A DNA stretch of 63,830 nt, counting the filler. It is 7 parts of 7 records of this genome, joined end to end, with 100 filler letters (N's around TTAATTAATTAA, not from the genome) between each part and the next. Parts side by side here need not be neighbours in the genome. Positions count along the whole stretch, not along the records: positions 22,080 to 41,628 come from SRR31147125_11614; 6 more parts are not named here. One strand, written 5' to 3'. Under the pieces are notes generated by a model. It was not told the origin of the DNA and did not search any database. It was given only the letters and a program-made list of their open reading frames with translations. A program made the translations under genes and the position numbers. Positions 1 to 63,830 of this stretch are shown here, piece by piece (position 1 is the first letter of the stretch; the number at the start of each line of letters is the position of its first letter).

Positions 1-732
1 GTTTAAGGTGTATCCCTTAAAGTGATCTCCTGAGTTTGGAAAATCATTTTCCAATACGACTACAGATCCTTCAGCATATACATCACTAGCGTTTGGTATA
101 GTGCCCGAATTGGCTGTAGTAGCATCATTAAAGTATACTTCTGATACAGTGATTGTAAAATTTGCAGACTCTGTAGTATCACCATTGCTCGATCCTTCTT
201 TGTAATAAACATCTATTAAATCACCATCATTTGTTGCAGAAGATAATACAATATCGTTTTCTTCAATTGACCAAATACCAGGAAATTGTAACAAACCATT
301 CAGCCAAACATCTGCCTCCGTTGGAGTATTGTCCAGAGTAAATCGTGTTTGTCCTTGGATTGCAATAAATGATTGTGTATAAGAGCTTGGTTCAATAGGT
401 ATATCTTGTGCAGTTTCTACGGCATAGTATGTCAATTTCCCTCCTGAGTTTTTTAACTCAATGTGAAATCCATCAATAGATTTACGAAAATTATAAATGG
501 CTTTTTGAATCTGAATGGTATCACCCGATGGGAGTATTTCTTCATGCCAAGCCCTTACATACAAAAAGTATTCTGCGCTTGAAAAAGAATAATTATCCCA
601 GGAATAATCAACTACAACTTGATCAGAAGCCAGATCAATTGTTCCTGTAAAGGATATCACCCCAGTTCCAGATTCCTGGGCAGTAACAAGAAAAGGAAAT
701 ATCAACCAAATAAAAGCACACACGTACTTCAT
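1..732 (-). CDS. Secreted hypothetical protein, 3'-truncated at the window edge (absent from the ORF track)
   Basis: ATG at 732; the frame reads open to position 1. Starts with the signal-peptide-like MKYVCAFIWLIFPFLVTAQE, followed by beta-rich sequence. Confidence 0.75.
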   Translation of the reverse strand, partial: MKYVCAFIWLIFPFLVTAQESGTGVISFTGTIDLASDQVVVDYSWDNYSFSSAEYFLYVRAWHEEILPSGDTIQIQKAIYNFRKSIDGFHIELKNSGGKLTYYAVETAQDIPIEPSSYTQSFIAIQGQTRFTLDNTPTEADVWLNGLLQFPGIWSIEENDIVLSSATNDGDLIDVYYKEGSSNGDTTESANFTITVSEVYFNDATTANSGTIPNASDVYAEGSVVVLENDFPNSGDHFKGYTLN

Positions 733-1297
733 ATATAATTATTTATATTAATATATTTAAATCTACTCTGAATTTATTATTATTTACACCTATCAGTTCT
801 TTGTCAAAATATCTTTAGGGTGTTATTACTCAATCAAATGAAAATATGAATCTATCCGATTTAAACCATTGACTACCAACACAAACAAGTTGTTATCTTA
901 TTTCATTAGAATCATAAACATATAACATGCAATCAAATCTTGTTATTAATTTTAGATATATGTCAGCTTTCTGGGGTGACAAATGATAAATTATTTATGA
1001 TTACAATACTACAGTTAAAAAAGTAGCATCAGGAAAATACATGTATGCTGAAAAACATAATCACAATTTACAAATGGTAGTAGGTATTAAAAATACTAAT
1101 GATATTAACATATACATTAGTATTCTGGTTATTGTTTAAAGAGATATTTTAAATTGGATTAGATTTAAATAGTGTGTAAGTATTGACTTTTACTAAACTT
1201 ATTTTTATAAAATTTATACTAACTGAACAATAACAAGGATTTAAGAAATATTTATGAAAAATAATTCAATATCTACAATACTAGAAACTTGTTTGTA

Positions 1298-2317
1298 TCA
1301 ATAACTCCCCACCAAATCCTTCAACGCATCAATCCACAATGGATGATCATTTAAACTTTCGACCAGCTGAAGCTTTTCACCGCCGTTTTCTTTAAATAGT
1401 TCTTCATATTCAATGCCAATTTCAACATTTGTCTCAAGGCAATCAGCAACAAATGAAGGAGCAACAACTAGCAGTTTTTTAATGCCTGATTTTGCTTTTT
1501 CAACAACCATTTCGTCGGCAAATGGGTTCAGCCAATTTTTGGTAAGTCGTGATTGAAAAGCGACAGAATAATCTTTTTCAGAAAGCCCAACCGCTTTTGC
1601 CAATAGGCGTGTGGTTTCGTAACAAGTTGCTTTGTAACAATACTGTCCGTGAGCAGGCATAGATTTTTCACAGGTACATGAAACAGAATCTATTTCAGGA
1701 TGTGTTTTATCTATTTGTCTGTTTGGCAAGCCATGATAAGAAAAAATAATGTGATCGTACGACTTTGGATTATACGATTGGATTCGATCTGAAAATGCCT
1801 GAACAAACCTGGGATGATCGTAAAATTGACTCACCAATCGAAACTCAGGCACAACATACCAGTTGGCAATTTCTTTCGAAACATACTCTGCAATACTTCC
1901 AGTTGTAGAGGATGCATATTGTGGAAAAACCGGAATTAAAATCAGCTTTCCAAAGCGTTTCTCTTTAATTTCATTTAGCACATTCTTAATTGATGGTTTT
2001 CCATAGCGCATGCCAATAAATACTTCAAAGTCATCACCCAGTTCTTTTTGCAAAACTTTTCTGTTCTTTTCAGCATTTACAAGCAAAGGTGAGCCTTCAT
2101 CGGTCCATAGCTGCTGGTAAAGTTTGGTTGATTTTGGGGCACGGAAAGGAACAATAATCAGGTTCACCAAAATCTTCTGCAATAACCACGGTAGATCGAT
2201 TACGCGACGATCATTCAAAAATTGAGAGAGATACTTCCGAACTGCTCCAACTTTGGGCTTGTCTGGTGTACCGATATTTGCCAGAATTACTGCTGTTCTA
2301 TTTGTGTAATTGATCAT
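1298..2317 (-). CDS. hemH: Ferrochelatase
   Basis: Motifs NIGTP, PQYASSTTGS, FSYHGLP, FQSR and FVADCLET. Confidence 0.96.
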   Translation of the reverse strand: MINYTNRTAVILANIGTPDKPKVGAVRKYLSQFLNDRRVIDLPWLLQKILVNLIIVPFRAPKSTKLYQQLWTDEGSPLLVNAEKNRKVLQKELGDDFEVFIGMRYGKPSIKNVLNEIKEKRFGKLILIPVFPQYASSTTGSIAEYVSKEIANWYVVPEFRLVSQFYDHPRFVQAFSDRIQSYNPKSYDHIIFSYHGLPNRQIDKTHPEIDSVSCTCEKSMPAHGQYCYKATCYETTRLLAKAVGLSEKDYSVAFQSRLTKNWLNPFADEMVVEKAKSGIKKLLVVAPSFVADCLETNVEIGIEYEELFKENGGEKLQLVESLNDHPLWIDALKDLVGSY

Positions 2318-2345
2318 TTCTTGATTCTTGATTCTTGGTTCTAAT
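2318..2345. repeat. Degenerate heptamer tandem repeat (TTCTTGA-like, 4 units)
   Basis: ttcttga ttcttga ttcttgg ttctaat, directly upstream of the hemH start. Confidence 0.6.
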
Positions 2346-2423
2346 TATATTCTACTTCAATAAAAACAAAAGTACACCCTTCATTAAATTCTTTTTTACT
2401 TTTACCTTCCAACCCTTTACCTT

Positions 2424-3323
2424 TCACCCTTTGTTAATCCAATCAATGTTTTTCCTTAATAACTCAAGTGTTTTCCATTCGTTCGATTGTTCTTTAACTT
2501 GATGCCTGTATTCCCAGGATGCCAATGGAGGCATGCTCAAGAAAATTGACTCTGTTCTGCCGCCGGAATCCAAGCCAAATTTCGTTCCCCTATCATACAA
2601 CAAATTAAACTCGACATACCTCCCTCTTCTTAAATGTTGCCAGTCTTTTTCTTTTTCAGAATACTGCTTATCTCTATTTTTATTAAGGAGTTCAATATAA
2701 ATTATTGGATATGCTTCAGCCAATGCTTTTGTAAATGAAAATAGCTTTTCAAAATCATTTTCATTTTGCACAACCAGATGATCGAAGAAAATACCACCTA
2801 CTCCTCTAGTCTCATTCCGATGAGGCAGGTAAAAATATTCATCAGCCCATTTTTTAAATTTGGAATAATAAGTAGGTTCAAATTTTGAACACAGCTCTTT
2901 CAACTGCTTATGAAACCAGGCTGCTTCTTCTATATTTACATAGTGAGGAGTTAAGTCTATTCCTCCTCCAAACCATGCTAATCCAGAATCAAGCTGAAAG
3001 TAGCGAACATTCATGTGCGTAATGGGAACATGAGGGTTTTCAGGATGAATAATTGAAGAGATACCCGTTGCAAAAAATGATTGGCCTGTCTCAATTTTTA
3101 AAGACTTGCGCATATTCTCACTAACAGATCCACTCACTTCAGAAAAATTGACCGCTGCTTTTTCAATAGCATTGCCATTGGTAAAAACCATGGTTTTGCC
3201 TTTTCCTAATTCCGACTGCCAGGAGTCGGTAACAAAACTAGCTCCACCGTCAGCTTCTTGAAGCAAAAAACAAATTTGCTTTTGAATTTCCCTGAAATTA
3301 TCTGCTACCTCCTTATCCTGCAT
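2424..3323 (-). CDS. hemF: Oxygen-dependent coproporphyrinogen III oxidase
   Basis: Motifs WFGGGIDLTP, RGVGGIFFD and RRGRYVEFNLLYDRGTKFGL. Confidence 0.97.
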   Translation of the reverse strand: MQDKEVADNFREIQKQICFLLQEADGGASFVTDSWQSELGKGKTMVFTNGNAIEKAAVNFSEVSGSVSENMRKSLKIETGQSFFATGISSIIHPENPHVPITHMNVRYFQLDSGLAWFGGGIDLTPHYVNIEEAAWFHKQLKELCSKFEPTYYSKFKKWADEYFYLPHRNETRGVGGIFFDHLVVQNENDFEKLFSFTKALAEAYPIIYIELLNKNRDKQYSEKEKDWQHLRRGRYVEFNLLYDRGTKFGLDSGGRTESIFLSMPPLASWEYRHQVKEQSNEWKTLELLRKNIDWINKG

Positions 3324-3328
3324 ACTGC

Positions 3329-4678
3329 CTAATTTATACTATCGGCTATTTGTCTAGCTTGCTTTATACGATCTGCCATTCCTATTCCATTCCTTACATT
3401 CCCTGCAATGATTAATCCGGGGAAATCTTTTTCAATTTTTGAAATTGCAGCCAACTTATCCTCAGACTCAATTCCATATTGCGGAATGGCATGCTGATAC
3501 CGATTGATTTCAAACAAATCAGGAGCCCACTTTGTTAAGCCCATCATTGTTTTTATTTCAGTCTCAACAAGATTCCTAATTTCAGTATCCGATAAATCAG
3601 CAAGTTCTGGTTTTCTAATTCCTCCAACAAAAGTTGACAATAATGCACCACCTTCTGGTGCTCGTTTATTAAAACAGGATGACATAAACAAAACACCCAA
3701 TACATCTCTGTTTTCAATAAAAGGGACTAAGCCTCCAAATGCCTTAAGCTTAACACCTTCCCACTTATTGAAACCAATTGCAATTTGTGCAACCCGAGCA
3801 TATTCCATTGCTCCGATTTTTTGGATCAATTCTTCTGAAATAAAAGGGAAGGTATGCGCAAACTGATGCCCACCAATCGTAGATATTATTTGATCAAAAA
3901 GTACGGATTCTCCATTGGCATGTAGAATCTTATATTTCGATTCCTCTTGTAGAACCTGAATTCCATGAATATTTAAATTGATGTTTTCGTCTCCAATTTC
4001 ATTCACTAAGGCATCAACCAATCGTTGAAGTCCACCCTTAAAAGAAAAAATTTCACGCGTTGCTTTCTTGTCTCTATCAGTTTTTGGCTCTTTGTGTTTC
4101 TTTATTGCACCACCAATAAAGCTGCCATACTTTTGCTCCAGATTATACAATTTGGGCAAGGCAAATCGTGGAATTAACTTAGCTGGATCACCAGAATAAA
4201 TCCCTAATACAAAGGGATCAACGGCGTAGTTTAAAAAACTTCTTCCCATTCGCCGTAAAACTAAATTAGAAAGCGTTTCATTCGGATTATCACCCGGTTT
4301 TCTGAAAGGTTCGCCCAACAATCGTATTTTATCAGAGAACCTAAAAAGTGGCGTGGTAATCCCTCCAACTAGTCCAGATGGCAATGCATGCCATTTATTC
4401 CCTTTCCATATCCACCTGAACTTTGCATCAGAATCAGCGTTTTCCAATTGCACTGCACTTCCTAAATCTTCAACCAACTCCATTGCCTCTGGATTACCAA
4501 GAACTCCAGAATTTGGTCCTTTCTCAAATAGGAAACCATCTTTTGCGACCGATTCAATTACTCCTCCAGCCCTATCTGATTTTTCGAAAATAGTTACATC
4601 AATGCCTTTCTTTTTAAAGTAGTAAGCAGTTGTAAGTCCGGTTAAGCCTGCTCCTATTATGGCCGTTTTTTTACTCAT
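3329..4678 (-). CDS. hemG: Protoporphyrinogen oxidase (HemY/HemG FAD-dependent type)
   Basis: FAD motif GAGLTGL, plus EKGPNS, FSFKGGLQ and AIPQY; lies within a hem operon. Confidence 0.93.
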   Translation of the reverse strand: MSKKTAIIGAGLTGLTTAYYFKKKGIDVTIFEKSDRAGGVIESVAKDGFLFEKGPNSGVLGNPEAMELVEDLGSAVQLENADSDAKFRWIWKGNKWHALPSGLVGGITTPLFRFSDKIRLLGEPFRKPGDNPNETLSNLVLRRMGRSFLNYAVDPFVLGIYSGDPAKLIPRFALPKLYNLEQKYGSFIGGAIKKHKEPKTDRDKKATREIFSFKGGLQRLVDALVNEIGDENINLNIHGIQVLQEESKYKILHANGESVLFDQIISTIGGHQFAHTFPFISEELIQKIGAMEYARVAQIAIGFNKWEGVKLKAFGGLVPFIENRDVLGVLFMSSCFNKRAPEGGALLSTFVGGIRKPELADLSDTEIRNLVETEIKTMMGLTKWAPDLFEINRYQHAIPQYGIESEDKLAAISKIEKDFPGLIIAGNVRNGIGMADRIKQARQIADSIN

Positions 4679-6041
4679 TTAAACTGATTGTGAAAATTTC
4701 TTTGTTCCATCGTTCACCCTCACATCAAAAACAGAAGCCATATTTCGCAAGAAAAAACGCCCTGTTTGAGTAATGTTTATTTCGTTCTCAGAATAACTTA
4801 ATAAATCGTCACTAACAAAACCATCAAGCTTATCTTCGGAAAACTTTAGCAAGCTCTTAATCTCATTTACAGAAATATCAAACTGATTTTCTGCATGCTC
4901 CCAGCTTAGGTATTGATTACACATGATTTCGTTAATAATGTATCGAATTATCTTGTCAGTACTTGTTAGTTTATAGCCTTTAACAATCTGAATAGTACCT
5001 TCATTTATACTTTCAATATATTGCATTTTGAGCGTACACACTCTCCAACTGACTGATTCCCGTAACCCCAAAGGCATAAACCTGACCTGTAGTTTCACGT
5101 GTACAATATCCTTGAAAGTTTCGATGCAAACTTCTCTGTTCAAGAGCTAAACTCATATCATCTGAAGGTTTTGCATAATGATCTAAGCCAATCGGAACAT
5201 ACCCCGAGACTGTCATTTTTGCCCAGGCCTGCTCAAACATTTTCACTTTTTCATCTGGCTTGGGCAAACCATATTTCTCTAGTGTTTTCTGGGCTTTTTT
5301 TACCCATGGCACATGAGCATAAGAAAAAGTCACCAAACGGTCAGCGTCAATCTCAATCGCCTGATCGATTGTTTTTGCAAATGATTCAGGCGTTTGAAAT
5401 GGCAAGCCATAAATGAAATCCAGATTAACCGACATTCCCTTATGTGATTTAATCATCTTTGAAAGTTCAGCAATTGGAATAGAAGGAATTTCGCGGTGTA
5501 CAGCATTCAAAACCTTCTCCTGAAAATCCTGCACTCCCATGCTAATCCGGTTAAATCCGAACGAAACCAACTCCTCAATATATTTTTCATCTAAATGGGC
5601 AGGGTTACATTCTATTGCAATTTCTGGCTTATTGATAAACGTAAACTCTTTCTTAACCAACTGCATGATCTCACCTATAAGCTCAGATGGAATTGCATTT
5701 GGAGTTCCACCACCCCAATGGATCTGTGACACTTTACGGTTCTTATCCAGCAAAGGGCTAATCATCAAAATCTCCTTTTTCAATGCATCAACATAGCTAC
5801 GCATCAAATCCTGGTTCTTTGAGATGTGTGTATTACACCCACAGTACAAACATAACTGAGGACAAAAAGGGATATGGATATAAATTGAAATATTTTCAGG
5901 TTGCTTATTATTAGATTTAACAACAGCTTTTAAATAATCATCCGTGCTAAAATCTTCAGTGAAAAAATTAGCTGGAGGATAACTTGTGTACCGTGGAACC
6001 GGAATATTATATTTACTAATTAACGACAGTGGAATTTTCAC
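4679..6041 (-). pseudogene. hemN: Oxygen-independent coproporphyrinogen III oxidase, split near 5015-5030 (true lesion or sequence error)
   Basis: Upstream frame has PRYTSYPP, radical-SAM CPQLCLYCGC, WGGGTP and HRNFQGY. The C-terminal domain (QYIESINEG...GRFFLRNMASVFD) continues in another frame. Confidence 0.9.
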
Positions 6042-6050
6042 ATCTTCAAT

Positions 6051-7289
6051 TTATGAATTACTATTTTCAATACTTGGATCTCCTGCATTATATTTTTCTT
6101 TCCTGAAAATAACAGGTAATAACAACAAAACCAATACACAAAGAATCATTTCTATCCCAAACAAACCACGATAAGCTATTTGATCTGCCAGTTTTCCGCT
6201 AAACACAGCAATAAAAAGACTACTTAAATGCGTAAGAACAATTTGGATTGTGAAATCTGTTCCTTCTCTGCCCTTCCGCACAACTGACATGGAAATGGTA
6301 TAAATAAATACCGAAGACATAGCGTAAGCAGCCCAAAGCAAACAAATAGCGATATAAACCAGATAAAGCGGATGATTGGTATAAGTGAGCATAAAGAAAA
6401 AAGAAGCTGCCAAAAAGTTGACTGATGCAAAAAAGTACACCGACTTTCCAAATCCAATTTTACGAATAAGAAAACCCGCAGGTATTGCCATTATTGCACC
6501 ACAAGCAGTCCCCCAAATACCTGAAATAAATCCAATTTGCTTAATGTCGTAACCCAGATCAACCAAATAAGGCTTCACCATGGTTAAAACACCAATAATG
6601 CCTGAATAAAAAAGAACCAGAATTAATATATGCCTCACTGTTGATGCTTCGCGAAAGAAAAGTACAAACTCGTAAAAAGTAACTTTCTTGCTGTTTGTTT
6701 TGACTTCTTCATTTATAGGTTTGATTTTATAGAAAGTAACAGGTATTAGTGCTAACAAAACAAATCCTGCCAATCCAAAAAGCAAATAAGTCCAACCAAA
6801 AGTTCCGTAAATAATTAGCAAAACTCCACTACCAAATAAGGTTCCTAAAAAGCTACCTGCAGACTGCATACTGTTTCCCAAGCTTCGCTCTTTTTTACGA
6901 AGTGATAAAATGGCAAATGCATCTGTTGCGATATCTTGGGTTGCCGATGCTGTGAACGCAATCACCATCAAAGCAATAATAGTTGAAAAATCAGTTTTCA
7001 GGTTGAAAAAACCTATGCTTAAGATGATCATTGCATACATCAACTCAGATAGCAATATCCACTTACGATATTGTTTTGGAGTTTTGCAGTTACGATCAAC
7101 AATGGGTGCCCATAAAAATTTAGCGATCCATGGAAGTTTAATCAACTGTAGATAACCGATTGACTCCAACGAGTAGTTCTCCATACGCATAATGACTGGC
7201 ACTACCGTAGAAAAGAAACTCATTGGAATAGACTGCGCCAAATAAAGGCTTAGCAGTGTAAAATATTTATCAAATTCCTTCTTAAACAT
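6051..7289 (-). CDS. MFS transporter, AmpG/RhtX/FptX-like
   Basis: LYLAQSIP, LPWIAKFLWAPIVD and ASATQDIATDA motifs; many hydrophobic segments. Confidence 0.88.
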   Translation of the reverse strand: MFKKEFDKYFTLLSLYLAQSIPMSFFSTVVPVIMRMENYSLESIGYLQLIKLPWIAKFLWAPIVDRNCKTPKQYRKWILLSELMYAMIILSIGFFNLKTDFSTIIALMVIAFTASATQDIATDAFAILSLRKKERSLGNSMQSAGSFLGTLFGSGVLLIIYGTFGWTYLLFGLAGFVLLALIPVTFYKIKPINEEVKTNSKKVTFYEFVLFFREASTVRHILILVLFYSGIIGVLTMVKPYLVDLGYDIKQIGFISGIWGTACGAIMAIPAGFLIRKIGFGKSVYFFASVNFLAASFFFMLTYTNHPLYLVYIAICLLWAAYAMSSVFIYTISMSVVRKGREGTDFTIQIVLTHLSSLFIAVFSGKLADQIAYRGLFGIEMILCVLVLLLLPVIFRKEKYNAGDPSIENSNS

Positions 7290-7298
7290 TCAATATAT

Positions 7299-9398
7299 CT
7301 AAAATCTAATTTTTGCAGTAACACCTGCCCTGGCTGGTTTTCCTCTTTGAGCATAGGAATTCCCAAGGGCAGTAAAGTAAAATGAATTATAATCAGCATC
7401 AAACAGATTTTTCGTCCAAATGCTTAATGAAATATTCTTTTTCTGAAATGAAATTCGACCACTTACCAAAGCATAATAATCTTGCCAAGCATTGTTAGAC
7501 TCATGCCAGTATGTTTTACCAAACCCCTGGTATTGAACCTGAACAGTCATTTTATCAATTAGCTTCTTATTTAAGTCGATACGTTGTTTCACCCCAATAT
7601 TCAGAGTATAACGAGGAGCATAGGGCAGATAATTCCCTGCATAGTCAGTAGAATCGTTCCGCATATATTCAACAAATTTCGCTTTGTTAAACCCAAACAT
7701 TCCCCAAGCTTCAAACTTCATGTCAGGACTGTAGCGCATCTCCAATTCAACCCCCATACTTTCAGATTTACCTGCATTTTTAAGCATTGATCCTCGTCCG
7801 CTTGGTGCCGGTTGATAAACTTGTTGGTCACGCCAATCCATATAATAAACCCCAATTCCTGCTTTAATGTTATTTTTTGGACAGCGGAATTTCCATCCAA
7901 ATTCATAATTATAACTTTCTTCAGGCTCGTAAGAGCGATCTTCATCTCGTTCAAAAGTTGAATTAAATCCGCCCGCATTATATCCTTTAGAGAAAGTTGC
8001 GTAATGACTGATATTCTCATTGATATTATACTTCACTGACAATTTTGGAAGAAATACCATATTATCCATATCTAAATCGGCATCACCCACATGACTTTCA
8101 TTCCCTATAACCGTTTTGTCATGTTGATAGTCTAAGGTTGCCTTTTCATAATCGGCTCTTAATCCTGCAATAATGTTTACTTTTCCCAAGTTTAAAACTG
8201 ATTGATGGTAAAAAGCCACACCCGATGTAGTATTGTCATATGTTTTAATATAGTTGTATGAACCAGGCAAACGATATCTTGCTATTCCATCTTCGCCATA
8301 CTCAACGAATACTTCTTTATCGAGAGATTGTCTGAAAGCAAATCCACCAAACAACCATTCGTAAATATTTCCCTTTTCCGAACTCACAGTCAGCTCCTGG
8401 GCAAACATATTCTGTTTTTGATCCTGATTCACCATAAATAAACTTGCAGGTGTAAAATCCTGATCAATCTTTTGCATATCATCCAGTAACTGATAGCTGG
8501 TTGCCGAGCTTATATAAACCGAACCAAAATCGGCATTCATTGAAAGTCCTGCAGAAAATAGTTCACGCTCATAGCCACTAGCAAAATCATAACTCACATC
8601 ACCTGAGCTTTGAGAAACAATATCATACAAAGCATAAGGATAACCATTCTGATCACTGTTTTCATACTGAAGCGTTATACGTGCATTAAATGAAGAACAT
8701 ACATCGTAATTCAATTTTAAACGACCTGAATAGCTATCGAGTTTATCAGCAGATTGATTTAAATACTGATTGGTAAAATACCCATCGTTATGTACTTGTC
8801 CAAAATTCACAATCACACCTAGCTTTTCACTTATTGGTTGATTATGTGAAATCTGGGTTTGAAGCTGGTTAAAACTCCCATAATTAACTTGTACACTTGT
8901 AGACCTTTCCGGCTTTGGCTGTTGTGTTGTTATATTAATTAAGCCAGCCAAGGTATTTCTACCATAAAGAGTTCCTTGTGGTCCACGTAACACATCAATA
9001 CTTTCAATATCCTGAAAATTGAAATTGAACGCAGCCTTTTCAAAATATGGGATATTGTCCACATAAAGACCAACCGATGGCGAATTAATGCGAGTCCCTA
9101 CTCCACGTATATAAACAGGTGAAGTAAGTTTTGAGCCATAATCTGGCATAAAAAAGTTGGGAACAAAACCCGACAAATCAGTCAGGTTCTCAATTTTATT
9201 CTCAACAATAATATATGCCGACAATTTTGTAGCAGCTGCTGGCAACTGAAATACATCGCTATTGTATTTGGTTGAACTAATTGTTACTTCACCGATATCC
9301 ATCGATTTATACACCGTTGTATCGGCAGATTCTTCAACTGCGAAAAGTGTTTGGGCGAAAACAATTATACATGCAGTTAGTAATATTTTATTATACAT
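7299..9398 (-). CDS. TonB-dependent receptor
   Basis: Signal peptide from ATG 9398; plug motifs YIRGVG and IDVLRGPQGTLYGRN; C-terminal KNLFD...AKIRF. Confidence 0.95.
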   Translation of the reverse strand: MYNKILLTACIIVFAQTLFAVEESADTTVYKSMDIGEVTISSTKYNSDVFQLPAAATKLSAYIIVENKIENLTDLSGFVPNFFMPDYGSKLTSPVYIRGVGTRINSPSVGLYVDNIPYFEKAAFNFNFQDIESIDVLRGPQGTLYGRNTLAGLINITTQQPKPERSTSVQVNYGSFNQLQTQISHNQPISEKLGVIVNFGQVHNDGYFTNQYLNQSADKLDSYSGRLKLNYDVCSSFNARITLQYENSDQNGYPYALYDIVSQSSGDVSYDFASGYERELFSAGLSMNADFGSVYISSATSYQLLDDMQKIDQDFTPASLFMVNQDQKQNMFAQELTVSSEKGNIYEWLFGGFAFRQSLDKEVFVEYGEDGIARYRLPGSYNYIKTYDNTTSGVAFYHQSVLNLGKVNIIAGLRADYEKATLDYQHDKTVIGNESHVGDADLDMDNMVFLPKLSVKYNINENISHYATFSKGYNAGGFNSTFERDEDRSYEPEESYNYEFGWKFRCPKNNIKAGIGVYYMDWRDQQVYQPAPSGRGSMLKNAGKSESMGVELEMRYSPDMKFEAWGMFGFNKAKFVEYMRNDSTDYAGNYLPYAPRYTLNIGVKQRIDLNKKLIDKMTVQVQYQGFGKTYWHESNNAWQDYYALVSGRISFQKKNISLSIWTKNLFDADYNSFYFTALGNSYAQRGKPARAGVTAKIRF

Positions 9399-9476
9399 CT
9401 GATTTTTTTTAGTCCAGAAAATCACTTAAAAACATCTTTCTGAAAAGACAAAAGGTTAGTAAATATGAAAAAAAAA

Positions 9477-9827
9477 TTAAACACAAAATGGTGGCGGACG
9501 ATTAACAATTTTTCCAATTTTCTCATGGAAACGGGCAATTACCAGTCGATCTCCCGGTCCTAGAGTTATTTGATTTTGTATAAAATGAAAATTAAAATCG
9601 GATTGTATTTGTATATTTTCATCCTGATTCGATTCTTCATAAGAATAAGAATCCTTAGCAAATTGAATTTTATCATCAACGAAAATTTCTTTCTTCCCAA
9701 AAAGAAATTCTTCAATAAGCTCCTTCTTTTCAACCGACTTAAATGAGAACAAAAAGTAAGTCAAATAAAAAAGAAAAAACAAGATATGGAATATGTGTGC
9801 TAAAAATTCCGAAAGAAAACATATCAA
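9477..9827 (-). CDS. Small membrane-anchored ORF ending in RPPP, possible leader/arrest peptide; start uncertain
   Basis: Hydrophobic N-terminus and C-terminal IVNRPPPFCV*. An alternative-frame ATG at 9822 gives MFSFGIFSTHIPYLV before poly-T runs. Confidence 0.55.
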   Translation of the reverse strand: MICFLSEFLAHIFHILFFLFYLTYFLFSFKSVEKKELIEEFLFGKKEIFVDDKIQFAKDSYSYEESNQDENIQIQSDFNFHFIQNQITLGPGDRLVIARFHEKIGKIVNRPPPFCV

Positions 9828-9859
9828 TTTTTCAGATTCAAATTCAAAATTAAAAAAAA

Positions 9860-9959
9860 NNNNNNNNNNNNNNNNNNNNNNNNNNNNNNNNNNNNNNNNN
9901 NNNTTAATTAATTAANNNNNNNNNNNNNNNNNNNNNNNNNNNNNNNNNNNNNNNNNNNN
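9860..9959. other. Artificial contig linker
   Basis: N-run + TTAATTAATTAA + N-run, 100 nt. Confidence 0.99.
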
Positions 9960-11375
9960 CTCTACTTTCTCGGGATTATCAAACCATAAGTTATCTTGTT
10001 CATACGGATCTTTTTCAAGATTGTAGAGTTGGCCAACAGCTCCAGGTGTCGGTCCTGTCCCACACGGAGGAGGCCATCCGCCGGAATTGTCACAATCAAC
10101 AACTAACTTCCAGTCTTCTTTTCTTATTGAAAAGACTCCAAAACATGAGTGGTGAATTAAGCTTCTTCTTGAAGGAAGTTCACTATCAGGACAGGTAAGC
10201 AGCGGTAAAAAACTGATACTATCTTCGGCTTCATCTTCTTTCAGTTTAACTCCTAAAATATCAGCACACGTAGCAATAAAATCATTCAATCCAACCAGGT
10301 GGCTGCATACAGCACCCTGCTTAATTATTCCAGGCCAACGAATAATAAGTGGCTCACGATGCCCACCTTCCCAAATATGGGCCTTATATCCCTTAAAATT
10401 CCCACAGGACTTATGATTCCAGGTAGAATAACTGGTTTCATCTTCTTCATTATCCCGGTCTCCCGGAAGTGCTCCATTATCACTCGTCACCACAACTATT
10501 GTATTTTCTGCCAGGCCTGTATCTTCAAGCGTATCAATAATTTGTCCGACCATCCAATCAAATAACCAAACAAGGTCACCTCGCGGCCCTGCGGCACTTT
10601 TACCGTGAGCAAATTCCGGTACAACGGCCTCTATACAAGGCTCATGCGGTGCACTAGCAGCCAAATAGAGGAAAAATGGTTCCTCACTATCCTTTCTGGA
10701 CTTGATCCAATCAACTGATTTTTCAGTAAATGTGGTATCAGCACCAGCATGGTTCCATGAAGAAATACTCATCCCGGGACGCCCGGTGAAATGAACTGCT
10801 TCTCTATACTCTGACGGTAAATCAGGAAAGGATTCTCCTTCAATATAACCATAAGGGGGCTGGCAAGTAGAGCATCCAGATGTACCGAAGAAATAATCAA
10901 ACCCCAGAGCAGTCGGCCCCCCGCTGACTCCTGCAGAAAAATCGATCTTTTCCTCATCTTCTCGCGAAGCATCTTTCCATGGTAACGGTCGTGAGAAATT
11001 AAAGGATTCACCCTCTTTCAGTGAATAATTCAGACCTAGATGCCATTTCCCTATGCAAGCCGTTGAGTAACCCTCTTGTTTCAGCATAGATGCCATAGTC
11101 AAACGATCTTTTCCAATTAACGGGGGTTCATAACCATAGAGAACACTCTTCTTCAGTTTCGTCCTCCAGCAATACCTGCCTGTCAGTATTCCATATCTGG
11201 AAGGAGTACAAACAGATGAAACAGAGTGTGCGTCTGTAAACCGTATACCTTCACTAGCAAGTTGATCGATATGAGGAGTTGGTATCCTTGATGATTTGTT
11301 GAAACAACTAACATCACCATATCCCATATCATCAGCTAATATAAAAACAATATTCGGTTTCTTATTTTTCTCCAT
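9960..11375 (-). CDS. Cys-type formylglycine-dependent sulfatase, 3'-truncated at contig end
   Basis: PNIVFILADDMG, CTPSRYGILTG (CxPxR), GKWHLG and SDNG; no obvious signal peptide. Confidence 0.95.
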
Positions 11376-11457
11376 ATTTCTCCACCAGCACTGTATAAAC
11401 TGAATTATCTCAAATCACCAATCAGAAACACTCCACAAACTGTATTCGGATTATCAA

Positions 11458-12342
11458 CTAAAGAAGGTCTTTCATAAGCATATCCAAAGTTTGTTTATCG
11501 CTTTCATGCAACGGCAATTTCGGACTGCTTGAATAATTTCCGACAAGTCCCAAAGAATCCATTACATACTTAAGGGCTTTGTGTGTTTTCCCCTCATATT
11601 CAAGATAGGTAAGCATAGGCAGCATAGTCTTATATATTTCCCACCCTTTCTCCATATCTTTTTCTTTTACAAGTGCGTTAAAGAGAGCAACACACTGCTT
11701 TGGTGCAATATTCCCCAGAACACAGACCCAACCAGTAGCACCCATCACAAAAGATTCATAAGCCATATCTTCCCATCCGCAGAAAATAGTTAATTCATCA
11801 TTTGTTCTTATTCTAATATCGGTAATTCTTTTTATATCTCCGCTGCTCTCCTTGATGTACTGAATATTTGGCAGTTTTGCCAATCTTTCAATGGTTTCAG
11901 GAAGGATGTCGACTTTTGAACTTGACGGATTGTTATAAATCATAATTGGAATAGTTATGTTTTCAGCTATCTGTTTATAATGATAATATATCTCTTCCTG
12001 GTCTGGTGAATAGTAATAAGGGGATAATACCAGCACCCCGGAAGTTCCCTGCTCCTGCAGTTTCAAGGCATTCTCTAAAGTCTTTTCAGTTGTTTCGGCT
12101 GTTGCCCCGGCTATTACCGGCACACGACCTCCGGCTGCATCGAGAACGGTTTTATTGACCTGCAGCTTTTCTTCATCACTGAGACTGGCAAACTCACCGG
12201 TACTGCCCAGTGATATAAGACCATGAACTCCGCCTTCCGATATCAACCATTCAGTATTTTTCTTAATCCCTTCAAAATCTACTTTTTTATCCTTTGTAAA
12301 AGGGGTAACAATAACAACATAGATGCCTTCAAACAGTTTCAT
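11458..12342 (-). CDS. DHDPS/N-acetylneuraminate lyase family class I aldolase
   Basis: GSTGE, YNNP and Schiff-base IKESSGD motifs; ATGA overlap with the AOR stop. Confidence 0.9.
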   Translation of the reverse strand: MKLFEGIYVVIVTPFTKDKKVDFEGIKKNTEWLISEGGVHGLISLGSTGEFASLSDEEKLQVNKTVLDAAGGRVPVIAGATAETTEKTLENALKLQEQGTSGVLVLSPYYYSPDQEEIYYHYKQIAENITIPIMIYNNPSSSKVDILPETIERLAKLPNIQYIKESSGDIKRITDIRIRTNDELTIFCGWEDMAYESFVMGATGWVCVLGNIAPKQCVALFNALVKEKDMEKGWEIYKTMLPMLTYLEYEGKTHKALKYVMDSLGLVGNYSSSPKLPLHESDKQTLDMLMKDLL

Positions 12343-14217
12343 AAGTTCTCCTTTAATCCTAGTTCAGTTAATTTTTGCTTGCTGGGATAGCCATCGTCTA
12401 AACCCCAGTCTCTTGCTGTATAGTATTCATTAAGTAATGAATCAAAATTCTTAATTACACACTCTTCATTATCTTTGTATTTACCTGACACAGGTACAGA
12501 AAACACCCTCTCCGGAAGATTGTCCTCTTCACGACCAAACCCTTCCCTGATGTTAAAAAGCCTCTGGATATTTATCACTCTTTCCCCAACGGACAGCAGT
12601 TCATCCTCATCAACATCCCAACCGGTCAAGGCTGAAAGAATTCTCGAAAGATTTGAAACGGTAATACCGGAATACATAAAGAATTTACAGGTTCCCAGAA
12701 TATCCGGTAAAGACAACCCATCCTGCAGTATCTTTACATCATTACCCTTGCCTTTTTCACTCCATCTATCAACCTTCTCCGGGTCACGAAGCCCATATTT
12801 CTGTAAACCCCAATCCATTTTTCCACTGTCCCAGGCCATTGCCTCTACCGGTTGTATGTGACACATTCCCCTGTTCCCGGTAGCATAAGACAAACCTAAA
12901 GCTTTCCCGGATCTCGGATCGTGGGCCGGACCTTCCAGACCCTTTACATGTACAGCGATTTTCAGAGCTTCAGGTCCCAGTTTTGTCGCAGCCCGCAAAA
13001 CACCTTCAGCAAGCAGTTTCCCGACACCTTCCTGCAATGCAATCATCCGAACTAACAACGGGAGTGCTTTGCTATTTCCCCATTCCAAAAGAGAACTGTC
13101 GTCATCTTCCACGGAAATCAATCCCTTTTCCCGACACTCCATCGCAAAAGCTATTACCGAACCTGCCGATATGGTGTCCAACCCATATTCATTACATAAA
13201 TAGGTACTGTTTATTGCCGCGTCAAGATCATCATTCAGGACATAAGCAGTAAAGCAAGCAATCGATTCGTATTCACAACCACCATGAACAGGTGTTTCAT
13301 AGGGTCCTGATGGGACATGTGCCTTCCTTCCACACGAAATGGAGCAACCCTTGTAGCAGGGATATGGGTTTACTAGGTTATTTTCCTGAAATTTGCTGAA
13401 AATTTCAGGCCCTTTCCCCCAGGAATTTGATTGCCAGTTTTTAGTAGGGAGGTCTCCGGCTTCATCATTGTCAGGCAAATCTCCAATAGTTCCATAATCC
13501 CTAAAACCCGAAGACATGGGATTTTCACGTACTTCTTTATGTGCTTGCCTCAATTCTTGTTTTAATTTTTCAGGAGATGCTTCAGGAACCTCGCTATTTC
13601 CGGAAACAGCAACCCCAATAAGGTTTTTTGATCCGAAAACTGCACCAGCACCAGTTCTGCCTGCTGACCGGTCTTCACACATTACTGTGGAAAACAGGAC
13701 AAGATTCTCACCAGCAGGACCAATGGTTAAAATAGACGAAACAAGAGCCGATTGTTCATCAATTTCCTTCTTTATCTTTCCCTGCTTATCAGAATTCAAT
13801 AGTCCCGATAAATGTCCGGCTTCATGGAATGTGACAACTCCATTCTGTACATTACAATAGACTGGCTCATCCGAAGCTCCTTCAAAAATAACAAAATCAT
13901 ATCCTGCTTTCTTCAGATTGATACCGAAATCACTTCCGACTCTCGCCTGCCCCCATCCTCCTGTCAGCGGGGATTTAAAGCAGATTGATACACTTCCCCC
14001 TCCCGGAACTTTTGCAGGGTAAGAGGTCCAGTTGCCAAGATAATCTTATTATCAGGACTAAGCGCATTAGTATTTGAATCAAGTTCGTCATAGAGTATTT
14101 TTGCACTATATCCCACCCCCCAATGAACTTCCTTAATAGTTTTTCATTAAGATCTTCAATTAAGTAGCTATGTTCTTTTAGATTAATACGCAGTTGTTTG
14201 CCTATATAACCAAACAT
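12339..14217 (-). CDS. Aldehyde:ferredoxin oxidoreductase (W/Mo AOR family), two apparent 1-nt frameshifts near 14115 and 14020
   Basis: N-terminus MFGYIGKQLRINL; shifted frames give FKSPLTGGWG and LKKAGYD; main frame has GRTGAGAVFGSKNL, EYES, GLDTIS and VKGLE. Confidence 0.88.
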
Positions 14218-14436
14218 TTCCCCTCCTATCCCAAACGCTCTATTTTGATCCTTTTGTAAATATCATATAATCTGATACTTCCGTAACAATCCTATCCAAT
14301 CTGAAAAACCTAAAAAACCATATATTTCCTATGGGACAACAACAGCTTCCAGGTCGTGAAATCTTCAGAATTATTCATAAACTTTTAAGTTAACTTCATA
14401 TAATGAATCGATTAGAATCAAAGCAATATATTATTA

Positions 14437-14481
14437 TTGTCTACAAAATATTTTATTCTATTTATTTTTCTTTGTCAACAA
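14437..14481 (-). promoter_or_regulatory. Sigma70-type promoter for the AOR operon, with two TTGTCwACAA boxes
   Basis: Minus strand TTGACA (14478-14473), 17 nt, TAAAAT (14455-14450). Boxes: TTGTCTACAA 14437-14446 and TTGTCAACAA 14472-14481. Confidence 0.6.
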
Positions 14482-14598
14482 TAATAATTAATAATGACAC
14501 TGGTAAGGCTAGATGAGATAGCTATATACTGCCGGACATCAAGCAATTATTGATATTTTAATGAGGAAAAATAATAACTGGGAATTACAACCCGAAGA

Positions 14599-15789
14599 TC
14601 AAACCCGGGAAAAAGCGTTTGACAACATCGTGAAAATTTCATCGATAGATGCAATTTTTGGATTGTTTTCATAATCCGGCAGATCATGGCTATGGTCAGC
14701 AATATCCCGTAATGTATCCATAGTTACATCATAATCACGAAAATTCACCCACATCCCAATCCTTTTCAGGAATTGGTCCATAACTTCCCCTGCCTCCTTT
14801 GAGGCTGCATCATTGCTTAGCTCCGCCAAAGAGTTGTTGAGGATTTTTGTCACTATACCAAATTTATTTTTGGCTGAAGGAGCCGTAAACCTCATGAAAT
14901 CCGGATATGTAAGAGCTAACGATTCACCATGCATTATATGTGGACAGAACCCGCTGATCATCATTCCAATTCCATGGGGGAGCGTTACACCAGCTCCAGC
15001 TATACACAATCCTGCCAGGGTATCCGCCAAAGTCATATTCAATCTGGCTTCTTTTATATCAGAATCACTAATACCCGATTCTGCCTTTGCCCCTAAGACT
15101 GCTATTTCCAGATTATCACTGATAAGCTGTATTGCCTTGAGTGCCAAGGTTTCGATATATGGATTTGAACCTTTATGGATAAAAGCTTCAAAGGCATGGG
15201 CAAACGCATCAAAGCCTGTCGAGGCTGTTATATGTGAAGGAAGGGTTTCCATTAAATCTGGATCAACAATAGCTACTTTAGGAAAAATGTTTTCATGGAA
15301 AATAGCTGATTTTGTATGTGTTTCCATTTCTGTCATAACTGAAACCTGTGTCACCTGTGACCCAGTTCCGCTGGTAGTAGTCACGGATACAATGGGCAAA
15401 GTTGCCTTCGTTGGTTCTTTTTTGAAAAACAGGTAATCCCAGGGAGATCCGGGATGTGTAGCTCCCACCGCTATAGCTTTTGCGGTATCCATACTCGATC
15501 CCCCACCATAACCAATCACGACATCAATATTCAGCTCTTTGGCCAATGCAGAACCTTTTTCAGCACATGCTTTTGTTGGATTTGGTACTACTCCATCATA
15601 ATGAAAGACTTTGACTCCTGCCTTCAGACAAGATGACTTAATCTTTTGGAAGCCAGTCTCAATTTCTGGGAATAAGGGAACTGTTGCGATCAAGGCACGT
15701 TTCCCTAAAGCCGCAACCTCTTCCCCTATCGTCTCTAACTTCCCGTTTCCAAACACTATTTTTGTTGGCTGGTAGTAATTAAATTTCAT
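14599..15789 (-). CDS. Iron-containing alcohol dehydrogenase
   Basis: GGGSSMDTAK, TTSGTGS, DAFAHAFE, PHG and HG metal ligands. Confidence 0.93.
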   Translation of the reverse strand: MKFNYYQPTKIVFGNGKLETIGEEVAALGKRALIATVPLFPEIETGFQKIKSSCLKAGVKVFHYDGVVPNPTKACAEKGSALAKELNIDVVIGYGGGSSMDTAKAIAVGATHPGSPWDYLFFKKEPTKATLPIVSVTTTSGTGSQVTQVSVMTEMETHTKSAIFHENIFPKVAIVDPDLMETLPSHITASTGFDAFAHAFEAFIHKGSNPYIETLALKAIQLISDNLEIAVLGAKAESGISDSDIKEARLNMTLADTLAGLCIAGAGVTLPHGIGMMISGFCPHIMHGESLALTYPDFMRFTAPSAKNKFGIVTKILNNSLAELSNDAASKEAGEVMDQFLKRIGMWVNFRDYDVTMDTLRDIADHSHDLPDYENNPKIASIDEIFTMLSNAFSRV

Positions 15790-15806
15790 AAAATGTCTCT
15801 CCTTGG

Positions 15807-16256
15807 TTAGTTCAACCTATCAACATCAATAAACACTTTCATAGCCTTGTCTTTCTGTTCATCCAGGTATGTATAGGCTTTTTTATACTCATAAAATGGA
15901 AAATGCTTAGTCATCAATGGTTGCAACTGTATTAAACCCTGCTCAATCAACGCAATAGCCTGAAGGTAATCTCGAGTCTGGTACATCGCCGTCCCGATCA
16001 ACCTAAGTTCCCGATCCTGAACCAATCCTAAGTCTACTACCGGTTTCTTACCAAAGACACCTACAACAATTATATCCGTACCTTTTCGAGCATTTACAAC
16101 AGCTGACTCCATAGTATGCTGAACTCCTACACATTCAAGAATCAGATCAGCCCTGTCACTGCCAAAAGCATTCAGTATCGATTCACTTAAATCCTCTTTC
16201 TCGGGATTTACAATAAAATCTATTCCTGTTTTTTTCGCCAAACTCAATCTGAAATC
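15807..16256 (-). CDS. Zinc-binding (MDR) dehydrogenase, C-terminal part, 5'-truncated
   Basis: ADLILECVG, IIVVGVF and terminal KVFID; frame runs to the contig edge. Confidence 0.85.
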   Translation of the reverse strand, partial: DFRLSLAKKTGIDFIVNPEKEDLSESILNAFGSDRADLILECVGVQHTMESAVVNARKGTDIIVVGVFGKKPVVDLGLVQDRELRLIGTAMYQTRDYLQAIALIEQGLIQLQPLMTKHFPFYEYKKAYTYLDEQKDKAMKVFIDVDRLN

Positions 16257-16356
16257 NNNNNNNNNNNNNNNNNNNNNNNNNNNNNNNNNNNNNNNNNNNN
16301 TTAATTAATTAANNNNNNNNNNNNNNNNNNNNNNNNNNNNNNNNNNNNNNNNNNNN
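16257..16356. other. Artificial contig linker
   Basis: N-run + TTAATTAATTAA + N-run. Confidence 0.99.
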
Positions 16357-16374
16357 TGATTAATCGATTAATCA
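16357..16374. promoter_or_regulatory. Perfect 18-bp palindrome, putative LacI-family operator
   Basis: TGATTAATCGATTAATCA with central CG, downstream of the lacI-family gene. Confidence 0.75.
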
Positions 16375-16410
16375 TTTCTATAAATAGCTAATAAATATCA
16401 GCTATCTGTA

Positions 16411-17406
16411 TCAAGTTGTTTCTCTTTTTATCAATTTTACCGGGATAACAGTTTTATCATCATTTGTTGTTTTTCCATTAATCAAATCCAAGAGAACAGT
16501 TGCAGCCTTTTTTCCCATTAATTGTTTATCTTGGTTTACAGTTGTTACTTTAGGATCAACATACTTTGTAACCTCAATATTATCATAACCTATTACCTTA
16601 ACTTCGCCAGGTACTTTGATTTGATGTTTTTTTAAGGATGCTAGTGCACCGATAGCTAACCAATCTGTCATTGCAAATATTCCATCAAATTCTGTACTTG
16701 ATTCAATTATTTTATCAACACACTCTTCCGCACTTACTGCACTTACCGATATTTTATAGATATTTTCTTCATCTAATTCAGCATCATATTTTTCATATGC
16801 TTTTTTAAGTCCGCTAATACGCTGAGTCATCGTTGATAACTCTCGATAATCTCGAAGTACTATAATATTTTTACATCCTTTGTCAAGGAGCTCCTCACCA
16901 GCAATCAAACCTCCATTAAAGTTATCTGATTCAATAAATGGATCCTCTGATTTTTCTGGTTTTCTATCAATATATGTGATTGGTATGTGGCGTTGTAGGT
17001 TGTCTCTAAGCGTCAAAGTATCACCACCTAAATCTATTAACCCATCAACACCTTTTGCCTCAAGATCTGCCATACATTGAAGAGCTTTCTGTTTATCTTC
17101 ACTGGTATTTGAAATATAAACCGAATAACCTTTCGGATAACAATAATTCTCAATTCCTAGAATTATCTTGGAGAAAAAATCATTAGTAATATCGGGAACA
17201 ATAACCCCTATACTGTAACTTTTCATTGTTCTCAAACTTTTAGCCAAAACATTAGATCTATAACCAAGATCCTTAATAGCAGTTTCCACTTTCCTTCTCG
17301 TTTCCATAGAAAAACGACCATTACCGTTTATTACATTTGAAACTGTGGTAGTAGAAACTCCAGCATACTCCGCTAAATCTTTAATCGAAATTGCTTTCAT
17401 TTGCAT
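16411..17406 (-). CDS. LacI-family transcriptional regulator
   Basis: HTH SIKDLAEYAGVSTTTVSNVIN, hinge LAKSL and C-terminal VIGYDN. Confidence 0.96.
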   Translation of the reverse strand: MQMKAISIKDLAEYAGVSTTTVSNVINGNGRFSMETRRKVETAIKDLGYRSNVLAKSLRTMKSYSIGVIVPDITNDFFSKIILGIENYCYPKGYSVYISNTSEDKQKALQCMADLEAKGVDGLIDLGGDTLTLRDNLQRHIPITYIDRKPEKSEDPFIESDNFNGGLIAGEELLDKGCKNIIVLRDYRELSTMTQRISGLKKAYEKYDAELDEENIYKISVSAVSAEECVDKIIESSTEFDGIFAMTDWLAIGALASLKKHQIKVPGEVKVIGYDNIEVTKYVDPKVTTVNQDKQLMGKKAATVLLDLINGKTTNDDKTVIPVKLIKRETT

Positions 17407-17433
17407 CCCCCCGCTAGATTAATAAACTAATTA

Positions 17434-17451
17434 AGATTAATAGATTAATCT
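17434..17451. promoter_or_regulatory. Putative LacI operator copy
   Basis: AGATTAATAGATTAATCT. Confidence 0.6.
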
Positions 17452-17570
17452 GTTTATTTTTCTCATTTACAAAAGAACATTTAAACGAATAATCATTCTT
17501 TAGCTACTATTTTACCATAATATGAAATTTTATACCTTTTATCAATTAAAGAAAAGCAACTAATAAGTTT

Positions 17571-17588
17571 TGCGTAATCGATTAATCA
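17571..17588. promoter_or_regulatory. Putative LacI operator copy
   Basis: TGCGTAATCGATTAATCA, 16/18 identical to the perfect palindrome. Confidence 0.65.
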
Positions 17589-17646
17589 AATTACAAAAAA
17601 ATTAAGGAAACTGATGGATTTTAATTACTCCAAACTCGCTTTATTT

Positions 17647-17664
17647 TGATTAATCGATTAATCG
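17647..17664. promoter_or_regulatory. Putative LacI operator copy
   Basis: TGATTAATCGATTAATCG, 17/18 identical to the perfect palindrome. Confidence 0.7.
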
Positions 17665-17957
17665 TTTTGTTAAAAGTCAATAAGTTCTATAATTATACAT
17701 TTCTTCCAAATAAAGTTTCTCTTACAAGAGTTATACCTCATAATTTTTCAATAGTCAATTTTTTATTTAAAAAATAAATTTCCTATAATTTTTTCGTGTT
17801 TTATGGTAATATGTTTTTATTATAGCCTTTATGTCTCCTTTAAAAGTTTATTACGACGACATATTTATATATAATTTTTGTAATTTGATTATAGCTACTA
17901 GCAATTCATAAACGATAAATAAATTTGCAACATAATAATAAAAGGAGGAGTAAAAGT

Positions 17958-20900
17958 ATGCAAAGTTTTATGATGTTGTTACAAAAGATGGGAAACGAAA
18001 ATGAAACATCTCCAAGGGAGTTATTGTGCGGAGAACTGGAGTATATTGCAAAGAGGTTTAATAACGATATCACTCTAAAAGAGGAGCTAAAAACTTTTGA
18101 AGAGGGTAGGTTTATTGAGTGTGAAGTTTTAATTAAAACAAGTGATGATAGTTTAGGCATCCTTGTTGATATTAAAAATGGGGTATTCACAATTTCAGAA
18201 CCTAAAGAAACAAAAGTAAAGGGAGCCACAGTAATTTTTGGAAGTGAGAAAGATATCAAAGAGTATATGAACGCTGATTTTGAAGCTGAAACTTTAAAAT
18301 TCCTTGCAACTGATATAGTTGTAGAGGGAAATCCAGCTCATTTTTCACTATTCAACTATCTTTTAAGTTGTCTTCCTGAATATCTAAGAACTAAAGAGGA
18401 GCTTATTAAAAAGAGTAAAAAGCAAAACGAAGTATTCAAATTTGAAATTGCATCAAAAGCAGGAAAACCTCAAAGAGGAATGAGAAATGAAAGATTAAAA
18501 AACAGATCAGAAGAGATGTTAAACACTCAAAACGTTGATGTCGGGGTTAAATGGATTAAAAAACCATATATTCCACAATACAACTTGGAGGATTTCCCTA
18601 GACTTGAGAAATTTAGAGAGTCTTACTTAAATGAGATTCCATCTTTATCAGAGGAACAAGGAGAACTTTTGACTGATTATTATTTAGAAAATGGTTATTA
18701 TATAAACAAAAATGATAAAACTCCTTGGAATCCATTTCTGAGATCAGCAAATGCATTTCACTATTTAATGACTAATAAAAAACCTCTAATAAGAGAAAAC
18801 GATCTATTGGCTGGAACTATGACAACTGATCCAATGTGCGGTTGTATTGCACAACCTTACACAGTTGGCTGGAAACTGTGGGGAGATTTAAGAACTCTTG
18901 AAAATAGAGAGGATGAACCCTTTAAAGTTAGTGATAGAACATTGGAAGTATTACATAAAAAGGTATTCCCATTTTGGATTGACAAACATGTGGAAGCTGT
19001 TTGGAAGACAAAAGTAGATGAAGATTCTAAATTCCCTGGAATAATTGATAGAAAATCTTTTACAATTCCTTGGGGACTATTGTCACTTAATCCAGGTTGT
19101 CCAGGTTTTGGGAAAGTTGTTAAAAAAGGCTTAAAAGCTATTAGAGAAGAGATAAAAACTAAAATAGAGGAGTTTACTGCTAACGAAAAATTATCACTAC
19201 AAGAGAAAAAGAATAAAATTGATAGTTTAACAGCAATGGACTTAACACTTAAAGGTATCTCAAACTATACTAAAAATCTGGCAAATATGATAGAACAAGA
19301 GATAAAAGAAACTAATGATTCAACAAGAATATCTGAACTGGAATCAATTAAAGATATATTACTAAAAGTGCCTGATAATCCAACTGAAACTGTTTACGAA
19401 GCTATTCAGGTATTGTGGATAATGTTCATTGGAGTAGGTCTTGACAGCATGAATGAAACAATGTCTATAGGTAGGTTGGATCAAATTCTTCAACCTTATT
19501 TTGAAAGTGATATGAGCTTATTAAAAGATGAGAAGGAAAGAGAAAACTATTTAAAAGATGTACTTGAATTAGTTGGGTGTTTCTTCATGAGAATCACAAG
19601 TAACAGGTATGCTACTGATACACAGTTTACTTGGCAACATTCAGGATCGCCTGCGGATACATCGATTATTATTGGTGGAGTAACTCCAGACGGTGATGAC
19701 GCTGTTAATGATATGACTTATGTTATTTTAAAGGTTGTGGAGATGTTAAGCACAGATGACCCTGACATGGACGCAAGATATATGACAGGTGTAAATAGTA
19801 AAACATATCTTAAAAGAGTTTGTGACGTTAACTACCTAACTTGTGGAACTCCGGCTATACATAATGATAAAGCTATTATCGATGGTTGGATGAAAAATAA
19901 CCCTGACTGGGATATAAGGGATATGAGAGATTGGGTACCTTGTGGATGTGTTGAGCCAGTTATAGCTGGTAAACATTTTGCCGCTCCAGCTGATCTCGAC
20001 AGTAATTTCACAGTTGCACTGGAATTAGCTTTAAATAACGGAAGACATCCTAAGTGGGATAACACTGTAAAAGACAATAAAATTGGCTTGGAGACTGGTG
20101 AGGTGGAAAGTTTTGAACATTTTGATGATTTCTTTGAAGCATTTGAAAAACAGTTCAAAAATTACTTCTCTAATGCCATAAAAGATGTTTCTTTTAAAAT
20201 TGCTGAAGCTCAAAAAGAAGCAATGCCTGCTCCGCTATACTCCACTCTGCTAGAGGGTTGTATCGAAGAGGGAGCTGGAATGCTTGAAGGTGCTGTAAAA
20301 TATAACACTGCCGCCTCTTCCCTGATTGGATTCTCAGATGTAATAGATTCATTACTTTCAATTAAAAAAATAGTTTTCGAAGACAAAAAGTTTAATTTTA
20401 ATGACCTAAAAGCTGCTGTAGATTCTGATTTTGAAACTGAAGATGGTAGAAAAATTTATACCGCCATCAGGCACTCTGTGAATAAATTTGGTTCAGGTGA
20501 AGATGAAGGTGTTGACATGGCTAGAAGGGTTACAAAAATGGTAGGAGATTTCTTCCACTCAAAAACTAACCCAAGAGGTGGGCACTATACTTCCGGCTAT
20601 AAAACAACAAGTAGCCATACTGCATTTGGAATGGTGGCAGGAGCTCTTCCATCTGGTCGTAGAGCAAATATGCCGTTTACACCTGGATTGACACCAAGTC
20701 CACAAGCAACTAAAAATATAATGAATAACCTCTTGGATGTAGCGGCTCTAGATTCTTCAACATGTGAGAATAGTTTTGCTTTTAACGTTAGGTTATCTTT
20801 CTCCAAACATAACTCTTATGAGCAAAATATTGATCTTGTAACAAACTATGTGGAAACATACTGCAAAAATGGTGGGATGCAGATACAATTAAATATGGTT

Positions 20901-21047
20901 GATACTGATACTCTTATTGATGCAATGGCAAATCCAGAACATTATCCTGATCTTATAGTTAGAATTTCAGGATATACAGGATTTTTTACAAGAATGCAGA
21001 GAGAATTGCAGTTAGAAGTTGTAGGAAGAACTGAATTTGCACTGTAA
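17958..21047 (+). CDS. Glycyl radical enzyme with an N-terminal SCP2-like extension
   Basis: RBS AGGAGG before ATG 17958. Core motifs SIGRLDQ, Cys loop CGCVEP, PSGR and Gly loop VRISGY. Confidence 0.92.
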   Translation: MQSFMMLLQKMGNENETSPRELLCGELEYIAKRFNNDITLKEELKTFEEGRFIECEVLIKTSDDSLGILVDIKNGVFTISEPKETKVKGATVIFGSEKDIKEYMNADFEAETLKFLATDIVVEGNPAHFSLFNYLLSCLPEYLRTKEELIKKSKKQNEVFKFEIASKAGKPQRGMRNERLKNRSEEMLNTQNVDVGVKWIKKPYIPQYNLEDFPRLEKFRESYLNEIPSLSEEQGELLTDYYLENGYYINKNDKTPWNPFLRSANAFHYLMTNKKPLIRENDLLAGTMTTDPMCGCIAQPYTVGWKLWGDLRTLENREDEPFKVSDRTLEVLHKKVFPFWIDKHVEAVWKTKVDEDSKFPGIIDRKSFTIPWGLLSLNPGCPGFGKVVKKGLKAIREEIKTKIEEFTANEKLSLQEKKNKIDSLTAMDLTLKGISNYTKNLANMIEQEIKETNDSTRISELESIKDILLKVPDNPTETVYEAIQVLWIMFIGVGLDSMNETMSIGRLDQILQPYFESDMSLLKDEKERENYLKDVLELVGCFFMRITSNRYATDTQFTWQHSGSPADTSIIIGGVTPDGDDAVNDMTYVILKVVEMLSTDDPDMDARYMTGVNSKTYLKRVCDVNYLTCGTPAIHNDKAIIDGWMKNNPDWDIRDMRDWVPCGCVEPVIAGKHFAAPADLDSNFTVALELALNNGRHPKWDNTVKDNKIGLETGEVESFEHFDDFFEAFEKQFKNYFSNAIKDVSFKIAEAQKEAMPAPLYSTLLEGCIEEGAGMLEGAVKYNTAASSLIGFSDVIDSLLSIKKIVFEDKKFNFNDLKAAVDSDFETEDGRKIYTAIRHSVNKFGSGEDEGVDMARRVTKMVGDFFHSKTNPRGGHYTSGYKTTSSHTAFGMVAGALPSGRRANMPFTPGLTPSPQATKNIMNNLLDVAALDSSTCENSFAFNVRLSFSKHNSYEQNIDLVTNYVETYCKNGGMQIQLNMVDTDTLIDAMANPEHYPDLIVRISGYTGFFTRMQRELQLEVVGRTEFAL

Positions 21048-21960
21048 AGAATCATTAATATTTGATATAAAGGGAAACTCCCTTGAAGATGGGCCGGGAA
21101 TTAGAACTGTGCTCTTCTTCAAGGGTTGCCCCCTTGATTGCATCTGGTGTCATAATCCAGAGGGAAAAAGCTTTAAGAGTGAGCTTTTGTTTCAAAACGA
21201 AAACTGTATTAAGTGCAAAGAATGCGTTAAAGTCTGTGAAACAGGTGCAATCGAACTTGGAGAAGTGATCAATATTAATAGAGAGAAATGCATCAAATGT
21301 TTTAAATGTAGTGAAGTTTGTCCCTCTATTTCTTTAAAAAAATGTGGAGAAAATGTTAAGCAAAATGATATAATAAAGAAAGTAGTAAAATATAAAGATT
21401 TTTATATAGAATCAGATGGTGGAGTAACTTTGTCAGGAGGAGAACCATTACAACATGTAAAAAAGTTATCTTCATTAGTAAAAGAGCTAAAAAATAAGGA
21501 GATTAATATTCTTATTGAAACCTCAGGTTATTTTGACATGGACGAAGTAGAAATAAATATTCTTCCTTATGTCGACACTATCTATTATGATATAAAACTT
21601 ATCAATCAAAATGATCATCAAAAATTTTGCGGTACTGATAATAGTAAAATCTTAAATAATTTTATAAAATTAAAGCAGCTGGTTGAAAAGTATCATATTA
21701 TGCTTCTCCCTAGAACTCCTTTAATTCCAAATATTACAGACACAGCAAAAAATATAGATAATATAATTAAATTTTATAACAAACATAATATATCTACAGC
21801 CTCTTTGCTACCTAACAATCCTATTTGGTTTGATAAAAATGAACAATTGAATCTAGAGAATAGATTAATCGGTAATCAAGAGGTAAAAGAGTTTTATAAC
21901 ATGGATAAATTCAAAAAATTAATTAAACTATTTAATCAAAATAGGATAGAAATTATATAA
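21037..21960 (+). CDS. Glycyl-radical enzyme activase (radical SAM with ferredoxin-like insert)
   Basis: DGPGIRT, CPLDCIWCHNPE, two CxxCxxCxxxC motifs and GGVTLSGGEP; overlaps the GRE stop. Confidence 0.95.
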   Translation: MHCKESLIFDIKGNSLEDGPGIRTVLFFKGCPLDCIWCHNPEGKSFKSELLFQNENCIKCKECVKVCETGAIELGEVININREKCIKCFKCSEVCPSISLKKCGENVKQNDIIKKVVKYKDFYIESDGGVTLSGGEPLQHVKKLSSLVKELKNKEINILIETSGYFDMDEVEINILPYVDTIYYDIKLINQNDHQKFCGTDNSKILNNFIKLKQLVEKYHIMLLPRTPLIPNITDTAKNIDNIIKFYNKHNISTASLLPNNPIWFDKNEQLNLENRLIGNQEVKEFYNMDKFKKLIKLFNQNRIEII

Positions 21961-21979
21961 TTTTCTATCCTATTTTGAT
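21935..21979 (+). terminator. 18-bp perfect inverted repeat at the activase 3' end
   Basis: ATCAAAATAGGATAGAAA, 9-nt loop, TTTCTATCCTATTTTGAT; ends at the contig edge. Confidence 0.6.
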
Positions 21980-22079
21980 NNNNNNNNNNNNNNNNNNNNN
22001 NNNNNNNNNNNNNNNNNNNNNNNTTAATTAATTAANNNNNNNNNNNNNNNNNNNNNNNNNNNNNNNNNNNNNNNNNNNN
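21980..22079. other. Artificial contig linker
   Basis: N-run + TTAATTAATTAA + N-run. Confidence 0.99.
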
Positions 22080-22760
22080 CCGCATGATTCCGAGCTGGCC
22101 TTCCATCACAATATTTTTTCCGGCTAGTACCGCGTCACGAAGTACCGGTACGGAATCAATGATTCGACTGCCGAATTTCTCTCTCCAGGAGGCGCAAAGC
22201 TCCATCATCTCATCTACCGTGACCTCGGGTATGCCAAAATAGGCAAGTTCCCGGTTTTTGCGCGGCAGCAGCATTTCCAGTCTGGTGCGCAGACGTTCGG
22301 GGTTGAGAATATCAACAGCTCGGATGCCGACTCTGGCAGCTTTATCCGAATAGACAGGTCCAATTCCACGTTTTGTGGTACCGACTTCCCAACCCTTCTT
22401 TTTACTGGCTTCTTCCGCGCCGTCAAGCTGACAGTGGAAGGGCATAATCAGGTGGGCACGTTTATCAACGTACAGATTGTTCACGATAACACCGGATTCG
22501 GCCACTTCAGCCAGCTCTTTTTCCATGGTATTAAAATTCACAACGGTACCGGCTCCGACCAGACAGATGGTGTCGGGATTAAAAATACCGGAGGGCAGAA
22601 TATGGAGGGCAAATTTGCCGTGCTCATTAATTACGGTATGGCCGGCATTATCGCCTCCCTGGTAGCGAATAACCATGTCGGCATTCTGTGCCAGGTAATC
22701 TACCAGACGTCCTTTACCTTCATCACCCCACTGGGCACCAACTATTGCGGTAACACTCAT
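22080..22760 (-). CDS. purA: Adenylosuccinate synthetase, 3'-truncated
   Basis: QWGDEGKG, NAGHT and GTTKRGIGP. Confidence 0.96.
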
Positions 22761-23290
22761 TCATCAGACTCCTTCATTTGTTTGTTTTTTATATCCTGTT
22801 CATCTATATCTTCGGCATCCCACGGATACTTAATCCAGCGGTCATCAATTTCGATGGCCGGGAAATAGCGTTTTATCTCTTTTGGAAAATCGGCATTTTT
22901 TTTCTTGCGTTTATTATGAATTACCAGGACGGCAATTTCCTGCGGTTTGTGGTTCAGCAGCTCACTTACACAGTAGCTCAGCGTGGCGCGGGTATCATCG
23001 ACCTCGTCAATGAGCAGAACCTTTTTCCCGGTCAGTTTTTTCTCGACCTCATCAATCCATTGAATTTTCTGGGGAACCCCCGTCGGCTTGTTATCCATCC
23101 CGTAATAAGAGATTCCGACCGCGAATATCGGGCGGTTAATGAAGGTTTTCAGGATACGGGCCGGGATAAAGCCGCCGGAACCGATTGCAACGATTACATC
23201 CGGATCAAAACCTGTGGCAATGATTTTTTCGGACAGAGTTTTTACCGCTTTGTGTATTTCGTTATAGGTGACATACAGCTTATTATCCAT
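22757..23290 (-). CDS. Purine phosphoribosyltransferase resembling fungal Hpt1/Xpt1
   Basis: IVAIGSGGFIPARIL, QWID, PRPP loop VLLIDEVDDTRATL and WIKYPW. Confidence 0.85.
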   Translation of the reverse strand: MDNKLYVTYNEIHKAVKTLSEKIIATGFDPDVIVAIGSGGFIPARILKTFINRPIFAVGISYYGMDNKPTGVPQKIQWIDEVEKKLTGKKVLLIDEVDDTRATLSYCVSELLNHKPQEIAVLVIHNKRKKKNADFPKEIKRYFPAIEIDDRWIKYPWDAEDIDEQDIKNKQMKESDE

Positions 23291-23413
23291 GGCAACTGGT
23301 TCCTTATTAATATCGTCAGCTTTATGGTATCAATAAATATTGATCGGCACAATTAAATCAATAACATCTCTTCAGATTTTTCGGCTGTTAATCGGCATTT
23401 GCTGAGCAGCGTC

Positions 23414-23977
23414 TTATTCAACCGGTTTCATTTCCGCAATATACGGCAATGTACGATACTGTTCCGAATAATCGAGACCGTACCCCACTACCCACACATC
23501 TGGAATGGAAAAGCCCACATAATCGAGTCCTACATCCACGACCCTTCGATCCGGTTTGTCCAGCAGGGCTGCAGTTTTCAAAGAGGTCGGTTTTCGTGCT
23601 TCAAAATTGCGTTTCAGGTAGTCCAGGGTATAACCGCTGTCCAGGATATCTTCCACGATCAGCACATGCTTATCGGCAAGATTCTCACGAACATCCATGA
23701 TCATACGCACATTTCCCGACACACTGCCCGATTTCCCATAGCTGGAAAGGGCAATGAAATCAATAGAGTGCGGTATGGTCAATTTTCTGGAAAGATCGCT
23801 GAGAAAGATGAAAGATCCTTTCAGTACACCGACCAGAACAAGTTCCGTGGCTTTGGCGGCTGCATATTCTTCGTTAATGGTCCGGGCCAGTTCGTTGACG
23901 CGCCGCTCTATAGTGTCGGCATCAATCAGGACTCTGACCAAGTCGGAGGAGAGAGGAGGAATTGTGAATGATGACAT
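23414..23977 (-). CDS. hpt: Hypoxanthine phosphoribosyltransferase
   Basis: VLKGS, VLIVEDILDSGYTL and VVGYGLDY; likely ATG 23977. Confidence 0.95.
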   Translation of the reverse strand: MSSFTIPPLSSDLVRVLIDADTIERRVNELARTINEEYAAAKATELVLVGVLKGSFIFLSDLSRKLTIPHSIDFIALSSYGKSGSVSGNVRMIMDVRENLADKHVLIVEDILDSGYTLDYLKRNFEARKPTSLKTAALLDKPDRRVVDVGLDYVGFSIPDVWVVGYGLDYSEQYRTLPYIAEMKPVE

Positions 23978-24306
23978 CAAATCGTCCTTTTGCGTGTTTT
24001 TTACATTCAAATGCTTTCATTTAAATGCCCGGGCTATTGTGTTCAAGAATGGTGTGCCGGACAGCTGATCGCTACGCTGCAAAGAAATGTTTGCTGCCGA
24101 TAAACGGCGTTAGCCATTTCCTATTACTTCATAGCGGGAAAATGGATGAGAGTCAAGATGCGGAGGAGGGTTGACGGCCTGAAACGTGATTCTGGCTGCC
24201 GGGGGCTTCTTTCGGACAACAAACCGATTATTTACAAATTATGTAACGATGTCAATATTGACAAATTTATAAATATTGTAAATTATAAACATGACAGGAG
24301 AGATAT

Positions 24307-25338
24307 ATGGACAAAGAATATCCAGTATATATACGTGCATTCGGATCGGCTGTGCCGGAACGAGTGGTTACGAACGACGATCTTACCAAAAAGGTAGATA
24401 CTACCGATGAATGGATTCGATCCCATACAGGTATCGGATCAAGACATCTGGCTGAAGAGAGTCAGGCTACTTCTGATTTGGCTGTGCAGGCTGCCAAAGA
24501 TGCTCTTCAGAATGCCGGGATGGCAGCTGATCAGCTGGACTGTATAGTTGTTGCCACGGCGACACCGGATTATGTTGGATTTCCCTCAACAGCATGTGTT
24601 GTACAGCACAAGCTTGGACTTTCAAAAATTCCGGCATTTGATGTCACCGCAGGCTGTACGGGCTTCATCTATGCGCTTGAAATTGCCATGGCATTCATGA
24701 AGGACAGTCATATGAAGAATATCCTGGTGATCGGGGCCGAAAAACTGTCCAGCATCATCAACTGGGATGACCGCAACACATGCGTGCTGTTCGGTGATGG
24801 AGCGGGCTGTGCGATTCTTTCCACTGAGGATTCACCACGTCTTGCTGAAGACCGTTCCAGCTGCAAGTTTACCGAACCCGGGATAATCGATTCAGTGTTG
24901 TATGCCGAAGGATACGGATACGAATATCTCAAGGTGCCGGCCGGCGGATCACATTCACCCATACGGGATGGCGAGGTGGCTATTGAGGATGTATCACTGC
25001 ATATGGACGGCCGTCAGGTATACAAGTTCGCCGTTAAAGCCGTAAGTGACATTATTGTTGAACTGGCTGAACGAAACGGGCTTACACTGGACGATTACGA
25101 CTGGATCGTTCCGCATCAGGCAAATATGCGCATTATCCAGGCAGCGGCGAGAAGGCTGAAAATTCCCATGGATAAGTTCTACCTGAATATTGAAACATTC
25201 GCCAATACTTCAGCAGCTTCCATTCCATTGGCAGCGACTGAGATGCAGGGTAAAGGCATAATTAAACCGGGAGATGTGGTGCTTACCGTCGGTTTCGGTG
25301 CCGGGCTTACCTACGGCGGCAATTTATTTGTCTGGTAG
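24307..25338 (+). CDS. fabH: Beta-ketoacyl-ACP synthase III
   Basis: AGCTGF, FGDGAG, PHQAN, NTSAAS and GFGAG. Confidence 0.96.
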   Translation: MDKEYPVYIRAFGSAVPERVVTNDDLTKKVDTTDEWIRSHTGIGSRHLAEESQATSDLAVQAAKDALQNAGMAADQLDCIVVATATPDYVGFPSTACVVQHKLGLSKIPAFDVTAGCTGFIYALEIAMAFMKDSHMKNILVIGAEKLSSIINWDDRNTCVLFGDGAGCAILSTEDSPRLAEDRSSCKFTEPGIIDSVLYAEGYGYEYLKVPAGGSHSPIRDGEVAIEDVSLHMDGRQVYKFAVKAVSDIIVELAERNGLTLDDYDWIVPHQANMRIIQAAARRLKIPMDKFYLNIETFANTSAASIPLAATEMQGKGIIKPGDVVLTVGFGAGLTYGGNLFVW

Positions 25339-25470
25339 AGCAATAATACTCAAGTCTATTCTGTGTTCCATGATATATTACGGCAGGAAACGGAACGGTA
25401 AATATTGAAGGATTTTTCCAATACGGATATAGTTTATCCGAGGATACCATACAAAACCAAAGGGGTTTAT

Positions 25471-26418
25471 ATGAAAAAGAGTGTCTGTTTTTTTCCTGGC
25501 CAGGGCGCGCAGTATGCCGGCATGGGACAGGATCTTTATAACGAATCAGCAGCAGTGCGTGATGTATTCAGCACGGCTTCAGACGCCACCGGGCGCGATC
25601 TGAAAGAGCTGATTTTTACCGGTACAGAAGAGGATTTGAAGAACACTTCCAATACACAGGTCGCCATTACCCTGGTCAGCATCGCTTCCTACACCATTCT
25701 GAAAGAACGCGGTCTGTTGAACGGTTCAGATAGTAAACCGATCTTTGCCGGATTCAGCCTTGGTGAACTTTCCGCTTACTACGCGGCTGGAATCTATGAT
25801 CTTGACACCTTATTCAAGATTGCCAATATGCGGGGCAACCTAATGGCTAAAGCCGCGGCCGAAGCTGTGGAAACATATGGAACACTCGGCATGGCTGCCG
25901 TAATCGGGAAGGGATTCGATGAAGTGCAGGCTGTTATCAAGGAGACAGGACTGCAGCATATATATCCATCCAACGACAATGGCCCGAAACAGGTGGTGGT
26001 AGCCGGTGTTCAGGAAAATATCGGTAAACTTACGGAAGCGCTGAAAGCAGCCGGAACCAGAAGAGTAATTCCCCTGAAAGTCGGTGCCCCCTTCCATACT
26101 CCGTTCCTTGAACCGGCAGCTGAAGAGTTCAAAGGATTTGTCAGTGATTTTTCTTTCAATGATCCAGTAGAGACGGTATATACAAATGTTAACGGCGGTG
26201 TGGTAGTTTCCGGTGAGGATGCCAGAATGAACCTGAGTCGTCAGCAGATTTCCCCGGTACGCTGGACCGGAATCATACTTTCCATAGCGGAAGATGATGA
26301 TATTGCGGCTTGCTATGAAGCAGGTCCCGGCAAGGTGCTTTCAGGATTGTGGAGAAACAGCGGAAGCTCAATCTCCTGCAGTATGGCGGGAACCATGGAG
26401 CAGATAAACGCGCTGTAA
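25471..26418 (+). CDS. fabD: Malonyl-CoA:ACP transacylase
   Basis: FPGQGAQ, GFSLGE and APFHT; likely ATG 25471. Confidence 0.94.
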   Translation: MKKSVCFFPGQGAQYAGMGQDLYNESAAVRDVFSTASDATGRDLKELIFTGTEEDLKNTSNTQVAITLVSIASYTILKERGLLNGSDSKPIFAGFSLGELSAYYAAGIYDLDTLFKIANMRGNLMAKAAAEAVETYGTLGMAAVIGKGFDEVQAVIKETGLQHIYPSNDNGPKQVVVAGVQENIGKLTEALKAAGTRRVIPLKVGAPFHTPFLEPAAEEFKGFVSDFSFNDPVETVYTNVNGGVVVSGEDARMNLSRQQISPVRWTGIILSIAEDDDIAACYEAGPGKVLSGLWRNSGSSISCSMAGTMEQINAL

Positions 26419-26455
26419 CATACAGCGTTATGTTATACATGTGAAGGAGTAGGAT

Positions 26456-27208
26456 GTGAACGGCAGTGATTGGAACGGAAAACATGTGGTCGTAACAGGC
26501 GGTTCAAAAGGTATCGGTCTGGCAATCGTGGAGGCCTATATTCGGGAAGGTGCCGATGTGTGGTATCTCAGCAGATCTCAGGCTGAAACGCATGCTGATC
26601 TGGCTGCGACTGCCGGAGAAAACGGCTGTTCGCTGGAGTGGATACAGACCGATATGGCCGATGAGGCATCGATTGAGGGAGCGCTTAAGAGTGTTCTTGC
26701 TGCCGCCGGTTCGGTAGATGTTCTGGTAAACAACGCCGGTATTACCCGGGACGGCTTAATCATGCGCATGAAGTCGGAAGCATGGGATGAAGTTCTGAAT
26801 GTAAACCTGAAAGGGGTATTTATCGCATGTCGTACACTGGCTCGACCGATGGCTAAATCACGCGGCGGATCGATTATCAATATTTCGTCGGTAGTTGGAA
26901 TAATCGGTAACGGAGGTCAGACAAATTACTCGGCTTCAAAAGCGGGTATGATCGGGTTTTCGAAAAGCCTGGCGCGGGAACTTGCATCCAGAGATGTACG
27001 GGTGAATGTGATTGCTCCCGGATTTGTGGAGACACAGATGACTGCCGTCTTGAAGGATGAGCAGAAGGAAGCACTTGCAAAGCAGATTCCGCTGGGACGC
27101 ATGGGACAGCCGGCAGATATAGCTGAATCGGTGCTGTTTCTTTCATCTGGTAAAGCGGGATATATAACCGGTCAGGTGCTTGCCGTAGACGGCGGTATGG
27201 TAATGTAA
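26456..27208 (+). CDS. fabG: 3-oxoacyl-ACP reductase
   Basis: TGGSKGIG, NNAGITRD and YSASK; fab context. Confidence 0.95.
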   Translation: MNGSDWNGKHVVVTGGSKGIGLAIVEAYIREGADVWYLSRSQAETHADLAATAGENGCSLEWIQTDMADEASIEGALKSVLAAAGSVDVLVNNAGITRDGLIMRMKSEAWDEVLNVNLKGVFIACRTLARPMAKSRGGSIINISSVVGIIGNGGQTNYSASKAGMIGFSKSLARELASRDVRVNVIAPGFVETQMTAVLKDEQKEALAKQIPLGRMGQPADIAESVLFLSSGKAGYITGQVLAVDGGMVM

Positions 27209-27337
27209 TACAGTGCTCGAGACTTAGCATTAAGTCAGGCAGATAGCATTAAAAGAACAAATATAGAGAAAAGATGTATACATCTTTGGTATACAGAATG
27301 TGATCAGGATACAATGAGGAAAGGAGATATAACCGTT

Positions 27338-28599
27338 ATGGGTGAAAAAGAGAGAAGAGTTGTAATAACCGGTATGGGAGCTATTACTCCTTTGGGACAC
27401 ACTGTCAAAGAACTCTGGGACGGAATAAAAGCCGGAAAGTCAGGAATTACCAACACTACACTTGTGGATGTCAGTGATCTGCCGTCACAGGTTGCCGGTG
27501 AAGTGAAGAATTTCAAGGCATCGGACTTCATGGATAAAAAAGAGGCCCGCAACATGGCACGCTTTACCCAATTTGCGGTTACCGGAACGATAGAAGCTAT
27601 GCAGGATGCCGGATTTGGTCCAAATGGTGAAGGCGGTTATGATCCTGAGCGTTTCGGAGTGTATCTTGGTAATGGGATCGGCGGTTTTGAGATTGCCGAG
27701 GACGGCGTCAGTAAGCTGAATGCACGTGGTCCGCGCGGAATTCCCCAATGACCATTCCTAAAATGATCACGAATGAAGCCGGTGGAAACATCGCTATTAA
27801 ATTCGGACTGCTTGGTCCCTGTAACACCATTGCAACAGCTTGTGCGTCAGCCACCGATGCAATCGGTCTTGGATATATGGCAGTGAAGCACGGCACGTTG
27901 GATGCTATCGTGACCGGCGGTACTGAAGCGGCTATTACACGCCTTGGCATCGGCGGTTTCTGTCGAATTCAGGCCCTGTCTACCGAATACAACGATCGAC
28001 CGGAAGAGGCTTGCCGACCTTTTGATAAAGATCGTGACGGATTTGTTCTCGGCGAAGGTGCCGGAATCCTGATTCTAGAGGAACTTGAGCATGCAAAAGC
28101 CAGAGGGGCCGAAATCTATGCCGAACTTGTCGGTTATGGTCAGACCTGTGACGCGTTTCACCTTACAGCGCCGAATCCGGAGGGGCAGGGTGCAGCCAGA
28201 GCGATGAAAGCGGCTCTGAGAGATGCCGGCATGCAGCCTGAGGATATCGATTATATCAATGCGCATGGTACCTCCACTCCGGTAAATGATCCCATGGAAA
28301 CCAATGCTATCAAGCTTGCTTTTGGTGAGCATGCCTATAAATTGAAAGTATCTTCCACGAAGTCGATGACGGCCCATATAGTCGGTGGTGCAGGCGGCGT
28401 GGAATTGATCATTTCCATAATGGCGCTTAAGGAACAGTTTTTCCCGTGTACTCTTAATATGAATGAAGCCGATCCTGCTTGTGATCTGGATTACGTTCCT
28501 AACAAGGGTTATCATGGCAGAATCAGAGCCGCGCTCTCCGAATCCCTCGGTTTCGGCGGACATAACGGAGCTCTGATTGTTAAGGAGTATAAGGAATAA
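27338..28599 (+). CDS. fabF: Beta-ketoacyl-ACP synthase II, 1-nt frameshift in a C-run near 27745
   Basis: RRVVITGMG in the first frame; TACASA, NAHGTST and GFGGHN in the second. One added C restores ...GIPPMTIPK. Confidence 0.93.
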
Positions 28600-28604
28600 T
28601 TTCA

Positions 28605-29041
28605 ATGGCTGAGATCTATAGAACTATTAATGAACTGCTTCCGCATCGTGACCCGTTTGTCTTTGTGGACAGGCTGACCTATTCCACAAAGGATGAAGTG
28701 CATGGTGAGTACACCTTTACCGGTGATGAAGTCTTTTTCCAGGGCATTTCCCCGGGCATCCGATTGTTCCCGGGGTTCTGCTGGTGGAGATGATGGCTCA
28801 GTGCGGCGGTGCCGGCATGAAACAGGCTGGTGTCATTCCAGAGCACGGGCTCTTTTTTCTGGCCACGATTGACAAAACCAAGTTCAGGAAAGAGGTGAAG
28901 CCGGGCGACACCTGCACGATTGAGGTGAAGAATCTGCGGGCCAGCAAGTCCATGCTGAAACAGACCGGTATAATCAAGGTAAATGGTGAAGTCTATACTG
29001 AAGCTACCTGGATGTGCATAGTCGGGATGGTTGAAGAATAG
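28605..29041 (+). CDS. fabZ: 3-hydroxyacyl-ACP dehydratase, 1-nt frameshift in a G-run near 28743
   Basis: LLPHRDPF; one added G restores [22 protein letters not shown]. Confidence 0.92.
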
Positions 29042-29062
29042 GCTCAAACTCCATATATTTCA

Positions 29063-29589
29063 TTATCTTATAAGATATTCCAAATGAATATCTTCCGGTT
29101 CCAGCCTAAATAATTCAGGCTCTATATGCTTTGTTACTGTACACCCCATATGCATATAGAAATCGACGGTATTTTTATTCTCATTGGATGAAATATATAC
29201 TTTTGCCGCGCCCTTTTGCCGGGCGGTTTCCACCGCTTTCATAAACAGTACTTTCCCTATTCCCTGCTTTCGGAAATATCGATCTATATGCAGGAATTTC
29301 AATTGCAGGGTATCCTTGCACGGGCCGATCCATAGTGTATCAAGAACGATTACAGCTTTCAGAATATCATCTTTAAAAGCACCCCAAAAGAATCCGCCGC
29401 GGGCGTAACACTCTTTTAACTGAGATCCGTACAGTTCAATTGTATGAGAGGGCCAGCCTGTGCAGAAAAATCAAACTGCTCTTCAAACAGCCTGCCATTA
29501 CGGTAGCGATATAATGAGGTAAATTGTTCACTTCTGTCGATACTCCAGATCTGGGCAAGATCCTCTTTGCGCAATTGTCTGTAATTCAT
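29063..29589 (-). CDS. GNAT-family acetyltransferase, 1-nt frameshift near 29457
   Basis: ATG 29589 gives MNYRQLRKEDLAQIWSIDRSE; second frame has FRKQGIGK and FYMHMG. Start overlaps the lipoprotein stop. Confidence 0.82.
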
Positions 29590-30869
29590 TAATTCAGGTA
29601 ATAGATATTCACACCACCGATACCGCTGGCCACGAAGATGTGATTTGCCTTGAAATCTATATGGTTTGCCGAATAAGGTGTTCCTCCCTCGTTCAAACCC
29701 TCATAAGAGATATATCCGACTACTTCGGCAAAAGTCGCATTTTTTCCCGATAAATTCAATAATCGCAGCAGCCTGAAGCCATACTCTCCGTTGGCTGAGA
29801 ATATATAACTCCCATCCGTTGAGACGCTGTTCGTGTTGGTTTTGTCCGTGAAATCAGCAGTCGGGTTGTCCAGCTCAAAGACAAATTCGGAATCCTCTTC
29901 ATTAGCTTTAATATCGAGAACTTTCATGCCTGCTTCTGACAATCCAAGAAACGCGTACTTTGAATTATGTGTTTCGATTGTAGATTTATGGTAGGGAGAA
30001 TCAAAATCTGGCAAAGAAAAGACAACAGGATTTTCCAGATCATTAGCGGGGTAGATAAGAACTCTCCCGTTCTCCTGATCATTGTCGGTCGTTCCTGCCA
30101 CGGTAATAAATCCATTCTGGTAATTCCAGACATCACGTACGTCCGGCAGGTCAATAAATCCGGTGATGCTCAGGGAGCTGTTCAGAATTTGGACACCGCC
30201 ATCCAGCGCGCCAACCCCGACATAAAAGGTGTTGCCATGGTTTGTTATTGCCGTTGTCGCATAACTCTGCAGCCCTACCAGAGAGTTTATAATGGCTTCG
30301 ATATCGACATTCGGGAGACTGCTTAACTCAATTTTACCGATAAAACTTCTAAAACCGAATTGGGTTGCATCTGTCTGGCCGCCGAAATAGAGATCCCCGC
30401 CCGATATTTCTATGGTATTTATATCCATGTTGGAAAATGTAATTTCCGTCAGAATTTCCGGCTCGCCCGGGCTGGAAATATCGACAATCTGGATTGCACC
30501 CTTGAATAGACTACCAGCGTAATTATAGGCGATGTAGGCAGTATTACCATTGATAACTACATCGTTGGCGTGTACCGACACACCATCGACTTCTACCGGC
30601 AGGATGCGTGCTTTATAGGTGATAGTTTTTTCAAAATCTTCAACCTTGGTCTTTGGAGCCCGTGCCCCGGAAGTCTGGATCCCGGCAGTCAGAGAACGAC
30701 TTATTCCTCCATCTGCCTCCTCGTATATATCAACTTCACTATCATGCTGCTCCATAGCCTTGTCATCCGACATACTAATAATTATTTCCGGATTGGGAAG
30801 AAAACAGGCCGCGGTCGATACAATCAGAAGGCCGATTACTGCTATTGTTATAAAACGCTTTGTTTTCAT
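29589..30869 (-). CDS. Lipoprotein with LVIVD-like beta-propeller repeats
   Basis: Signal MKTKRFITIAVIGLLIVSTAAC; blade-like segments GAIQIVDIS, AGMKVLDI and FVASGIGGVNIY. Confidence 0.75.
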   Translation of the reverse strand: MKTKRFITIAVIGLLIVSTAACFLPNPEIIISMSDDKAMEQHDSEVDIYEEADGGISRSLTAGIQTSGARAPKTKVEDFEKTITYKARILPVEVDGVSVHANDVVINGNTAYIAYNYAGSLFKGAIQIVDISSPGEPEILTEITFSNMDINTIEISGGDLYFGGQTDATQFGFRSFIGKIELSSLPNVDIEAIINSLVGLQSYATTAITNHGNTFYVGVGALDGGVQILNSSLSITGFIDLPDVRDVWNYQNGFITVAGTTDNDQENGRVLIYPANDLENPVVFSLPDFDSPYHKSTIETHNSKYAFLGLSEAGMKVLDIKANEEDSEFVFELDNPTADFTDKTNTNSVSTDGSYIFSANGEYGFRLLRLLNLSGKNATFAEVVGYISYEGLNEGGTPYSANHIDFKANHIFVASGIGGVNIYYLN

Positions 30870-31035
30870 ACAATTCATCCTTATACGGGTGGTCAATTTC
30901 ACACTGGTGAAACTATTACCATATAACTCAACTATAGCACTCATTCAGGATTATTTCAAAATGCAGCAATGTGATATATAATGAAAAAGTTCTTATTACT
31001 TGCCAATATCGAATACCCCCGATAAAACGGAGTAG

Positions 31036-31797
31036 ATGATGAAAAAAATATTCATTCTTGGCGCGGTACTGCTGCTTGCTTTCCAGAGCATTGCAGGAGG
31101 TGATTTCCGCAATATTACCACCGTAGAGGTGGATACCGATACGTATGGAGCGCTTGGTTTGGCGGTAGAGGATGCCTTCATAGCCCGTGTCTCCAAGGAT
31201 GTTTCACTGATAATAAAAGGGTATCATACCCAGGGGTACAATATGCTTATACCCAGTTCGGATCCGACGCTTACCTTTAGCGAAACTGTGGGGGCAGTAG
31301 TCAATTTCGGGCCGTTCTACTCTGAAATTTCATACACACTTTCACAGTATCCGGAGAGTGTAACTACTCATACCATCTATATGGACGGCACGAAAGAAGG
31401 ACCCGAATTTTTAATTACTCCAGCCCTGAAAGCTGTTTTTGCCGCCGATAGTACGGTTTTAATGCCCAGTTTTTCCTATTTCAACTATGCCGATCCCGAA
31501 ATCCGTTATCGGGGAAAAGTTTTCGGTAGCTGGGATATCGGGGCAAGTGTGAACGGAGCCCTTTGGCTGGAAGGAATATATATCCCTGGCGGTGATTTTA
31601 CCTATCGCCTTGGATCAGCACTTGGCACCCTCTACACAGCAAGTGATACTGATCTGAGATTGGAATTCTCTCTTCTGCCGGGGGTGGACTGGAAGGTCTC
31701 TGATTCAGTTGTTTTAAAATACAATTTCAGCTGGATAGTTGAGCAGAATGCTGCTCAGACGCTGGGACACAGTATTGTGTGTGATGTGCGATTCTAG
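31036..31797 (+). CDS. Putative outer-membrane beta-barrel (YaiO-like)
   Basis: Signal peptide, alternating amphipathic strands and C-terminal ...CDVRF. Confidence 0.65.
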   Translation: MMKKIFILGAVLLLAFQSIAGGDFRNITTVEVDTDTYGALGLAVEDAFIARVSKDVSLIIKGYHTQGYNMLIPSSDPTLTFSETVGAVVNFGPFYSEISYTLSQYPESVTTHTIYMDGTKEGPEFLITPALKAVFAADSTVLMPSFSYFNYADPEIRYRGKVFGSWDIGASVNGALWLEGIYIPGGDFTYRLGSALGTLYTASDTDLRLEFSLLPGVDWKVSDSVVLKYNFSWIVEQNAAQTLGHSIVCDVRF

Positions 31798-31822
31798 CCA
31801 AGCAGAAGATACCGGACAGGGA

Positions 31823-34650
31823 TTACTTTTTTCCGGCAAACCCTTTTCGTACCATCTTCCCCCAGCCTTTCGGCTTCTTTAAGGAGTTAATGTAGCCGGT
31901 TACTCTGATAAAACTCATCACCTGTCTGAATCCGAAGTTTTCAATAAGACTGAAAAACAGCAGCACGAAGAAATCCCGCCTGTTGAAATAGTGCACCTCT
32001 TTTTCTGCAATCAGCAGCGAGCAGAGTGAGACAAAAATTCCCATAAGGACGGTGGCAGCGAACAGCAGCAGTGCCAGGGTCGAGTTGATCAACCCCAGGA
32101 TTATCGCAAGTATTACCATCACATATCCCATGATTTCAAACAGCGGACCGATCATCTCAAAAATGAAAAAGTAGGGAAGGGCCACCAGGCCGGTCGTGCG
32201 GTAACTTGGGTTGAACAGTATTTTTCGATGGAATGTAAGAATATCTATCAACCCTCTGTGCCATCTGTCTCGCTGCTTGTAGAGAATGTTGAAACTCTCC
32301 GGTACCTCGGTCCAGCAGTTGGCATTGAAAGAGTATTGAATCTTGGCCGGTATCTTCTTCTCCCGCATATGACGGGCCAGCCGCACGACTAGTTCCATAT
32401 CCTCACCCACGGTATCCTTACCGAATTTACCGCTGGATGTAAGGTACCCACCGATTTCTATGATGCGTTTTTTACTGAACAGCCCAAAGGCTCCTGAAAT
32501 TATCAGTAAGCAGTTGATAAAAGCCCAACCAACCCGGCCTGCCATAAAAGCCCTGATGTACTCCATCGTCTGAAAGCGGGCAATAATATTTTTCGGAACC
32601 CTGATGTCGGAAATGTGACCTTTATCGACCGAACAGCCGTTAATGGGAAAGATATTTCCTCCTACGGCAACAGTCTCAGCTTCGGAGTTCAAAGACATCG
32701 AGGCAACCTTGAGCAGGGCATCCGGTTCCAGCAGGGAATCAGCATCGATTCCGCAGAAGAACTCTTTCTGGGAGATATTAATACCGGCATTCAGGGAGTC
32801 GGCTTTACCGCCGTTGGCTTTATCTACCACAACCAGTTTCGGGTAAGCTTTATTGGCATATATTCCCCGTACAGGCTTTGTGGCAATATTCTGGCTGATG
32901 TGCATATCGATCTTTTCCAGCTTATAGTACTCAATCAAGGTGTTGAGGGTAGCATCTCCCGATCCATCATTTATCACGATAATTTCATAATCGGGATAAT
33001 TGAGATTAAGTAGGGAATTGGTACTTTCAATTATGGTAGCTTCTTCACAGTAGGCCGGCGCAAGGATCGATACCGATGGAAGGATGTTTTTCCTGAACAG
33101 GAAGGTTGGCTTTTTCAAACTCCAGAGACGGGACTGCCAGTCCATTCCTTTAATGGAAAAAAGCAGGATGGTTATGTTCACCGCATTGATGGCTACAAAG
33201 TAAAAAACAAGATAGTAGTTGAAGTCGACCACAAACCGCTTTATATGTTCCATAAGTGTCCATTCGGTCAGCACCTCAGCTCTTCTGATAAGATAAATCG
33301 CCGGCAGGACAGCAAGTGAAAGAGCAAGCAGGATGGAAAGTATGATAATCTTGGATTTCTCTTTCTCACTACCATGCCGCTTTCTTTCAATTATCAGCAC
33401 CTCAAGCTTCAGCTTTTTCAGGATACGCTCGTTCAGATATATGCGCAGCTCTTTTTCAATATCCTTGTTGGTTTCAGTTACCTTCTTCAATATCCCGACA
33501 ATCTCATTCTCAATTTCACGATTGTTGTTCTTATTGAGGAAGCCGATGACATCACTGACTTTCCCGATGCTGATAATCTCATGTAGAATGGCCCGTGTCT
33601 GCTCCTTTTCCCGGGCAAGCAGTCTCATGAAGAGCACTTCAATTCTACTGGAGAGAATCTGGGCATATACTCTCTTTTTCTTCTTCTCTTCTTCATCATG
33701 GAAAATATGAATCAGCTGCTGCAGTACTTTCGGCTTATTGCGGGCAATGGTTGATAAACCAATAATAGCCTCTTCTTGTGTTTCGGCTTTAAAAAGGTAG
33801 GGGATAATCTGCTTCCAGCAATCTCCGGAACAGGTTTTTGTAATGCTTCTAATAAAGAATTGATTCACTAGAATATCTTCGGACAGACGGAACCGGTCAT
33901 TGCGCAGTTCTCCAGGGTAAAGTGTCAGTATACTTTTAAAGGCCTGCTGTCTTATATCCTCATCTTGCGAGGCTGTCCGTTCCAGAATATACTGCTTCAT
34001 CTCCTCTGCAATAAACTTCCCCCCGAAATCGCAGAAAAGCAGCTGAATTTCACACTCTTGTCTGGTAAGGAAATCTGAAGCTGTTGCCAGAATGTCTTTC
34101 CCGAAATCGATCAGAACAGAATGCATTTTATGCTGATACCAGATTGGTGCATCTATAAGCGATTCTATAAGGTCGGGAATAGCGGCCGTATGTCTGAGGT
34201 TGGCAATAGCATCGGCAATAATCAGTTTGACGTGATATTTACTTTCACGAATAAAGGATTCCTGCAGGAATCTACGGGACAACGGGGTATCAATATATCC
34301 CAAACGAGCTGCGGCCTCCATTCTGTTCAGTGCTGTGGTCGATACGATTTTTTCTGTATATATCTGATCAAGGCGTTTGTCTTCCGCCCATTTTTGCAAA
34401 GCAGCCCTTTTATCCCTGCTTATGTCGCTGTTTTGCATCACATCTATTGCGCAGTCGAACAATCGTAGTTTCCGGAGCCTGCTTTTGTTTCTCCAGGATT
34501 ATTATGCAGAATGAAGTCGTACAGTTCCTGTTTTTTCTTCAGTTTACGGGTAACATCGACCTTTCTCAACCAGACGATCAGGATAAGCAGGATGTCTGCG
34601 ATAATAAATCCAAAACAGATCCAGTATGCTGCCGCATGTGATATCAGCAT
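31823..34650 (-). CDS. HEAT-repeat / processive GT2 polysaccharide synthase fusion, 1-nt frameshift near 34465
   Basis: N-terminal TM in ORF 34444-34650, then HEAT-like helices. GT2 motifs DGSGD, GGKADSLN, DAD, GEDMEL and QRDRW; C-terminal TMs. Confidence 0.9.
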
Positions 34651-34654
34651 TGCA

Positions 34655-36653
34655 TCAATCCTTTATTTCGGTCAGCGTTTTAATGATTCCCAGTAGTTCG
34701 GAGGGCAGATATGGTTTCTGCAAATAGCTGTTTACCGAGATTCCGTAAGCTCTATCTACCGAGGAATCCGACTTATTATAACCCATGAGTATGAATGGTA
34801 TCTGTTTCACCATAGAGCTCATCAGCATTTTCTCGCGGATTTTAAAACCATCCAACTTGGGAAGAACTTCTTCAGATATGACCAGTTTGGGATTGGTCTT
34901 ATAGATCTCTTTGAGAGCAGTTTCTCCATCAAGGCAGGTTACGGTATCGAATCCCATTTGTGTTACCAGCGTTTGAATGATATCAGTATTCAGCGGGTCC
35001 GGATCTGCGATCAGGATAGTTCCCAAAGTCTTTCTGTTCAGGTCGAACAACTCAGATTCACTGCAGACTATGTTCATCCCCTGCTTTTTTGCTATTTTCA
35101 GCCTGATTCGTGCCAGATCACAAAGGTTGTCGAATAGTTCTATCGGGGATTCGTACAATTCAGAAACCTCACTGAAATCGGTAATACCGATAGAGGCAGT
35201 AATGGGAGTGACAAAATAGTCGGAAGATTCAATCTCGCTTCTGATCTCATCGGCTACAGCGATTCCCGCTTTCTTGTCGAGTGACGGCAGGTAGTAGACG
35301 AATGTTGGACCAGCCAATTTGAATACCAGATGGGTATCCTGTTTCAAAGAATTAAACAGATAGGTACAGTTCCTGAGAATTTCATCACCCGAATTATCTC
35401 CGGAGGCCATGCTTTTCTGACCGAATTCATCAATCTCCAGAAAGAAAACCGAAAAATTCTCCTCTTTCTCAATATAGTGTTCAATCTCACCTGCCATATA
35501 ATTTTTGAAGAAAAACCCATTATAGAGTTTTGTCACAGGGCAGGTAATCAGGCTTTCCTTGGTTGACTGAAGGTTTGTTTCAAGGCGGGCATTCATCTCT
35601 GTCAGTGCTTTTACTTCGTTTGACATCTCTTCTACTCTCTTTTCATAACTGTAAAGTGTAGATTTATAGATTGACGGCAGCTCGATGTCATATTCACTGC
35701 AGATCCTCTGAACAAGTACTTCGGTAATATTCAGCCAGGACTGTCCCTTCTTCGAATAGATATGCTCGAAAATCTGGTCCCAGAGATCTTCCCCGGTACA
35801 GCTAAAATCTATGATTTGCTGTGATTCTCCATCGAGTACGATGTCGGTATCGGTAAATACTTCAAGTACTTCTCCACAGCTGAAGGTGGCGCAGTAGCGT
35901 TTCAGAATCTGGTTACAAAGTCCGTGGTATCCGCCGGCTTTAAAGAGCTCTTTCTTAATTGGATTGAAAGCTGCCGCATTCCAGGTCGTGCAGCGCCATA
36001 ATATGTTCGGTAACATTTTCACGAATTACCGAACCATGCTGGGGGGCGATTAAATTGATATCCATTGCCAGCAGCAGTTTCATGATCGGTTTCAGGATAT
36101 CGTTGCCGGGCATATAGTGTTCATGGAATGTTTTCATGGACTCTATATAGGTAGCATCGGCAAACAGCTGCCAGTTGGTGGAAAAAGAACCGAACAGGTC
36201 CCCGGAAAAGAGTACTTTATATAATGGATCATAAGCTACTATTGTTCCGGGAAAATGGAGGTAGGGAGTATGAATAAACTCGATTTTACGACCTGATTTT
36301 AGTTTCAGGAGGTAACTATTTTCATCTACAAGGTAGTATGGTGATGTAATCCCATAGTAGTTTACGATAACGGATGTTCGCCAGTGCAGGGCAATCTTTC
36401 CCTTAAATCCTGCTTTTTCTAATAAGGGGACAGAGGCACACAGATCGGGATCCTGGTGGCTGAGCACTATATAGGTGAGATCCTCAACCGGGAGATGCTT
36501 TTCAAGGTTTGCCAGCACCTGCTCGAAATCCAGCGGGGAACCGGGATCGAAGAGAATCGTTTCGTCACCGTCACTGAGAAGGTACGGATTGCACTGCAGA
36601 GATGAATTTTCCTGTTCATGACCAAGCCAGTAAATCGTTTCCGATATTTTCAT
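34655..36653 (-). CDS. ODP-like di-iron MBL-fold sensor fused to degenerate GGDEF and pseudo-receiver domains, apparent frameshift near 35965
   Basis: SHQDPD, LHFPG, FSGDLFG and APQHG; then CPVTKLYN...FKLAGPTF; REC domain with LVISE at the acceptor site. Confidence 0.82.
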
Positions 36654-36867
36654 TACAACACCATGAATGTTAATTGTTTCTCTATCGTACTTTATTTGTT
36701 GGAAGTTTTTGTAATACCTTTATCGTTTATCATACCCTCATGAACCCGTATTGACAATACTTATAACTTTTCATGCAAATCAACATCTTTGTGAAAGGTT
36801 TCACTTTTGATGAAGGAATAATGCGAAATGGTTCATTTAACAGTTTAAATCATGTATAGTTTTCACT

Positions 36868-37071
36868 ATGAAATTAAACGATATGAATGTAAGTGAAAAA
36901 GAGCTGTACTGTCCCCATTGCGGGAATATTGTCAAATGGCCCTTCTGCTGCGGCCAGGATATGGAGCTGGATGAAGGCGCGCGAATGTTTTTCTGTGAGA
37001 TTTGCGGCAAAGAGAAAGCTCATCCCAAATGCTGCGGGGAGTATATGCAGATAAGGAGACGGGAAGTATGA
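36868..37071 (+). CDS. Small protein with two CxxC-x8-CCG-xx-M desulforedoxin-like metal sites
   Basis: CPHCGNIVKWPFCCGQDM and CEICGKEKAHPKCCGEYM; ATGA overlap with the SDR gene. Confidence 0.8.
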   Translation: MKLNDMNVSEKELYCPHCGNIVKWPFCCGQDMELDEGARMFFCEICGKEKAHPKCCGEYMQIRRREV

Positions 37072-37880
37072 ATGATGGAATAAACTCATTACCCGAGATG
37101 CTCTCTTTTACGGGTAAAACAGTCATGGTCACTGGCGGCTGTCAGAACTTTGGCCTGGAAATTGCCACCGGTTTTGCCGAGCTGCAGGCTTCGGTTATTG
37201 TGACTTCACGCAGCAGAGAAAAAGCTGAGCATGCTGCCCGGGAACTGGCAGAGCGATTTGGAGTTCGGACTTTAGGACTAGCTCTCGATATCACCGATGA
37301 ACAGGCTGTTACAGATGCCTTTGATGCGGTAATGCAGGAATTCGGTTCTCTAGATGCCTTGGTGAACAACGCGGGAGGGCACTCTCCGCTGGCTACGGGG
37401 AAGCTGGATACCGAACCGCTTGAGGCTTGGAACGTATTCATCAATATCAATATGACGGGAACATTCCTGATGACGAGAGAATACGCAAGACGTATGATGC
37501 CGAAGAAAACGGGATGCATCGTGAATATCGCCTCAATCGCGGGAATTGTGGGGCGTGATCGTCGTGTTTATCCCGAAAATATGAAACCCCAGCCGGTCCA
37601 ATATGCGGCAGCAAAAGCTGGAATGATAGGATTTACCTACGATTCAGCAGCCTATCTTGCCGATTACGGCATCAGAGTGAATGCCATTTCCCCGGGTGGA
37701 TTTGAGCGCGGGCAGCCGGAAAAATTTATCGAGGGGTATTCTGATCGTGCCATGCTGAAACGGATGGGACGTGATGGCTATGACCTGAAAGGGGCTGTTA
37801 CATTCCTGGCATCGGAAGCCGCTGCCTATATCACTGGACACAATCTGGTGGTGGATGGCGGTTTTACCGTTTTCAAATAG
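37068..37880 (+). CDS. Short-chain dehydrogenase/reductase
   Basis: TGGCQNFG, VNNAG, YAAAK and NAISPGG; likely ATG 37068. Confidence 0.92.
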   Translation: MNDGINSLPEMLSFTGKTVMVTGGCQNFGLEIATGFAELQASVIVTSRSREKAEHAARELAERFGVRTLGLALDITDEQAVTDAFDAVMQEFGSLDALVNNAGGHSPLATGKLDTEPLEAWNVFININMTGTFLMTREYARRMMPKKTGCIVNIASIAGIVGRDRRVYPENMKPQPVQYAAAKAGMIGFTYDSAAYLADYGIRVNAISPGGFERGQPEKFIEGYSDRAMLKRMGRDGYDLKGAVTFLASEAAAYITGHNLVVDGGFTVFK

Positions 37881-37908
37881 AGTTGTATGAGTTTTCAGGA
37901 GTTGAAAT

Positions 37909-38862
37909 ATGAAAGTACTGGTTATCGGCTGCGGCTCTATCGGTCTGCGTCATCTGGCAAATTTATCCTTGAACAATACGTTGGAATTAGCTGGGTTGGA
38001 TCTGAATCCGGGAGCCGAAAAAGAGGTTTGTAGCATAAGTTCGAATATTCTGTTTTTCAGCACATTTGATTCCGCGGCTGGATGGGAACCCGAACTGGTA
38101 GTAGTAGCTACACCCAATCACCTTCATAAAGAAAATTGCCTGTGGGCTTTTGATCTTGGAGCCCACGTGCTGTGTGAGAAACCGTTGGCCACATCCGTAT
38201 CTGAAGGGCTTGAGATAGTGGAAGCTGCCGAAACATCCAACCTGAAACTGGGTGTCGGATTTACCGAGCGGTTTCGTGAAGCTGTAACCTATATTATCAA
38301 TACTGCAAATTCCGGAAAATTGGGAAAACTGATCGGCGGACGAGCCATGGTGGGGACCTATAATACCATGCTCTGTGCCAAAGACCCGAAGCACAGAGGA
38401 GAAACTTTTGGTTCTATCGTACTCGATTACGTACATGAACTCGATATCCTGGCAGCCGTTTTTGGTTCAATGAAGAGTGTCGCTGCCAAGTGTAACTCAC
38501 TTGCGGAGAAGGAACGCGGTGCAAACCCTTCACTGGCAGCCGCCCTTGCTGAGTATGAGCATGGAGAGATAGTCTCCATCCACTTTGACTATGTGCAGCA
38601 TCCCCAGCGGCGCTGCCTGGAAATTTATGGCGATCACGGAACCCTGGAATATGATTTTCAGACGGACATGCTTAAAGTGTACGACTGTGATAAGCAGGGA
38701 TATGAAGTGCTGACATTCAGCAATGTTCGCAACGAACAGTTCGTGCGGGAACACAACGATATGCTGCATGCGATTGCTTCCGGTTGTGAACCGCGGGTTA
38801 CCGGCAGGGAAGGACTGCGGTCTCTGGAAGTGTCGGAGATGATTCTTAAACAGCTAAGGTAG
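37909..38862 (+). CDS. Gfo/Idh/MocA-family oxidoreductase
   Basis: IGCGSIG, ATPNHLH, CEKP and DYVHELD. Confidence 0.92.
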   Translation: MKVLVIGCGSIGLRHLANLSLNNTLELAGLDLNPGAEKEVCSISSNILFFSTFDSAAGWEPELVVVATPNHLHKENCLWAFDLGAHVLCEKPLATSVSEGLEIVEAAETSNLKLGVGFTERFREAVTYIINTANSGKLGKLIGGRAMVGTYNTMLCAKDPKHRGETFGSIVLDYVHELDILAAVFGSMKSVAAKCNSLAEKERGANPSLAAALAEYEHGEIVSIHFDYVQHPQRRCLEIYGDHGTLEYDFQTDMLKVYDCDKQGYEVLTFSNVRNEQFVREHNDMLHAIASGCEPRVTGREGLRSLEVSEMILKQLR

Positions 38863-39019
38863 GGTTCACAACTTATTAGGGATATATGCTGGTATTTGAT
38901 CCTGTCAATGTTCCACTACTAGAAATAGACAAAATGTTCTACTTAAAAACAGAATTCTCCAACTACAAAATATTAGTACTCGTTTTACAATTTATAAAAA
39001 TGATAACGGGGGGCTTGGC

Positions 39020-40132
39020 ATGGAAAAAATTCTGAATGTAGATTATTTTGATCTGGTTTATTCACAAAACAGTTTATTTGGGGAATCAGAGATAGAAAAA
39101 TTGATGCAAAACGCAAAAGAAAGTGGTTTTACAACAGTTCTTTGGCGGTTGTCGGTATGTGGGGTTGCAGCTTATTGGACTGATAAAAGAAAACAATTTC
39201 CCGGGCATCATTTAGCAATTCCAAGATCATATAATATGGTAAGAATTCTTAAAATGTTTGACCCGCTTGAAGTAGCCTGCAGGTTGGCAAAAAAATATGG
39301 ATTGAAAATTTTTGCTTGGATTACGGTTATGGATGAAGACTACAATGCCGGAATGATAAGCGATTTTGTAGAAAAAAATCCACAATTTACATTAGTTTCA
39401 AAAGACCAGAGAAGGCACTTACTAGGCGCTCTCTGCTATTGGTATGATGAAGTTCAGGAATACGCACTAGAACAGGTTGTAGATGTTTCTTCCCGGTACA
39501 ATATTGATGGAATCTATCTCTGTACCCGCTCTCATGCTTACTTTGCGAATTCCAGTAGGGATTTAGATGATTTTGGGTATAATGAACCAGTGGTTAGTGA
39601 GTATCGTAAAAGATATAATACTGATCCGTTAACGGAATCTTTTGATAAAAAACTTTTCTATGATTTGCAAGGTGAAGGAATAACACGTTTTTTTACTAAA
39701 GCTTCTGCTGTTGTGAGAAAACGGAATCAAAAGCTTTGGATTGGAATTCATAGTGATGGTTATAGTCTTATGAATATTTCCCCCATGGCACATATGAAAA
39801 TGGATTGGGAAAAATGGACTCAGGATAGTATTGTCGATGCTTTAGTAATTGCTGCCGGGGAAGCTATTCTTGATAAACATGATATATGGTTTAAAGAACA
39901 ATTTTCAAAATATAATCATATAAAAGAAAGAGAATGTAAATTACTCTTATGGTATCGACTATGGGATTGGCGAAATGAACATCCCTATTTACCAGCTCCA
40001 GTAGAAACGAAGAATCCTGAACTTATGTATCAAGTCGCAGCACAGTATGCTGACATGTTTGATGGGTATGCATTTCATGAGGCATTAAATATTAACTATT
40101 ATGATCTCTGGCAGCTTTTTTCTCGTATTTAG
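39020..40132 (+). CDS. GHL10/DUF187-like glycoside hydrolase-like protein
   Basis: GFTTVLWR, FDPLE...KYGLKIFAW and RYNIDGIYL; next to sugar ABC permeases. Confidence 0.7.
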   Translation: MEKILNVDYFDLVYSQNSLFGESEIEKLMQNAKESGFTTVLWRLSVCGVAAYWTDKRKQFPGHHLAIPRSYNMVRILKMFDPLEVACRLAKKYGLKIFAWITVMDEDYNAGMISDFVEKNPQFTLVSKDQRRHLLGALCYWYDEVQEYALEQVVDVSSRYNIDGIYLCTRSHAYFANSSRDLDDFGYNEPVVSEYRKRYNTDPLTESFDKKLFYDLQGEGITRFFTKASAVVRKRNQKLWIGIHSDGYSLMNISPMAHMKMDWEKWTQDSIVDALVIAAGEAILDKHDIWFKEQFSKYNHIKERECKLLLWYRLWDWRNEHPYLPAPVETKNPELMYQVAAQYADMFDGYAFHEALNINYYDLWQLFSRI

Positions 40133-40233
40133 TCGAAATAAAAGTTTAAAGCACATGAAAATGGACAGAATTCTACACCTAATAGTCAAAATAGTTGGTT
40201 TTGTGGAGTATAAGAAGGGCATATCATAATAAT

Positions 40234-41130
40234 ATGAAAAAATCTTCAGCGAAAAGAAAAGAGGCATTTGCTGGTTATATGTTTATCCTCCCCAACTTAC
40301 TGGGTTTTGCTACGTTTATTTTATTTGGTGTGGTTTTTTCATTGGTTATGAGTTTTACCGATTGGAATTTGTTGAAAGATTTTTCAGATATGAAATTTAT
40401 AGGGTTTCAAAACTATCTTGATCTTCCGAAAGATGACTGGTTTATTGATTCTTTGCTAAACAATTTATGGTTTTTATTAATCATTCCCCTCCAAATCTTT
40501 TTTGCAATGATAACGGCTAGCATTCTTAATGGTCGCATTATTGGCAGGAAACCTTTGAGAGCCATGTTTTATCTTCCTTATGTTACATCCCTTGTGGCTA
40601 TTTCAGTTGTTTGGATGACATTGTTTAACCCGCGATTTGGACCTATTAATAATTTCTTAAAAAGTCTTGGAGTCATAAATCCCCCCAAATGGCTGGCTTC
40701 TGTAACTTGGTCTAAGCCTGCAATTGGTATAATTATGATTTGGCAGCAGCTAGGTTATCATGCACTGCTCTATCTTTCAGCACTGCAGAATATTCCAGGA
40801 ACCTTGTATGAAGCCGCTGAAGTAGATGGTGCTTCAGCGCTGCAGAAATTTTTTAGAATAACATTGCCACTCTTATCATCAACAACGTTTCTCATCACTG
40901 TCATTGCAGTTATAGCCAGTTTCCAATCCTGGTCAATGATACAAATCCTTACACAGGGCGGGCCAGGTACTTCGACTCACATTCTTGGTTATTATGTCTA
41001 CAATGTTGCTTTTAAGTTTTACAGGATGGGGTATGCATCGGCAATTTCATGGATTCTTTTTCTTATCATATTTTTAATAACCCTGATTCAATGGAGGGGT
41101 CAAAAAAAGTGGGTTAACTATCTGGTTTGA
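40234..41130 (+). CDS. Carbohydrate ABC transporter permease
   Basis: EAA loop LYEAAEVDGAS and FIGFQNY; likely ATG 40234. Confidence 0.94.
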   Translation: MKKSSAKRKEAFAGYMFILPNLLGFATFILFGVVFSLVMSFTDWNLLKDFSDMKFIGFQNYLDLPKDDWFIDSLLNNLWFLLIIPLQIFFAMITASILNGRIIGRKPLRAMFYLPYVTSLVAISVVWMTLFNPRFGPINNFLKSLGVINPPKWLASVTWSKPAIGIIMIWQQLGYHALLYLSALQNIPGTLYEAAEVDGASALQKFFRITLPLLSSTTFLITVIAVIASFQSWSMIQILTQGGPGTSTHILGYYVYNVAFKFYRMGYASAISWILFLIIFLITLIQWRGQKKWVNYLV

Positions 41131-41156
41131 GTTATTACAAAAGGAAGCATGTATAA

Positions 41157-41628
41157 ATGAATAATATACAGAAGACTATCAATACAAAAAAGAAATTGAA
41201 ATTATCTCAAGTAATCCTCAGCTTGCTTATGTGGCTGTTTGGTGTGCTTATGATAATTCCTTTTCTATGGATGATTTCGTCTTCTTTTAAAGATAATGTT
41301 GATATGTTTCGTTATCCTATTCAATGGATACCAAAAAATCCTTCATTTATGAGTTATCGGGATGTATGGGCTTCGGATGTACCTTTTTTACAATTTTATT
41401 TTAATTCAATAAAAGTAGTTATTATGGCTGTTATTGGTACATTTTTCACTTGCTCAATGGCCGGTTTTGCATATGCAAAACTCAAATTCCCAGGAAGAGA
41501 CAAACTGTTTTTGCTGAAAATTGCAGCTGCGATGATCCCTTTTCAAGTTTTAATGCTGCCGACATTTATGATTTATCGCTGGTTGGGACTTATTGACAGA
41601 CAAGCTGCTCTCTGGCTGCAGACTTTTT
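41157..41628 (+). CDS. Carbohydrate ABC transporter permease 2, 3'-truncated
   Basis: PFLWMISSSFK and AGFAYAKLKFPGR. Confidence 0.9.
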
Positions 41629-41728
41629 NNNNNNNNNNNNNNNNNNNNNNNNNNNNNNNNNNNNNNNNNNNNTTAATTAATTAANNNNNNNNNNNNNNNN
41701 NNNNNNNNNNNNNNNNNNNNNNNNNNNN
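41629..41728. other. Artificial contig linker
   Basis: N-run + TTAATTAATTAA + N-run. Confidence 0.99.
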
Positions 41729-41959
41729 TTGTGATAAATTTTTAATTTCCGTGTTCGTATAGCAATCAACCAAAGCACTAAACCAAATCGTCTCTCCAGG
41801 TTTAAAAATTTCTTTATTGGTTGAAAGGAAAACTTTTTCTGAAGGATTATATTGATAATACGTTTGAATTTTATTGATTATTTCATGTAATTTCCCTTCT
41901 TGAGACATCGATGGGAATGAAAAAAATGCAACAAATATGAATAATAATAACTTTTTCAT
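41729..41959 (-). CDS. Secreted protein with a macroglobulin (MG)-like N-terminus, 3'-truncated
   Basis: Signal peptide and EKVFLSTNKEIFKPGETIWF. Confidence 0.7.
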
Positions 41960-43536
41960 TTTACAGGGGATTTTTTAGTTATGTATTTACTTGGTTTAAT
42001 AATTTTGTTGAATTTTGTTTCATCTTTTAATTGAATTCCGTCAATGGCTTTTCTTAAATCTTCACTAGGCTTTATAATATTAAACTGTCCCCAGAATTCA
42101 GAGTCATAATCTTCAATTATTTCAGTAAAAATATCATCAGAAGAGAACCTTTCTTCACGCTCAAAACGTTTCAACTTTGTTCTCTCGTGATTAGTAATCA
42201 ATAAGTCCGAAAGACTGTGAAAAACTGAATTTATTTTGTCTCGTTTACTCTTAACCTTAAATTTCACAGAAGTTTTGGCTGTACTTAAATGCCACTTCCC
42301 ATTCGTTTCTTTATACGATACCTCATATTTCAAATCTAAAGGGCGAACATTAATGGTTTTTGGTTTTTTTCGTATTAACGACCTACGTGCTACTTTTTTC
42401 CCATCACGCCCCAATTCAAATTCAGCATGCAGTAAAGCGTAAGTTTTCTTATCAATAATTAGTTTTCCTTCATAACTAAGAAAGTTCATTTTTCCTACTG
42501 GGCGAAAACTAATAATATAAGCAGGTCGACCTAAGTATTTAATCAATCGTTCTGTCTGATATTCATATAAATTTCGGTACTCAGGATCTAAAAAAGTATC
42601 CATTGTCTTTATCACATCTAACTTGGTAATGTAGTATGGACCACCTTGCATTTTAAAATCAACCCATTTGAATGGCGAAACCTCATGACTCTTTCTTCCT
42701 TTCAAGTATCGAATACGATCTTCTCGTAGTACAGACTCGTAAGAAGTTTTCAAAATATTTAAAACAGCCTCCGAAACATTGATGTATTTCTCATCCTGAA
42801 GAAGTACTTCACGATAAAATCCGGTCATTAAAAAGGATTCGAATGGATAATTCAATCGAATATTTTCCAACATCTGATCAATGACTATCAATGGATCAAC
42901 AGCTGTAACCTTAATCTCCTGTAAACGAATATCAATAGGTCTTAGGGCAATACTTAGCTTTGATGTGTTGAGTGTGTCCAATTCAATAAACAACTGATTG
43001 TAGCCTAAGCATGAAATTACCAGCGTATCCATTTTATGTTCAGACTTTATTTTCAAATCAAAGTCACCATCAACATTGGTAATTGTTCCTATTGGTTTTC
43101 CCAGAATAGAAATACTGGCATATGGGATCGGTTTTTTATTAAACCTATTTTCTATACGTCCAGACATTTTAATGTATCCATGCAATACACTGTTACTTCT
43201 TTTTCCATTAATTCGGGCAATTGGTTTTGTAATAATTACCTGATTTTGTAGAACCTTGAAATCATATTCATTAAGAAAAATTTCGTTAAGGATTTCTTCA
43301 GTTTTTCTATTATTAAATTCAAATGAGACAACCTTCTGATCATTAAAAACTGTTGGGTCATAGGAAAAGGAAAGTCCTGTTTTTGAAAAAATCTTATCCA
43401 GGACTTCTTTTAATGTTTGTTCATTGGCTTTAAGGCTAATTTCTTTATCCAAAACCGGATTCCTTTTATTCTGGGCAATACCTTGTGAGTAAATACACAA
43501 AATGATAAGGCAAACTATTTTGAATTTTTGAAGCAT
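41956..43536 (-). CDS. STN + carboxypeptidase-regulatory-like domain protein
   Basis: STN-like LDKEISL...LSFSYD, then PIPYASISI...GTITNVDGDF and GFYRE. Confidence 0.85.
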   Translation of the reverse strand: MLQKFKIVCLIILCIYSQGIAQNKRNPVLDKEISLKANEQTLKEVLDKIFSKTGLSFSYDPTVFNDQKVVSFEFNNRKTEEILNEIFLNEYDFKVLQNQVIITKPIARINGKRSNSVLHGYIKMSGRIENRFNKKPIPYASISILGKPIGTITNVDGDFDLKIKSEHKMDTLVISCLGYNQLFIELDTLNTSKLSIALRPIDIRLQEIKVTAVDPLIVIDQMLENIRLNYPFESFLMTGFYREVLLQDEKYINVSEAVLNILKTSYESVLREDRIRYLKGRKSHEVSPFKWVDFKMQGGPYYITKLDVIKTMDTFLDPEYRNLYEYQTERLIKYLGRPAYIISFRPVGKMNFLSYEGKLIIDKKTYALLHAEFELGRDGKKVARRSLIRKKPKTINVRPLDLKYEVSYKETNGKWHLSTAKTSVKFKVKSKRDKINSVFHSLSDLLITNHERTKLKRFEREERFSSDDIFTEIIEDYDSEFWGQFNIIKPSEDLRKAIDGIQLKDETKFNKIIKPSKYITKKSPVK

Positions 43537-45095
43537 TAGAAAACTTTTTTAAGATGGAACGTTGTTTTAATTTCCTGCCCATCTCTCAATACCTTCAAGT
43601 TTATTTTTCTGTTTTCTTTGCTTTGAAGAATAAGATTAATATCATTCAACGACAATGACTTGTGGTGTGTGTTGTTTAGAGTCAAAATCTGATCACGTTC
43701 CATTAAGCCTGCAAAAAAAGCAGGGGAATCTTTTCGAACTTTATCGATTGTAAAAATTGGAACACCAGGCATTGGGCTACTAATATCAATTCCACTCATA
43801 TTGTAATTGAAGTGTTCTTTTACCTTATTTGTTGGTCGCAACTTCATTTGTTTGTTTGGATAATCTAATGTAACATAAAACCTTCTCAAAACTTCAGCTC
43901 CAAGTGTTCCGTTCCTGTCATTTTTATTAATCAAACTTTCTATCAACTCATCCTCAGGGTATGAAACGATTGGCTCATAAAGTACAATTGGTCCAACCCA
44001 AATTCCACCAATTCGCCCTTTCTTCCCGTACAAGTCTCCATTTAGACCTCTTCCTAAAAATGTTTCAATATGATTTTCAGGCAGTCCAATTCTGTCATCC
44101 GATTTAGTCGATAGCCATATGGCATCACTGGCTCCGGTATCAACCAATAGTTTTACAGGCACATCTTCATTTTTGTCGGTCACAATTGTTGTCCGCACAT
44201 AAGGTTTGTTGTGCTCAAAATGAAGTGGCATCACAATGTCATTATTTTTAACTCTGCTTTTATAAAATTCAGGTTTTGTGAGGGTCAATTTTGATTCATT
44301 ATAATCAATCTCAACAACAAAATCTTTAAATAAATTGAAGCCAATTAAACCGTGGACAGGAACTCCAAGAATCTGGGAAATCTGAAAATTGTCGTCGATA
44401 ATCATTTGAATTTCTTGATTTCTTGCAATAAGTCCATCAATTTTAATGGTGTTATTCCCCGACTTATATGCTGTTAGAGCTTCTCCATCTCCTAAACCCT
44501 TAATGTCAATTGGCTGCATGAAGTTAAGATTTAACTTATTGACGTATGGTAGCTCTGTAATCATAGGAAAACGCACACCCGTATCAAGAATAAAATTTAA
44601 GGTGTCAGATTCATTAATAATAACTGGAATGATTACCAGATTACTTGCAGATTTAAAATTGAATGTAACTGATTTTCGATTCTCATTTTCGAACTCAAAC
44701 CTATTTAAGCTAGGCTTAAAGCGCATTTTCTCTTCAAATTTTTCACTTTCAGACATTGGCACATAATCACGAACAACTAATAGATTATCTTCAATTTCGA
44801 AAATGAGGTAGTAATCCTTCATCAATTTGTCCAACAAAAAACGCATCGGTTTATTGGAAACATTGAGACTAATCTGTTTCCCCTCAACCAATTTTGAGTT
44901 GTACGAATAATCAAGGTCAAAATAGTTGCAAATACGATGAATAACATCTGAAAGAGATTCTTCTTCAGCATAAATACTGATATGTTGATCCAATACATTA
45001 TCCGGTCTGTCTTGAGCGTTAATATTGAAAACTGTGAGAAACAACACTAAAGTTATATAAAGCTTACTTTTTGTAATATCTACTTTTGTTTTCAT
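43536..45095 (-). CDS. STN-like domain + double retropepsin-like aspartyl protease + PDZ
   Basis: STN-like LDQHISI...LDYSYN; FILDTG and LLVDTG; PDZ DSPAFFAGLMERDQI. Confidence 0.85.
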   Translation of the reverse strand: MKTKVDITKSKLYITLVLFLTVFNINAQDRPDNVLDQHISIYAEEESLSDVIHRICNYFDLDYSYNSKLVEGKQISLNVSNKPMRFLLDKLMKDYYLIFEIEDNLLVVRDYVPMSESEKFEEKMRFKPSLNRFEFENENRKSVTFNFKSASNLVIIPVIINESDTLNFILDTGVRFPMITELPYVNKLNLNFMQPIDIKGLGDGEALTAYKSGNNTIKIDGLIARNQEIQMIIDDNFQISQILGVPVHGLIGFNLFKDFVVEIDYNESKLTLTKPEFYKSRVKNNDIVMPLHFEHNKPYVRTTIVTDKNEDVPVKLLVDTGASDAIWLSTKSDDRIGLPENHIETFLGRGLNGDLYGKKGRIGGIWVGPIVLYEPIVSYPEDELIESLINKNDRNGTLGAEVLRRFYVTLDYPNKQMKLRPTNKVKEHFNYNMSGIDISSPMPGVPIFTIDKVRKDSPAFFAGLMERDQILTLNNTHHKSLSLNDINLILQSKENRKINLKVLRDGQEIKTTFHLKKVF

Positions 45096-45114
45096 TTCTC
45101 AGCTGGTTAAATGT

Positions 45115-46140
45115 TTATGATTTCTTTTTAAGAAAATAACATTTATTTTCTTCATATACCTCAATGTCAAACGTCAACGAAATAACTTCAAGAACAAAAT
45201 CTATCGAATGATTTTCGAAATGCCCTGTATACTTCAACTCTGTAAGGTCGGGCTCAACAGTCTTAATCTGAATATTGTATATTTTACATAGTTGCTTTAT
45301 TACCTCATCAAGAGAAGTTTCACTAAAAATTAAGTGGCGAGTTTTCCAGGAAATAAAATTAGGATCCTGATTATGCATTTTCAGTAATTCTCTACTAGCA
45401 TTAACAAAAATCCCTTTGTCTCCAGGGTCAAGGATCAATTCTTTTCCTTGTATTTCATTCATTTCTTCTGAATAAAATTGAACTTTCCCTGTAGATACAA
45501 TAACCTCTACTTGTGCATTTCCAGGATAGGCATTAACATTAAAGCTGGTTCCAAGAACTTTAATTTTGGCATCGCCAGCATGAATAATGAAAGGCTTATC
45601 AGGATCGGGAACAACATCAAAAAATGCTTCTCCTTCAATAAATACTTCCCTCTTATCGGCAGTAAAAGTATCTGGATAGTCAATTCTGGAATCTCTGTTT
45701 AAAGTAACAAGTGACCCATCCGGCAATTCAACATTTCTGATCTCATAATCGTATGAAGCAAATTCGGTTTTCTCAGTATTTGATTTTATATCTTGAGAGA
45801 AAAACCAAACTGAACCAATTACTAAAGCAAGAACAAGAATTGCAGCAATGCTTAAGAAATTAGCAATTTTTGCTGGTTTGAAGAACCTTACTTTTAATTT
45901 GCCCCGATTCTTCACCTGCTCTAAAGCTTTTTCTGAATTATATTTTTTCAGTTTATAATGAAGGTTTATTTTTCCTGCAACCTTGTCAATTTCTTCAAAA
46001 TCAGCGATATCAAAGGTTTTTAAATCATTCATTAAAACCTTCTCTTCTTCAGCACTCAAATTCCCAAATGATTTTCGGGCTAGTGCATTCCATTCTTCTT
46101 TACTGATATTTCTTTTTTCTTCCATCTGCTTATAAGACAT
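45115..46140 (-). CDS. FecR-family anti-sigma factor
   Basis: Single TM; LPDGSLVTLN, EGEAFFDV and VLGTSFNV. Confidence 0.93.
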   Translation of the reverse strand: MSYKQMEEKRNISKEEWNALARKSFGNLSAEEEKVLMNDLKTFDIADFEEIDKVAGKINLHYKLKKYNSEKALEQVKNRGKLKVRFFKPAKIANFLSIAAILVLALVIGSVWFFSQDIKSNTEKTEFASYDYEIRNVELPDGSLVTLNRDSRIDYPDTFTADKREVFIEGEAFFDVVPDPDKPFIIHAGDAKIKVLGTSFNVNAYPGNAQVEVIVSTGKVQFYSEEMNEIQGKELILDPGDKGIFVNASRELLKMHNQDPNFISWKTRHLIFSETSLDEVIKQLCKIYNIQIKTVEPDLTELKYTGHFENHSIDFVLEVISLTFDIEVYEENKCYFLKKKS

Positions 46141-46158
46141 GGGTAGTTACAAATACCC

Positions 46159-46745
46159 CTAATTATTCAATTTCATTTTTATAACTATTAGTAAACCAAT
46201 AATATAATCCTTATAATCTTTCAACATTTCTCGGAGTTGCTTTAATGCAAATCCCATTTGAGCTTCTACAGTTTTAACAGAGATTCCCAATTGATCTGCA
46301 ATCTCTCTGTATTTAAGTCCTTCTTCCCTGCTCATCTTAAAAATCTCTCTTCTTTTTCTGGAAGTGCATTTATGCTGGCTTCAATTTTCTCAACTAAACC
46401 AAATTCCATAAAAAAGGATTGTCCAAAATCTTCTTTTGCTTCTTCTTTTATCTTTTGCGCATATTTCTGCCTAATTTTTAAATGCTGAAGCTGATTTATA
46501 CATTGATTTTTTACGGATCGAAGGAGGTATTGTTTAAATGAAGTTTCAATTGTGAGTTCTTTTCGTTTACTCCAAATCTTCACAAACATATCCTGAACAA
46601 CCTCTTCTGCTTTTTCATCGTCTTCCATATACTGACGGGCAAACAAGCAGAGGGATGGATAATATCTGTGAAATAGAATCTCAAAAGCTCTTTCATCACC
46701 TTTCTTTAAAAGGTAATATAGTTCTTTGTCAGCTGATTTTTTCAT
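46159..46745 (-). CDS. ECF sigma-70 factor, 1-nt frameshift in an A-run near 46355
   Basis: Region 2 AEEVVQDMFVKIW; one added A restores region 4 PEKRREIFKMSREEGLKYREIADQLGISVKTVE. Confidence 0.92.
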
Positions 46746-46891
46746 AAGTTTTTGAACAAAAACAAAGCGTTTTTGCTAAGATATTAAAAATAAAAGATGC
46801 TTCAATAGAAGAAAACCCTTAAGCCTTAATTAAATTTTTATAACAGCTTAAAGCTGCTATTTTTGTATGTAAACAAATAAATGATGAAATA

Positions 46892-48259
46892 ATGAAGAAT
46901 ATAACCTGGAATTTCACAAGAGCTTTTTGGGTAGCTAATGTGGTTGAACTATTCGAAAGGGCAGCTTATTATGGTGTATTTATTGTTATTACTCTTTATT
47001 TGTCGAGAGTTTTAGGTTTTAATGATGTAGAGGCAGCATGGATTTCTGGTTCTTTTTCTGCAGGTTTATACTTTCTTCCAACATTTGCGGGAGCAATTGC
47101 CGATAAAATTGGTTTTAGAAAATCAATTATACTTGCTTTTAGCCTTCTGACAATTGGGTATGCCGGGATGGGCATACTTCCTACAATGCTTGAATCATCG
47201 GGCTTGGTTACGTATGGTATGGAAACAAGCTTTTCAGGGTTAATTGAAAGTAATGAAAAATGGATTATTGTTCCAATTATGATAGTGATTATGATTGGAG
47301 GTTCGTTTATTAAATCGTGTATTACCGGTACAGTTGCACGTGAAACAACTGAACAAAACAGAGCACGAGGTTACTCTCTTTTTTATATGATGGTGAATAT
47401 TGGAGCTTTTTCAGGCAAAACCATTGTAAAACCACTTCGTGAAGCATTGGGAAACGAAGGATTAGTGTTGTTGAACTATTTTTCGGCTGGAATGACCCTA
47501 CTTGCGTTAATACTGGTTGTTTTCTTTTATAAATCGACTTATAAAGGAGGTGAAGGAAAATCATTTCGAGAATTGGGCAATGCTCTCTTAAAAATTATTC
47601 TGAACGGAAGGTTGATTACGTTAATTCTTATCATTACTGGTTTTTGGATGGTTCAGCACCAGCTATATGCAACTATGCCAAAATATGTATTGCGACTAGC
47701 TGGTGAACACAATGCGGTATCTTGGTTTGCAAATGTAAATCCTGCGGTAGTTGTCCTTACAGTAGGGATTGTAACACAACTTATGCGTAAACGAACGTCA
47801 CTTTTCAGTATGACAGTTGGAATGTTTATAATGCCAATTTCTGCTTTGGCAATGGCCTCTGGAAATTTACTTGGCGATGCTTATATTCTTGGCTTACATC
47901 CTGTGGCATCAATGATGATAGTTGGAATTGTATTTCAAGGGTTGGCCGAAACATTTATTTCGCCACGTTTCCTTGAATATTTCTCATTGCAAGCTCCAAA
48001 AGGCGAAGAGGGCTTGTATCTCGGATTTAGTCACTTGCATTCATTTATATCATCATTATTAGGTTTTGGTTTGTCGGGGTATTTACTTTCAAAATACTGT
48101 CCTGATCCAAAACACTTCGCATCGACTGAAGCTTGGAAAGAAGCTACAGTAAATGCCCATTATATCTGGTATTACTTTGTTGGCATTGCACTTATTTCTG
48201 CTGTTGCCTTAATCATCTATGGGAAAATAGTAAGGCAGATTGATGAAAAACAATCTTAA
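46892..48259 (+). CDS. MFS transporter, POT/peptide-transporter-like
   Basis: ExxER motif VELFERAAYYG and YSLFYMMVNIG. Confidence 0.88.
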   Translation: MKNITWNFTRAFWVANVVELFERAAYYGVFIVITLYLSRVLGFNDVEAAWISGSFSAGLYFLPTFAGAIADKIGFRKSIILAFSLLTIGYAGMGILPTMLESSGLVTYGMETSFSGLIESNEKWIIVPIMIVIMIGGSFIKSCITGTVARETTEQNRARGYSLFYMMVNIGAFSGKTIVKPLREALGNEGLVLLNYFSAGMTLLALILVVFFYKSTYKGGEGKSFRELGNALLKIILNGRLITLILIITGFWMVQHQLYATMPKYVLRLAGEHNAVSWFANVNPAVVVLTVGIVTQLMRKRTSLFSMTVGMFIMPISALAMASGNLLGDAYILGLHPVASMMIVGIVFQGLAETFISPRFLEYFSLQAPKGEEGLYLGFSHLHSFISSLLGFGLSGYLLSKYCPDPKHFASTEAWKEATVNAHYIWYYFVGIALISAVALIIYGKIVRQIDEKQS

Positions 48260-48322
48260 TCTAACATACGTTTATAGACATTGATTCATAATCTTCAAGT
48301 TAAATTCTTTAAAAAAATTATT

Positions 48323-48820
48323 ATGAAAAAAATTAAATTAACCGTCTTAGCCAGCGCTATGGCAATTTCAATCTTACTTACAAGTTGTTTTGGATCTTTT
48401 AAGTTAACTCAGGATTTATACGAATGGAATGATTCCCTCGGTGATAAATGGGTTAATTCCCTCGTTTTCTTTGGACTACTTATTGTTCCTGTATATGAAG
48501 TTGCATCTGCAATTGATTTTCTGGTACTGAATACGGTGGAATTTTGGAGCGGTGATAACCCAATGAGTTTTGATGGTAAAAAGAAACTGGAAAAGATTGT
48601 TGAAAAAGACAACAGTACATATAAAATTACGGCAAAGCGAAACAGTATTCTTATTGAAGGAATTGCCGGAGTTGATCTTGGCAAGAAAGTGAAATTGAAA
48701 ATAGACGAACAAAAAAAGCAACTTTTCTTAGAAAAAGAAGGCGAACTTATTAAACTGGCCGAGTTCGATGAAATTGCTCAGACTATAAATATTTTCAAGC
48801 CTGACGGTAGCTCTACAGCT
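48323..48820 (+). CDS. DUF3332-like lipoprotein, 3'-truncated
   Basis: Lipobox LLTSC, then FGSFKLT...PVYE...NTVEFWSGDNP. Confidence 0.8.
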
Positions 48821-48920
48821 NNNNNNNNNNNNNNNNNNNNNNNNNNNNNNNNNNNNNNNNNNNNTTAATTAATTAANNNNNNNNNNNNNNNNNNNNNNNN
48901 NNNNNNNNNNNNNNNNNNNN
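48821..48920. other. Artificial contig linker
   Basis: N-run + TTAATTAATTAA + N-run. Confidence 0.99.
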
Positions 48921-50151
48921 GAGAACAAGCCTCGATGAATTCCTGAGATTGCCAGAATCTCCGGAAGAATTCACAAACAACAAAACAGTCAAAGGCACAC
49001 AGCTTATCGATCCATTGTTTGAGTTCTCCGGTGCATGCCCAGGTTGCGGTGAAACTCCTTACATTAAACTGGCAACACAGCTTGTCGGTAATCATATGAT
49101 TCAGGCAAACGCAACTGGTTGTTCTTCAATCTACGGCGGTACAGCTCCAACAGTTCCTTATTCCAAGGACAAAAACGGACACGGTCCTGCTTGGGCTTCT
49201 TCACTGTTTGAAGACAACGCAGAATACGGCCTCGGTATGCGTCTTGGTGTCGAGTACTTGCAGGAAATCGCTCTTACTCTTAAAAACGAACTTTTGGCAG
49301 ATGGTGGAACAGATGCACAACTGAAAGAACTTCTCGGTGCAATCGATTCTGTTGAAGCTCAGGCTGATCCGGCAGTTTACAAAACATCGAAGGATGCCGC
49401 AGAAAAAATCAAAGTGCTTCTTAAAGACGCCAAAGAAGGAACAAAAGAAGCCAAACTTAGAGATCATGCTTCGTATCTGACTGAAATCACTGTCTTTATC
49501 GTCGGTGGTGATGGTTGGGCATATGACATCGGTTATGGTGGTCTTGATCATGTCCTCGCATCAGGCAAAAACGTAAACATTCTCGTTATGGACACCGAAG
49601 TTTACTCAAACACAGGTGGTCAGAGATCAAAAGCTACCTTCATGGGTGGTGTAGCCAAGTTTGCCGCAGCCGGTAAAGAAAACCACAAAAAAGACCTCGG
49701 CATGATGGCGATGAACTATCGCAGCGTATATGTCGCAAGCACCAACTTCTCGGCTGACATGAATCAGGCGATCAAGGGTATGCGCGAAGCCATCGAATAT
49801 CCGGGAACATCACTGATTATCGGATTCTCGACTTGCATCGAGCACGGTGTAAGAATGAACAAGGGTCCACAATACGCCAAAGCAGCACTCGATTGCGGTT
49901 ACTGGCTAAATTATCGTTACGATCCGAGAAAACTCGCAGAAGGCAAAAATCCGCTTATGATGGATTCCAAAGAACCGACAGGAAGCCTTATCGACTTCCT
50001 GAAATCAGAAAGACGTTTTGCTCGTTTGGTAGATGAACGTCCGGAGCGCGCAGGTTCCTTGTTTGCCGAGGCCGAAAGATTCGTAACAAACAGATTCAAC
50101 TACTACAAGACCCTTGCTGACATGTCGTTTGATGAATGGAAACGAGGCTAG
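48921..50151 (+). CDS. nifJ: Pyruvate:ferredoxin/flavodoxin oxidoreductase, C-terminal TPP domain, 5'-truncated
   Basis: EFSGACPGCGETPY, GGDGWAYDIG and YSNTGGQ. Confidence 0.94.
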
Positions 50152-50195
50152 AGATTTCTATTGCGGCTTGCAGACATGTCGTTTGATGAATGGAA
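50113..50195 (+). repeat. 29-nt direct repeat duplicating the PFOR 3' end
   Basis: CTTGCWGACATGTCGTTTGATGAATGGAA at 50113-50141 and 50167-50195, one mismatch. Confidence 0.9.
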
Positions 50196-50242
50196 GGTTA
50201 ATATCAAGTTTGGAATCAATTGATTCTTTACAGAAAAATCAG

Positions 50243-50260
50243 GGTAAATAATTATTTACC
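50243..50260. promoter_or_regulatory. Perfect 18-bp palindrome, putative operator
   Basis: GGTAAATAATTATTTACC; a 14/18 copy lies at 50330-50347. Confidence 0.5.
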
Positions 50261-50268
50261 GCAATTAT

Positions 50269-50291
50269 CATGCCGGGCTTGACCCGGCATG
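50269..50291. repeat. GC-rich hairpin, REP-like or terminator
   Basis: CATGCCGGG-CTTGA-CCCGGCATG followed by a T-run. Confidence 0.6.
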
Positions 50292-50395
50292 TTTTTATGG
50301 TATTTTATAGTCCCCGAAAGAAATGTTTCGGGAATTTATAATTTACCAAAAATGTATCTGGCAGCTGTTTCGATTTTAACACGAGGAGGACCAAC

Positions 50396-51372
50396 ATGCC
50401 CAAATCCCTTGAAGTTCTCGAAGAGGAGTCGGAAAACTTATTCAGCCTTTCGACATGGACGAATTCAGAGCTTTCAATCGTGAAAAAGAAAAAGCTCTTG
50501 TCGATAAGCGTATGGATGAAAGCGAAGCTATCAAGAAGTTCATTCACGAAAACGACTATGTCGGAATAGAACTTTACGGCACAGTGCGCTGTCCTATGTC
50601 GCTTACTCGTGAGATTATCAGACAAGGATACACAAAGCTGCGAACAGCAGGACAGGGTGTTTATGAATCTGATCTTTTAGCCGCTGCAAACTGCATCAAG
50701 GAAATGGACTGGACCTACATCGGTCTTGAAGTTTACGGAGTGTCGAGCAATTTACGCCGCACTGTAGAATCCGGTTATGTCGAATCGATCTGCGAATGGT
50801 CGAATGCCGCTCTCGCATGGAGATTCAAAGCCGCTGCAATGGGAGTGCCGTTTTTGCCGGTAAGATCGATGCTTGGAACAGACACTTTGAAATATTCGGC
50901 AGCCAAAGTCATCGAATGTCCGTTTACAGGTGAACCGATAGCACTGATCCCAGCTCTTGTACTCGATGTTGGAGTTATCCACGTTAACCGCGCCGACAAG
51001 TTTGGTAATTGCCAAATAGATGGAATTACCGGTTTCGCAGCAGAGATGGCAAGAGCATCGAAGCGACTTATCATCTCCGCCGAGGAAATAGTCTCGGACG
51101 AGGAAATCCGCAAGCAACCTGATAAAACGATAATTCCATACTATCTCGTCGATGCAGTTGTTCACGCTCCATTCGGTTCGCATCCGGGTGAGATGAACGG
51201 AGTTTACGAGCGGGATGAAACGCACATAAAGACTTATTACGAAGACTCGAAAGACGCCGGAAAAACGAAAGACTATCTCGACAAATGGGTATATGGTGTG
51301 AAAAACCACGAAGAATACCTTGAGCTGGTCGGTAAAGAGACATTAGAGTCTTTGAAGATAAAGGAGGGTTAG
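50396..51372 (+). CDS. Family I CoA-transferase subunit A (GctA/PcaI-like); true start probably 50396 with a 1-nt frameshift near 50425
   Basis: RBS GAGGAGG before ATG 50396; AAAMGVPFLP, ADKFGN and APFGSHP. Confidence 0.88.
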
Positions 51373-51375
51373 GTT

Positions 51376-52143
51376 ATGAGTGAACCAAGATACAATGGAT
51401 CAGAACTGATGATCTGCCTTTCAAGCCGACTAATGAATGACAAATCAACTGCATTTATCGGCACCGGAATTCCAATGTTAGCGGCATCACTTGCCCAAAA
51501 AATGCATGCTCCTGACCTAACGGCTGTCTTTGAATTCGGCGGAACAGGCGCAATCCTCGAAAAGCTTCCTCTGGCAGTTGGTGATATGCGTACCTACAAC
51601 AAGGGACTGCACGCAACTGGAATCTGCGACATTATGGAAACCGCTCAACGCGGGTTTATCGAATATGGGTTTTTAGGCGGTGCGCAGGTCGATCCATATG
51701 GCAACCTGAATACGACCGTAATAGGCGATCACGACAATCCGAAAGTTCGCCTGCCGGGTTCCGGTGGTGGAAACGATGTCGGTTCGGCTTGCTGGCAAAC
51801 GATTTACATTATGCGACAATCGGCAAGAAGCTTTGTTCCCAAAGTCGATTTTCTAACAACTCCCGGATATCTTGACGGACCCGGAGCCCGTGAAAAAGCA
51901 GGACTGCCGAAAAATTCCGGACCATACAGAATCGTCACGAATTTTTGCATACTCGGCTTTGACGATGAAACCAAGCGCATGAAACTTTTGTCACTTAATC
52001 CTGGTGTGACGGTGGATGATGTCGTCAAAAACACGGGCTTTGAACTCATAATCCCTGATACTATCGGACAAAACGAAGAACCGACTGACGCTGAATTAAA
52101 GATTCTCAGAGAAGAAGTCGATAAGGAAAAATATTACATTTAA
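51376..52143 (+). CDS. Family I CoA-transferase subunit B (GctB/PcaJ-like)
   Basis: FIGTGIP, GAQVDPYGNLN and RLPGSGG. Confidence 0.92.
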   Translation: MSEPRYNGSELMICLSSRLMNDKSTAFIGTGIPMLAASLAQKMHAPDLTAVFEFGGTGAILEKLPLAVGDMRTYNKGLHATGICDIMETAQRGFIEYGFLGGAQVDPYGNLNTTVIGDHDNPKVRLPGSGGGNDVGSACWQTIYIMRQSARSFVPKVDFLTTPGYLDGPGAREKAGLPKNSGPYRIVTNFCILGFDDETKRMKLLSLNPGVTVDDVVKNTGFELIIPDTIGQNEEPTDAELKILREEVDKEKYYI

Positions 52144-52173
52144 TCGGGTCAGAAACCCTTAGTTAGACAGAAA

Positions 52174-53079
52174 ATGATACTCAGAAATTTTGATGAACTG
52201 ATCGGAGTTGCCAAAACCCGTGGCAAACGAGTGGTTGCTGTGGCTCGCTCCGAAGATGAACTTGTACTTAAAGGTCTTAAGCTTGCCTATGACGATGGTC
52301 TTATCGAGCCGGTACTTATCGGAAATAAAACAAGCATTAAAAAACTTCTTGATGAGCATGATCTTCCATCATGGCAGATTTATGGTGTCGATGGCGACAA
52401 CGGAGATTGCGCAAAAGCAGCAGTTGGAATAGTCAAGTCCGGTGAGGCTGATTTACTAATGAAGGGCCACATGAATACCGGTACGCTTATCTCTGAAGTA
52501 CTGAACAAAGATACAGGATTGGAGCGTCACGGTATTTTATCTCACATCGCTCTGGTCGAGATTCCAGCTTATCACAAATTATTCGGTACAACTGATGGTG
52601 GACTGACTCTCATGCCGAGCTTCGATCAAAAGGTCGGAATCGTCAAGAATGCCATCAAAACCTTTCATGATCTTGGTTATGAAAAACCTAAAATCGGCCT
52701 GCTTGCCTATGTTGAAAAGGTAAGAAAAAACGATATTGAAACCGGAGACTGGGGCAAAATTGCCGAGATGGCCGATAACGGAGATTTCGGTGAAGCTTGT
52801 GTCGATGGTCCTTTGGCGATGGACTTATGCTTAAGTCAGGAAGCTAAAGAAGTAAAAGAATACGAAAGCGATGTCGCTGCCGATGTGGATGTTATCGTTT
52901 CTCCAAATATTACAGCTTGTAACGCAAGCACTAAAGCTTTGATCCTTATTGGTGGTCGAGGAGCAGGAGTGGTTGTTGGAGCTTCGGCTCCCATCGTTGC
53001 CTTGTCGCGTGGCGATTCACCTCGAATCCGGCTTTGTTCGCTTGCTGCCGGAATTGCAATGTTACCCATGGGCTCATAA
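52174..53079 (+). CDS. ptb: Phosphate butyryl/acyltransferase
   Basis: LLMKG, LSH, VDGPLAMD and LSRGD; adjacent to buk. Confidence 0.85.
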   Translation: MILRNFDELIGVAKTRGKRVVAVARSEDELVLKGLKLAYDDGLIEPVLIGNKTSIKKLLDEHDLPSWQIYGVDGDNGDCAKAAVGIVKSGEADLLMKGHMNTGTLISEVLNKDTGLERHGILSHIALVEIPAYHKLFGTTDGGLTLMPSFDQKVGIVKNAIKTFHDLGYEKPKIGLLAYVEKVRKNDIETGDWGKIAEMADNGDFGEACVDGPLAMDLCLSQEAKEVKEYESDVAADVDVIVSPNITACNASTKALILIGGRGAGVVVGASAPIVALSRGDSPRIRLCSLAAGIAMLPMGS

Positions 53080-54182
53080 TGAGTGTGAATATTCTGGTAA
53101 TAAATCCGGGGGCGACTTCTACAAAGCTCGCTTTATATAAAGACGAAAAAGAAATCCACAACGAATCGGTCACGCATGACAGACGTGATCTCGATATGCT
53201 TACCAATGTTTCGCATCAGGTGAAATATCGCATGATGGCAATAGGTCAGCTTATTCACAAATGGAATCTCGATATAGAATCCATTGATGCAGTTGCCGCT
53301 CGTGGTGGTCCTCTTATGCCACTTCCTGCCGGAACTTATGCTGTCGATGCCGAGATGGTAATAGACATTATGCAAGGCAACGTTATGGCAGATCACCCAA
53401 GTTCTCTTGGTGCTGTGATGGCCAGAAAGCTTATGGCGGCGCGTGAGAAACCGGCTTTTATCATTGATCCTGTATGTGTGGATGAGATGATGGACATTGC
53501 GAGGATTTCAGGATTAGCAGATATCGAGCGAAAATCGTTATGGCATGCTCTTAATTGCAGATATACTGCAAGGCTTGCAGCTAAAGCGCAGAATATGGAT
53601 TTCGATAAATCGAAAATTGTCGTCGCTCATCTTGGTTCAGGGATTAGCGTCGTAGCACTAAAGAATGGCAAAGCGATTGATGTTTCTAACGCAAACGAGC
53701 AAGGCCCGTTTTCCGTTGAAAGAGCGGGTGCTTTGCCTGTTACATCTTTGGCAAAATATTGTGCCAACTCGAATCAGGATGCCAAGGATCTTTCTAAAAA
53801 GCTTACCAAACAAAGCGGTCTGATTGATTACCTTGGCACATCGAGTTTGTTTGAAGTAGAAAATAAAATCGAGAGCGGGGATGATTACGCAAAATTGATT
53901 TTCGACGCTATGGCCTATCAGACAGCAAAAGAAATTGGTGCAATGAGTGCTGCACTAAAAGGTGCGGATCTGATCGTTTTGACAGGAGGCATGGCGAATT
54001 CCGAAAGACTTGTAAATACCATAAAGGAATACATTGCAAATCTTGCGGATATTCATATTATAGCAGGTGAAAAAGAAATGGAAGCTCTTGCTATGGGAGC
54101 TTTACGGGTAATAAATGAAAATGAAAGAAGTTTATCTTACAGTGAAATAAAAAATGGAAAACTGAAAGGAGCATCGGAATGA
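53079..54182 (+). CDS. buk: Butyrate kinase
   Basis: LVINPGATSTK, ARGG, HALN, AHLGSGISV and LTGGMA; TAATG overlap with ptb. Confidence 0.94.
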   Translation: MSVNILVINPGATSTKLALYKDEKEIHNESVTHDRRDLDMLTNVSHQVKYRMMAIGQLIHKWNLDIESIDAVAARGGPLMPLPAGTYAVDAEMVIDIMQGNVMADHPSSLGAVMARKLMAAREKPAFIIDPVCVDEMMDIARISGLADIERKSLWHALNCRYTARLAAKAQNMDFDKSKIVVAHLGSGISVVALKNGKAIDVSNANEQGPFSVERAGALPVTSLAKYCANSNQDAKDLSKKLTKQSGLIDYLGTSSLFEVENKIESGDDYAKLIFDAMAYQTAKEIGAMSAALKGADLIVLTGGMANSERLVNTIKEYIANLADIHIIAGEKEMEALAMGALRVINENERSLSYSEIKNGKLKGASE

Positions 54183-56014
54183 AGGCAGTACTTTCAGGCA
54201 ATGAAGCAATTGCAAGGGCAGCCTGGGAAGCGGGAGCGAGAGTTTGTGTTGCCTATCCCGGAACACCGAGTACGGAAATTCTCGAAAACTGCGCACGCTA
54301 TGAAGACATGCATTCGCAGTGGTCGATCAATGAAAAGGTAGCTTTGGAGGTCGGCTCAGGTTCATCTTTGGCGGGAGCGAGAACTCTTGTTTGTATGAAA
54401 CATGTCGGTATGAACGTTGCCGCAGATCCTTTGTTTACCATGAGTTATATCGGAGTTCGTGGCGGTCTGGTAATAATTACCGCAGACGATCCGGAAATGC
54501 ACAGCTCTCAAAACGAGCAGGATAACAGGCACTACGCCAGAGCATCGAAGATTCCACTGCTTGAACCATCAGATTCATCAGAAGCTCTTAACTTCGTTAA
54601 GTCTGCTTTCGAGCTATCCGAAAAATTCGACACTCCTGTGATTATTCGTGTGACGACTAGAATCTGTCATGCTCAGGGTATTGTTGAGTTGTCCGAGAGA
54701 GCTGAGCAGGAATTAAAAGATTACGAACCTGATTTTGCAAAACAGGTCATGCTTCCGGCAAATGCGAGGAAAAGACATCCGATAGTTGAGCAGCGCACTA
54801 AAGAACTATTGAAGTTCGGTAGAAATGCTCCTTTTAATAAAACTGAAAAAGGCAGCGATAAAATCGGCTTCGTTACATCCGGTGTTTCTTATCAATATGT
54901 TAAAGAAGCATTTCCCGATGCTTCCATTTTGAAATACGGATTTTCATGGCCGCTTAATACTACTCCTGCCAAATTATTCCGTAAAAAAGTGGATAAGCTG
55001 TTTGTCGTCGAAGAAGGCGATCCTTACATGGAAGAGCAACTTTTGGCAGCCGGAATAAAGATTGATGGCGGAAAAGCCAAAACCGGATATTTGGGTGAAC
55101 TGAATGTTGATAGAGTACGTAAGGCCTTTGGTAAACGACCGAAAAAAGGACTTACTACAGAAGTTGATGTTCCTATGCGCCCTCCCGCACTTTGTGCAGG
55201 TTGTGCCCACAGGGGAATGTTCTATGCTCTCGCAAAAGAAAAAGCGACAGTGTTCGGTGATATCGGCTGCTACACTCTGGCTGCATTGCCTCCATTAAAT
55301 GCTATGGACACATGCATCTGCATGGGTGCCTCGATTTCTGCATCTGAAGGTTTGGTTCAGGCAAGACGTGGTGAAGACAGAAAGATGGCCTGTGCTATTG
55401 GTGATTCGACTTTCATGCATTCCGGTGTAACAGGTCTTATAGATGCTGTGCATAATAAAGCCGCCTTCGTGACAGTTATTCTCGATAATCGTGTAACAGC
55501 GATGACAGGACATCAGAATAATCCGATTACAGGAAAAACTCTTTCAAACGAAAATACATACAAGATTGACCTGAAGCGTCTTGTCAAAGCTTGTGGTGTT
55601 AAATACGTAGATGTAATAGATCCTTATGACATTAAGAATAACCGCGAGATTTTGGCGAAGCACTGGGAATATGATGAACCATCAGTAATCATTGCCAAGC
55701 GCGAATGCGTCGAGTGGGCGAAATTCAAAGACACTCCATATCGAGTCGATACGGATCTTTGCGTTGGTTGCAAAACCTGTGTCGGTCTTGGTTGTCCCGC
55801 GATTGTGTATGATGCCAAAAACAGAAAATCCGGTATTACGGAAATGGCTTGTGCCGGTTGCACAATGTGTGCTCAGGTCTGCCCGTTTGAAGCGATCTAC
55901 AGAGTGGATGAAGAAGCGGCACATAAGAAAAAAGCCAAGAAGCTTTTAGCGGAAAGATTGGCCAAGAAAGAAACCGCCAAAAAACGCGCCAAAGCCAAGA
56001 AAGGGGGCAAATAA
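54179..56014 (+). CDS. iorA: Indolepyruvate:ferredoxin oxidoreductase alpha subunit
   Basis: YPGTPSTEI, SSQNEQD, RPPALCAGCAHR, GDIGCY and a C-terminal ferredoxin domain. Confidence 0.95.
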   Translation: MKAVLSGNEAIARAAWEAGARVCVAYPGTPSTEILENCARYEDMHSQWSINEKVALEVGSGSSLAGARTLVCMKHVGMNVAADPLFTMSYIGVRGGLVIITADDPEMHSSQNEQDNRHYARASKIPLLEPSDSSEALNFVKSAFELSEKFDTPVIIRVTTRICHAQGIVELSERAEQELKDYEPDFAKQVMLPANARKRHPIVEQRTKELLKFGRNAPFNKTEKGSDKIGFVTSGVSYQYVKEAFPDASILKYGFSWPLNTTPAKLFRKKVDKLFVVEEGDPYMEEQLLAAGIKIDGGKAKTGYLGELNVDRVRKAFGKRPKKGLTTEVDVPMRPPALCAGCAHRGMFYALAKEKATVFGDIGCYTLAALPPLNAMDTCICMGASISASEGLVQARRGEDRKMACAIGDSTFMHSGVTGLIDAVHNKAAFVTVILDNRVTAMTGHQNNPITGKTLSNENTYKIDLKRLVKACGVKYVDVIDPYDIKNNREILAKHWEYDEPSVIIAKRECVEWAKFKDTPYRVDTDLCVGCKTCVGLGCPAIVYDAKNRKSGITEMACAGCTMCAQVCPFEAIYRVDEEAAHKKKAKKLLAERLAKKETAKKRAKAKKGGK

Positions 56015-56601
56015 TGAGTAACAAAACAACAAACGTCCTCGTAGTTGGTGTTGGTGGACAAGGTATTATTCTTGCCGGTGAAATTCTCGCTAAAGTGGCA
56101 TTAAACGCCGGACTCGATGTCAAAAAAAGTGAAGTTCACGGTATGGCACAGCGCGGTGGAAGCGTTAATTCGCAAGTCCGAATCGGTGACACGGTTCGCT
56201 CACCCATTATTCCGCAAGGCGAGACGGACATCTTGCTTGCTTTTGAAAAGCTCGAACCTCTGCGCTGGATTTCATATTGCAACAAAAATACTAAAGCGAT
56301 AATAAGCGATCATAAGATTCATTCCTTGACAACAGCTACAAGTCTTCAGACTTATCCCGATGGAGTGGATGAAGAACTGAATGCAAAATTCAAGAATCTG
56401 CATCTGATACCAGCAACACAAATGGCTATCGATATTGGTAATCCTCGTGTTGTAAACGTGATTTTCCTGGGGTTGATGGCTCGTATGATGGACTTCCCCA
56501 AAGAAGCCTGGATCGATGCACTAAAAGAGCGATTGCCACAAAAAATTATTGATGTGAACATGAAAGCCTTTGCGGCGGGATATGCCTTGATGGATGAATA
56601 G
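56014..56601 (+). CDS. iorB: Indolepyruvate:ferredoxin oxidoreductase beta subunit
   Basis: GVGGQG and SEVHGMAQRGGSV. Confidence 0.95.
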   Translation: MSNKTTNVLVVGVGGQGIILAGEILAKVALNAGLDVKKSEVHGMAQRGGSVNSQVRIGDTVRSPIIPQGETDILLAFEKLEPLRWISYCNKNTKAIISDHKIHSLTTATSLQTYPDGVDEELNAKFKNLHLIPATQMAIDIGNPRVVNVIFLGLMARMMDFPKEAWIDALKERLPQKIIDVNMKAFAAGYALMDE

Positions 56602-56653
56602 TGAAAGATAAAGAAACCTCCCCCAAAAACGAAATTTACGATTACGTTTTTCT

Positions 56654-56674
56654 GCCCCTCCCATAGAGAGGGGC
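56654..56674. terminator. GC-rich hairpin after iorB
   Basis: GCCCCTC-CCATAGA-GAGGGGC at the contig end. Confidence 0.4.
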
Positions 56675-56774
56675 NNNNNNNNNNNNNNNNNNNNNNNNNN
56701 NNNNNNNNNNNNNNNNNNTTAATTAATTAANNNNNNNNNNNNNNNNNNNNNNNNNNNNNNNNNNNNNNNNNNNN
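56675..56774. other. Artificial contig linker
   Basis: N-run + TTAATTAATTAA + N-run. Confidence 0.99.
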
Positions 56775-57117
56775 GGTAGTATATACAATGTGCATTTTTC
56801 AAAAGTGTATTGAGGTTATAACCTTGGTACATTATTTCGTTTTTTAGGCAAAAGAGGTATTCTTCCATTATTTTTAGTAAATATGTTGAGGAAATATATT
56901 CTCTGGCATGATGAGTGGCACATAAAAAAATATGGTTTTCACCGTTTCCGATTTTAACATATGGTAAAAGTCTCTTAAATACAGAAAACCCAGCGTTAAA
57001 AATTTCTAATAAATCAGGGTACGCTGTCTTTAATTTGTTTAAATACAATACGCAATCAGAATATGATATTGGTTTTGTTTCAATTACTATATTGGTATCA
57101 GAATAATATTTCATCAT
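56775..57117 (-). CDS. M14-family zinc carboxypeptidase, 3'-truncated
   Basis: GFSVFKR...KIGNG and zinc motif HHAREYIS. Confidence 0.8.
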
Positions 57118-57242
57118 AATATATGATATGACGATTTTACAAAATTATTACAGCTATTTAATTGTTATATATTGTAGAAATACATATTATAGTATAAAAT
57201 GCAGTAAAATGTCTATTTGCAGATTATGTGGAGGTAACAGGG

Positions 57243-58877
57243 ATGACGAACAACTCAGCGGATGAATCAAAAGATAAATTGATAAGGATATTAAAAATAA
57301 TTGGAGCAGCACTTCCTATTATTGCATTCATTATTGGTTTATTGACAGCGGATTTTACCTTATTATTTGTGGAAAATGGAGAGGTAAACAGCAAGATTGT
57401 TGAAGAAGTACAAGAGAATGAAGATAGTGTTGATTATTATGATACTGTATACGAGAGAGTTGTCATGGTGAAAAAGACAATTTTATATTTGCATCAAGTC
57501 AATTTATCCATTGATGAATCCCAAACAGGATTAGTATTTGATATTGAGAGGAATGAATCTACGTCCTGGCAAAAAATATTCAAAAGAAAAGATTTTTATA
57601 CAGTTACAATGTCGTTGAATGACAGGTGGCGTGAAGATGGACAGTATATAGATGAAGATTGGATGGAAAGTTGCGAGTATGATTTAGAAATAAAAGGTGA
57701 AGGCGGAGATGGGAAAATTATAACATTACATGATGAAATTGAAATAAATCATGCCGCCTCAATAGTTGAGCCTAAAGATGGTGCTATGGTACCTGATAGA
57801 ACTACTATAACTGGAAAGTTAATCGATGGGAAGCTGATGGAAGGATATAGCTTATATATTGTGGCATATTCACCTGAAGGTAATATATTCTATCCTCAAT
57901 CAGTAGCAGAAATAGACCAAACAGGGAATTGGACTGCAGAAATAGACCTGAGTGATAAGCAATTTGTTGATATCTCTCAAGTAAAAATATTAGCTCTAGT
58001 AGGGGACGAAAATGCTAAAAAGGAATATCAGGACTATATGATCCATCAAGACAATGCAGGCTGGAAAACTGTTTCAGAAAGTTTTCACCTATCTGGTTTT
58101 GTAGATGTTACAATAATGCCTGAAGTATGTATAACAAATTTGAGTGATAATGAAAAAATTGGTACAGAACATGTAATAGAAGGTGCTGTCAAGCATTTAG
58201 GGGAGTATAGCGTGTCTGTTGTTGTGTATTCATATCAAAATGAAATATATTATCCACAGAGAATAAACGAAGTTTTGCCTTCTGGTGAATGGAATGAAAC
58301 CATATACTTTGGTGATTTAGAAGACAGCGAAGAAAGCTTTAGACTGATGGTGATATTCACAAAAGGCGCAGATGCACAGTATATAAATGATTATCTATAT
58401 GAGTGCGAAAAGAACACATCGTGGCCAGGAGTAAAATCTATTCCGGACGATAGTTTAATTGGATGTTCAGTAGATATTATTCGTGAAAAAGTTAAACCTT
58501 TAGCAGAGGGAAGCATATTATATCCTGAGGAAAATGCAATAGTTGCTCCGCAGGAAAATGTAGAAGGTGTTATTACAGATATGCAGGATGGCGTGTCTGT
58601 ATACCTAGTAGTATATTCAAATGCAGCAGGTAAATACTATCCGCTTAAAAGCCTCGAACCAAATGCAGCAGGAGAATGGCTTGTCACTGTATATTTTGGT
58701 GAAAATGCAGACAGTGGCAATGCATACAAGCTGTTAATGATTGCTATACAGGACAATGGAGCAAAAGAATATCAAACTTATTTGGATGAATGCGAGAGCG
58801 AGCAAAGTTGGCCTGGAATAAGAACATTAGTAGATGGTTCTAAAGTCGTAGATGAAATAATGTTAACGAGAGATTAA
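57243..58877 (+). CDS. Membrane-anchored protein with three ~120-aa tandem repeats
   Basis: RBS GGAGG, N-terminal TM, and repeats carrying YS...(F/Y)YP...G.W. Confidence 0.85.
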   Translation: MTNNSADESKDKLIRILKIIGAALPIIAFIIGLLTADFTLLFVENGEVNSKIVEEVQENEDSVDYYDTVYERVVMVKKTILYLHQVNLSIDESQTGLVFDIERNESTSWQKIFKRKDFYTVTMSLNDRWREDGQYIDEDWMESCEYDLEIKGEGGDGKIITLHDEIEINHAASIVEPKDGAMVPDRTTITGKLIDGKLMEGYSLYIVAYSPEGNIFYPQSVAEIDQTGNWTAEIDLSDKQFVDISQVKILALVGDENAKKEYQDYMIHQDNAGWKTVSESFHLSGFVDVTIMPEVCITNLSDNEKIGTEHVIEGAVKHLGEYSVSVVVYSYQNEIYYPQRINEVLPSGEWNETIYFGDLEDSEESFRLMVIFTKGADAQYINDYLYECEKNTSWPGVKSIPDDSLIGCSVDIIREKVKPLAEGSILYPEENAIVAPQENVEGVITDMQDGVSVYLVVYSNAAGKYYPLKSLEPNAAGEWLVTVYFGENADSGNAYKLLMIAIQDNGAKEYQTYLDECESEQSWPGIRTLVDGSKVVDEIMLTRD

Positions 58878-59030
58878 AGATAGATAATAGGAGCTGTATA
58901 AAAAGCCTTGAAATATAAATGTAGAAAAGACATCTCAATTATTATCAACTACTTTGAACTATGATGCAGGCAAAGTAGTTGAACCCAGATGTCAAAAAGG
59001 CGTAATGTTTTAGAACAGAGAAATTGGGTA

Positions 59031-59567
59031 TTAGTCAGCTTTATATTGTTTAATAAAATCAGTCAATGCATTTTTTATAGATTCGAAAGCAAAAAGTGAA
59101 CTATCTATATCTTTAATATCCAACCAAAACAAAGAATCTGCATCATCGCCAGCTGTTAGCTCTGCATCATCAGGAATATCGGCTATAAAGACACAATCCA
59201 TCGTATGGTATTTAACATCTTTATACACATATGTGTTAGGGTATGATGTAAAATACGACAAGTTAGATGGAGCATAGCTTATCTCTTCTATAAGTTCACG
59301 TTTTGCTCCTTGTTCTAAAGTCTCGTTGTACTCTACAAAGCCTCCTGGTAGATCATACATACCTTTTTGAGGATCGAATTTTCTCTCTATAACCAATATC
59401 TTGTTTTGATTTATAAGAATACAAGATGTAGCAGCTGCGCAGTTGAAAAATAATTTGTAACCACAATCTTTACAAAGCATATTGTTCTCTTCATCAACAA
59501 TGTTTTTAGAAGCGCATTTTGGACAAAACTTAAATTGTGTTTTTTCTAAGAACCTTTCTAATTTCAT
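59031..59567 (-). CDS. Zinc-ribbon NUDIX hydrolase
   Basis: CPKC...CKDC; Nudix box PGGFVEYNETLEQGAKRELIEE. Confidence 0.92.
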   Translation of the reverse strand: MKLERFLEKTQFKFCPKCASKNIVDEENNMLCKDCGYKLFFNCAAATSCILINQNKILVIERKFDPQKGMYDLPGGFVEYNETLEQGAKRELIEEISYAPSNLSYFTSYPNTYVYKDVKYHTMDCVFIADIPDDAELTAGDDADSLFWLDIKDIDSSLFAFESIKNALTDFIKQYKAD

Positions 59568-59759
59568 ATAAACCTCATTTCAAATCAAATATAGCACAAT
59601 AATTGATTTAACTGCAACAACAGATTTACCACTTATTTAAATTTTTAAATAAATTTGCTTAAGACAATATTGTATATTAGCTATGTATACTGTTCAATTT
59701 GTAATATACAAGAATACTGATGCATATATATATTTATATTATCTATTTGATAAGGAGTA

Positions 59760-60218
59760 ATGGTGAAAATTTATAATTTTGCAAAAGCAAGAATATATGG
59801 CTCCTCCGATTATCCTAATATTTCTGGAGTGGCGAGTTTTACTGATATACCATTTGGCGTTTGGGTTAATATAGAAATTAAGCGATTGCCCAAAAACTAT
59901 AGTGGCTTTTATGGTTTTCATTTGCATGAAGGAACAAGTTGCGAGGTAGGGGAAAAACCATACTATAAAAAAACATTGTCTCACTATAACCCAAAAGAAA
60001 AAAACCATCCATTGCATTCAGGTGATTTCCCTAACTTATTAGCAACAGAAAATGGTTACTCTAAAATGTTTTTTTTAACTGATAGGTTTCGAGTTAATGA
60101 TATTATTAGTAAAACTGTTGTGGTTCATTTAAACCCTGATGATTATACTACCCAGCCAAGTGGTGGGTTTTCAGAAAAAATTGCATGTGGAAAAATATCT
60201 CCTGTCTATAGGCTATAG
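59760..60218 (+). CDS. sodC: Cu/Zn superoxide dismutase family protein
   Basis: GFHLHE, HYNP, HPLHSGD, VVVH...DD and IACG. Confidence 0.88.
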   Translation: MVKIYNFAKARIYGSSDYPNISGVASFTDIPFGVWVNIEIKRLPKNYSGFYGFHLHEGTSCEVGEKPYYKKTLSHYNPKEKNHPLHSGDFPNLLATENGYSKMFFLTDRFRVNDIISKTVVVHLNPDDYTTQPSGGFSEKIACGKISPVYRL

Positions 60219-60259
60219 TATTTATAAGTGGTAACATTATTTTTAAGAGGTAAAAATAA

Positions 60260-60610
60260 ATGCTCAAAATAATAAAAAAAATGGATGAGATAATTGAATT
60301 ACTACATGAATCAAAAGAATACGAAAAATTATTATTAGCAACAATGGAAATAAAAAAGGACAAGTATATATTTGGAAAAATAAATCTATATGAAAATTTA
60401 AAGAAAGAAATACAGATAAATGAAACAAACATATTGATTAAAACACAATTGCTTAAAAAACTAAATTCTAATTATAAAAAATATCTTAAAATGCAAAATG
60501 TCAACCAATATCTAATTGCTAAGGAAAAATATAACACGCTTGAGTATCGCGTTTATAGATATATACAAAACAGCTTAAAAAAAGAAATTGAGCAAATGCA
60601 TATTATATAA
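60260..60610 (+). CDS. Small helical protein, possibly YlbF/YmcA-like
   Basis: RBS GAGG; size and ESKEY / NVNQYL.A pattern reminiscent of that family. Confidence 0.5.
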   Translation: MLKIIKKMDEIIELLHESKEYEKLLLATMEIKKDKYIFGKINLYENLKKEIQINETNILIKTQLLKKLNSNYKKYLKMQNVNQYLIAKEKYNTLEYRVYRYIQNSLKKEIEQMHII

Positions 60611-60757
60611 GTCTAATGAATAAATATACACACCTTAAAGTTATACTAATATTGTGAATACACTCAATAGTGTATAATTTATATTATAAAACATTATTTT
60701 ATTATTTTATATTTTATAAAAGTGAATATTTATTAACAATTATCGCAAATAGTATTA

Positions 60758-60787
60758 TTGACTATTGTATTTAAAATATGATATAAT
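60758..60787 (+). promoter_or_regulatory. SigA-type promoter of gltB with extended -10
   Basis: TTGACT (60758), 18 nt, TATAAT (60782) preceded by TGn. Confidence 0.7.
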
Positions 60788-60917
60788 TTCAGCCAATGAT
60801 GCTAAATGGGAAGGTATCGCTTTTTTTTGTTATCTCCATTATGCATGGAAGTTAGCTATTATTTTCATTATTACATATAATGGTTATAAATAATTTCGGA
60901 AAATATTTGAAAAGGGG

Positions 60918-63830
60918 TTGGATTTGATGAGTTTACCAACAAAGCAAGGATTATATGATCCAGCATTTGAACATGATGCTTGTGGTATTGGTTGTGTTGT
61001 TAACATTGATGGTCGCAAAACAAACCAGATTGTAAACCAAGCGTTAGTTGTTCTTGAAAATCTTGATCATAGGGGAGCTCGTGGAAACGAAGAGAATACA
61101 GGGGATGGTGCAGGTATTTTATTACAGATACCTGATAAGTTCTTTCGTGAGCAAACTGATGTATTAGGATTTGACTTGCCTAAATTTGGTGAGTATGGTG
61201 TAGGAATGGTTTTCTTCTGCCACGACGAAGAGAAAAGAAGTATATTGAAAAAGATGGTTGAAGACGTTGTTGAAGAGCAAGGTCAATCAGTTTTAGGATG
61301 GAGAATTTCTCCTACGTGCGGAGATGGACTAGGTCAATCTGCAAAGATATCTATGCCTTTTGTAGAACAAATTTTCATCGGTAAAAGCGATGATATAAAA
61401 GATGAATTAGATTTTGAGAGAAAGCTTTTTGTAATAAGAAGACTTATTGAAAAGAAAATGCTTACTGTTGATATAGTAGGTAGTGAATATTTTTATATTG
61501 CAAGTATGTCATGCAGAACTGTTGTATATAAAGGTATGCTTATTCCTTATCAAATGAAAGAATTCTTTTTAGATTTAAATGACAATCGCATGGAGTCAGC
61601 TCTTGCTCTTGTACACTCAAGATTCAGTACAAACACATTCCCAAGCTGGGAAAGAGCACATCCATATAGAATGACAATTCATAATGGAGAGATCAATACA
61701 TTACGTGGTAATGTTAACGGTATGAAATCAAGAGAATCTTCAATAATTACTGATTATTTCCCAACTGAAATAGGAAATCTTATGCCAATAATAGATGAAG
61801 AGGGTAGTGACTCTGCAATGTTTGATAATTGCTTAGAGTTTATGTATCTAGCAGGAAGACCTCTTTCAGAAGTTATGATGATGATGATTCCTGAACCATG
61901 GGAGAAAAACCCATACATGGATGACGAGAAGAAGAGTTTTTATAGATATAACTCTTGTTTGATGGAGCCGTGGGATGGTCCTGCTGCTATTGTTGCAACT
62001 GATGGCGTTTCAGTATGCGCAAGCCTTGATAGAAACGGTCTTAGACCTTCCAGATATTATGTAACAAAAGACAACATGCTTGTTTTAGCTTCTGAAGTTG
62101 GTGTTTTAGAGCTAGAAGAAAAAGACATTGCAATCAAAGAAAGATTGATGCCTGGTCGTATGTTGCTTGTGGACACTGACAAAAAAGAGATTACATCTGA
62201 TGAAGTTTTAAAATCTAAATTTGCAAAAGCTTATCCTTATAAAGAATGGTTAGAGAAAAACGAAGTTAAGCTAAGTGATGTAGAGATAGCTTTTGAAGAA
62301 GGACAAAATTCAGTTGAAGATATAAAGGTTAAACAAACTGCTTTTGGATATACTTTTGAAGATATTCAAAAAGTTTTAGAGCCTATGGTTGTTAAAGGAA
62401 TTGATCCAGTTGGAGCTATGGGTAATGATGCTTCTTTAGCTGTACTTTCTGATAAAAGCCAAATGCTTTACAATTACTTCAAACAGCTATTTGCTCAGGT
62501 TACAAATCCACCTATCGACTCTATCCGTGAAGAGATTGTTACGGGGTCTTCTACATGGCTTGGTTCAATGGAAAACCTATTGGATCATTCACCAAATGCT
62601 TGTAGAAGAATATCTTGTGATTCTCCAATCTTAAAAATTCTGAGTTAGAAGGCATCAAGCAAATTGATAAAGATGGATTTAAGCCAAGAACTATTTCAAT
62701 GTTGTTTGATAAATCTAGAGGTAGTGTAGGGCTTAAAAGTAAACTGAACGAAATATTCGACTTAGCTGATAAAAGTATTAGCGAAGGCGTTAATTTAATC
62801 ATACTTTCTGATAGAGGAATGGATGAAGACAAAGCTCCAATTCCAGCTTTACTTGCTTGTGCAGCGCTTAATCAACATTTGGTTGAAAACGGAACAAGAA
62901 CTAAAGCAAGTATCATTATAGAATCTGGTGAACCAAGAGAAGTTCATCACTTCTGCTTATTGCTTGGCTACGGTGCTGATGCAATAAACCCATATCTTGC
63001 AATCGCTTCAATAGAAGATATGGTTGAAAGTGGAATGATTAAAAATTATGATAAAGAAACAGCATTAAAAAGATATTTCTATGCAAGCGTAAAAGGAATT
63101 ATCAAAGTTTTATCAAAAATGGGTATATCAACTATACAGAGTTATAGAGGTGCTCAAATTTTTGAAGCAATTGGTGTTGCTCATTCTGTTATCGAAAATT
63201 ACTTTAAAGGAACACCATCAAGAATAGGTGGAATTGACTTAAATATAATCACGAATGAAGTAATAATGCGTCATGAAGAAGGATTTGCATCAAAAAGTGA
63301 TAGTGGTGTAGATTTAAGTTCTGGCGGTCTATTTAACTGGAGAAAAGAGGGTGAATATCACTCTGTTAATCCTCAAACAATCATTACACTTCAACAAGCG
63401 TGTTGGGAAAATGATTATGACAAGTTTAAAGAGTATGTTAGCTTACTTGAAAACAGATCTGATCAATATTCGACAATAAGATCGCTTCTTGACTTTAGAT
63501 ATGCAGACAAACCTCTTCCGATTTCTGAGATTGAGTCAGTAGAATCCATTTGTAAGAGATTTAAAACAGGTGCTATGTCTTATGGTTCAATAAGCTTAGA
63601 GGCTCATGAATGTATTGCTATTGCAATGAACAGAATTGGCGGTAAAAGCAACTCTGGAGAAGGTGGAGAAAAAGTTGAAAGATTCACACCAGAAGAAAAC
63701 GGTGATTCAAAATGTTCTGCAATTAAACAGGTTGCATCTGGTAGATTTGGTGTTACATCTCATTACCTAACAACTGCAAAAGAAATTCAAATTAAAATGG
63801 CACAGGGTGCTAAACCGGGTGAAGGTGGAC
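60918..63830 (+). CDS. gltB: Glutamate synthase large subunit, 1-nt frameshift near 62635, 3'-truncated
   Basis: HDACG, HSRFSTNT and FAQVTNPP; after the shift, TGAMSYGS, NSGEGGE, KQVASGRFG and IKMAQGAKPGEGG. Confidence 0.97.

Follow-up and report, generated by a model that had tools for sequence, protein, structure and literature searches.

Genes of the contig

What does a glycyl radical enzyme (GRE) act on when an SCP2-like domain is fused to its N terminus? The enzyme that raises this question, P0001, lies in a window of 63,830 nucleotides (the whole stretch of DNA that was analysed), which consists of contigs joined via N-linkers; the GRE contig comprises positions 16357–21979 only (5.6 kb). 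Genes outside these positions belong to other contigs of the joined window and therefore provide no context, and so a sulfatase, an aldolase, AOR and ADHs to the left of 16357 and fab genes to the right of 21979 were set aside. When the flanking parts were compared with the GRE contig, GC was 0.32–0.45 and tetranucleotide correlations were at most 0.46. The contig carries the following genes.

16411–17406, − strand: LacI-family regulator, divergent (profile matches)
17958–21047, + strand: SCP2-fused glycyl radical enzyme P0001, 1,029 aa (ORF, Pfam, NCBIfam, AlphaFold2)
21037–21960, + strand: radical-SAM GRE activase with a two-cluster ferredoxin insert, 307 aa (profile matches and Cys motifs)

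The GRE reading frame runs from an ATG at 17958 to a TAA at 21047, is preceded by a ribosome site (AGGAGG, 17943–17948), and yields an AlphaFold2 model of the full protein with a pLDDT of 94.9 and a pTM of 0.95. The activase begins at a TTG, overlaps the end of the GRE by 11 nt, scores 269.8 against TIGR02494 (cut-off 174.35) and contains a CxxxCxxC motif at residue 31 followed by CxxCxxCxxxC motifs at 57 and 85, in agreement with an earlier note that had described a dedicated, overlapping activase with a ferredoxin-like insert. An activase lies within 250 bp of the GRE in 67 of 95 full-length family loci. The LacI neighbour is probably not part of the GRE module: it is absent among the listed recurring neighbours of family loci. 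Palindromes occur in the intergenic region that it shares with the GRE, and a promoter scan returned 3 sites against 5.0 expected. The named relatives of this LacI are in Bacillota only, which suggests a low-GC, Bacillota-like host. No pathway genes were found on the 5.6-kb contig.

An SCP2 fold attached to a GRE

The domains of P0001 were delimited as follows, all on the + strand.

18000–18377: SCP2-fold domain, N-terminal, residues ~15–140 (structure search, family profiles)
18378–18572: helical linker, residues ~141–205 (DSSP helices 140–166 and 175–188)
18597–20630: PFL-like barrel core, residues 214–891 (Pfam PF02901, E 6e-126; Foldseek)
20676–20990: glycyl radical domain, residues 907–1011 (PF01228; Gly1005 at 20970–20972)

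The N-terminal SCP2 fold proposed in the earlier note was put to a structure search and held. The predicted domain (pLDDT 86) has the five-strand sheet and five helices of SCP2 structures, and SCP2-fold chains fill ranks 1–10 among 48,161 PDB chains searched (Z 7.0–10.2, r.m.s.d. 2.6–5.5 over 100–117 residues; next row Z 5.6). Human SCP2 (8af2), Aedes SCP2 with palmitate (2ksi), the alkyl-sulfatase-type YjcS (4pdx) and UbiJ (6h6n) share the fold at Z 8.8–10.2, but are only 9–18% identical to the P0001 domain, which differs in being fused to a GRE and for which lipid binding is putative. Pfam did not detect SCP2 on P0001, returning only Alkyl_sulf_C at E 0.17; PF02036 was found at E ≤ 1 in 31 of 70 family N-termini (best 7.6e-5), and a search with the family profile recovered three SCP2 structures (E 0.008–0.011). 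The fold also occurs in Eis acetyltransferases (ranks 12–20 of the same structure search), for whose SCP2-like domain we know of no lipid role; this match thus counts against a lipid-fed enzyme.

The pairing recurs in other arrangements. The same domain is C-terminal in the sister-clade proteins P0179, P0080, P0087 and P0106 (iE 1e-9 to 3e-7) and P0075 (0.003), and it forms a separate gene of 147–171 aa directly 3′ of an unfused GRE in 4/4 genomes fetched for that arrangement. A less closely related GRE clade (P0098, P0101) carries a Pfam SCP2 domain, and a profile comparison of the P0098 type with the family SCP2 gave no similarity (probability 0.2%). No description of a GRE paired with SCP2, a sterol carrier or an ether lipid was found in literature searches or in the parts of a June 2026 review consulted; those parts give small Fe subunits as the sole GRE accessory modules, describe small polar molecules as the substrates of GRE eliminases and name CutC as the sole C–N GRE eliminase.

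Predicted docking over the substrate channel

When the SCP2 domain and the core were docked as two parts of one chain, the prediction scored 0.91, against 0.01 for the best of three controls; the mark applied to this score was reached by 51/78 solved complexes and 2/108 mismatched pairs. At least 77% of contacts agree between runs, and partner pLDDT is 73 or higher. On the core, the contacts include residues 554–556, 559–560 and 889–893.

19620–19640, + strand: putative cap helix 555–561, SCP2 contact in the two-part model (predicted contacts; name inferred)

We infer from the strand order and the consulted parts of PMC13450708 (sections 4.1 and 4.3) that helix 555–561 is the cap helix. Of the three elements that section 4.3 names in the BSS channel, we map the modelled SCP2 contacts to two: the cap helix and the helix that follows strand 8. 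The SCP2 domain is thus predicted to lie over the active-site entrance, or substrate channel. The predicted interface is not more conserved than the rest (0.62 versus 0.65 on the core; 0.52 versus 0.47 on SCP2).

In the same place, SCP2 could instead serve structurally, as a gate or solubility cap comparable to the β subunits of BSS and MASS, which cover the same channel, with a small, polar substrate (a hydroxy-amino acid, amino sugar or polyol), perhaps under LacI control. In its favour are the strong polarity of the pocket, the adjoining sugar-type LacI and the palindromes between the two genes, the fermenter-like hosts of the P0001 subclade and the existence of Eis-type SCP2-like domains. 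We nonetheless judge a gate or cap unlikely: GREs have acquired two sequence-dissimilar SCP2 types, lipid-degrading lineages commonly carry the family and LacI does not recur among its neighbours. Core-facing SCP2 columns also stay 90–100% hydrophobic in 124 rows, although those of any folded core would.

The core stands apart from characterized GREs

P0001 has the features of the PFL-like GRE superfamily: a 10-stranded barrel, a Cys loop, a C-terminal Gly loop (VRISGY, residues 1001–1006) and a cognate radical-SAM activase.

19932–19958, + strand: Cys loop WVPCGCVEP, residues 659–667, with Cys664 and Glu666 (family alignment)

The protein of about 1,030 aa with both loops intact, as first read from the sequence, was recovered. 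The Cys, the Glu and the CxE motif are each present in 120/124 family rows, and the radical Gly in 123/124. The eliminase-type motif that the earlier note had recognized is C664-V-E666; it is the motif of GRE 1,2-eliminases and isomerases and is common to decarboxylases too, and hence not diagnostic. The core matches PD, HypD and GD with target-normalized Foldseek TM scores of 0.93–0.94, and its identity to the listed solved GREs is 18–27%.

The core falls under every curated NCBIfam cut-off: 398.6 versus 678.2 for TIGR01774 (PFL2-3, the test for glycerol and propanediol dehydratases), 373.6 versus 1100 for NF043068 (HypD), 348.8 versus 1050 for TIGR04394 (CutC), 325.6 versus 1000 for NF048011 (the C–S lyase HpsG), 297.1 versus 1000 for NF048009 (the sulfonate dehydratase HpfG), 233.7 versus 1100 for NF033718 (IAD), 184.5 versus 1150 for NF033715 (HPAD) and 115.2 versus 994.2 for TIGR01255 (pyruvate formate-lyase), the loop being CGC without adjacent Cys-Cys. 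The core also keeps the active-site set of no known enzyme. The description as an uncharacterized GRE, distinct from known ones, therefore stands; the statement that all characterized GREs are shorter does not, as the solved CutC 9f3w has 1,150 aa.

Little credence attaches to a C–C lyase or decarboxylase whose substrate would be a long-chain acid (hydroxy or oxo), with its carboxylate held by Arg/Lys882. GRE decarboxylases do share Cys-x-Glu (HPAD Cys503/Glu505), and a basic pocket residue is present in 36/36 rows of the P0001 subclade; against this, the family scores are among the lowest (IAD 234/1100, HPAD 185/1150), known decarboxylases require an aryl-stabilized radical and the adjacent Cys-Cys of PFL is missing. 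A fumarate-adding enzyme activating alkanes or other hydrocarbons is scarcely credible, although alkane and alkene degraders are among the hosts and the Desulfatibacillum member best matches an Archaeoglobus PFL2 once proposed as MASS. MASS and BSS are near the bottom of the PDB matches, and no gene for a small Fe-S accessory subunit of the X-succinate synthases (BSS, MASS) lies upstream on the contig, where the activase follows directly 3′ before the contig ends. Nor is a Cys-rich small subunit present in the window or conserved across 95 loci, 8 of which have unrelated Cys-rich ORFs. What we take to be the fumarate-binding Arg position of BSS (Cys+15) is Asp679 in P0001.

Glycerol dehydratase (1r8w) and the 1,2-propanediol dehydratases 9rco and 5i2g have the same barrel (Foldseek ranks 1–10, TM 0.87–0.94 by target), the CxE loop and a ferredoxin-type activase, but are 25–26% identical to P0001, lack SCP2 and use small polar substrates. 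The hydroxyproline dehydratases HypD (6vxc) and HpyG (8id1) have the CxE motif and, for HpyG, Asp at position 681 in common with P0001, which is 25–27% identical to them, has no His at 379 and has the SCP2 domain. The acid at what we take to be HypD Asp278 is Glu500 in P0001. The choline TMA-lyase CutC (5fau, 9f3w), the precedent for C–N elimination, is the best PDB match of the profile of the P0001 subclade, and its Thr502 position is Thr in 114/124 family rows, but acids replace its aromatic cage in P0001, and P0134, a genuine CutC, groups well away from the P0001 clade. Archaeoglobus fulgidus PFL2 (2f3o), to our knowledge without an assigned function, is the best PDB sequence match of the Desulfatibacillum member (E 2e-111) and resembles family subclade A in its cap-helix and pre-β3 motif; it lacks a fused SCP2, has the His and the Tyr, and is 23% identical to P0001.

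A His-less active site

P0001 lies in a derived subclade, B2, that has lost the dehydratase His. In a quick IQ-TREE tree without bootstrap, a long branch (SH-aLRT 100) leads to the His-less clade, which arises from among His-bearing relatives.

19092–19094, + strand: Pro379, counterpart of glycerol dehydratase His164 (alignment to 1r8w)
20601–20603, + strand: Lys882, counterpart of glycerol dehydratase Tyr640 (alignment to 1r8w)

Position 379 is Pro in 36/36 B2 rows and His in 71/71 A rows, the groups being defined partly by this position; position 882 is Arg in 33 and Lys in 3 of the 36 B2 rows, and Trp in 86/87 A and B1 rows. B2 gains Asp679, Asp681 and Asp or Glu at 500 (Glu500 in P0001). 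HpyG, whose ligand is an N-methyl amino acid, resembles B1 at position 379, where it has Glu, and B2 at position 681, where it has Asp. Relative to glycerol dehydratase, His164, the proposed general acid, is Pro379, Asp447 is Ala678 and Tyr640 is Lys882. The positions of His281, Tyr339, Asp447 and Tyr640, presumably substrate contacts in that enzyme, hold Glu, Ser, Ala and Lys. The acidic residues could simply be paired with Arg/Lys882. The B2 active site is more suggestive of a head group that carries an amine.

P0001 departs from B2 at Asn499, Asn549, Pro677, Lys882 and Ser886, and the family-conserved His549, Thr677, Gly779 and Gly786 are broken, as might be expected of a decaying or inactive paralogue. 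We consider decay highly improbable, given the full reading frame, the ribosome site, the intact coupled activase and the retained Cys, Glu and Gly. Moreover, P0003 (59% identical) and P0054 (53%) also have Asn499 and Lys882, and their clade with P0001 has an SH-aLRT of 99.

Hosts and neighbouring genes

Family hosts include Smithella, Desulfatibacillum alkenivorans (2 matches per genome) and Desulfosudis oleivorans (4), and many SCP2–GRE relatives are from fatty-acid-degrading anaerobes. B2 hosts include Bacteroidales; hosts of the B2 type (Bacteroidales, Bacillota) are mostly fermenters that do not oxidize fatty chains, which counts against a lipid substrate for B2.

SDRs lie near the GRE in 16/58 subclade-A loci and 0/35 B2 loci, and because no B2 locus has one and no pathway gene is on the contig, hints from neighbouring genes concern other subclades. 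The subclade-A SDR occurs in 10/16 fusion-bearing and 6/105 other genomes (Fisher p 4e-7, uncorrected for kinship and with a model built from GRE-adjacent genes). In a comparison with 3-ketodihydrosphingosine reductase (KDSR/TSC10), its match to TSC10 (8jat) ranks 5, tied with hydroxybutyrate dehydrogenases and the longest of the top five; it scores 129 against NF049977 (cut-off 400, rank 21), and KDSR/TSC10 was absent among its matches at E ≤ 1e-20 in one search. Class-III aminotransferases are present in three subclade-A loci, one of which also has an APC permease, a 2-hydroxyacyl-CoA-lyase-like enzyme and two small SCP2-like genes. A likeness to a fumonisin-degradation gene cluster is putative; ‘fumK’ was not found in the papers listed by a literature search. 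A DUF6206 neighbour has no PDB match, and its reading as a kinase was dropped as unsupported.

Proposed reaction

With moderate confidence, we propose that P0001 is an SCP2-fed radical 1,2-eliminase acting on a long-chain amphiphile. This proposal is supported by the SCP2 fold, the predicted docking on the channel, the occurrence of the domain in front of, behind or beside the GRE, the hosts and the CxE motif. The predicted docking, the repeated pairing and the hosts lend indirect support to the putative hydrophobic substrate of the earlier note; nothing specific favours a sterol or bile acid. The activase would install a radical on Gly1005 that is relayed to Cys664, as in established GRE chemistry. 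Docked over the channel, SCP2 may hold or hand over the alkyl tail and thereby bring the polar head to the active site. The thiyl radical would take H from the carbinol carbon while the OH loses its proton to Glu666; departure of the adjacent heteroatom and return of H by Cys664 would then give an aldehyde or ketone, as the CxE motif suggests.

As the leaving step we tentatively favour loss of ammonia in B2, perhaps from a vicinal, sphingoid-like long-chain amino alcohol, because the His for a leaving OH is gone and the carboxylates Glu500, Asp679 and Asp681 line the pocket. An anionic group on the substrate may be held by Lys/Arg882. The nesting of the His-less clade, the HpyG residues at 379 and 681 and the aminotransferases in subclade-A loci are counted in favour of the eliminase proposal in general. 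A lipid-fed eliminase with an oxygen leaving group, a variant within the same proposal, is possible but somewhat less probable than loss of ammonia. It would dehydrate a long-chain vicinal diol (an alkane-1,2-diol, an alkylglycerol or a phytosphingosine 3,4-diol) or cleave a 1-O-alkylglycerol ether to hydroxyacetone and a fatty alcohol, a C3 product that a fermenter could use. The closest folds are those of propanediol and glycerol dehydratases, YbiW and PflD break C–O ring ethers by the same CxE chemistry, the ancestral subclade A retains the His, and Lys882 or a protonated Glu500 could stand in for the missing acid; the replacement of His164 by Pro379 and the changes at all four other glycerol dehydratase positions speak against it.

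What this analysis adds is the subclade active site and the channel docking. In its widest and more doubtful form, the lipid-fed reading would make SCP2-partnered GREs a diversified group of anaerobic lyases for lipid head groups and the first GRE eliminases to act on long-chain lipids. Their His-less branch would have turned from dehydratase to primary-amine C–N lyase and would deaminate sphingoid bases or the capnine-type backbones of sulfonolipids, needing neither oxygen nor PLP. The family can be tested: Desulfatibacillum alkenivorans DSM 16219, a sulfate reducer in culture, has a member in a TetR–activase–GRE–SDR operon, every gene comes with a dedicated activase, and the three active-site variants provide a built-in comparison. 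A lipid carrier at the substrate channel would extend GRE chemistry to membrane-type lipids, and a lipid-fed GRE would account for anaerobic attack on head groups that stand in the way of β-oxidation. If the His-less branch does deaminate such lipids, it would be a missing anoxic sink for sphingoid lipids and sulfonolipids in sediments and digesters.

The query locus and its SCP2 domain

The contig at 16357–21979 contains a divergent LacI gene, the query enzyme (P0001, to which residue numbers refer), an activase and nothing else. The features of the latter two are as follows.

17958–21047, +: ORF of the SCP2-fused glycyl radical enzyme (GRE), 1,029 aa (translation)
Residues 214–891 of the query enzyme, +: PFL-like core (Pfam)
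Residues 907–1011 of the query enzyme, +: glycyl radical domain (Pfam)
21037–21960, +: GRE activase (passes TIGR02494)

The earlier note had described a GRE of about 1,030 aa with intact Cys and Gly loops, overlapped by an activase with a ferredoxin-like insert. Both descriptions hold: Cys664, Glu666 and Gly1005 each lie inside their expected motif, the activase start shares 11 nt with the end of the GRE ORF, and the activase contains a SAM motif and two ferredoxin motifs. With these residues in place, we consider an inactive query enzyme highly improbable.

An SCP2-like fold had also been proposed for the first ~150 residues. Pfam finds no SCP2 in the query enzyme. Across the family, PF02036 is matched at E ≤ 1 by 31 of 70 N-termini, and a profile of the family N-terminus retrieves human and rabbit-type SCP2 entries at E values of 0.008–0.011 (four matches at E ≤ 10, the fourth unrelated). 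When the N-terminal domain was modelled alone (pLDDT 86) and aligned against 48,161 chains, ranks 1–10 were all SCP2-fold, with Z scores of 10.2 to 7.0. The first chain below these had a Z score of 5.6, and Eis-type acetyltransferases appear at several lower ranks through their SCP2-like domain. The modelled N-terminus is thus an SCP2 domain, as proposed; a homologue, P0029, carries the public automatic label 'SCP2 sterol-binding domain-containing protein'.

The window consists of seven pieces unlike in composition, joined by N-linkers with a TTAATTAATTAA core (9860–9959, 16257–16356, 21980–22079, 41629–41728, 48821–48920 and 56675–56774); by gene content, the contigs resemble different organisms (Bacteroidota-like, Spirochaete-like and Bacillota-like). 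The host of the query enzyme may be a low-GC anaerobic Bacillota, because all named relatives of the LacI protein are from Bacillota (identity about ≤52% to Clostridium, Caloramator and Bacillus proteins; 59–62% to unnamed best matches). The palindrome TAATCGATTA, which we take to have the central CG of the LacI type, occurs in three exact copies in the window (16361–16370, 17575–17584 and 17651–17660), all on this contig and flanking the LacI gene; these are probably operators of the adjoining LacI. A one-mismatch copy lies at 17438–17447; across the whole window, the number of copies with one mismatch does not exceed chance (8 versus 4.2; 9 of 100 shuffles).

Two other contigs hold gene runs of their own. 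At 9960–16256 (−) are a Zn-dehydrogenase fragment, an Fe-alcohol dehydrogenase, an aldehyde:ferredoxin oxidoreductase whose N-terminal domain seems incomplete, a DHDPS-type aldolase and a sulfatase, possibly a sugar-acid or sulfated-sugar cluster. At 50455–56601, a CoA-transferase pair, a phosphate butyryltransferase, a butyrate-kinase-like gene and indolepyruvate oxidoreductase subunits were recognized by eye.

Placement and spread of the family

All 12 NCBIfam matches to the query enzyme fall under cut-off. In a Foldseek search with the full-length model (pLDDT 94.9, pTM 0.95), the top ranks go to propanediol, hydroxyproline and glycerol dehydratases (25–27% identity) and the last to MASS, BSS and HPAD (18–20%). 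We regard a decarboxylase or C–C lyase as quite unlikely, and fumarate addition as the least probable reaction of all. Front-fused proteins group together in a single 126-member clade (support 1.0; FastTree, 241 cores), also recovered by a quick IQ-TREE analysis (SH-aLRT 100; 48 chosen rows, no bootstrap, midpoint root). P0134, above the CutC cut-off and the sole characterised-type row in the tree, falls outside it. By these comparisons, the core is a member of no CHARACTERISED family, in agreement with the earlier note's claim of an uncharacterised GRE.

Full-text literature searches for GRE with SCP2 or sterol carrier each returned one unrelated fungal genomics paper (subscription papers or supplements could hold a mention, for example as a network cluster), and those for glycyl radical with SCP-2, or with anaerobic ether lipid degradation, returned none. 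Titles and abstract openings of wider matches describe no SCP2-fused GRE family, and a June 2026 GRE review contains no instance of 'SCP', 'sterol' or 'ether' (PMC13450708).

A genome scan matched at least 607 stretches, at least 594 of which proved to be GRE relatives of one kind or another. The best 80, which were kept, include Smithella, Syntrophaceae, Desulfobacterales, Desulfatibacillum alkenivorans, Desulfosudis oleivorans, Spirochaetota, Actinomycetota and Bacteroidales. The distribution of the family's SCP2 domain is patchy: of 121 genomes sampled from the Desulfatibacillum order, 20 have it (16 of them in long ORFs), as do 2 of 61 from one Bacteroidales family. In each of the four genomes that have the domain in a short ORF, the gene for it stands alone, immediately downstream of an unfused GRE; judged by match coordinates, locus L118 shares this layout, although its small gene was removed by the ORF filter. 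The N-terminal HMM also matches the C-termini of five sister-clade GREs. Domain shuffling of SCP2 among GREs is thereby shown. A more distant clade (P0098, P0101) bears a Pfam-type SCP2 with no detectable similarity to that of the query family, which suggests that SCP2 was recruited to GREs a second time.

Several genomes carry multiple SCP2-GRE paralogues (three or four matches each in G002, G084 and G132), and loci L053 and L080 have tandem genes that differ within pairs in the post-Cys-loop motif (GHTGSIL versus GHTNCMM type). The catalytic Cys/Glu or Gly-loop motif is apparently lost in P0067, P0068, P0027, P0073, P0084 and P0106, and Cys664 is absent from 4 of 124 aligned rows; such members, one of them in the L080 pair, are possibly non-catalytic partners. 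Outside the family, P0103 (1,095 aa) has a GRE activase fused ahead of the GRE core in one polypeptide.

Active-site subclades

Removal of near-duplicates at 92% reduced 134 members to 124, which were sorted by active-site residues; one row fits no type.

Active-site subclades of the SCP2-fused GRE family
A, 71 rows: His379, Ala/Thr500, Met/Leu681, Trp882
B1, 16 rows: Glu/Gln379, Asp499-Asp500, Glu681, Trp882
B2, 36 rows, including the query enzyme: Pro379, Asp/Glu500, Asp679, Asp681, Arg/Lys882

In the quick IQ-TREE analysis, B2 is a single clade (SH-aLRT 100) inside B1, and the two together lie inside A on a long branch. A sub-branch with Asn499 and Lys882 unites the query enzyme with P0003 and P0054. 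In glycerol dehydratase, His164, the proposed general acid, aligns with position 379, whereas B2 has Pro; Tyr640, which with His281, Tyr339 and Asp447 we take to contact the substrate, aligns with position 882, Arg/Lys in B2. HpyG, which acts on an N-methyl amino acid, carries Glu at position 379 and Asp at position 681. In B2 the acid His has been lost and carboxylates gained, a pattern that would be favoured by an ammonium leaving group. According to the GRE review, CutC is the only C–N eliminase among GREs and the function of Archaeoglobus PFL2 is unknown (PMC13450708).

Neighbouring genes were classified at 112 loci, many near-duplicates, with four in no subclade. The 58 subclade A loci include activase (40), TetR (26) and SDR genes (16, some unrelated); B1 has 15 loci. 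The 35 B2 loci include activase (29) and a 170-aa 'transporter suffix' membrane protein (11), with no SDR among the neighbours listed, and B2 has the look of a mobile cassette of two genes. One oxygen-sensitive B2 enzyme and its activase (L004) occupy a 4,090-bp contig in an assembly of the aerobe Mycobacterium pinniadriaticum, by transfer or contamination. Subclade A SDRs are either classical, with an unproven KDSR likeness, or extended and 3-beta-HSD-like, the latter fused in L038. In Smithellaceae (L016:1456–10997, the same as L124), the order is a small SCP2-like gene, a TPP lyase (2-hydroxyacyl-CoA-lyase-like, below cut-off), a Zn-dehydrogenase, a class-III aminotransferase, a second small gene (SCP2-like by eye only), an APC permease, SCP2-GRE and activase, a candidate pathway for a long-chain amine or amino-alcohol. 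Two distant hosts (L038:1323–3604 and L044:5516–7783) pair a class-III aminotransferase with DUF6206, which looks kinase-like by eye but has no PDB match, near the GRE. The SDRs and the L016 run, which come from subclades other than that of the query enzyme, would suit lipid carbonyl and amine handling.

Predicted docking and proposed function

Residues 14–168 and 200–1029 were folded as two chains, both from one protein. The docking score was 0.91 in three runs (best of three controls, 0.01). Of 78 solved complexes, 51 attained the 0.91 mark, as did 2 of 108 mismatched pairs; the runs agree in at least 77% of contacts, with partner pLDDT of at least 73. We know of no solved GRE–SCP2 structure from which the predictor could have remembered the docking. 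The predicted SCP2-facing core surface includes 305–318, 331–350, 360–367, 554–560, 699–705 and 889–893; residues of the predicted interface are no more conserved than the remainder. As the review describes it, the GRE substrate channel runs between the cap helix, helix α8′ and a loop after β1, and is covered by BSS-β and MASS-β (PMC13450708, sections 4.1 and 4.3). Strand order in the model assigns 555–561 to the cap helix and 886–893 to α8′, and SCP2 is therefore predicted at the channel mouth. This position would fit lipid delivery and also plain gating; a small polar substrate with SCP2 as its gate is a reading that we hold to be unlikely.

Lipid binding, reaction and substrate are inferred: the query enzyme probably carries out a radical 1,2-elimination, with a long-chain amphiphile as its substrate. 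An amine as the leaving group is a tentative assignment, and oxygen a slightly more doubtful one. The SCP2-fused GRE is a real, uncharacterised GRE architecture, in which SCP2 would deliver the amphiphile to the active site for elimination.

Follow-up and report, generated by a model that had tools for sequence, protein, structure and literature searches.

A di-iron ODP sensor carrying a degenerate GGDEF domain and a pseudo-receiver is the conserved neighbour of a HEAT-armed GT2 synthase

The window analysed here (the whole stretch of DNA, 63,830 nucleotides) joins 7 contigs with spacers of the form N44-TTAATTAATTAA-N44 between them, and its contig at 22080-41628 carries a sensor gene followed by a gene for a membrane GT2 synthase. 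All features of the sensor and synthase genes described below lie on the minus strand of the window. No Rfam family, riboswitches included, was matched on this contig at E ≤ 1, and the scores from promoter and terminator scans stayed within the expectation from shuffled sequence. The landmarks that an earlier note had read from the letters of this stretch (HQDPD, HFPG, SGDLFG and APQHG, a linker, AGPTF and LVISE) were all recovered on that strand, each where the note had placed it.

The sensor gene begins with a 232-aa ORF at 35955..36653 that encodes an ODP-type di-iron domain of the metallo-beta-lactamase (MBL) fold. This domain covers positions 1-194 of the 194 in the Pfam ODP profile PF19583 (E 2.3e-61; 207.5 bits against a cut-off of 27.2), with HQDPD at 36444-36458, HFPG at 36246-36257, SGDLFG at 36189-36206 and APQHG at 36033-36047. 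The H-x-D-x-D, H, D, H, H residues of these motifs, which we take to be the di-iron ligands, are identical to those of solved ODPs in alignments, and the candidate ligands H66, D68, D70, H133, D152, H177 and H206 are each kept in 96/96 members of the family. The ODP is also the best conserved of the sensor parts compared: its mean pairwise identity is 0.60, while the linker, the helix and the GGDEF fold each lie at 0.34-0.36. Its part of the window gene ends at a conserved LECG, where solved ODPs end too. Grouping of the MBL domain with ODPs and not with FprA-type flavodiiron proteins (FDPs), on which the earlier reading had turned, was borne out by sequence and by fold. The best PDB sequence matches were the ODPs 6qrq_B (E 3.2e-30) and 6qnm_A (E 1.4e-22), against 1.6e-11 or weaker for FDPs, and the family profile matched ODPs at E 2e-47 and 3e-40 against 3e-22 for FDPs. 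A Foldseek search with the predicted model of P0001, a homologue 70% identical to the window sensor (full length, pLDDT 89.5), placed ODPs at ranks 1-8, ahead of FDPs (6qwo, 6qrq and 6r9n at TM ~0.8 and rmsd 2.0 Å; FDP matches at ~1e-14). The flavorubredoxin models of NCBIfam gave only 47-51 bits against cut-offs of 635-711. The known ODPs of this set, those of Treponema denticola (TDE2498) and Thermotoga maritima (6qnm, 6r9n, 6qrq and 6qwo), share PF19583 and are the best match in both sequence and fold; they are stand-alone proteins of ~250 aa that work with CheA and a sensor-less chemoreceptor, whereas the ODP here shares one polypeptide with a new helical domain, a dead GGDEF domain and a pseudo-receiver, and its partner is a polysaccharide synthase.

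The remainder of the sensor gene is a second ORF of 455 aa at 34655-36022, with Pfam matches to GGDEF and Response_reg. Its first part is a family-specific helical linker domain of ~112 aa (35630..35965), with an AlphaFold model (pLDDT 92.1, pTM 0.83) for which Foldseek returned 0 matches to known folds at E ≤ 1e-3. Bromodomain and pyrin-type helical bundles were considered as the linker fold and rejected, the best Z of 5.3 in the wide VIA search being at noise level for helical models. An exhaustive phmmer search with the linker gave 101 matches at E ≤ 1e-3, mostly in proteins of 650-700 aa that carry the domain at ~residues 235-350. A predicted signalling helix of coiled-coil-like character follows at 35540..35629 (approximate boundaries), placed from the P0001 model, in which the helix ahead of the GGDEF fold spans ~43 residues (328-370); by Foldseek, this model also matched the coiled-coil-GGDEF structures 6ttr and 3i5c.

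The degenerate GGDEF domain (GGDEF*) occupies 35072..35539 (Pfam PF00990, E 2.6e-14, residues 162-317 of the second ORF), and the P0001 model matched DgcB, WspR and SiaD by Foldseek. In the alignment to PleD, AGPTF (35300-35314) stands in place of GGEEF, and QDTH (35330-35341), five residues upstream of the signature, in place of the RxxD I-site. These losses are family-wide: the active-site signature GG[DE]EF occurs in 0/96 members, both acidic signature residues being lost, and RxxD likewise in 0/96. The pseudo-receiver (REC*) lies at 34682..35017 (Pfam PF00072 Response_reg, E 3.6e-13, residues 336-447 of the second ORF). Here the phospho-acceptor Asp53 of PleD is matched by the Glu in LVISE (34871-34885), and the acceptor position holds Glu in 90/96 members, Asp in 4/96, Gly in 1/96 and Ala in 1/96; since a few members have Asp there, phosphorylation is possible in those few. 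The receiver switch residues are largely retained (Lys 95/96, Ser 92/96, Tyr or Phe 94/96), and the window keeps all of them. Judged by these residues, the GGDEF fold should be unable to make c-di-GMP and should have no I-site pocket, and the receiver should not be phosphorylatable on Asp; the earlier note's claim that the window protein has neither a cyclase motif nor an acceptor Asp thus extends to the family at the counts given. Among solved structures, PleD is the closest in sequence to the GGDEF and receiver parts, at E 1e-16 with the window sequence and 2e-39 with the family profile, but it has REC before GGDEF, whereas the sensor reverses this order and has no GGEEF, RxxD or acceptor Asp. 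One match to the GGDEF-REC part (G176) was set aside as an ordinary GGDEF-REC-HD-GYP protein outside the family.

Three-frame translation and N-terminal alignment place the actual 5' end of the synthase gene at 34444..34650, where an ATG at 34650, 4 nt past the sensor stop, is followed by a TM helix and a basic stretch; homologous synthases are 944-1068 aa long and begin with a similar N-terminal TM helix. A cytoplasmic HEAT-repeat region follows at 33368..34462 (residues 1-365 of an 879-aa ORF). In the window its HEAT_2 match is below the Pfam cut-off (E 9.1e-5), and a scan of 43 homologous N-termini matched HEAT_2 in every one, in 40 with a score over the cut-off; the region also has an Atlas lead of 0.89 to HEAT_2 clusters. 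The membrane-embedded core with its flanking TM segments lies at 31823..33367 and matches Pfam Glycos_transf_2 (E 9.3e-18) as well as Glyco_tranf_2_3 and Chitin_synth_2. Processive membrane GT2 synthases of the BcsA/PgaC/chitin-synthase kind are defined by the motifs D, DxD, (G/T)ED and Q(R/Q)xRW together with flanking TM helices. In the window core these correspond to DGS (32954-32968), DxD (32735-32752), GED (32393-32407) and QRDRW (32261-32275); the motifs are invariant in 60 aligned sequences, and the flanking hydrophobic segments are present. PgaC_IcaA (TIGR03937) was the best named NCBIfam model, though it missed its equivalog cut-off (119.2 against 422.3 bits). The PgaC/IcaA-type poly-beta-1,6-GlcNAc synthases (PgaCD) resemble the window synthase in D, DxD, GED, QRxRW and the flanking TM helices, and PgaC, too, is described as controlled via a small partner protein in the available text of PMC8461298; that partner is PgaD with c-di-GMP, whereas the partner here is a di-iron sensor, and the synthase here has an extra N-terminal TM helix and a HEAT arm of ~365 aa.

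The pairing of the two genes is conserved. The synthase lies directly downstream of the sensor on the same strand in 71/80 genome loci, the other 9 loci ending ≤382 nt after the sensor, so that adjacency holds in 71/71 informative genome loci; it also holds in 10/10 metagenome loci examined, of 15 found. The GT2 linkage that the earlier note had seen at this single locus is therefore general in the family. The synthase start falls between -30 and +40 nt from the sensor stop in 62/70 loci, and in 31 the two genes overlap by exactly 4 nt; the synthase gene is probably translationally coupled to the sensor gene. Among 200 Clostridia-class genomes scored, 4 encode a HEAT-fused synthase, and the sensor was found in exactly those 4, adjoining it; 13 genomes of the 200 encode a HEAT-less GT2 core of ~478 aa and have no sensor. 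Two proteins of 716 aa and 374 aa encoded upstream in the operon of the HEAT-less GT2 were tried as sensor relatives and rejected at an hhalign probability of <1%. The sensor and synthase trees have the same deep split and a similar clade make-up.

Departures from the full architecture concern the ODP. Three metagenome loci (L092, L095 and L096) encode only a GGDEF*-REC* protein of 319-321 aa whose stop overlaps the start of the HEAT-GT2 gene, and five ODP-less representatives of 425-458 aa start with Met just ahead of the linker domain. From these two groups we conclude that the GGDEF*-REC* pair is the constant partner of the synthase and the ODP an input add-on. By record titles, the carriers fall in at least five phyla, in lineages mostly known as anaerobes. 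Among the papers listed for ODP name variants, PF19583, and degenerate GGDEF or flavodiiron proteins together with glycosyltransferases, none had a title or abstract that deals with the ODP-GGDEF*-REC*/synthase unit. The region of the window is one copy of this conserved, unstudied two-gene unit, and this copy is probably mis-assembled.

In the window, the two sensor ORFs lie in different frames and overlap by 68 nt; translation agrees with the earlier description of overlapping ORFs joined by one frameshift. The break between the ODP part and the remainder was placed at 35954..35975 by three-frame translation and alignment to 13 single-polypeptide homologues, the frames diverging after the Phe codon 35967-35969 (~35966) with either two bases missing or one extra. 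Homologues are continuous at this point (LECGxFLxPIKK). Each of the 45 best relatives has all three domains; 44 of them are single polypeptides 665-691 aa long, and the 45th is a 495-aa fragment. The question the note had raised of whether homologues are single polypeptides is thereby answered, and we take the break to be a lesion because 44/45 relatives are single proteins. Programmed frameshifting was ruled out, since the homologues encode one frame. The note was right that the GT2 gene starts a few nt past the sensor stop, but it had missed a break in the synthase gene itself, near 34444-34500, which divides that gene into a 68-aa ORF with the TM helix (34444-34650) and the 879-aa ORF with the remainder (31823-34462). 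Five frame breaks fall within ~26 kb of the window: one each in the sensor, synthase and FabF genes and two in the aldehyde:ferredoxin oxidoreductase gene. The only public run with the stretch has a contig depth of 2.2-3.3 and contained 0.25 of the sampled words. Because the synthase, FabF and aldehyde oxidoreductase genes are also broken and the sole public run has a depth of 2-3x, the sensor break is probably an assembly error, and the frame breaks of the window as a whole are most likely assembly errors and not biology.

We consider it unlikely that the breaks are instead real, either as a cassette decaying to pseudogenes or as a sensor whose ODP is a free protein and whose linker-GGDEF*-REC* portion is translated on its own. 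With both genes frame-broken, the window copy could be dead, and the assembly does show a disrupted sensor frame; however, breaks at this density (five in ~26 kb) also affect a core fatty-acid synthesis gene, FabF, and apart from one break each the sensor and synthase genes are clean, at 44-70% identity to intact homologues. A split would agree with the position of the break exactly at the ODP boundary, the point at which solved stand-alone ODPs terminate, with the ATG and GTG codons that the second frame contains upstream of the junction, and with the existence of the ODP-less forms described above, but the four closest relatives, at 61-70% identity, are each one continuous protein of 665-672 aa. 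The lone low-depth public run yields pieces at 34704-34858, 35763-35913, 35998-36280 and 36356-36506, which cover neither the sensor break (gap 35914-35997) nor the synthase break.

Given the family-wide loss of the cyclase motifs and of the acceptor Asp, a regulator that acts by contact on the adjacent synthase is the best-supported reading of the intact unit. We think it reasonably probable that the sensor is an O2/Fe(II)-responsive regulatory subunit that acts on the synthase by contact and not through c-di-GMP, a function that we infer. What the analysis establishes is the domain architecture, the lost catalytic, I-site and acceptor residues, the invariant candidate ligands, the linkage and the co-occurrence. 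The sensor would be a cytoplasmic sensor-adaptor built of ODP, helical domain, signalling helix, GGDEF* and REC*, and its partner a membrane polysaccharide synthase with an N-terminal TM helix, a cytoplasmic HEAT arm and a processive GT2 core. The GGDEF*-REC* pair would sit permanently on the synthase as an accessory subunit, with the HEAT arm as its probable docking site. Binding of O2, or loading or loss of Fe(II), at the di-iron site would alter the conformation or association of the ODP, as is reported of the chemotaxis ODPs, and the change would pass through the linker domain and the helix to the GGDEF*-REC* pair. Polymer synthesis would thus be switched on or off, and anaerobes would start or stop exopolysaccharide upon a change in oxygen or iron without c-di-GMP. 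The identity of the ligand, the contact between the two proteins and whether polymer synthesis is turned on or off are all inferred. A precedent is T. denticola chemotaxis, in which the ODP is described as an O2 sensor that acts via a partner protein, without catalysis (PMC7666581, in the text available); the sensor here would resemble it in this respect.

The earlier note had proposed an output by protein contact or by c-di-GMP binding; the contact part survives as the preferred reading, and the c-di-GMP part lacks a canonical site, with RxxD in 0/96 members. A related proposal, in which GGDEF* or the GGDEF*-REC* pair binds c-di-GMP non-canonically or GTP at a remnant site, and the protein is a PelD/BcsE-like receptor that integrates the di-iron signal, appears to us improbable. 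PelD (Pseudomonas Pel) and BcsE (E. coli-type cellulose) are the closest models for it: both have a dead GGDEF fold, are cytoplasmic regulatory subunits of synthase-dependent exopolysaccharide machines, and, as far as the available text of PMC8461298 goes, bind c-di-GMP and act on synthase complexes, PelD being predicted in addition to have a coiled coil close to its GGDEF part, comparable to the helix of the sensor. They bind, however, through a conserved RxxD I-site (PMC8461298, same text), which is absent in 96/96 members here, and the sensor, unlike them, has a di-iron domain, a pseudo-receiver and a HEAT-fused GT2 partner. By sequence, the family is also nearer to PleD, WspR and other active cyclases; active cyclases, unlike BcsE and PelD, are among the best 60 of 359 PDB matches of the family profile. 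Some nucleotide-site residues do persist: the Asp equivalent to PleD D327 in 95/96 members, Gly419 in 94/96, and the Arg of the AExIR motif nearly invariantly (at least 90%), an Arg that by alignment probably corresponds to PleD R390; set against this are the loss of both acidic signature residues and a base-recognising Asn position that is not conserved across the family. GGDEF/EAL genes lie ≤4 genes from the cassette in 21/71 loci, which would suit a nucleotide input but may just reflect their high base rate, and neither sensor nor synthase matched PilZ or another Pfam c-di-GMP-binding domain at E ≤ 0.1.

That the di-iron domain is instead catalytic, as an FDP-like O2/NO-scavenging reductase or a hydrolase similar to other metallo-beta-lactamases, linked to the synthase for oxidative-stress protection or for a chemical step on the polymer, is very improbable. 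The domain has its fold and metal-site motifs in common with FDPs (E 1.6e-11 by sequence, ~1e-14 by Foldseek), but it is clearly nearer to the sensor ODPs, it is fused to signalling folds via a signalling helix, and it is followed by a helical bundle and not by a flavodoxin (no Pfam match in the sensor), rubredoxin or other electron-entry domain. Outside the ODPs, the hemerythrin-GGDEF O2 sensors, such as Vibrio cholerae Bhr-DGC, likewise place a non-haem di-iron O2/redox domain ahead of a GGDEF domain (PMC8846402, in the text available). That type has a hemerythrin four-helix fold, an active cyclase and c-di-GMP output, whereas the sensor here has an MBL fold, a dead cyclase and a presumed contact output. 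The words ODP, diiron and lactamase do not occur in the available text of the 2022 hemerythrin-GGDEF census (PMC8846402).

The contact reading can be taken one step further, as a tentative proposal to which we give slightly less than even chances: a fossil GGDEF-receiver pair may be an obligate subunit of the synthase, onto which an ODP was recruited in most lineages via the linker domain without a known fold, with oxygen or ferrous iron gating polymer synthesis directly and without c-di-GMP. Synthase-dependent exopolysaccharide systems (cellulose, PNAG, Pel and alginate) are textbook targets of c-di-GMP. The unit described here retains the shells of c-di-GMP and two-component domains with their chemistry lost, and has an oxygen/iron di-iron sensor in their place. 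The split ORFs of the window itself should not be taken as biology. As cultured carriers exist, among them Acetobacterium malicum DSM 4132, Clostridium grantii DSM 8605 and Flexilinea flocculi TC1, the mechanism is testable. If true, it would provide a direct molecular link from oxygen or iron exposure to matrix production in anaerobes, for instance acetogens, syntrophs, treponemes, Fibrobacter relatives and Anaerolineae, it would give ODP sensors a second physiological output beside chemotaxis, and it would show clearly how dead enzyme and receiver domains can be put to new use as a structural adaptor.

The sensor gene occupies the minus strand of the contig spanning 22080-41628 and is read there as two ORFs in different frames, 35955-36653 (232 aa) and 34655-36022 (455 aa), which share 68 nt. 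The first encodes an ODP domain that spans the whole Pfam PF19583 profile (positions 1-194 of 194; E 2.3e-61), and the second carries a GGDEF domain (residues 162-317; Pfam E 2.6e-14) followed by a receiver (residues 336-447; Pfam E 3.6e-13). Every motif quoted in the earlier note was found in the window at its position, and residue-level alignment to PleD confirmed what it had observed of the sensor, namely that the GGDEF signature and the phospho-acceptor are degenerate: AGPTF falls on GGEEF and QDTH on the RxxD inhibitory site, and acceptor Asp53 is matched by the Glu in LVISE. Both sequence and fold place the ODP domain closer to the solved ODP sensors than to flavodiiron enzymes, and no flavodoxin domain follows it, which upholds its assignment to the ODP type rather than to flavodiiron proteins.

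Relatives were collected from one genome per species, which returned at least 572 stretches; the best 80 loci were used, and their record titles name Bacillota, Spirochaetota, Fibrobacterota, Chloroflexota (Anaerolineae) and Margulisiibacteriota, with one further record titled Patescibacteria. Sensor proteins appear in databases as 'response regulator' or 'diguanylate cyclase'. The family alignment comprised 96 full-length members (39 proteins and 57 locus translations) and left out L068 (8467-10464), a Spirochaetales MAG sensor gene with an internal stop codon and another broken copy, from a draft assembly. Seven candidate di-iron residues of the ODP domain are invariant (96/96), and this domain is the best conserved of the parts compared (mean pairwise identity 0.60; the linker, helix and GGDEF parts reach 0.34-0.36). 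The output chemistry is dead: GG[DE]EF and an I-site RxxD each occur in 0/96 aligned members, and at the receiver's acceptor position 90 have Glu, four Asp, one Gly and one Ala, with the switch residues kept (Lys in 95, Ser in 92, an aromatic in 94).

The main rival to control by protein contact is that the sensor binds a nucleotide at a non-canonical site. Some GGDEF nucleotide-site residues do persist in the family, and PelD and BcsE are precedents for degenerate GGDEF domains that bind nucleotides, but both use RxxD, according to excerpts of PMC8461298, and that motif is missing from all 96 sensor members. The earlier note had proposed that output passes through protein contact or c-di-GMP binding to the adjacent synthase; contact-type control is supported as far as sequence reaches, and the c-di-GMP alternative is not supported.

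In 71 of these 80 best loci (of at least 572) the gene directly 3' of the sensor, in the same orientation, is a homologue of the window GT2, and the other nine loci end within 382 nt past the sensor gene, so the linkage, which the earlier note had left to be checked, is strictly conserved. The synthase starts between -30 and +40 nt from the sensor stop in 62/70 loci, with a 4-nt overlap in 31; the eight outlying starts were mostly shifted by the first-ATG rule or a local break. Translational coupling of sensor and synthase is likely. Full-length synthase homologues (944-1068 aa) start with a TM helix and go on to a cytoplasmic HEAT-repeat arm and a processive GT2 core, in which the D, DxD, GED and QRxRW motifs are invariant and which TM segments flank. 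HEAT_2 matched all 43 N-termini scanned, above cut-off in 40, and the best named model for the synthase was PgaC_IcaA (119 bits, below the cut-off of 422). The pair also co-occurs across genomes: a close synthase homologue was present in 17 of 200 Clostridia-class genomes, HEAT-fused in four and as the core only (~478 aa) in 13, and a full-length sensor was found in exactly the four HEAT-fused genomes, always next to the synthase, and was absent from the remaining 196.

In one of the HEAT-less genomes (L082:862-6618; genome G034), synthase relatives lacking the HEAT arm (466 aa) have a separate 355-aa HEAT_2 protein just upstream, itself preceded by proteins of 374 and 716 aa that belong to no family and are unrelated to the sensor; the operon looks like a split synthase with a different upstream partner. 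Clostridium grantii DSM 8605 (L014; genome G003, C54:152073 and 157105) carries two HEAT-GT2 genes separated by 5 kb that include a 680-aa ORF; the whole cassette has probably been duplicated in tandem. Seven loci (e.g., L013:7308-8372, Acetobacterium) have a GH16-family glycoside hydrolase no more than two genes 5' of the sensor, which may hint at a product of the beta-glucan type.

The region between the ODP and GGDEF domains is a distinct domain of ~110 residues. Modelled on its own, it is confidently predicted to form a helical bundle that includes a small hairpin (pLDDT 92.1, pTM 0.83), and it has no convincing structural match in the PDB. Exhaustive search of 1.84 billion representatives gave 101 matches at E ≤ 1e-3, the majority in proteins of 650-700 aa that carry it near residues 235-350, that is, in the sensor architecture; the remainder were shorter proteins or fragments, and a 2708-aa protein matched at chance level. 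In the model of full-length P0001, a sensor homologue of 70% identity (pLDDT 89.5, pTM 0.54), a 43-residue helix leads from the linker domain into the GGDEF fold, a predicted arrangement with the usual geometry of signalling-helix-controlled cyclases.

Homologues read LECGxFLxPIKK across the junction of the two sensor frames, the first of which ends ...LECGSF while the second reads NPIKKEL..., and we therefore place the break immediately 3' of the Phe codon (35967-35969); either one base is extra or two are missing. This bears out the earlier note's view of two overlapping ORFs joined by one frameshift, as does its suggested look at homologues: among the 45 best relatives in a 5.8-billion-protein collection, all have ODP, GGDEF and REC, in a single polypeptide of 665-691 aa in 44 cases and in a 495-aa fragment in the other. 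The break is most likely an assembly artefact, a reading in which we have good confidence, because five frame breaks fall within ~26 kb of the window, including one in a gene of core fatty-acid synthesis, and the only public run with the stretch has a contig depth of 2.2-3.3 and leaves 35914-35997 uncovered. The synthase is split likewise on the minus strand, into a 68-aa ORF (34444-34650) carrying the TM helix that opens every homologous synthase and an 879-aa ORF (31823-34462) with the rest; on the same contig, a FabF-like beta-ketoacyl-ACP synthase gene (27314-28599, plus strand) is broken at 27748-27751 into ORFs of 145 and 283 aa; and on a neighbouring contig, an aldehyde:ferredoxin oxidoreductase gene (12339-14262, minus strand; frames 13975-14262, 13964-14143 and 12339-14045) needs two frame changes within about the first hundred codons of its 5' end. 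A real lesion or true split is unlikely given these breaks and the fusion of all four closest relatives (61-70% identity, the best match at 70%), although ODP-less sensor forms found elsewhere make a split conceivable.

The seven contigs, joined by N44-TTAATTAATTAA-N44 spacers (9860-9959, 16257-16356, 21980-22079, 41629-41728, 48821-48920 and 56675-56774), are unlike in gene content, some with TonB receptor, FecR and ECF-sigma genes and others with anaerobe fermentation genes; given this difference, the bin may be mixed.

Sensor and synthase trees have a common deep split and similar clade make-up. A third gene (~1040 aa, no Pfam match) directly 3' of the synthase in 35/71 loci (e.g., L070:15486-18851) is present in one subfamily and missing from the other; it is absent from the window, which belongs to the two-gene subfamily and groups with four metagenome proteins (support 100) within a Spirochaetota/Fibrobacterota/Margulisiibacteriota group. 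A candidate accessory gene of the window's subfamily encodes a 451-aa protein (29589-30944, minus strand) that has no significant Pfam match, shows a weak LVIVD repeat and scores 0.97 in the atlas against LVIVD-like hypothetical clusters. Its homologues lie two genes 3' of the synthase and in the same orientation in the Fibrobacterota loci L011 and L046, and downstream on the opposite strand in L002. Divergent from the sensor gene is a 67-aa Cys-rich ORF (36868-37071, plus strand) with a weak desulfoferrodoxin-N/zinc-ribbon match (E 2e-5) and no homologue in the 80 related loci.

Full-text literature search over main articles found no paper on this fusion or its synthase link. Muok et al. (2019) reportedly detail the chemotaxis ODP, including a peroxo adduct and iron sensing. 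Excerpts of PMC7666581 describe that ODP as an O2 sensor acting through a partner receptor. In a 2022 census of c-di-GMP-linked sensor domains (PMC8846402, excerpts), hemerythrin is the di-iron O2 sensor of GGDEF proteins, and the words ODP, diiron and lactamase are absent from the census. The sensor is of the same type as the degenerate-GGDEF accessory regulators of synthase-dependent polysaccharide systems, but differs in its input, the di-iron ODP, in its HEAT-armed partner and, relative to PelD and BcsE, in lacking the RxxD c-di-GMP site.

A metagenome scan found 15 loci, and all ten examined hold the cassette, seven with an ordinary fused sensor. The other three encode only a 319-321-aa protein with the degenerate GGDEF signature and the Glu acceptor (L092:5455-6414, L095:5956-6921 and L096:1329-2291), without ODP or linker domain, whose stop overlaps the start of a 957-959-aa HEAT-GT2; representatives without the ODP but with the linker domain were also found. 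Because these reduced forms exist and the minimal ones still adjoin the synthase, the degenerate GGDEF-receiver pair is the constant companion of the HEAT-armed synthase, and the ODP and linker are an added input module. We propose that the pair would dock on the synthase, most plausibly on its HEAT arm, and that ODP conformation or association would change when its site binds O2 or is loaded with iron, a change that would be relayed through the linker domain and signalling helix and so switch polymer synthesis.
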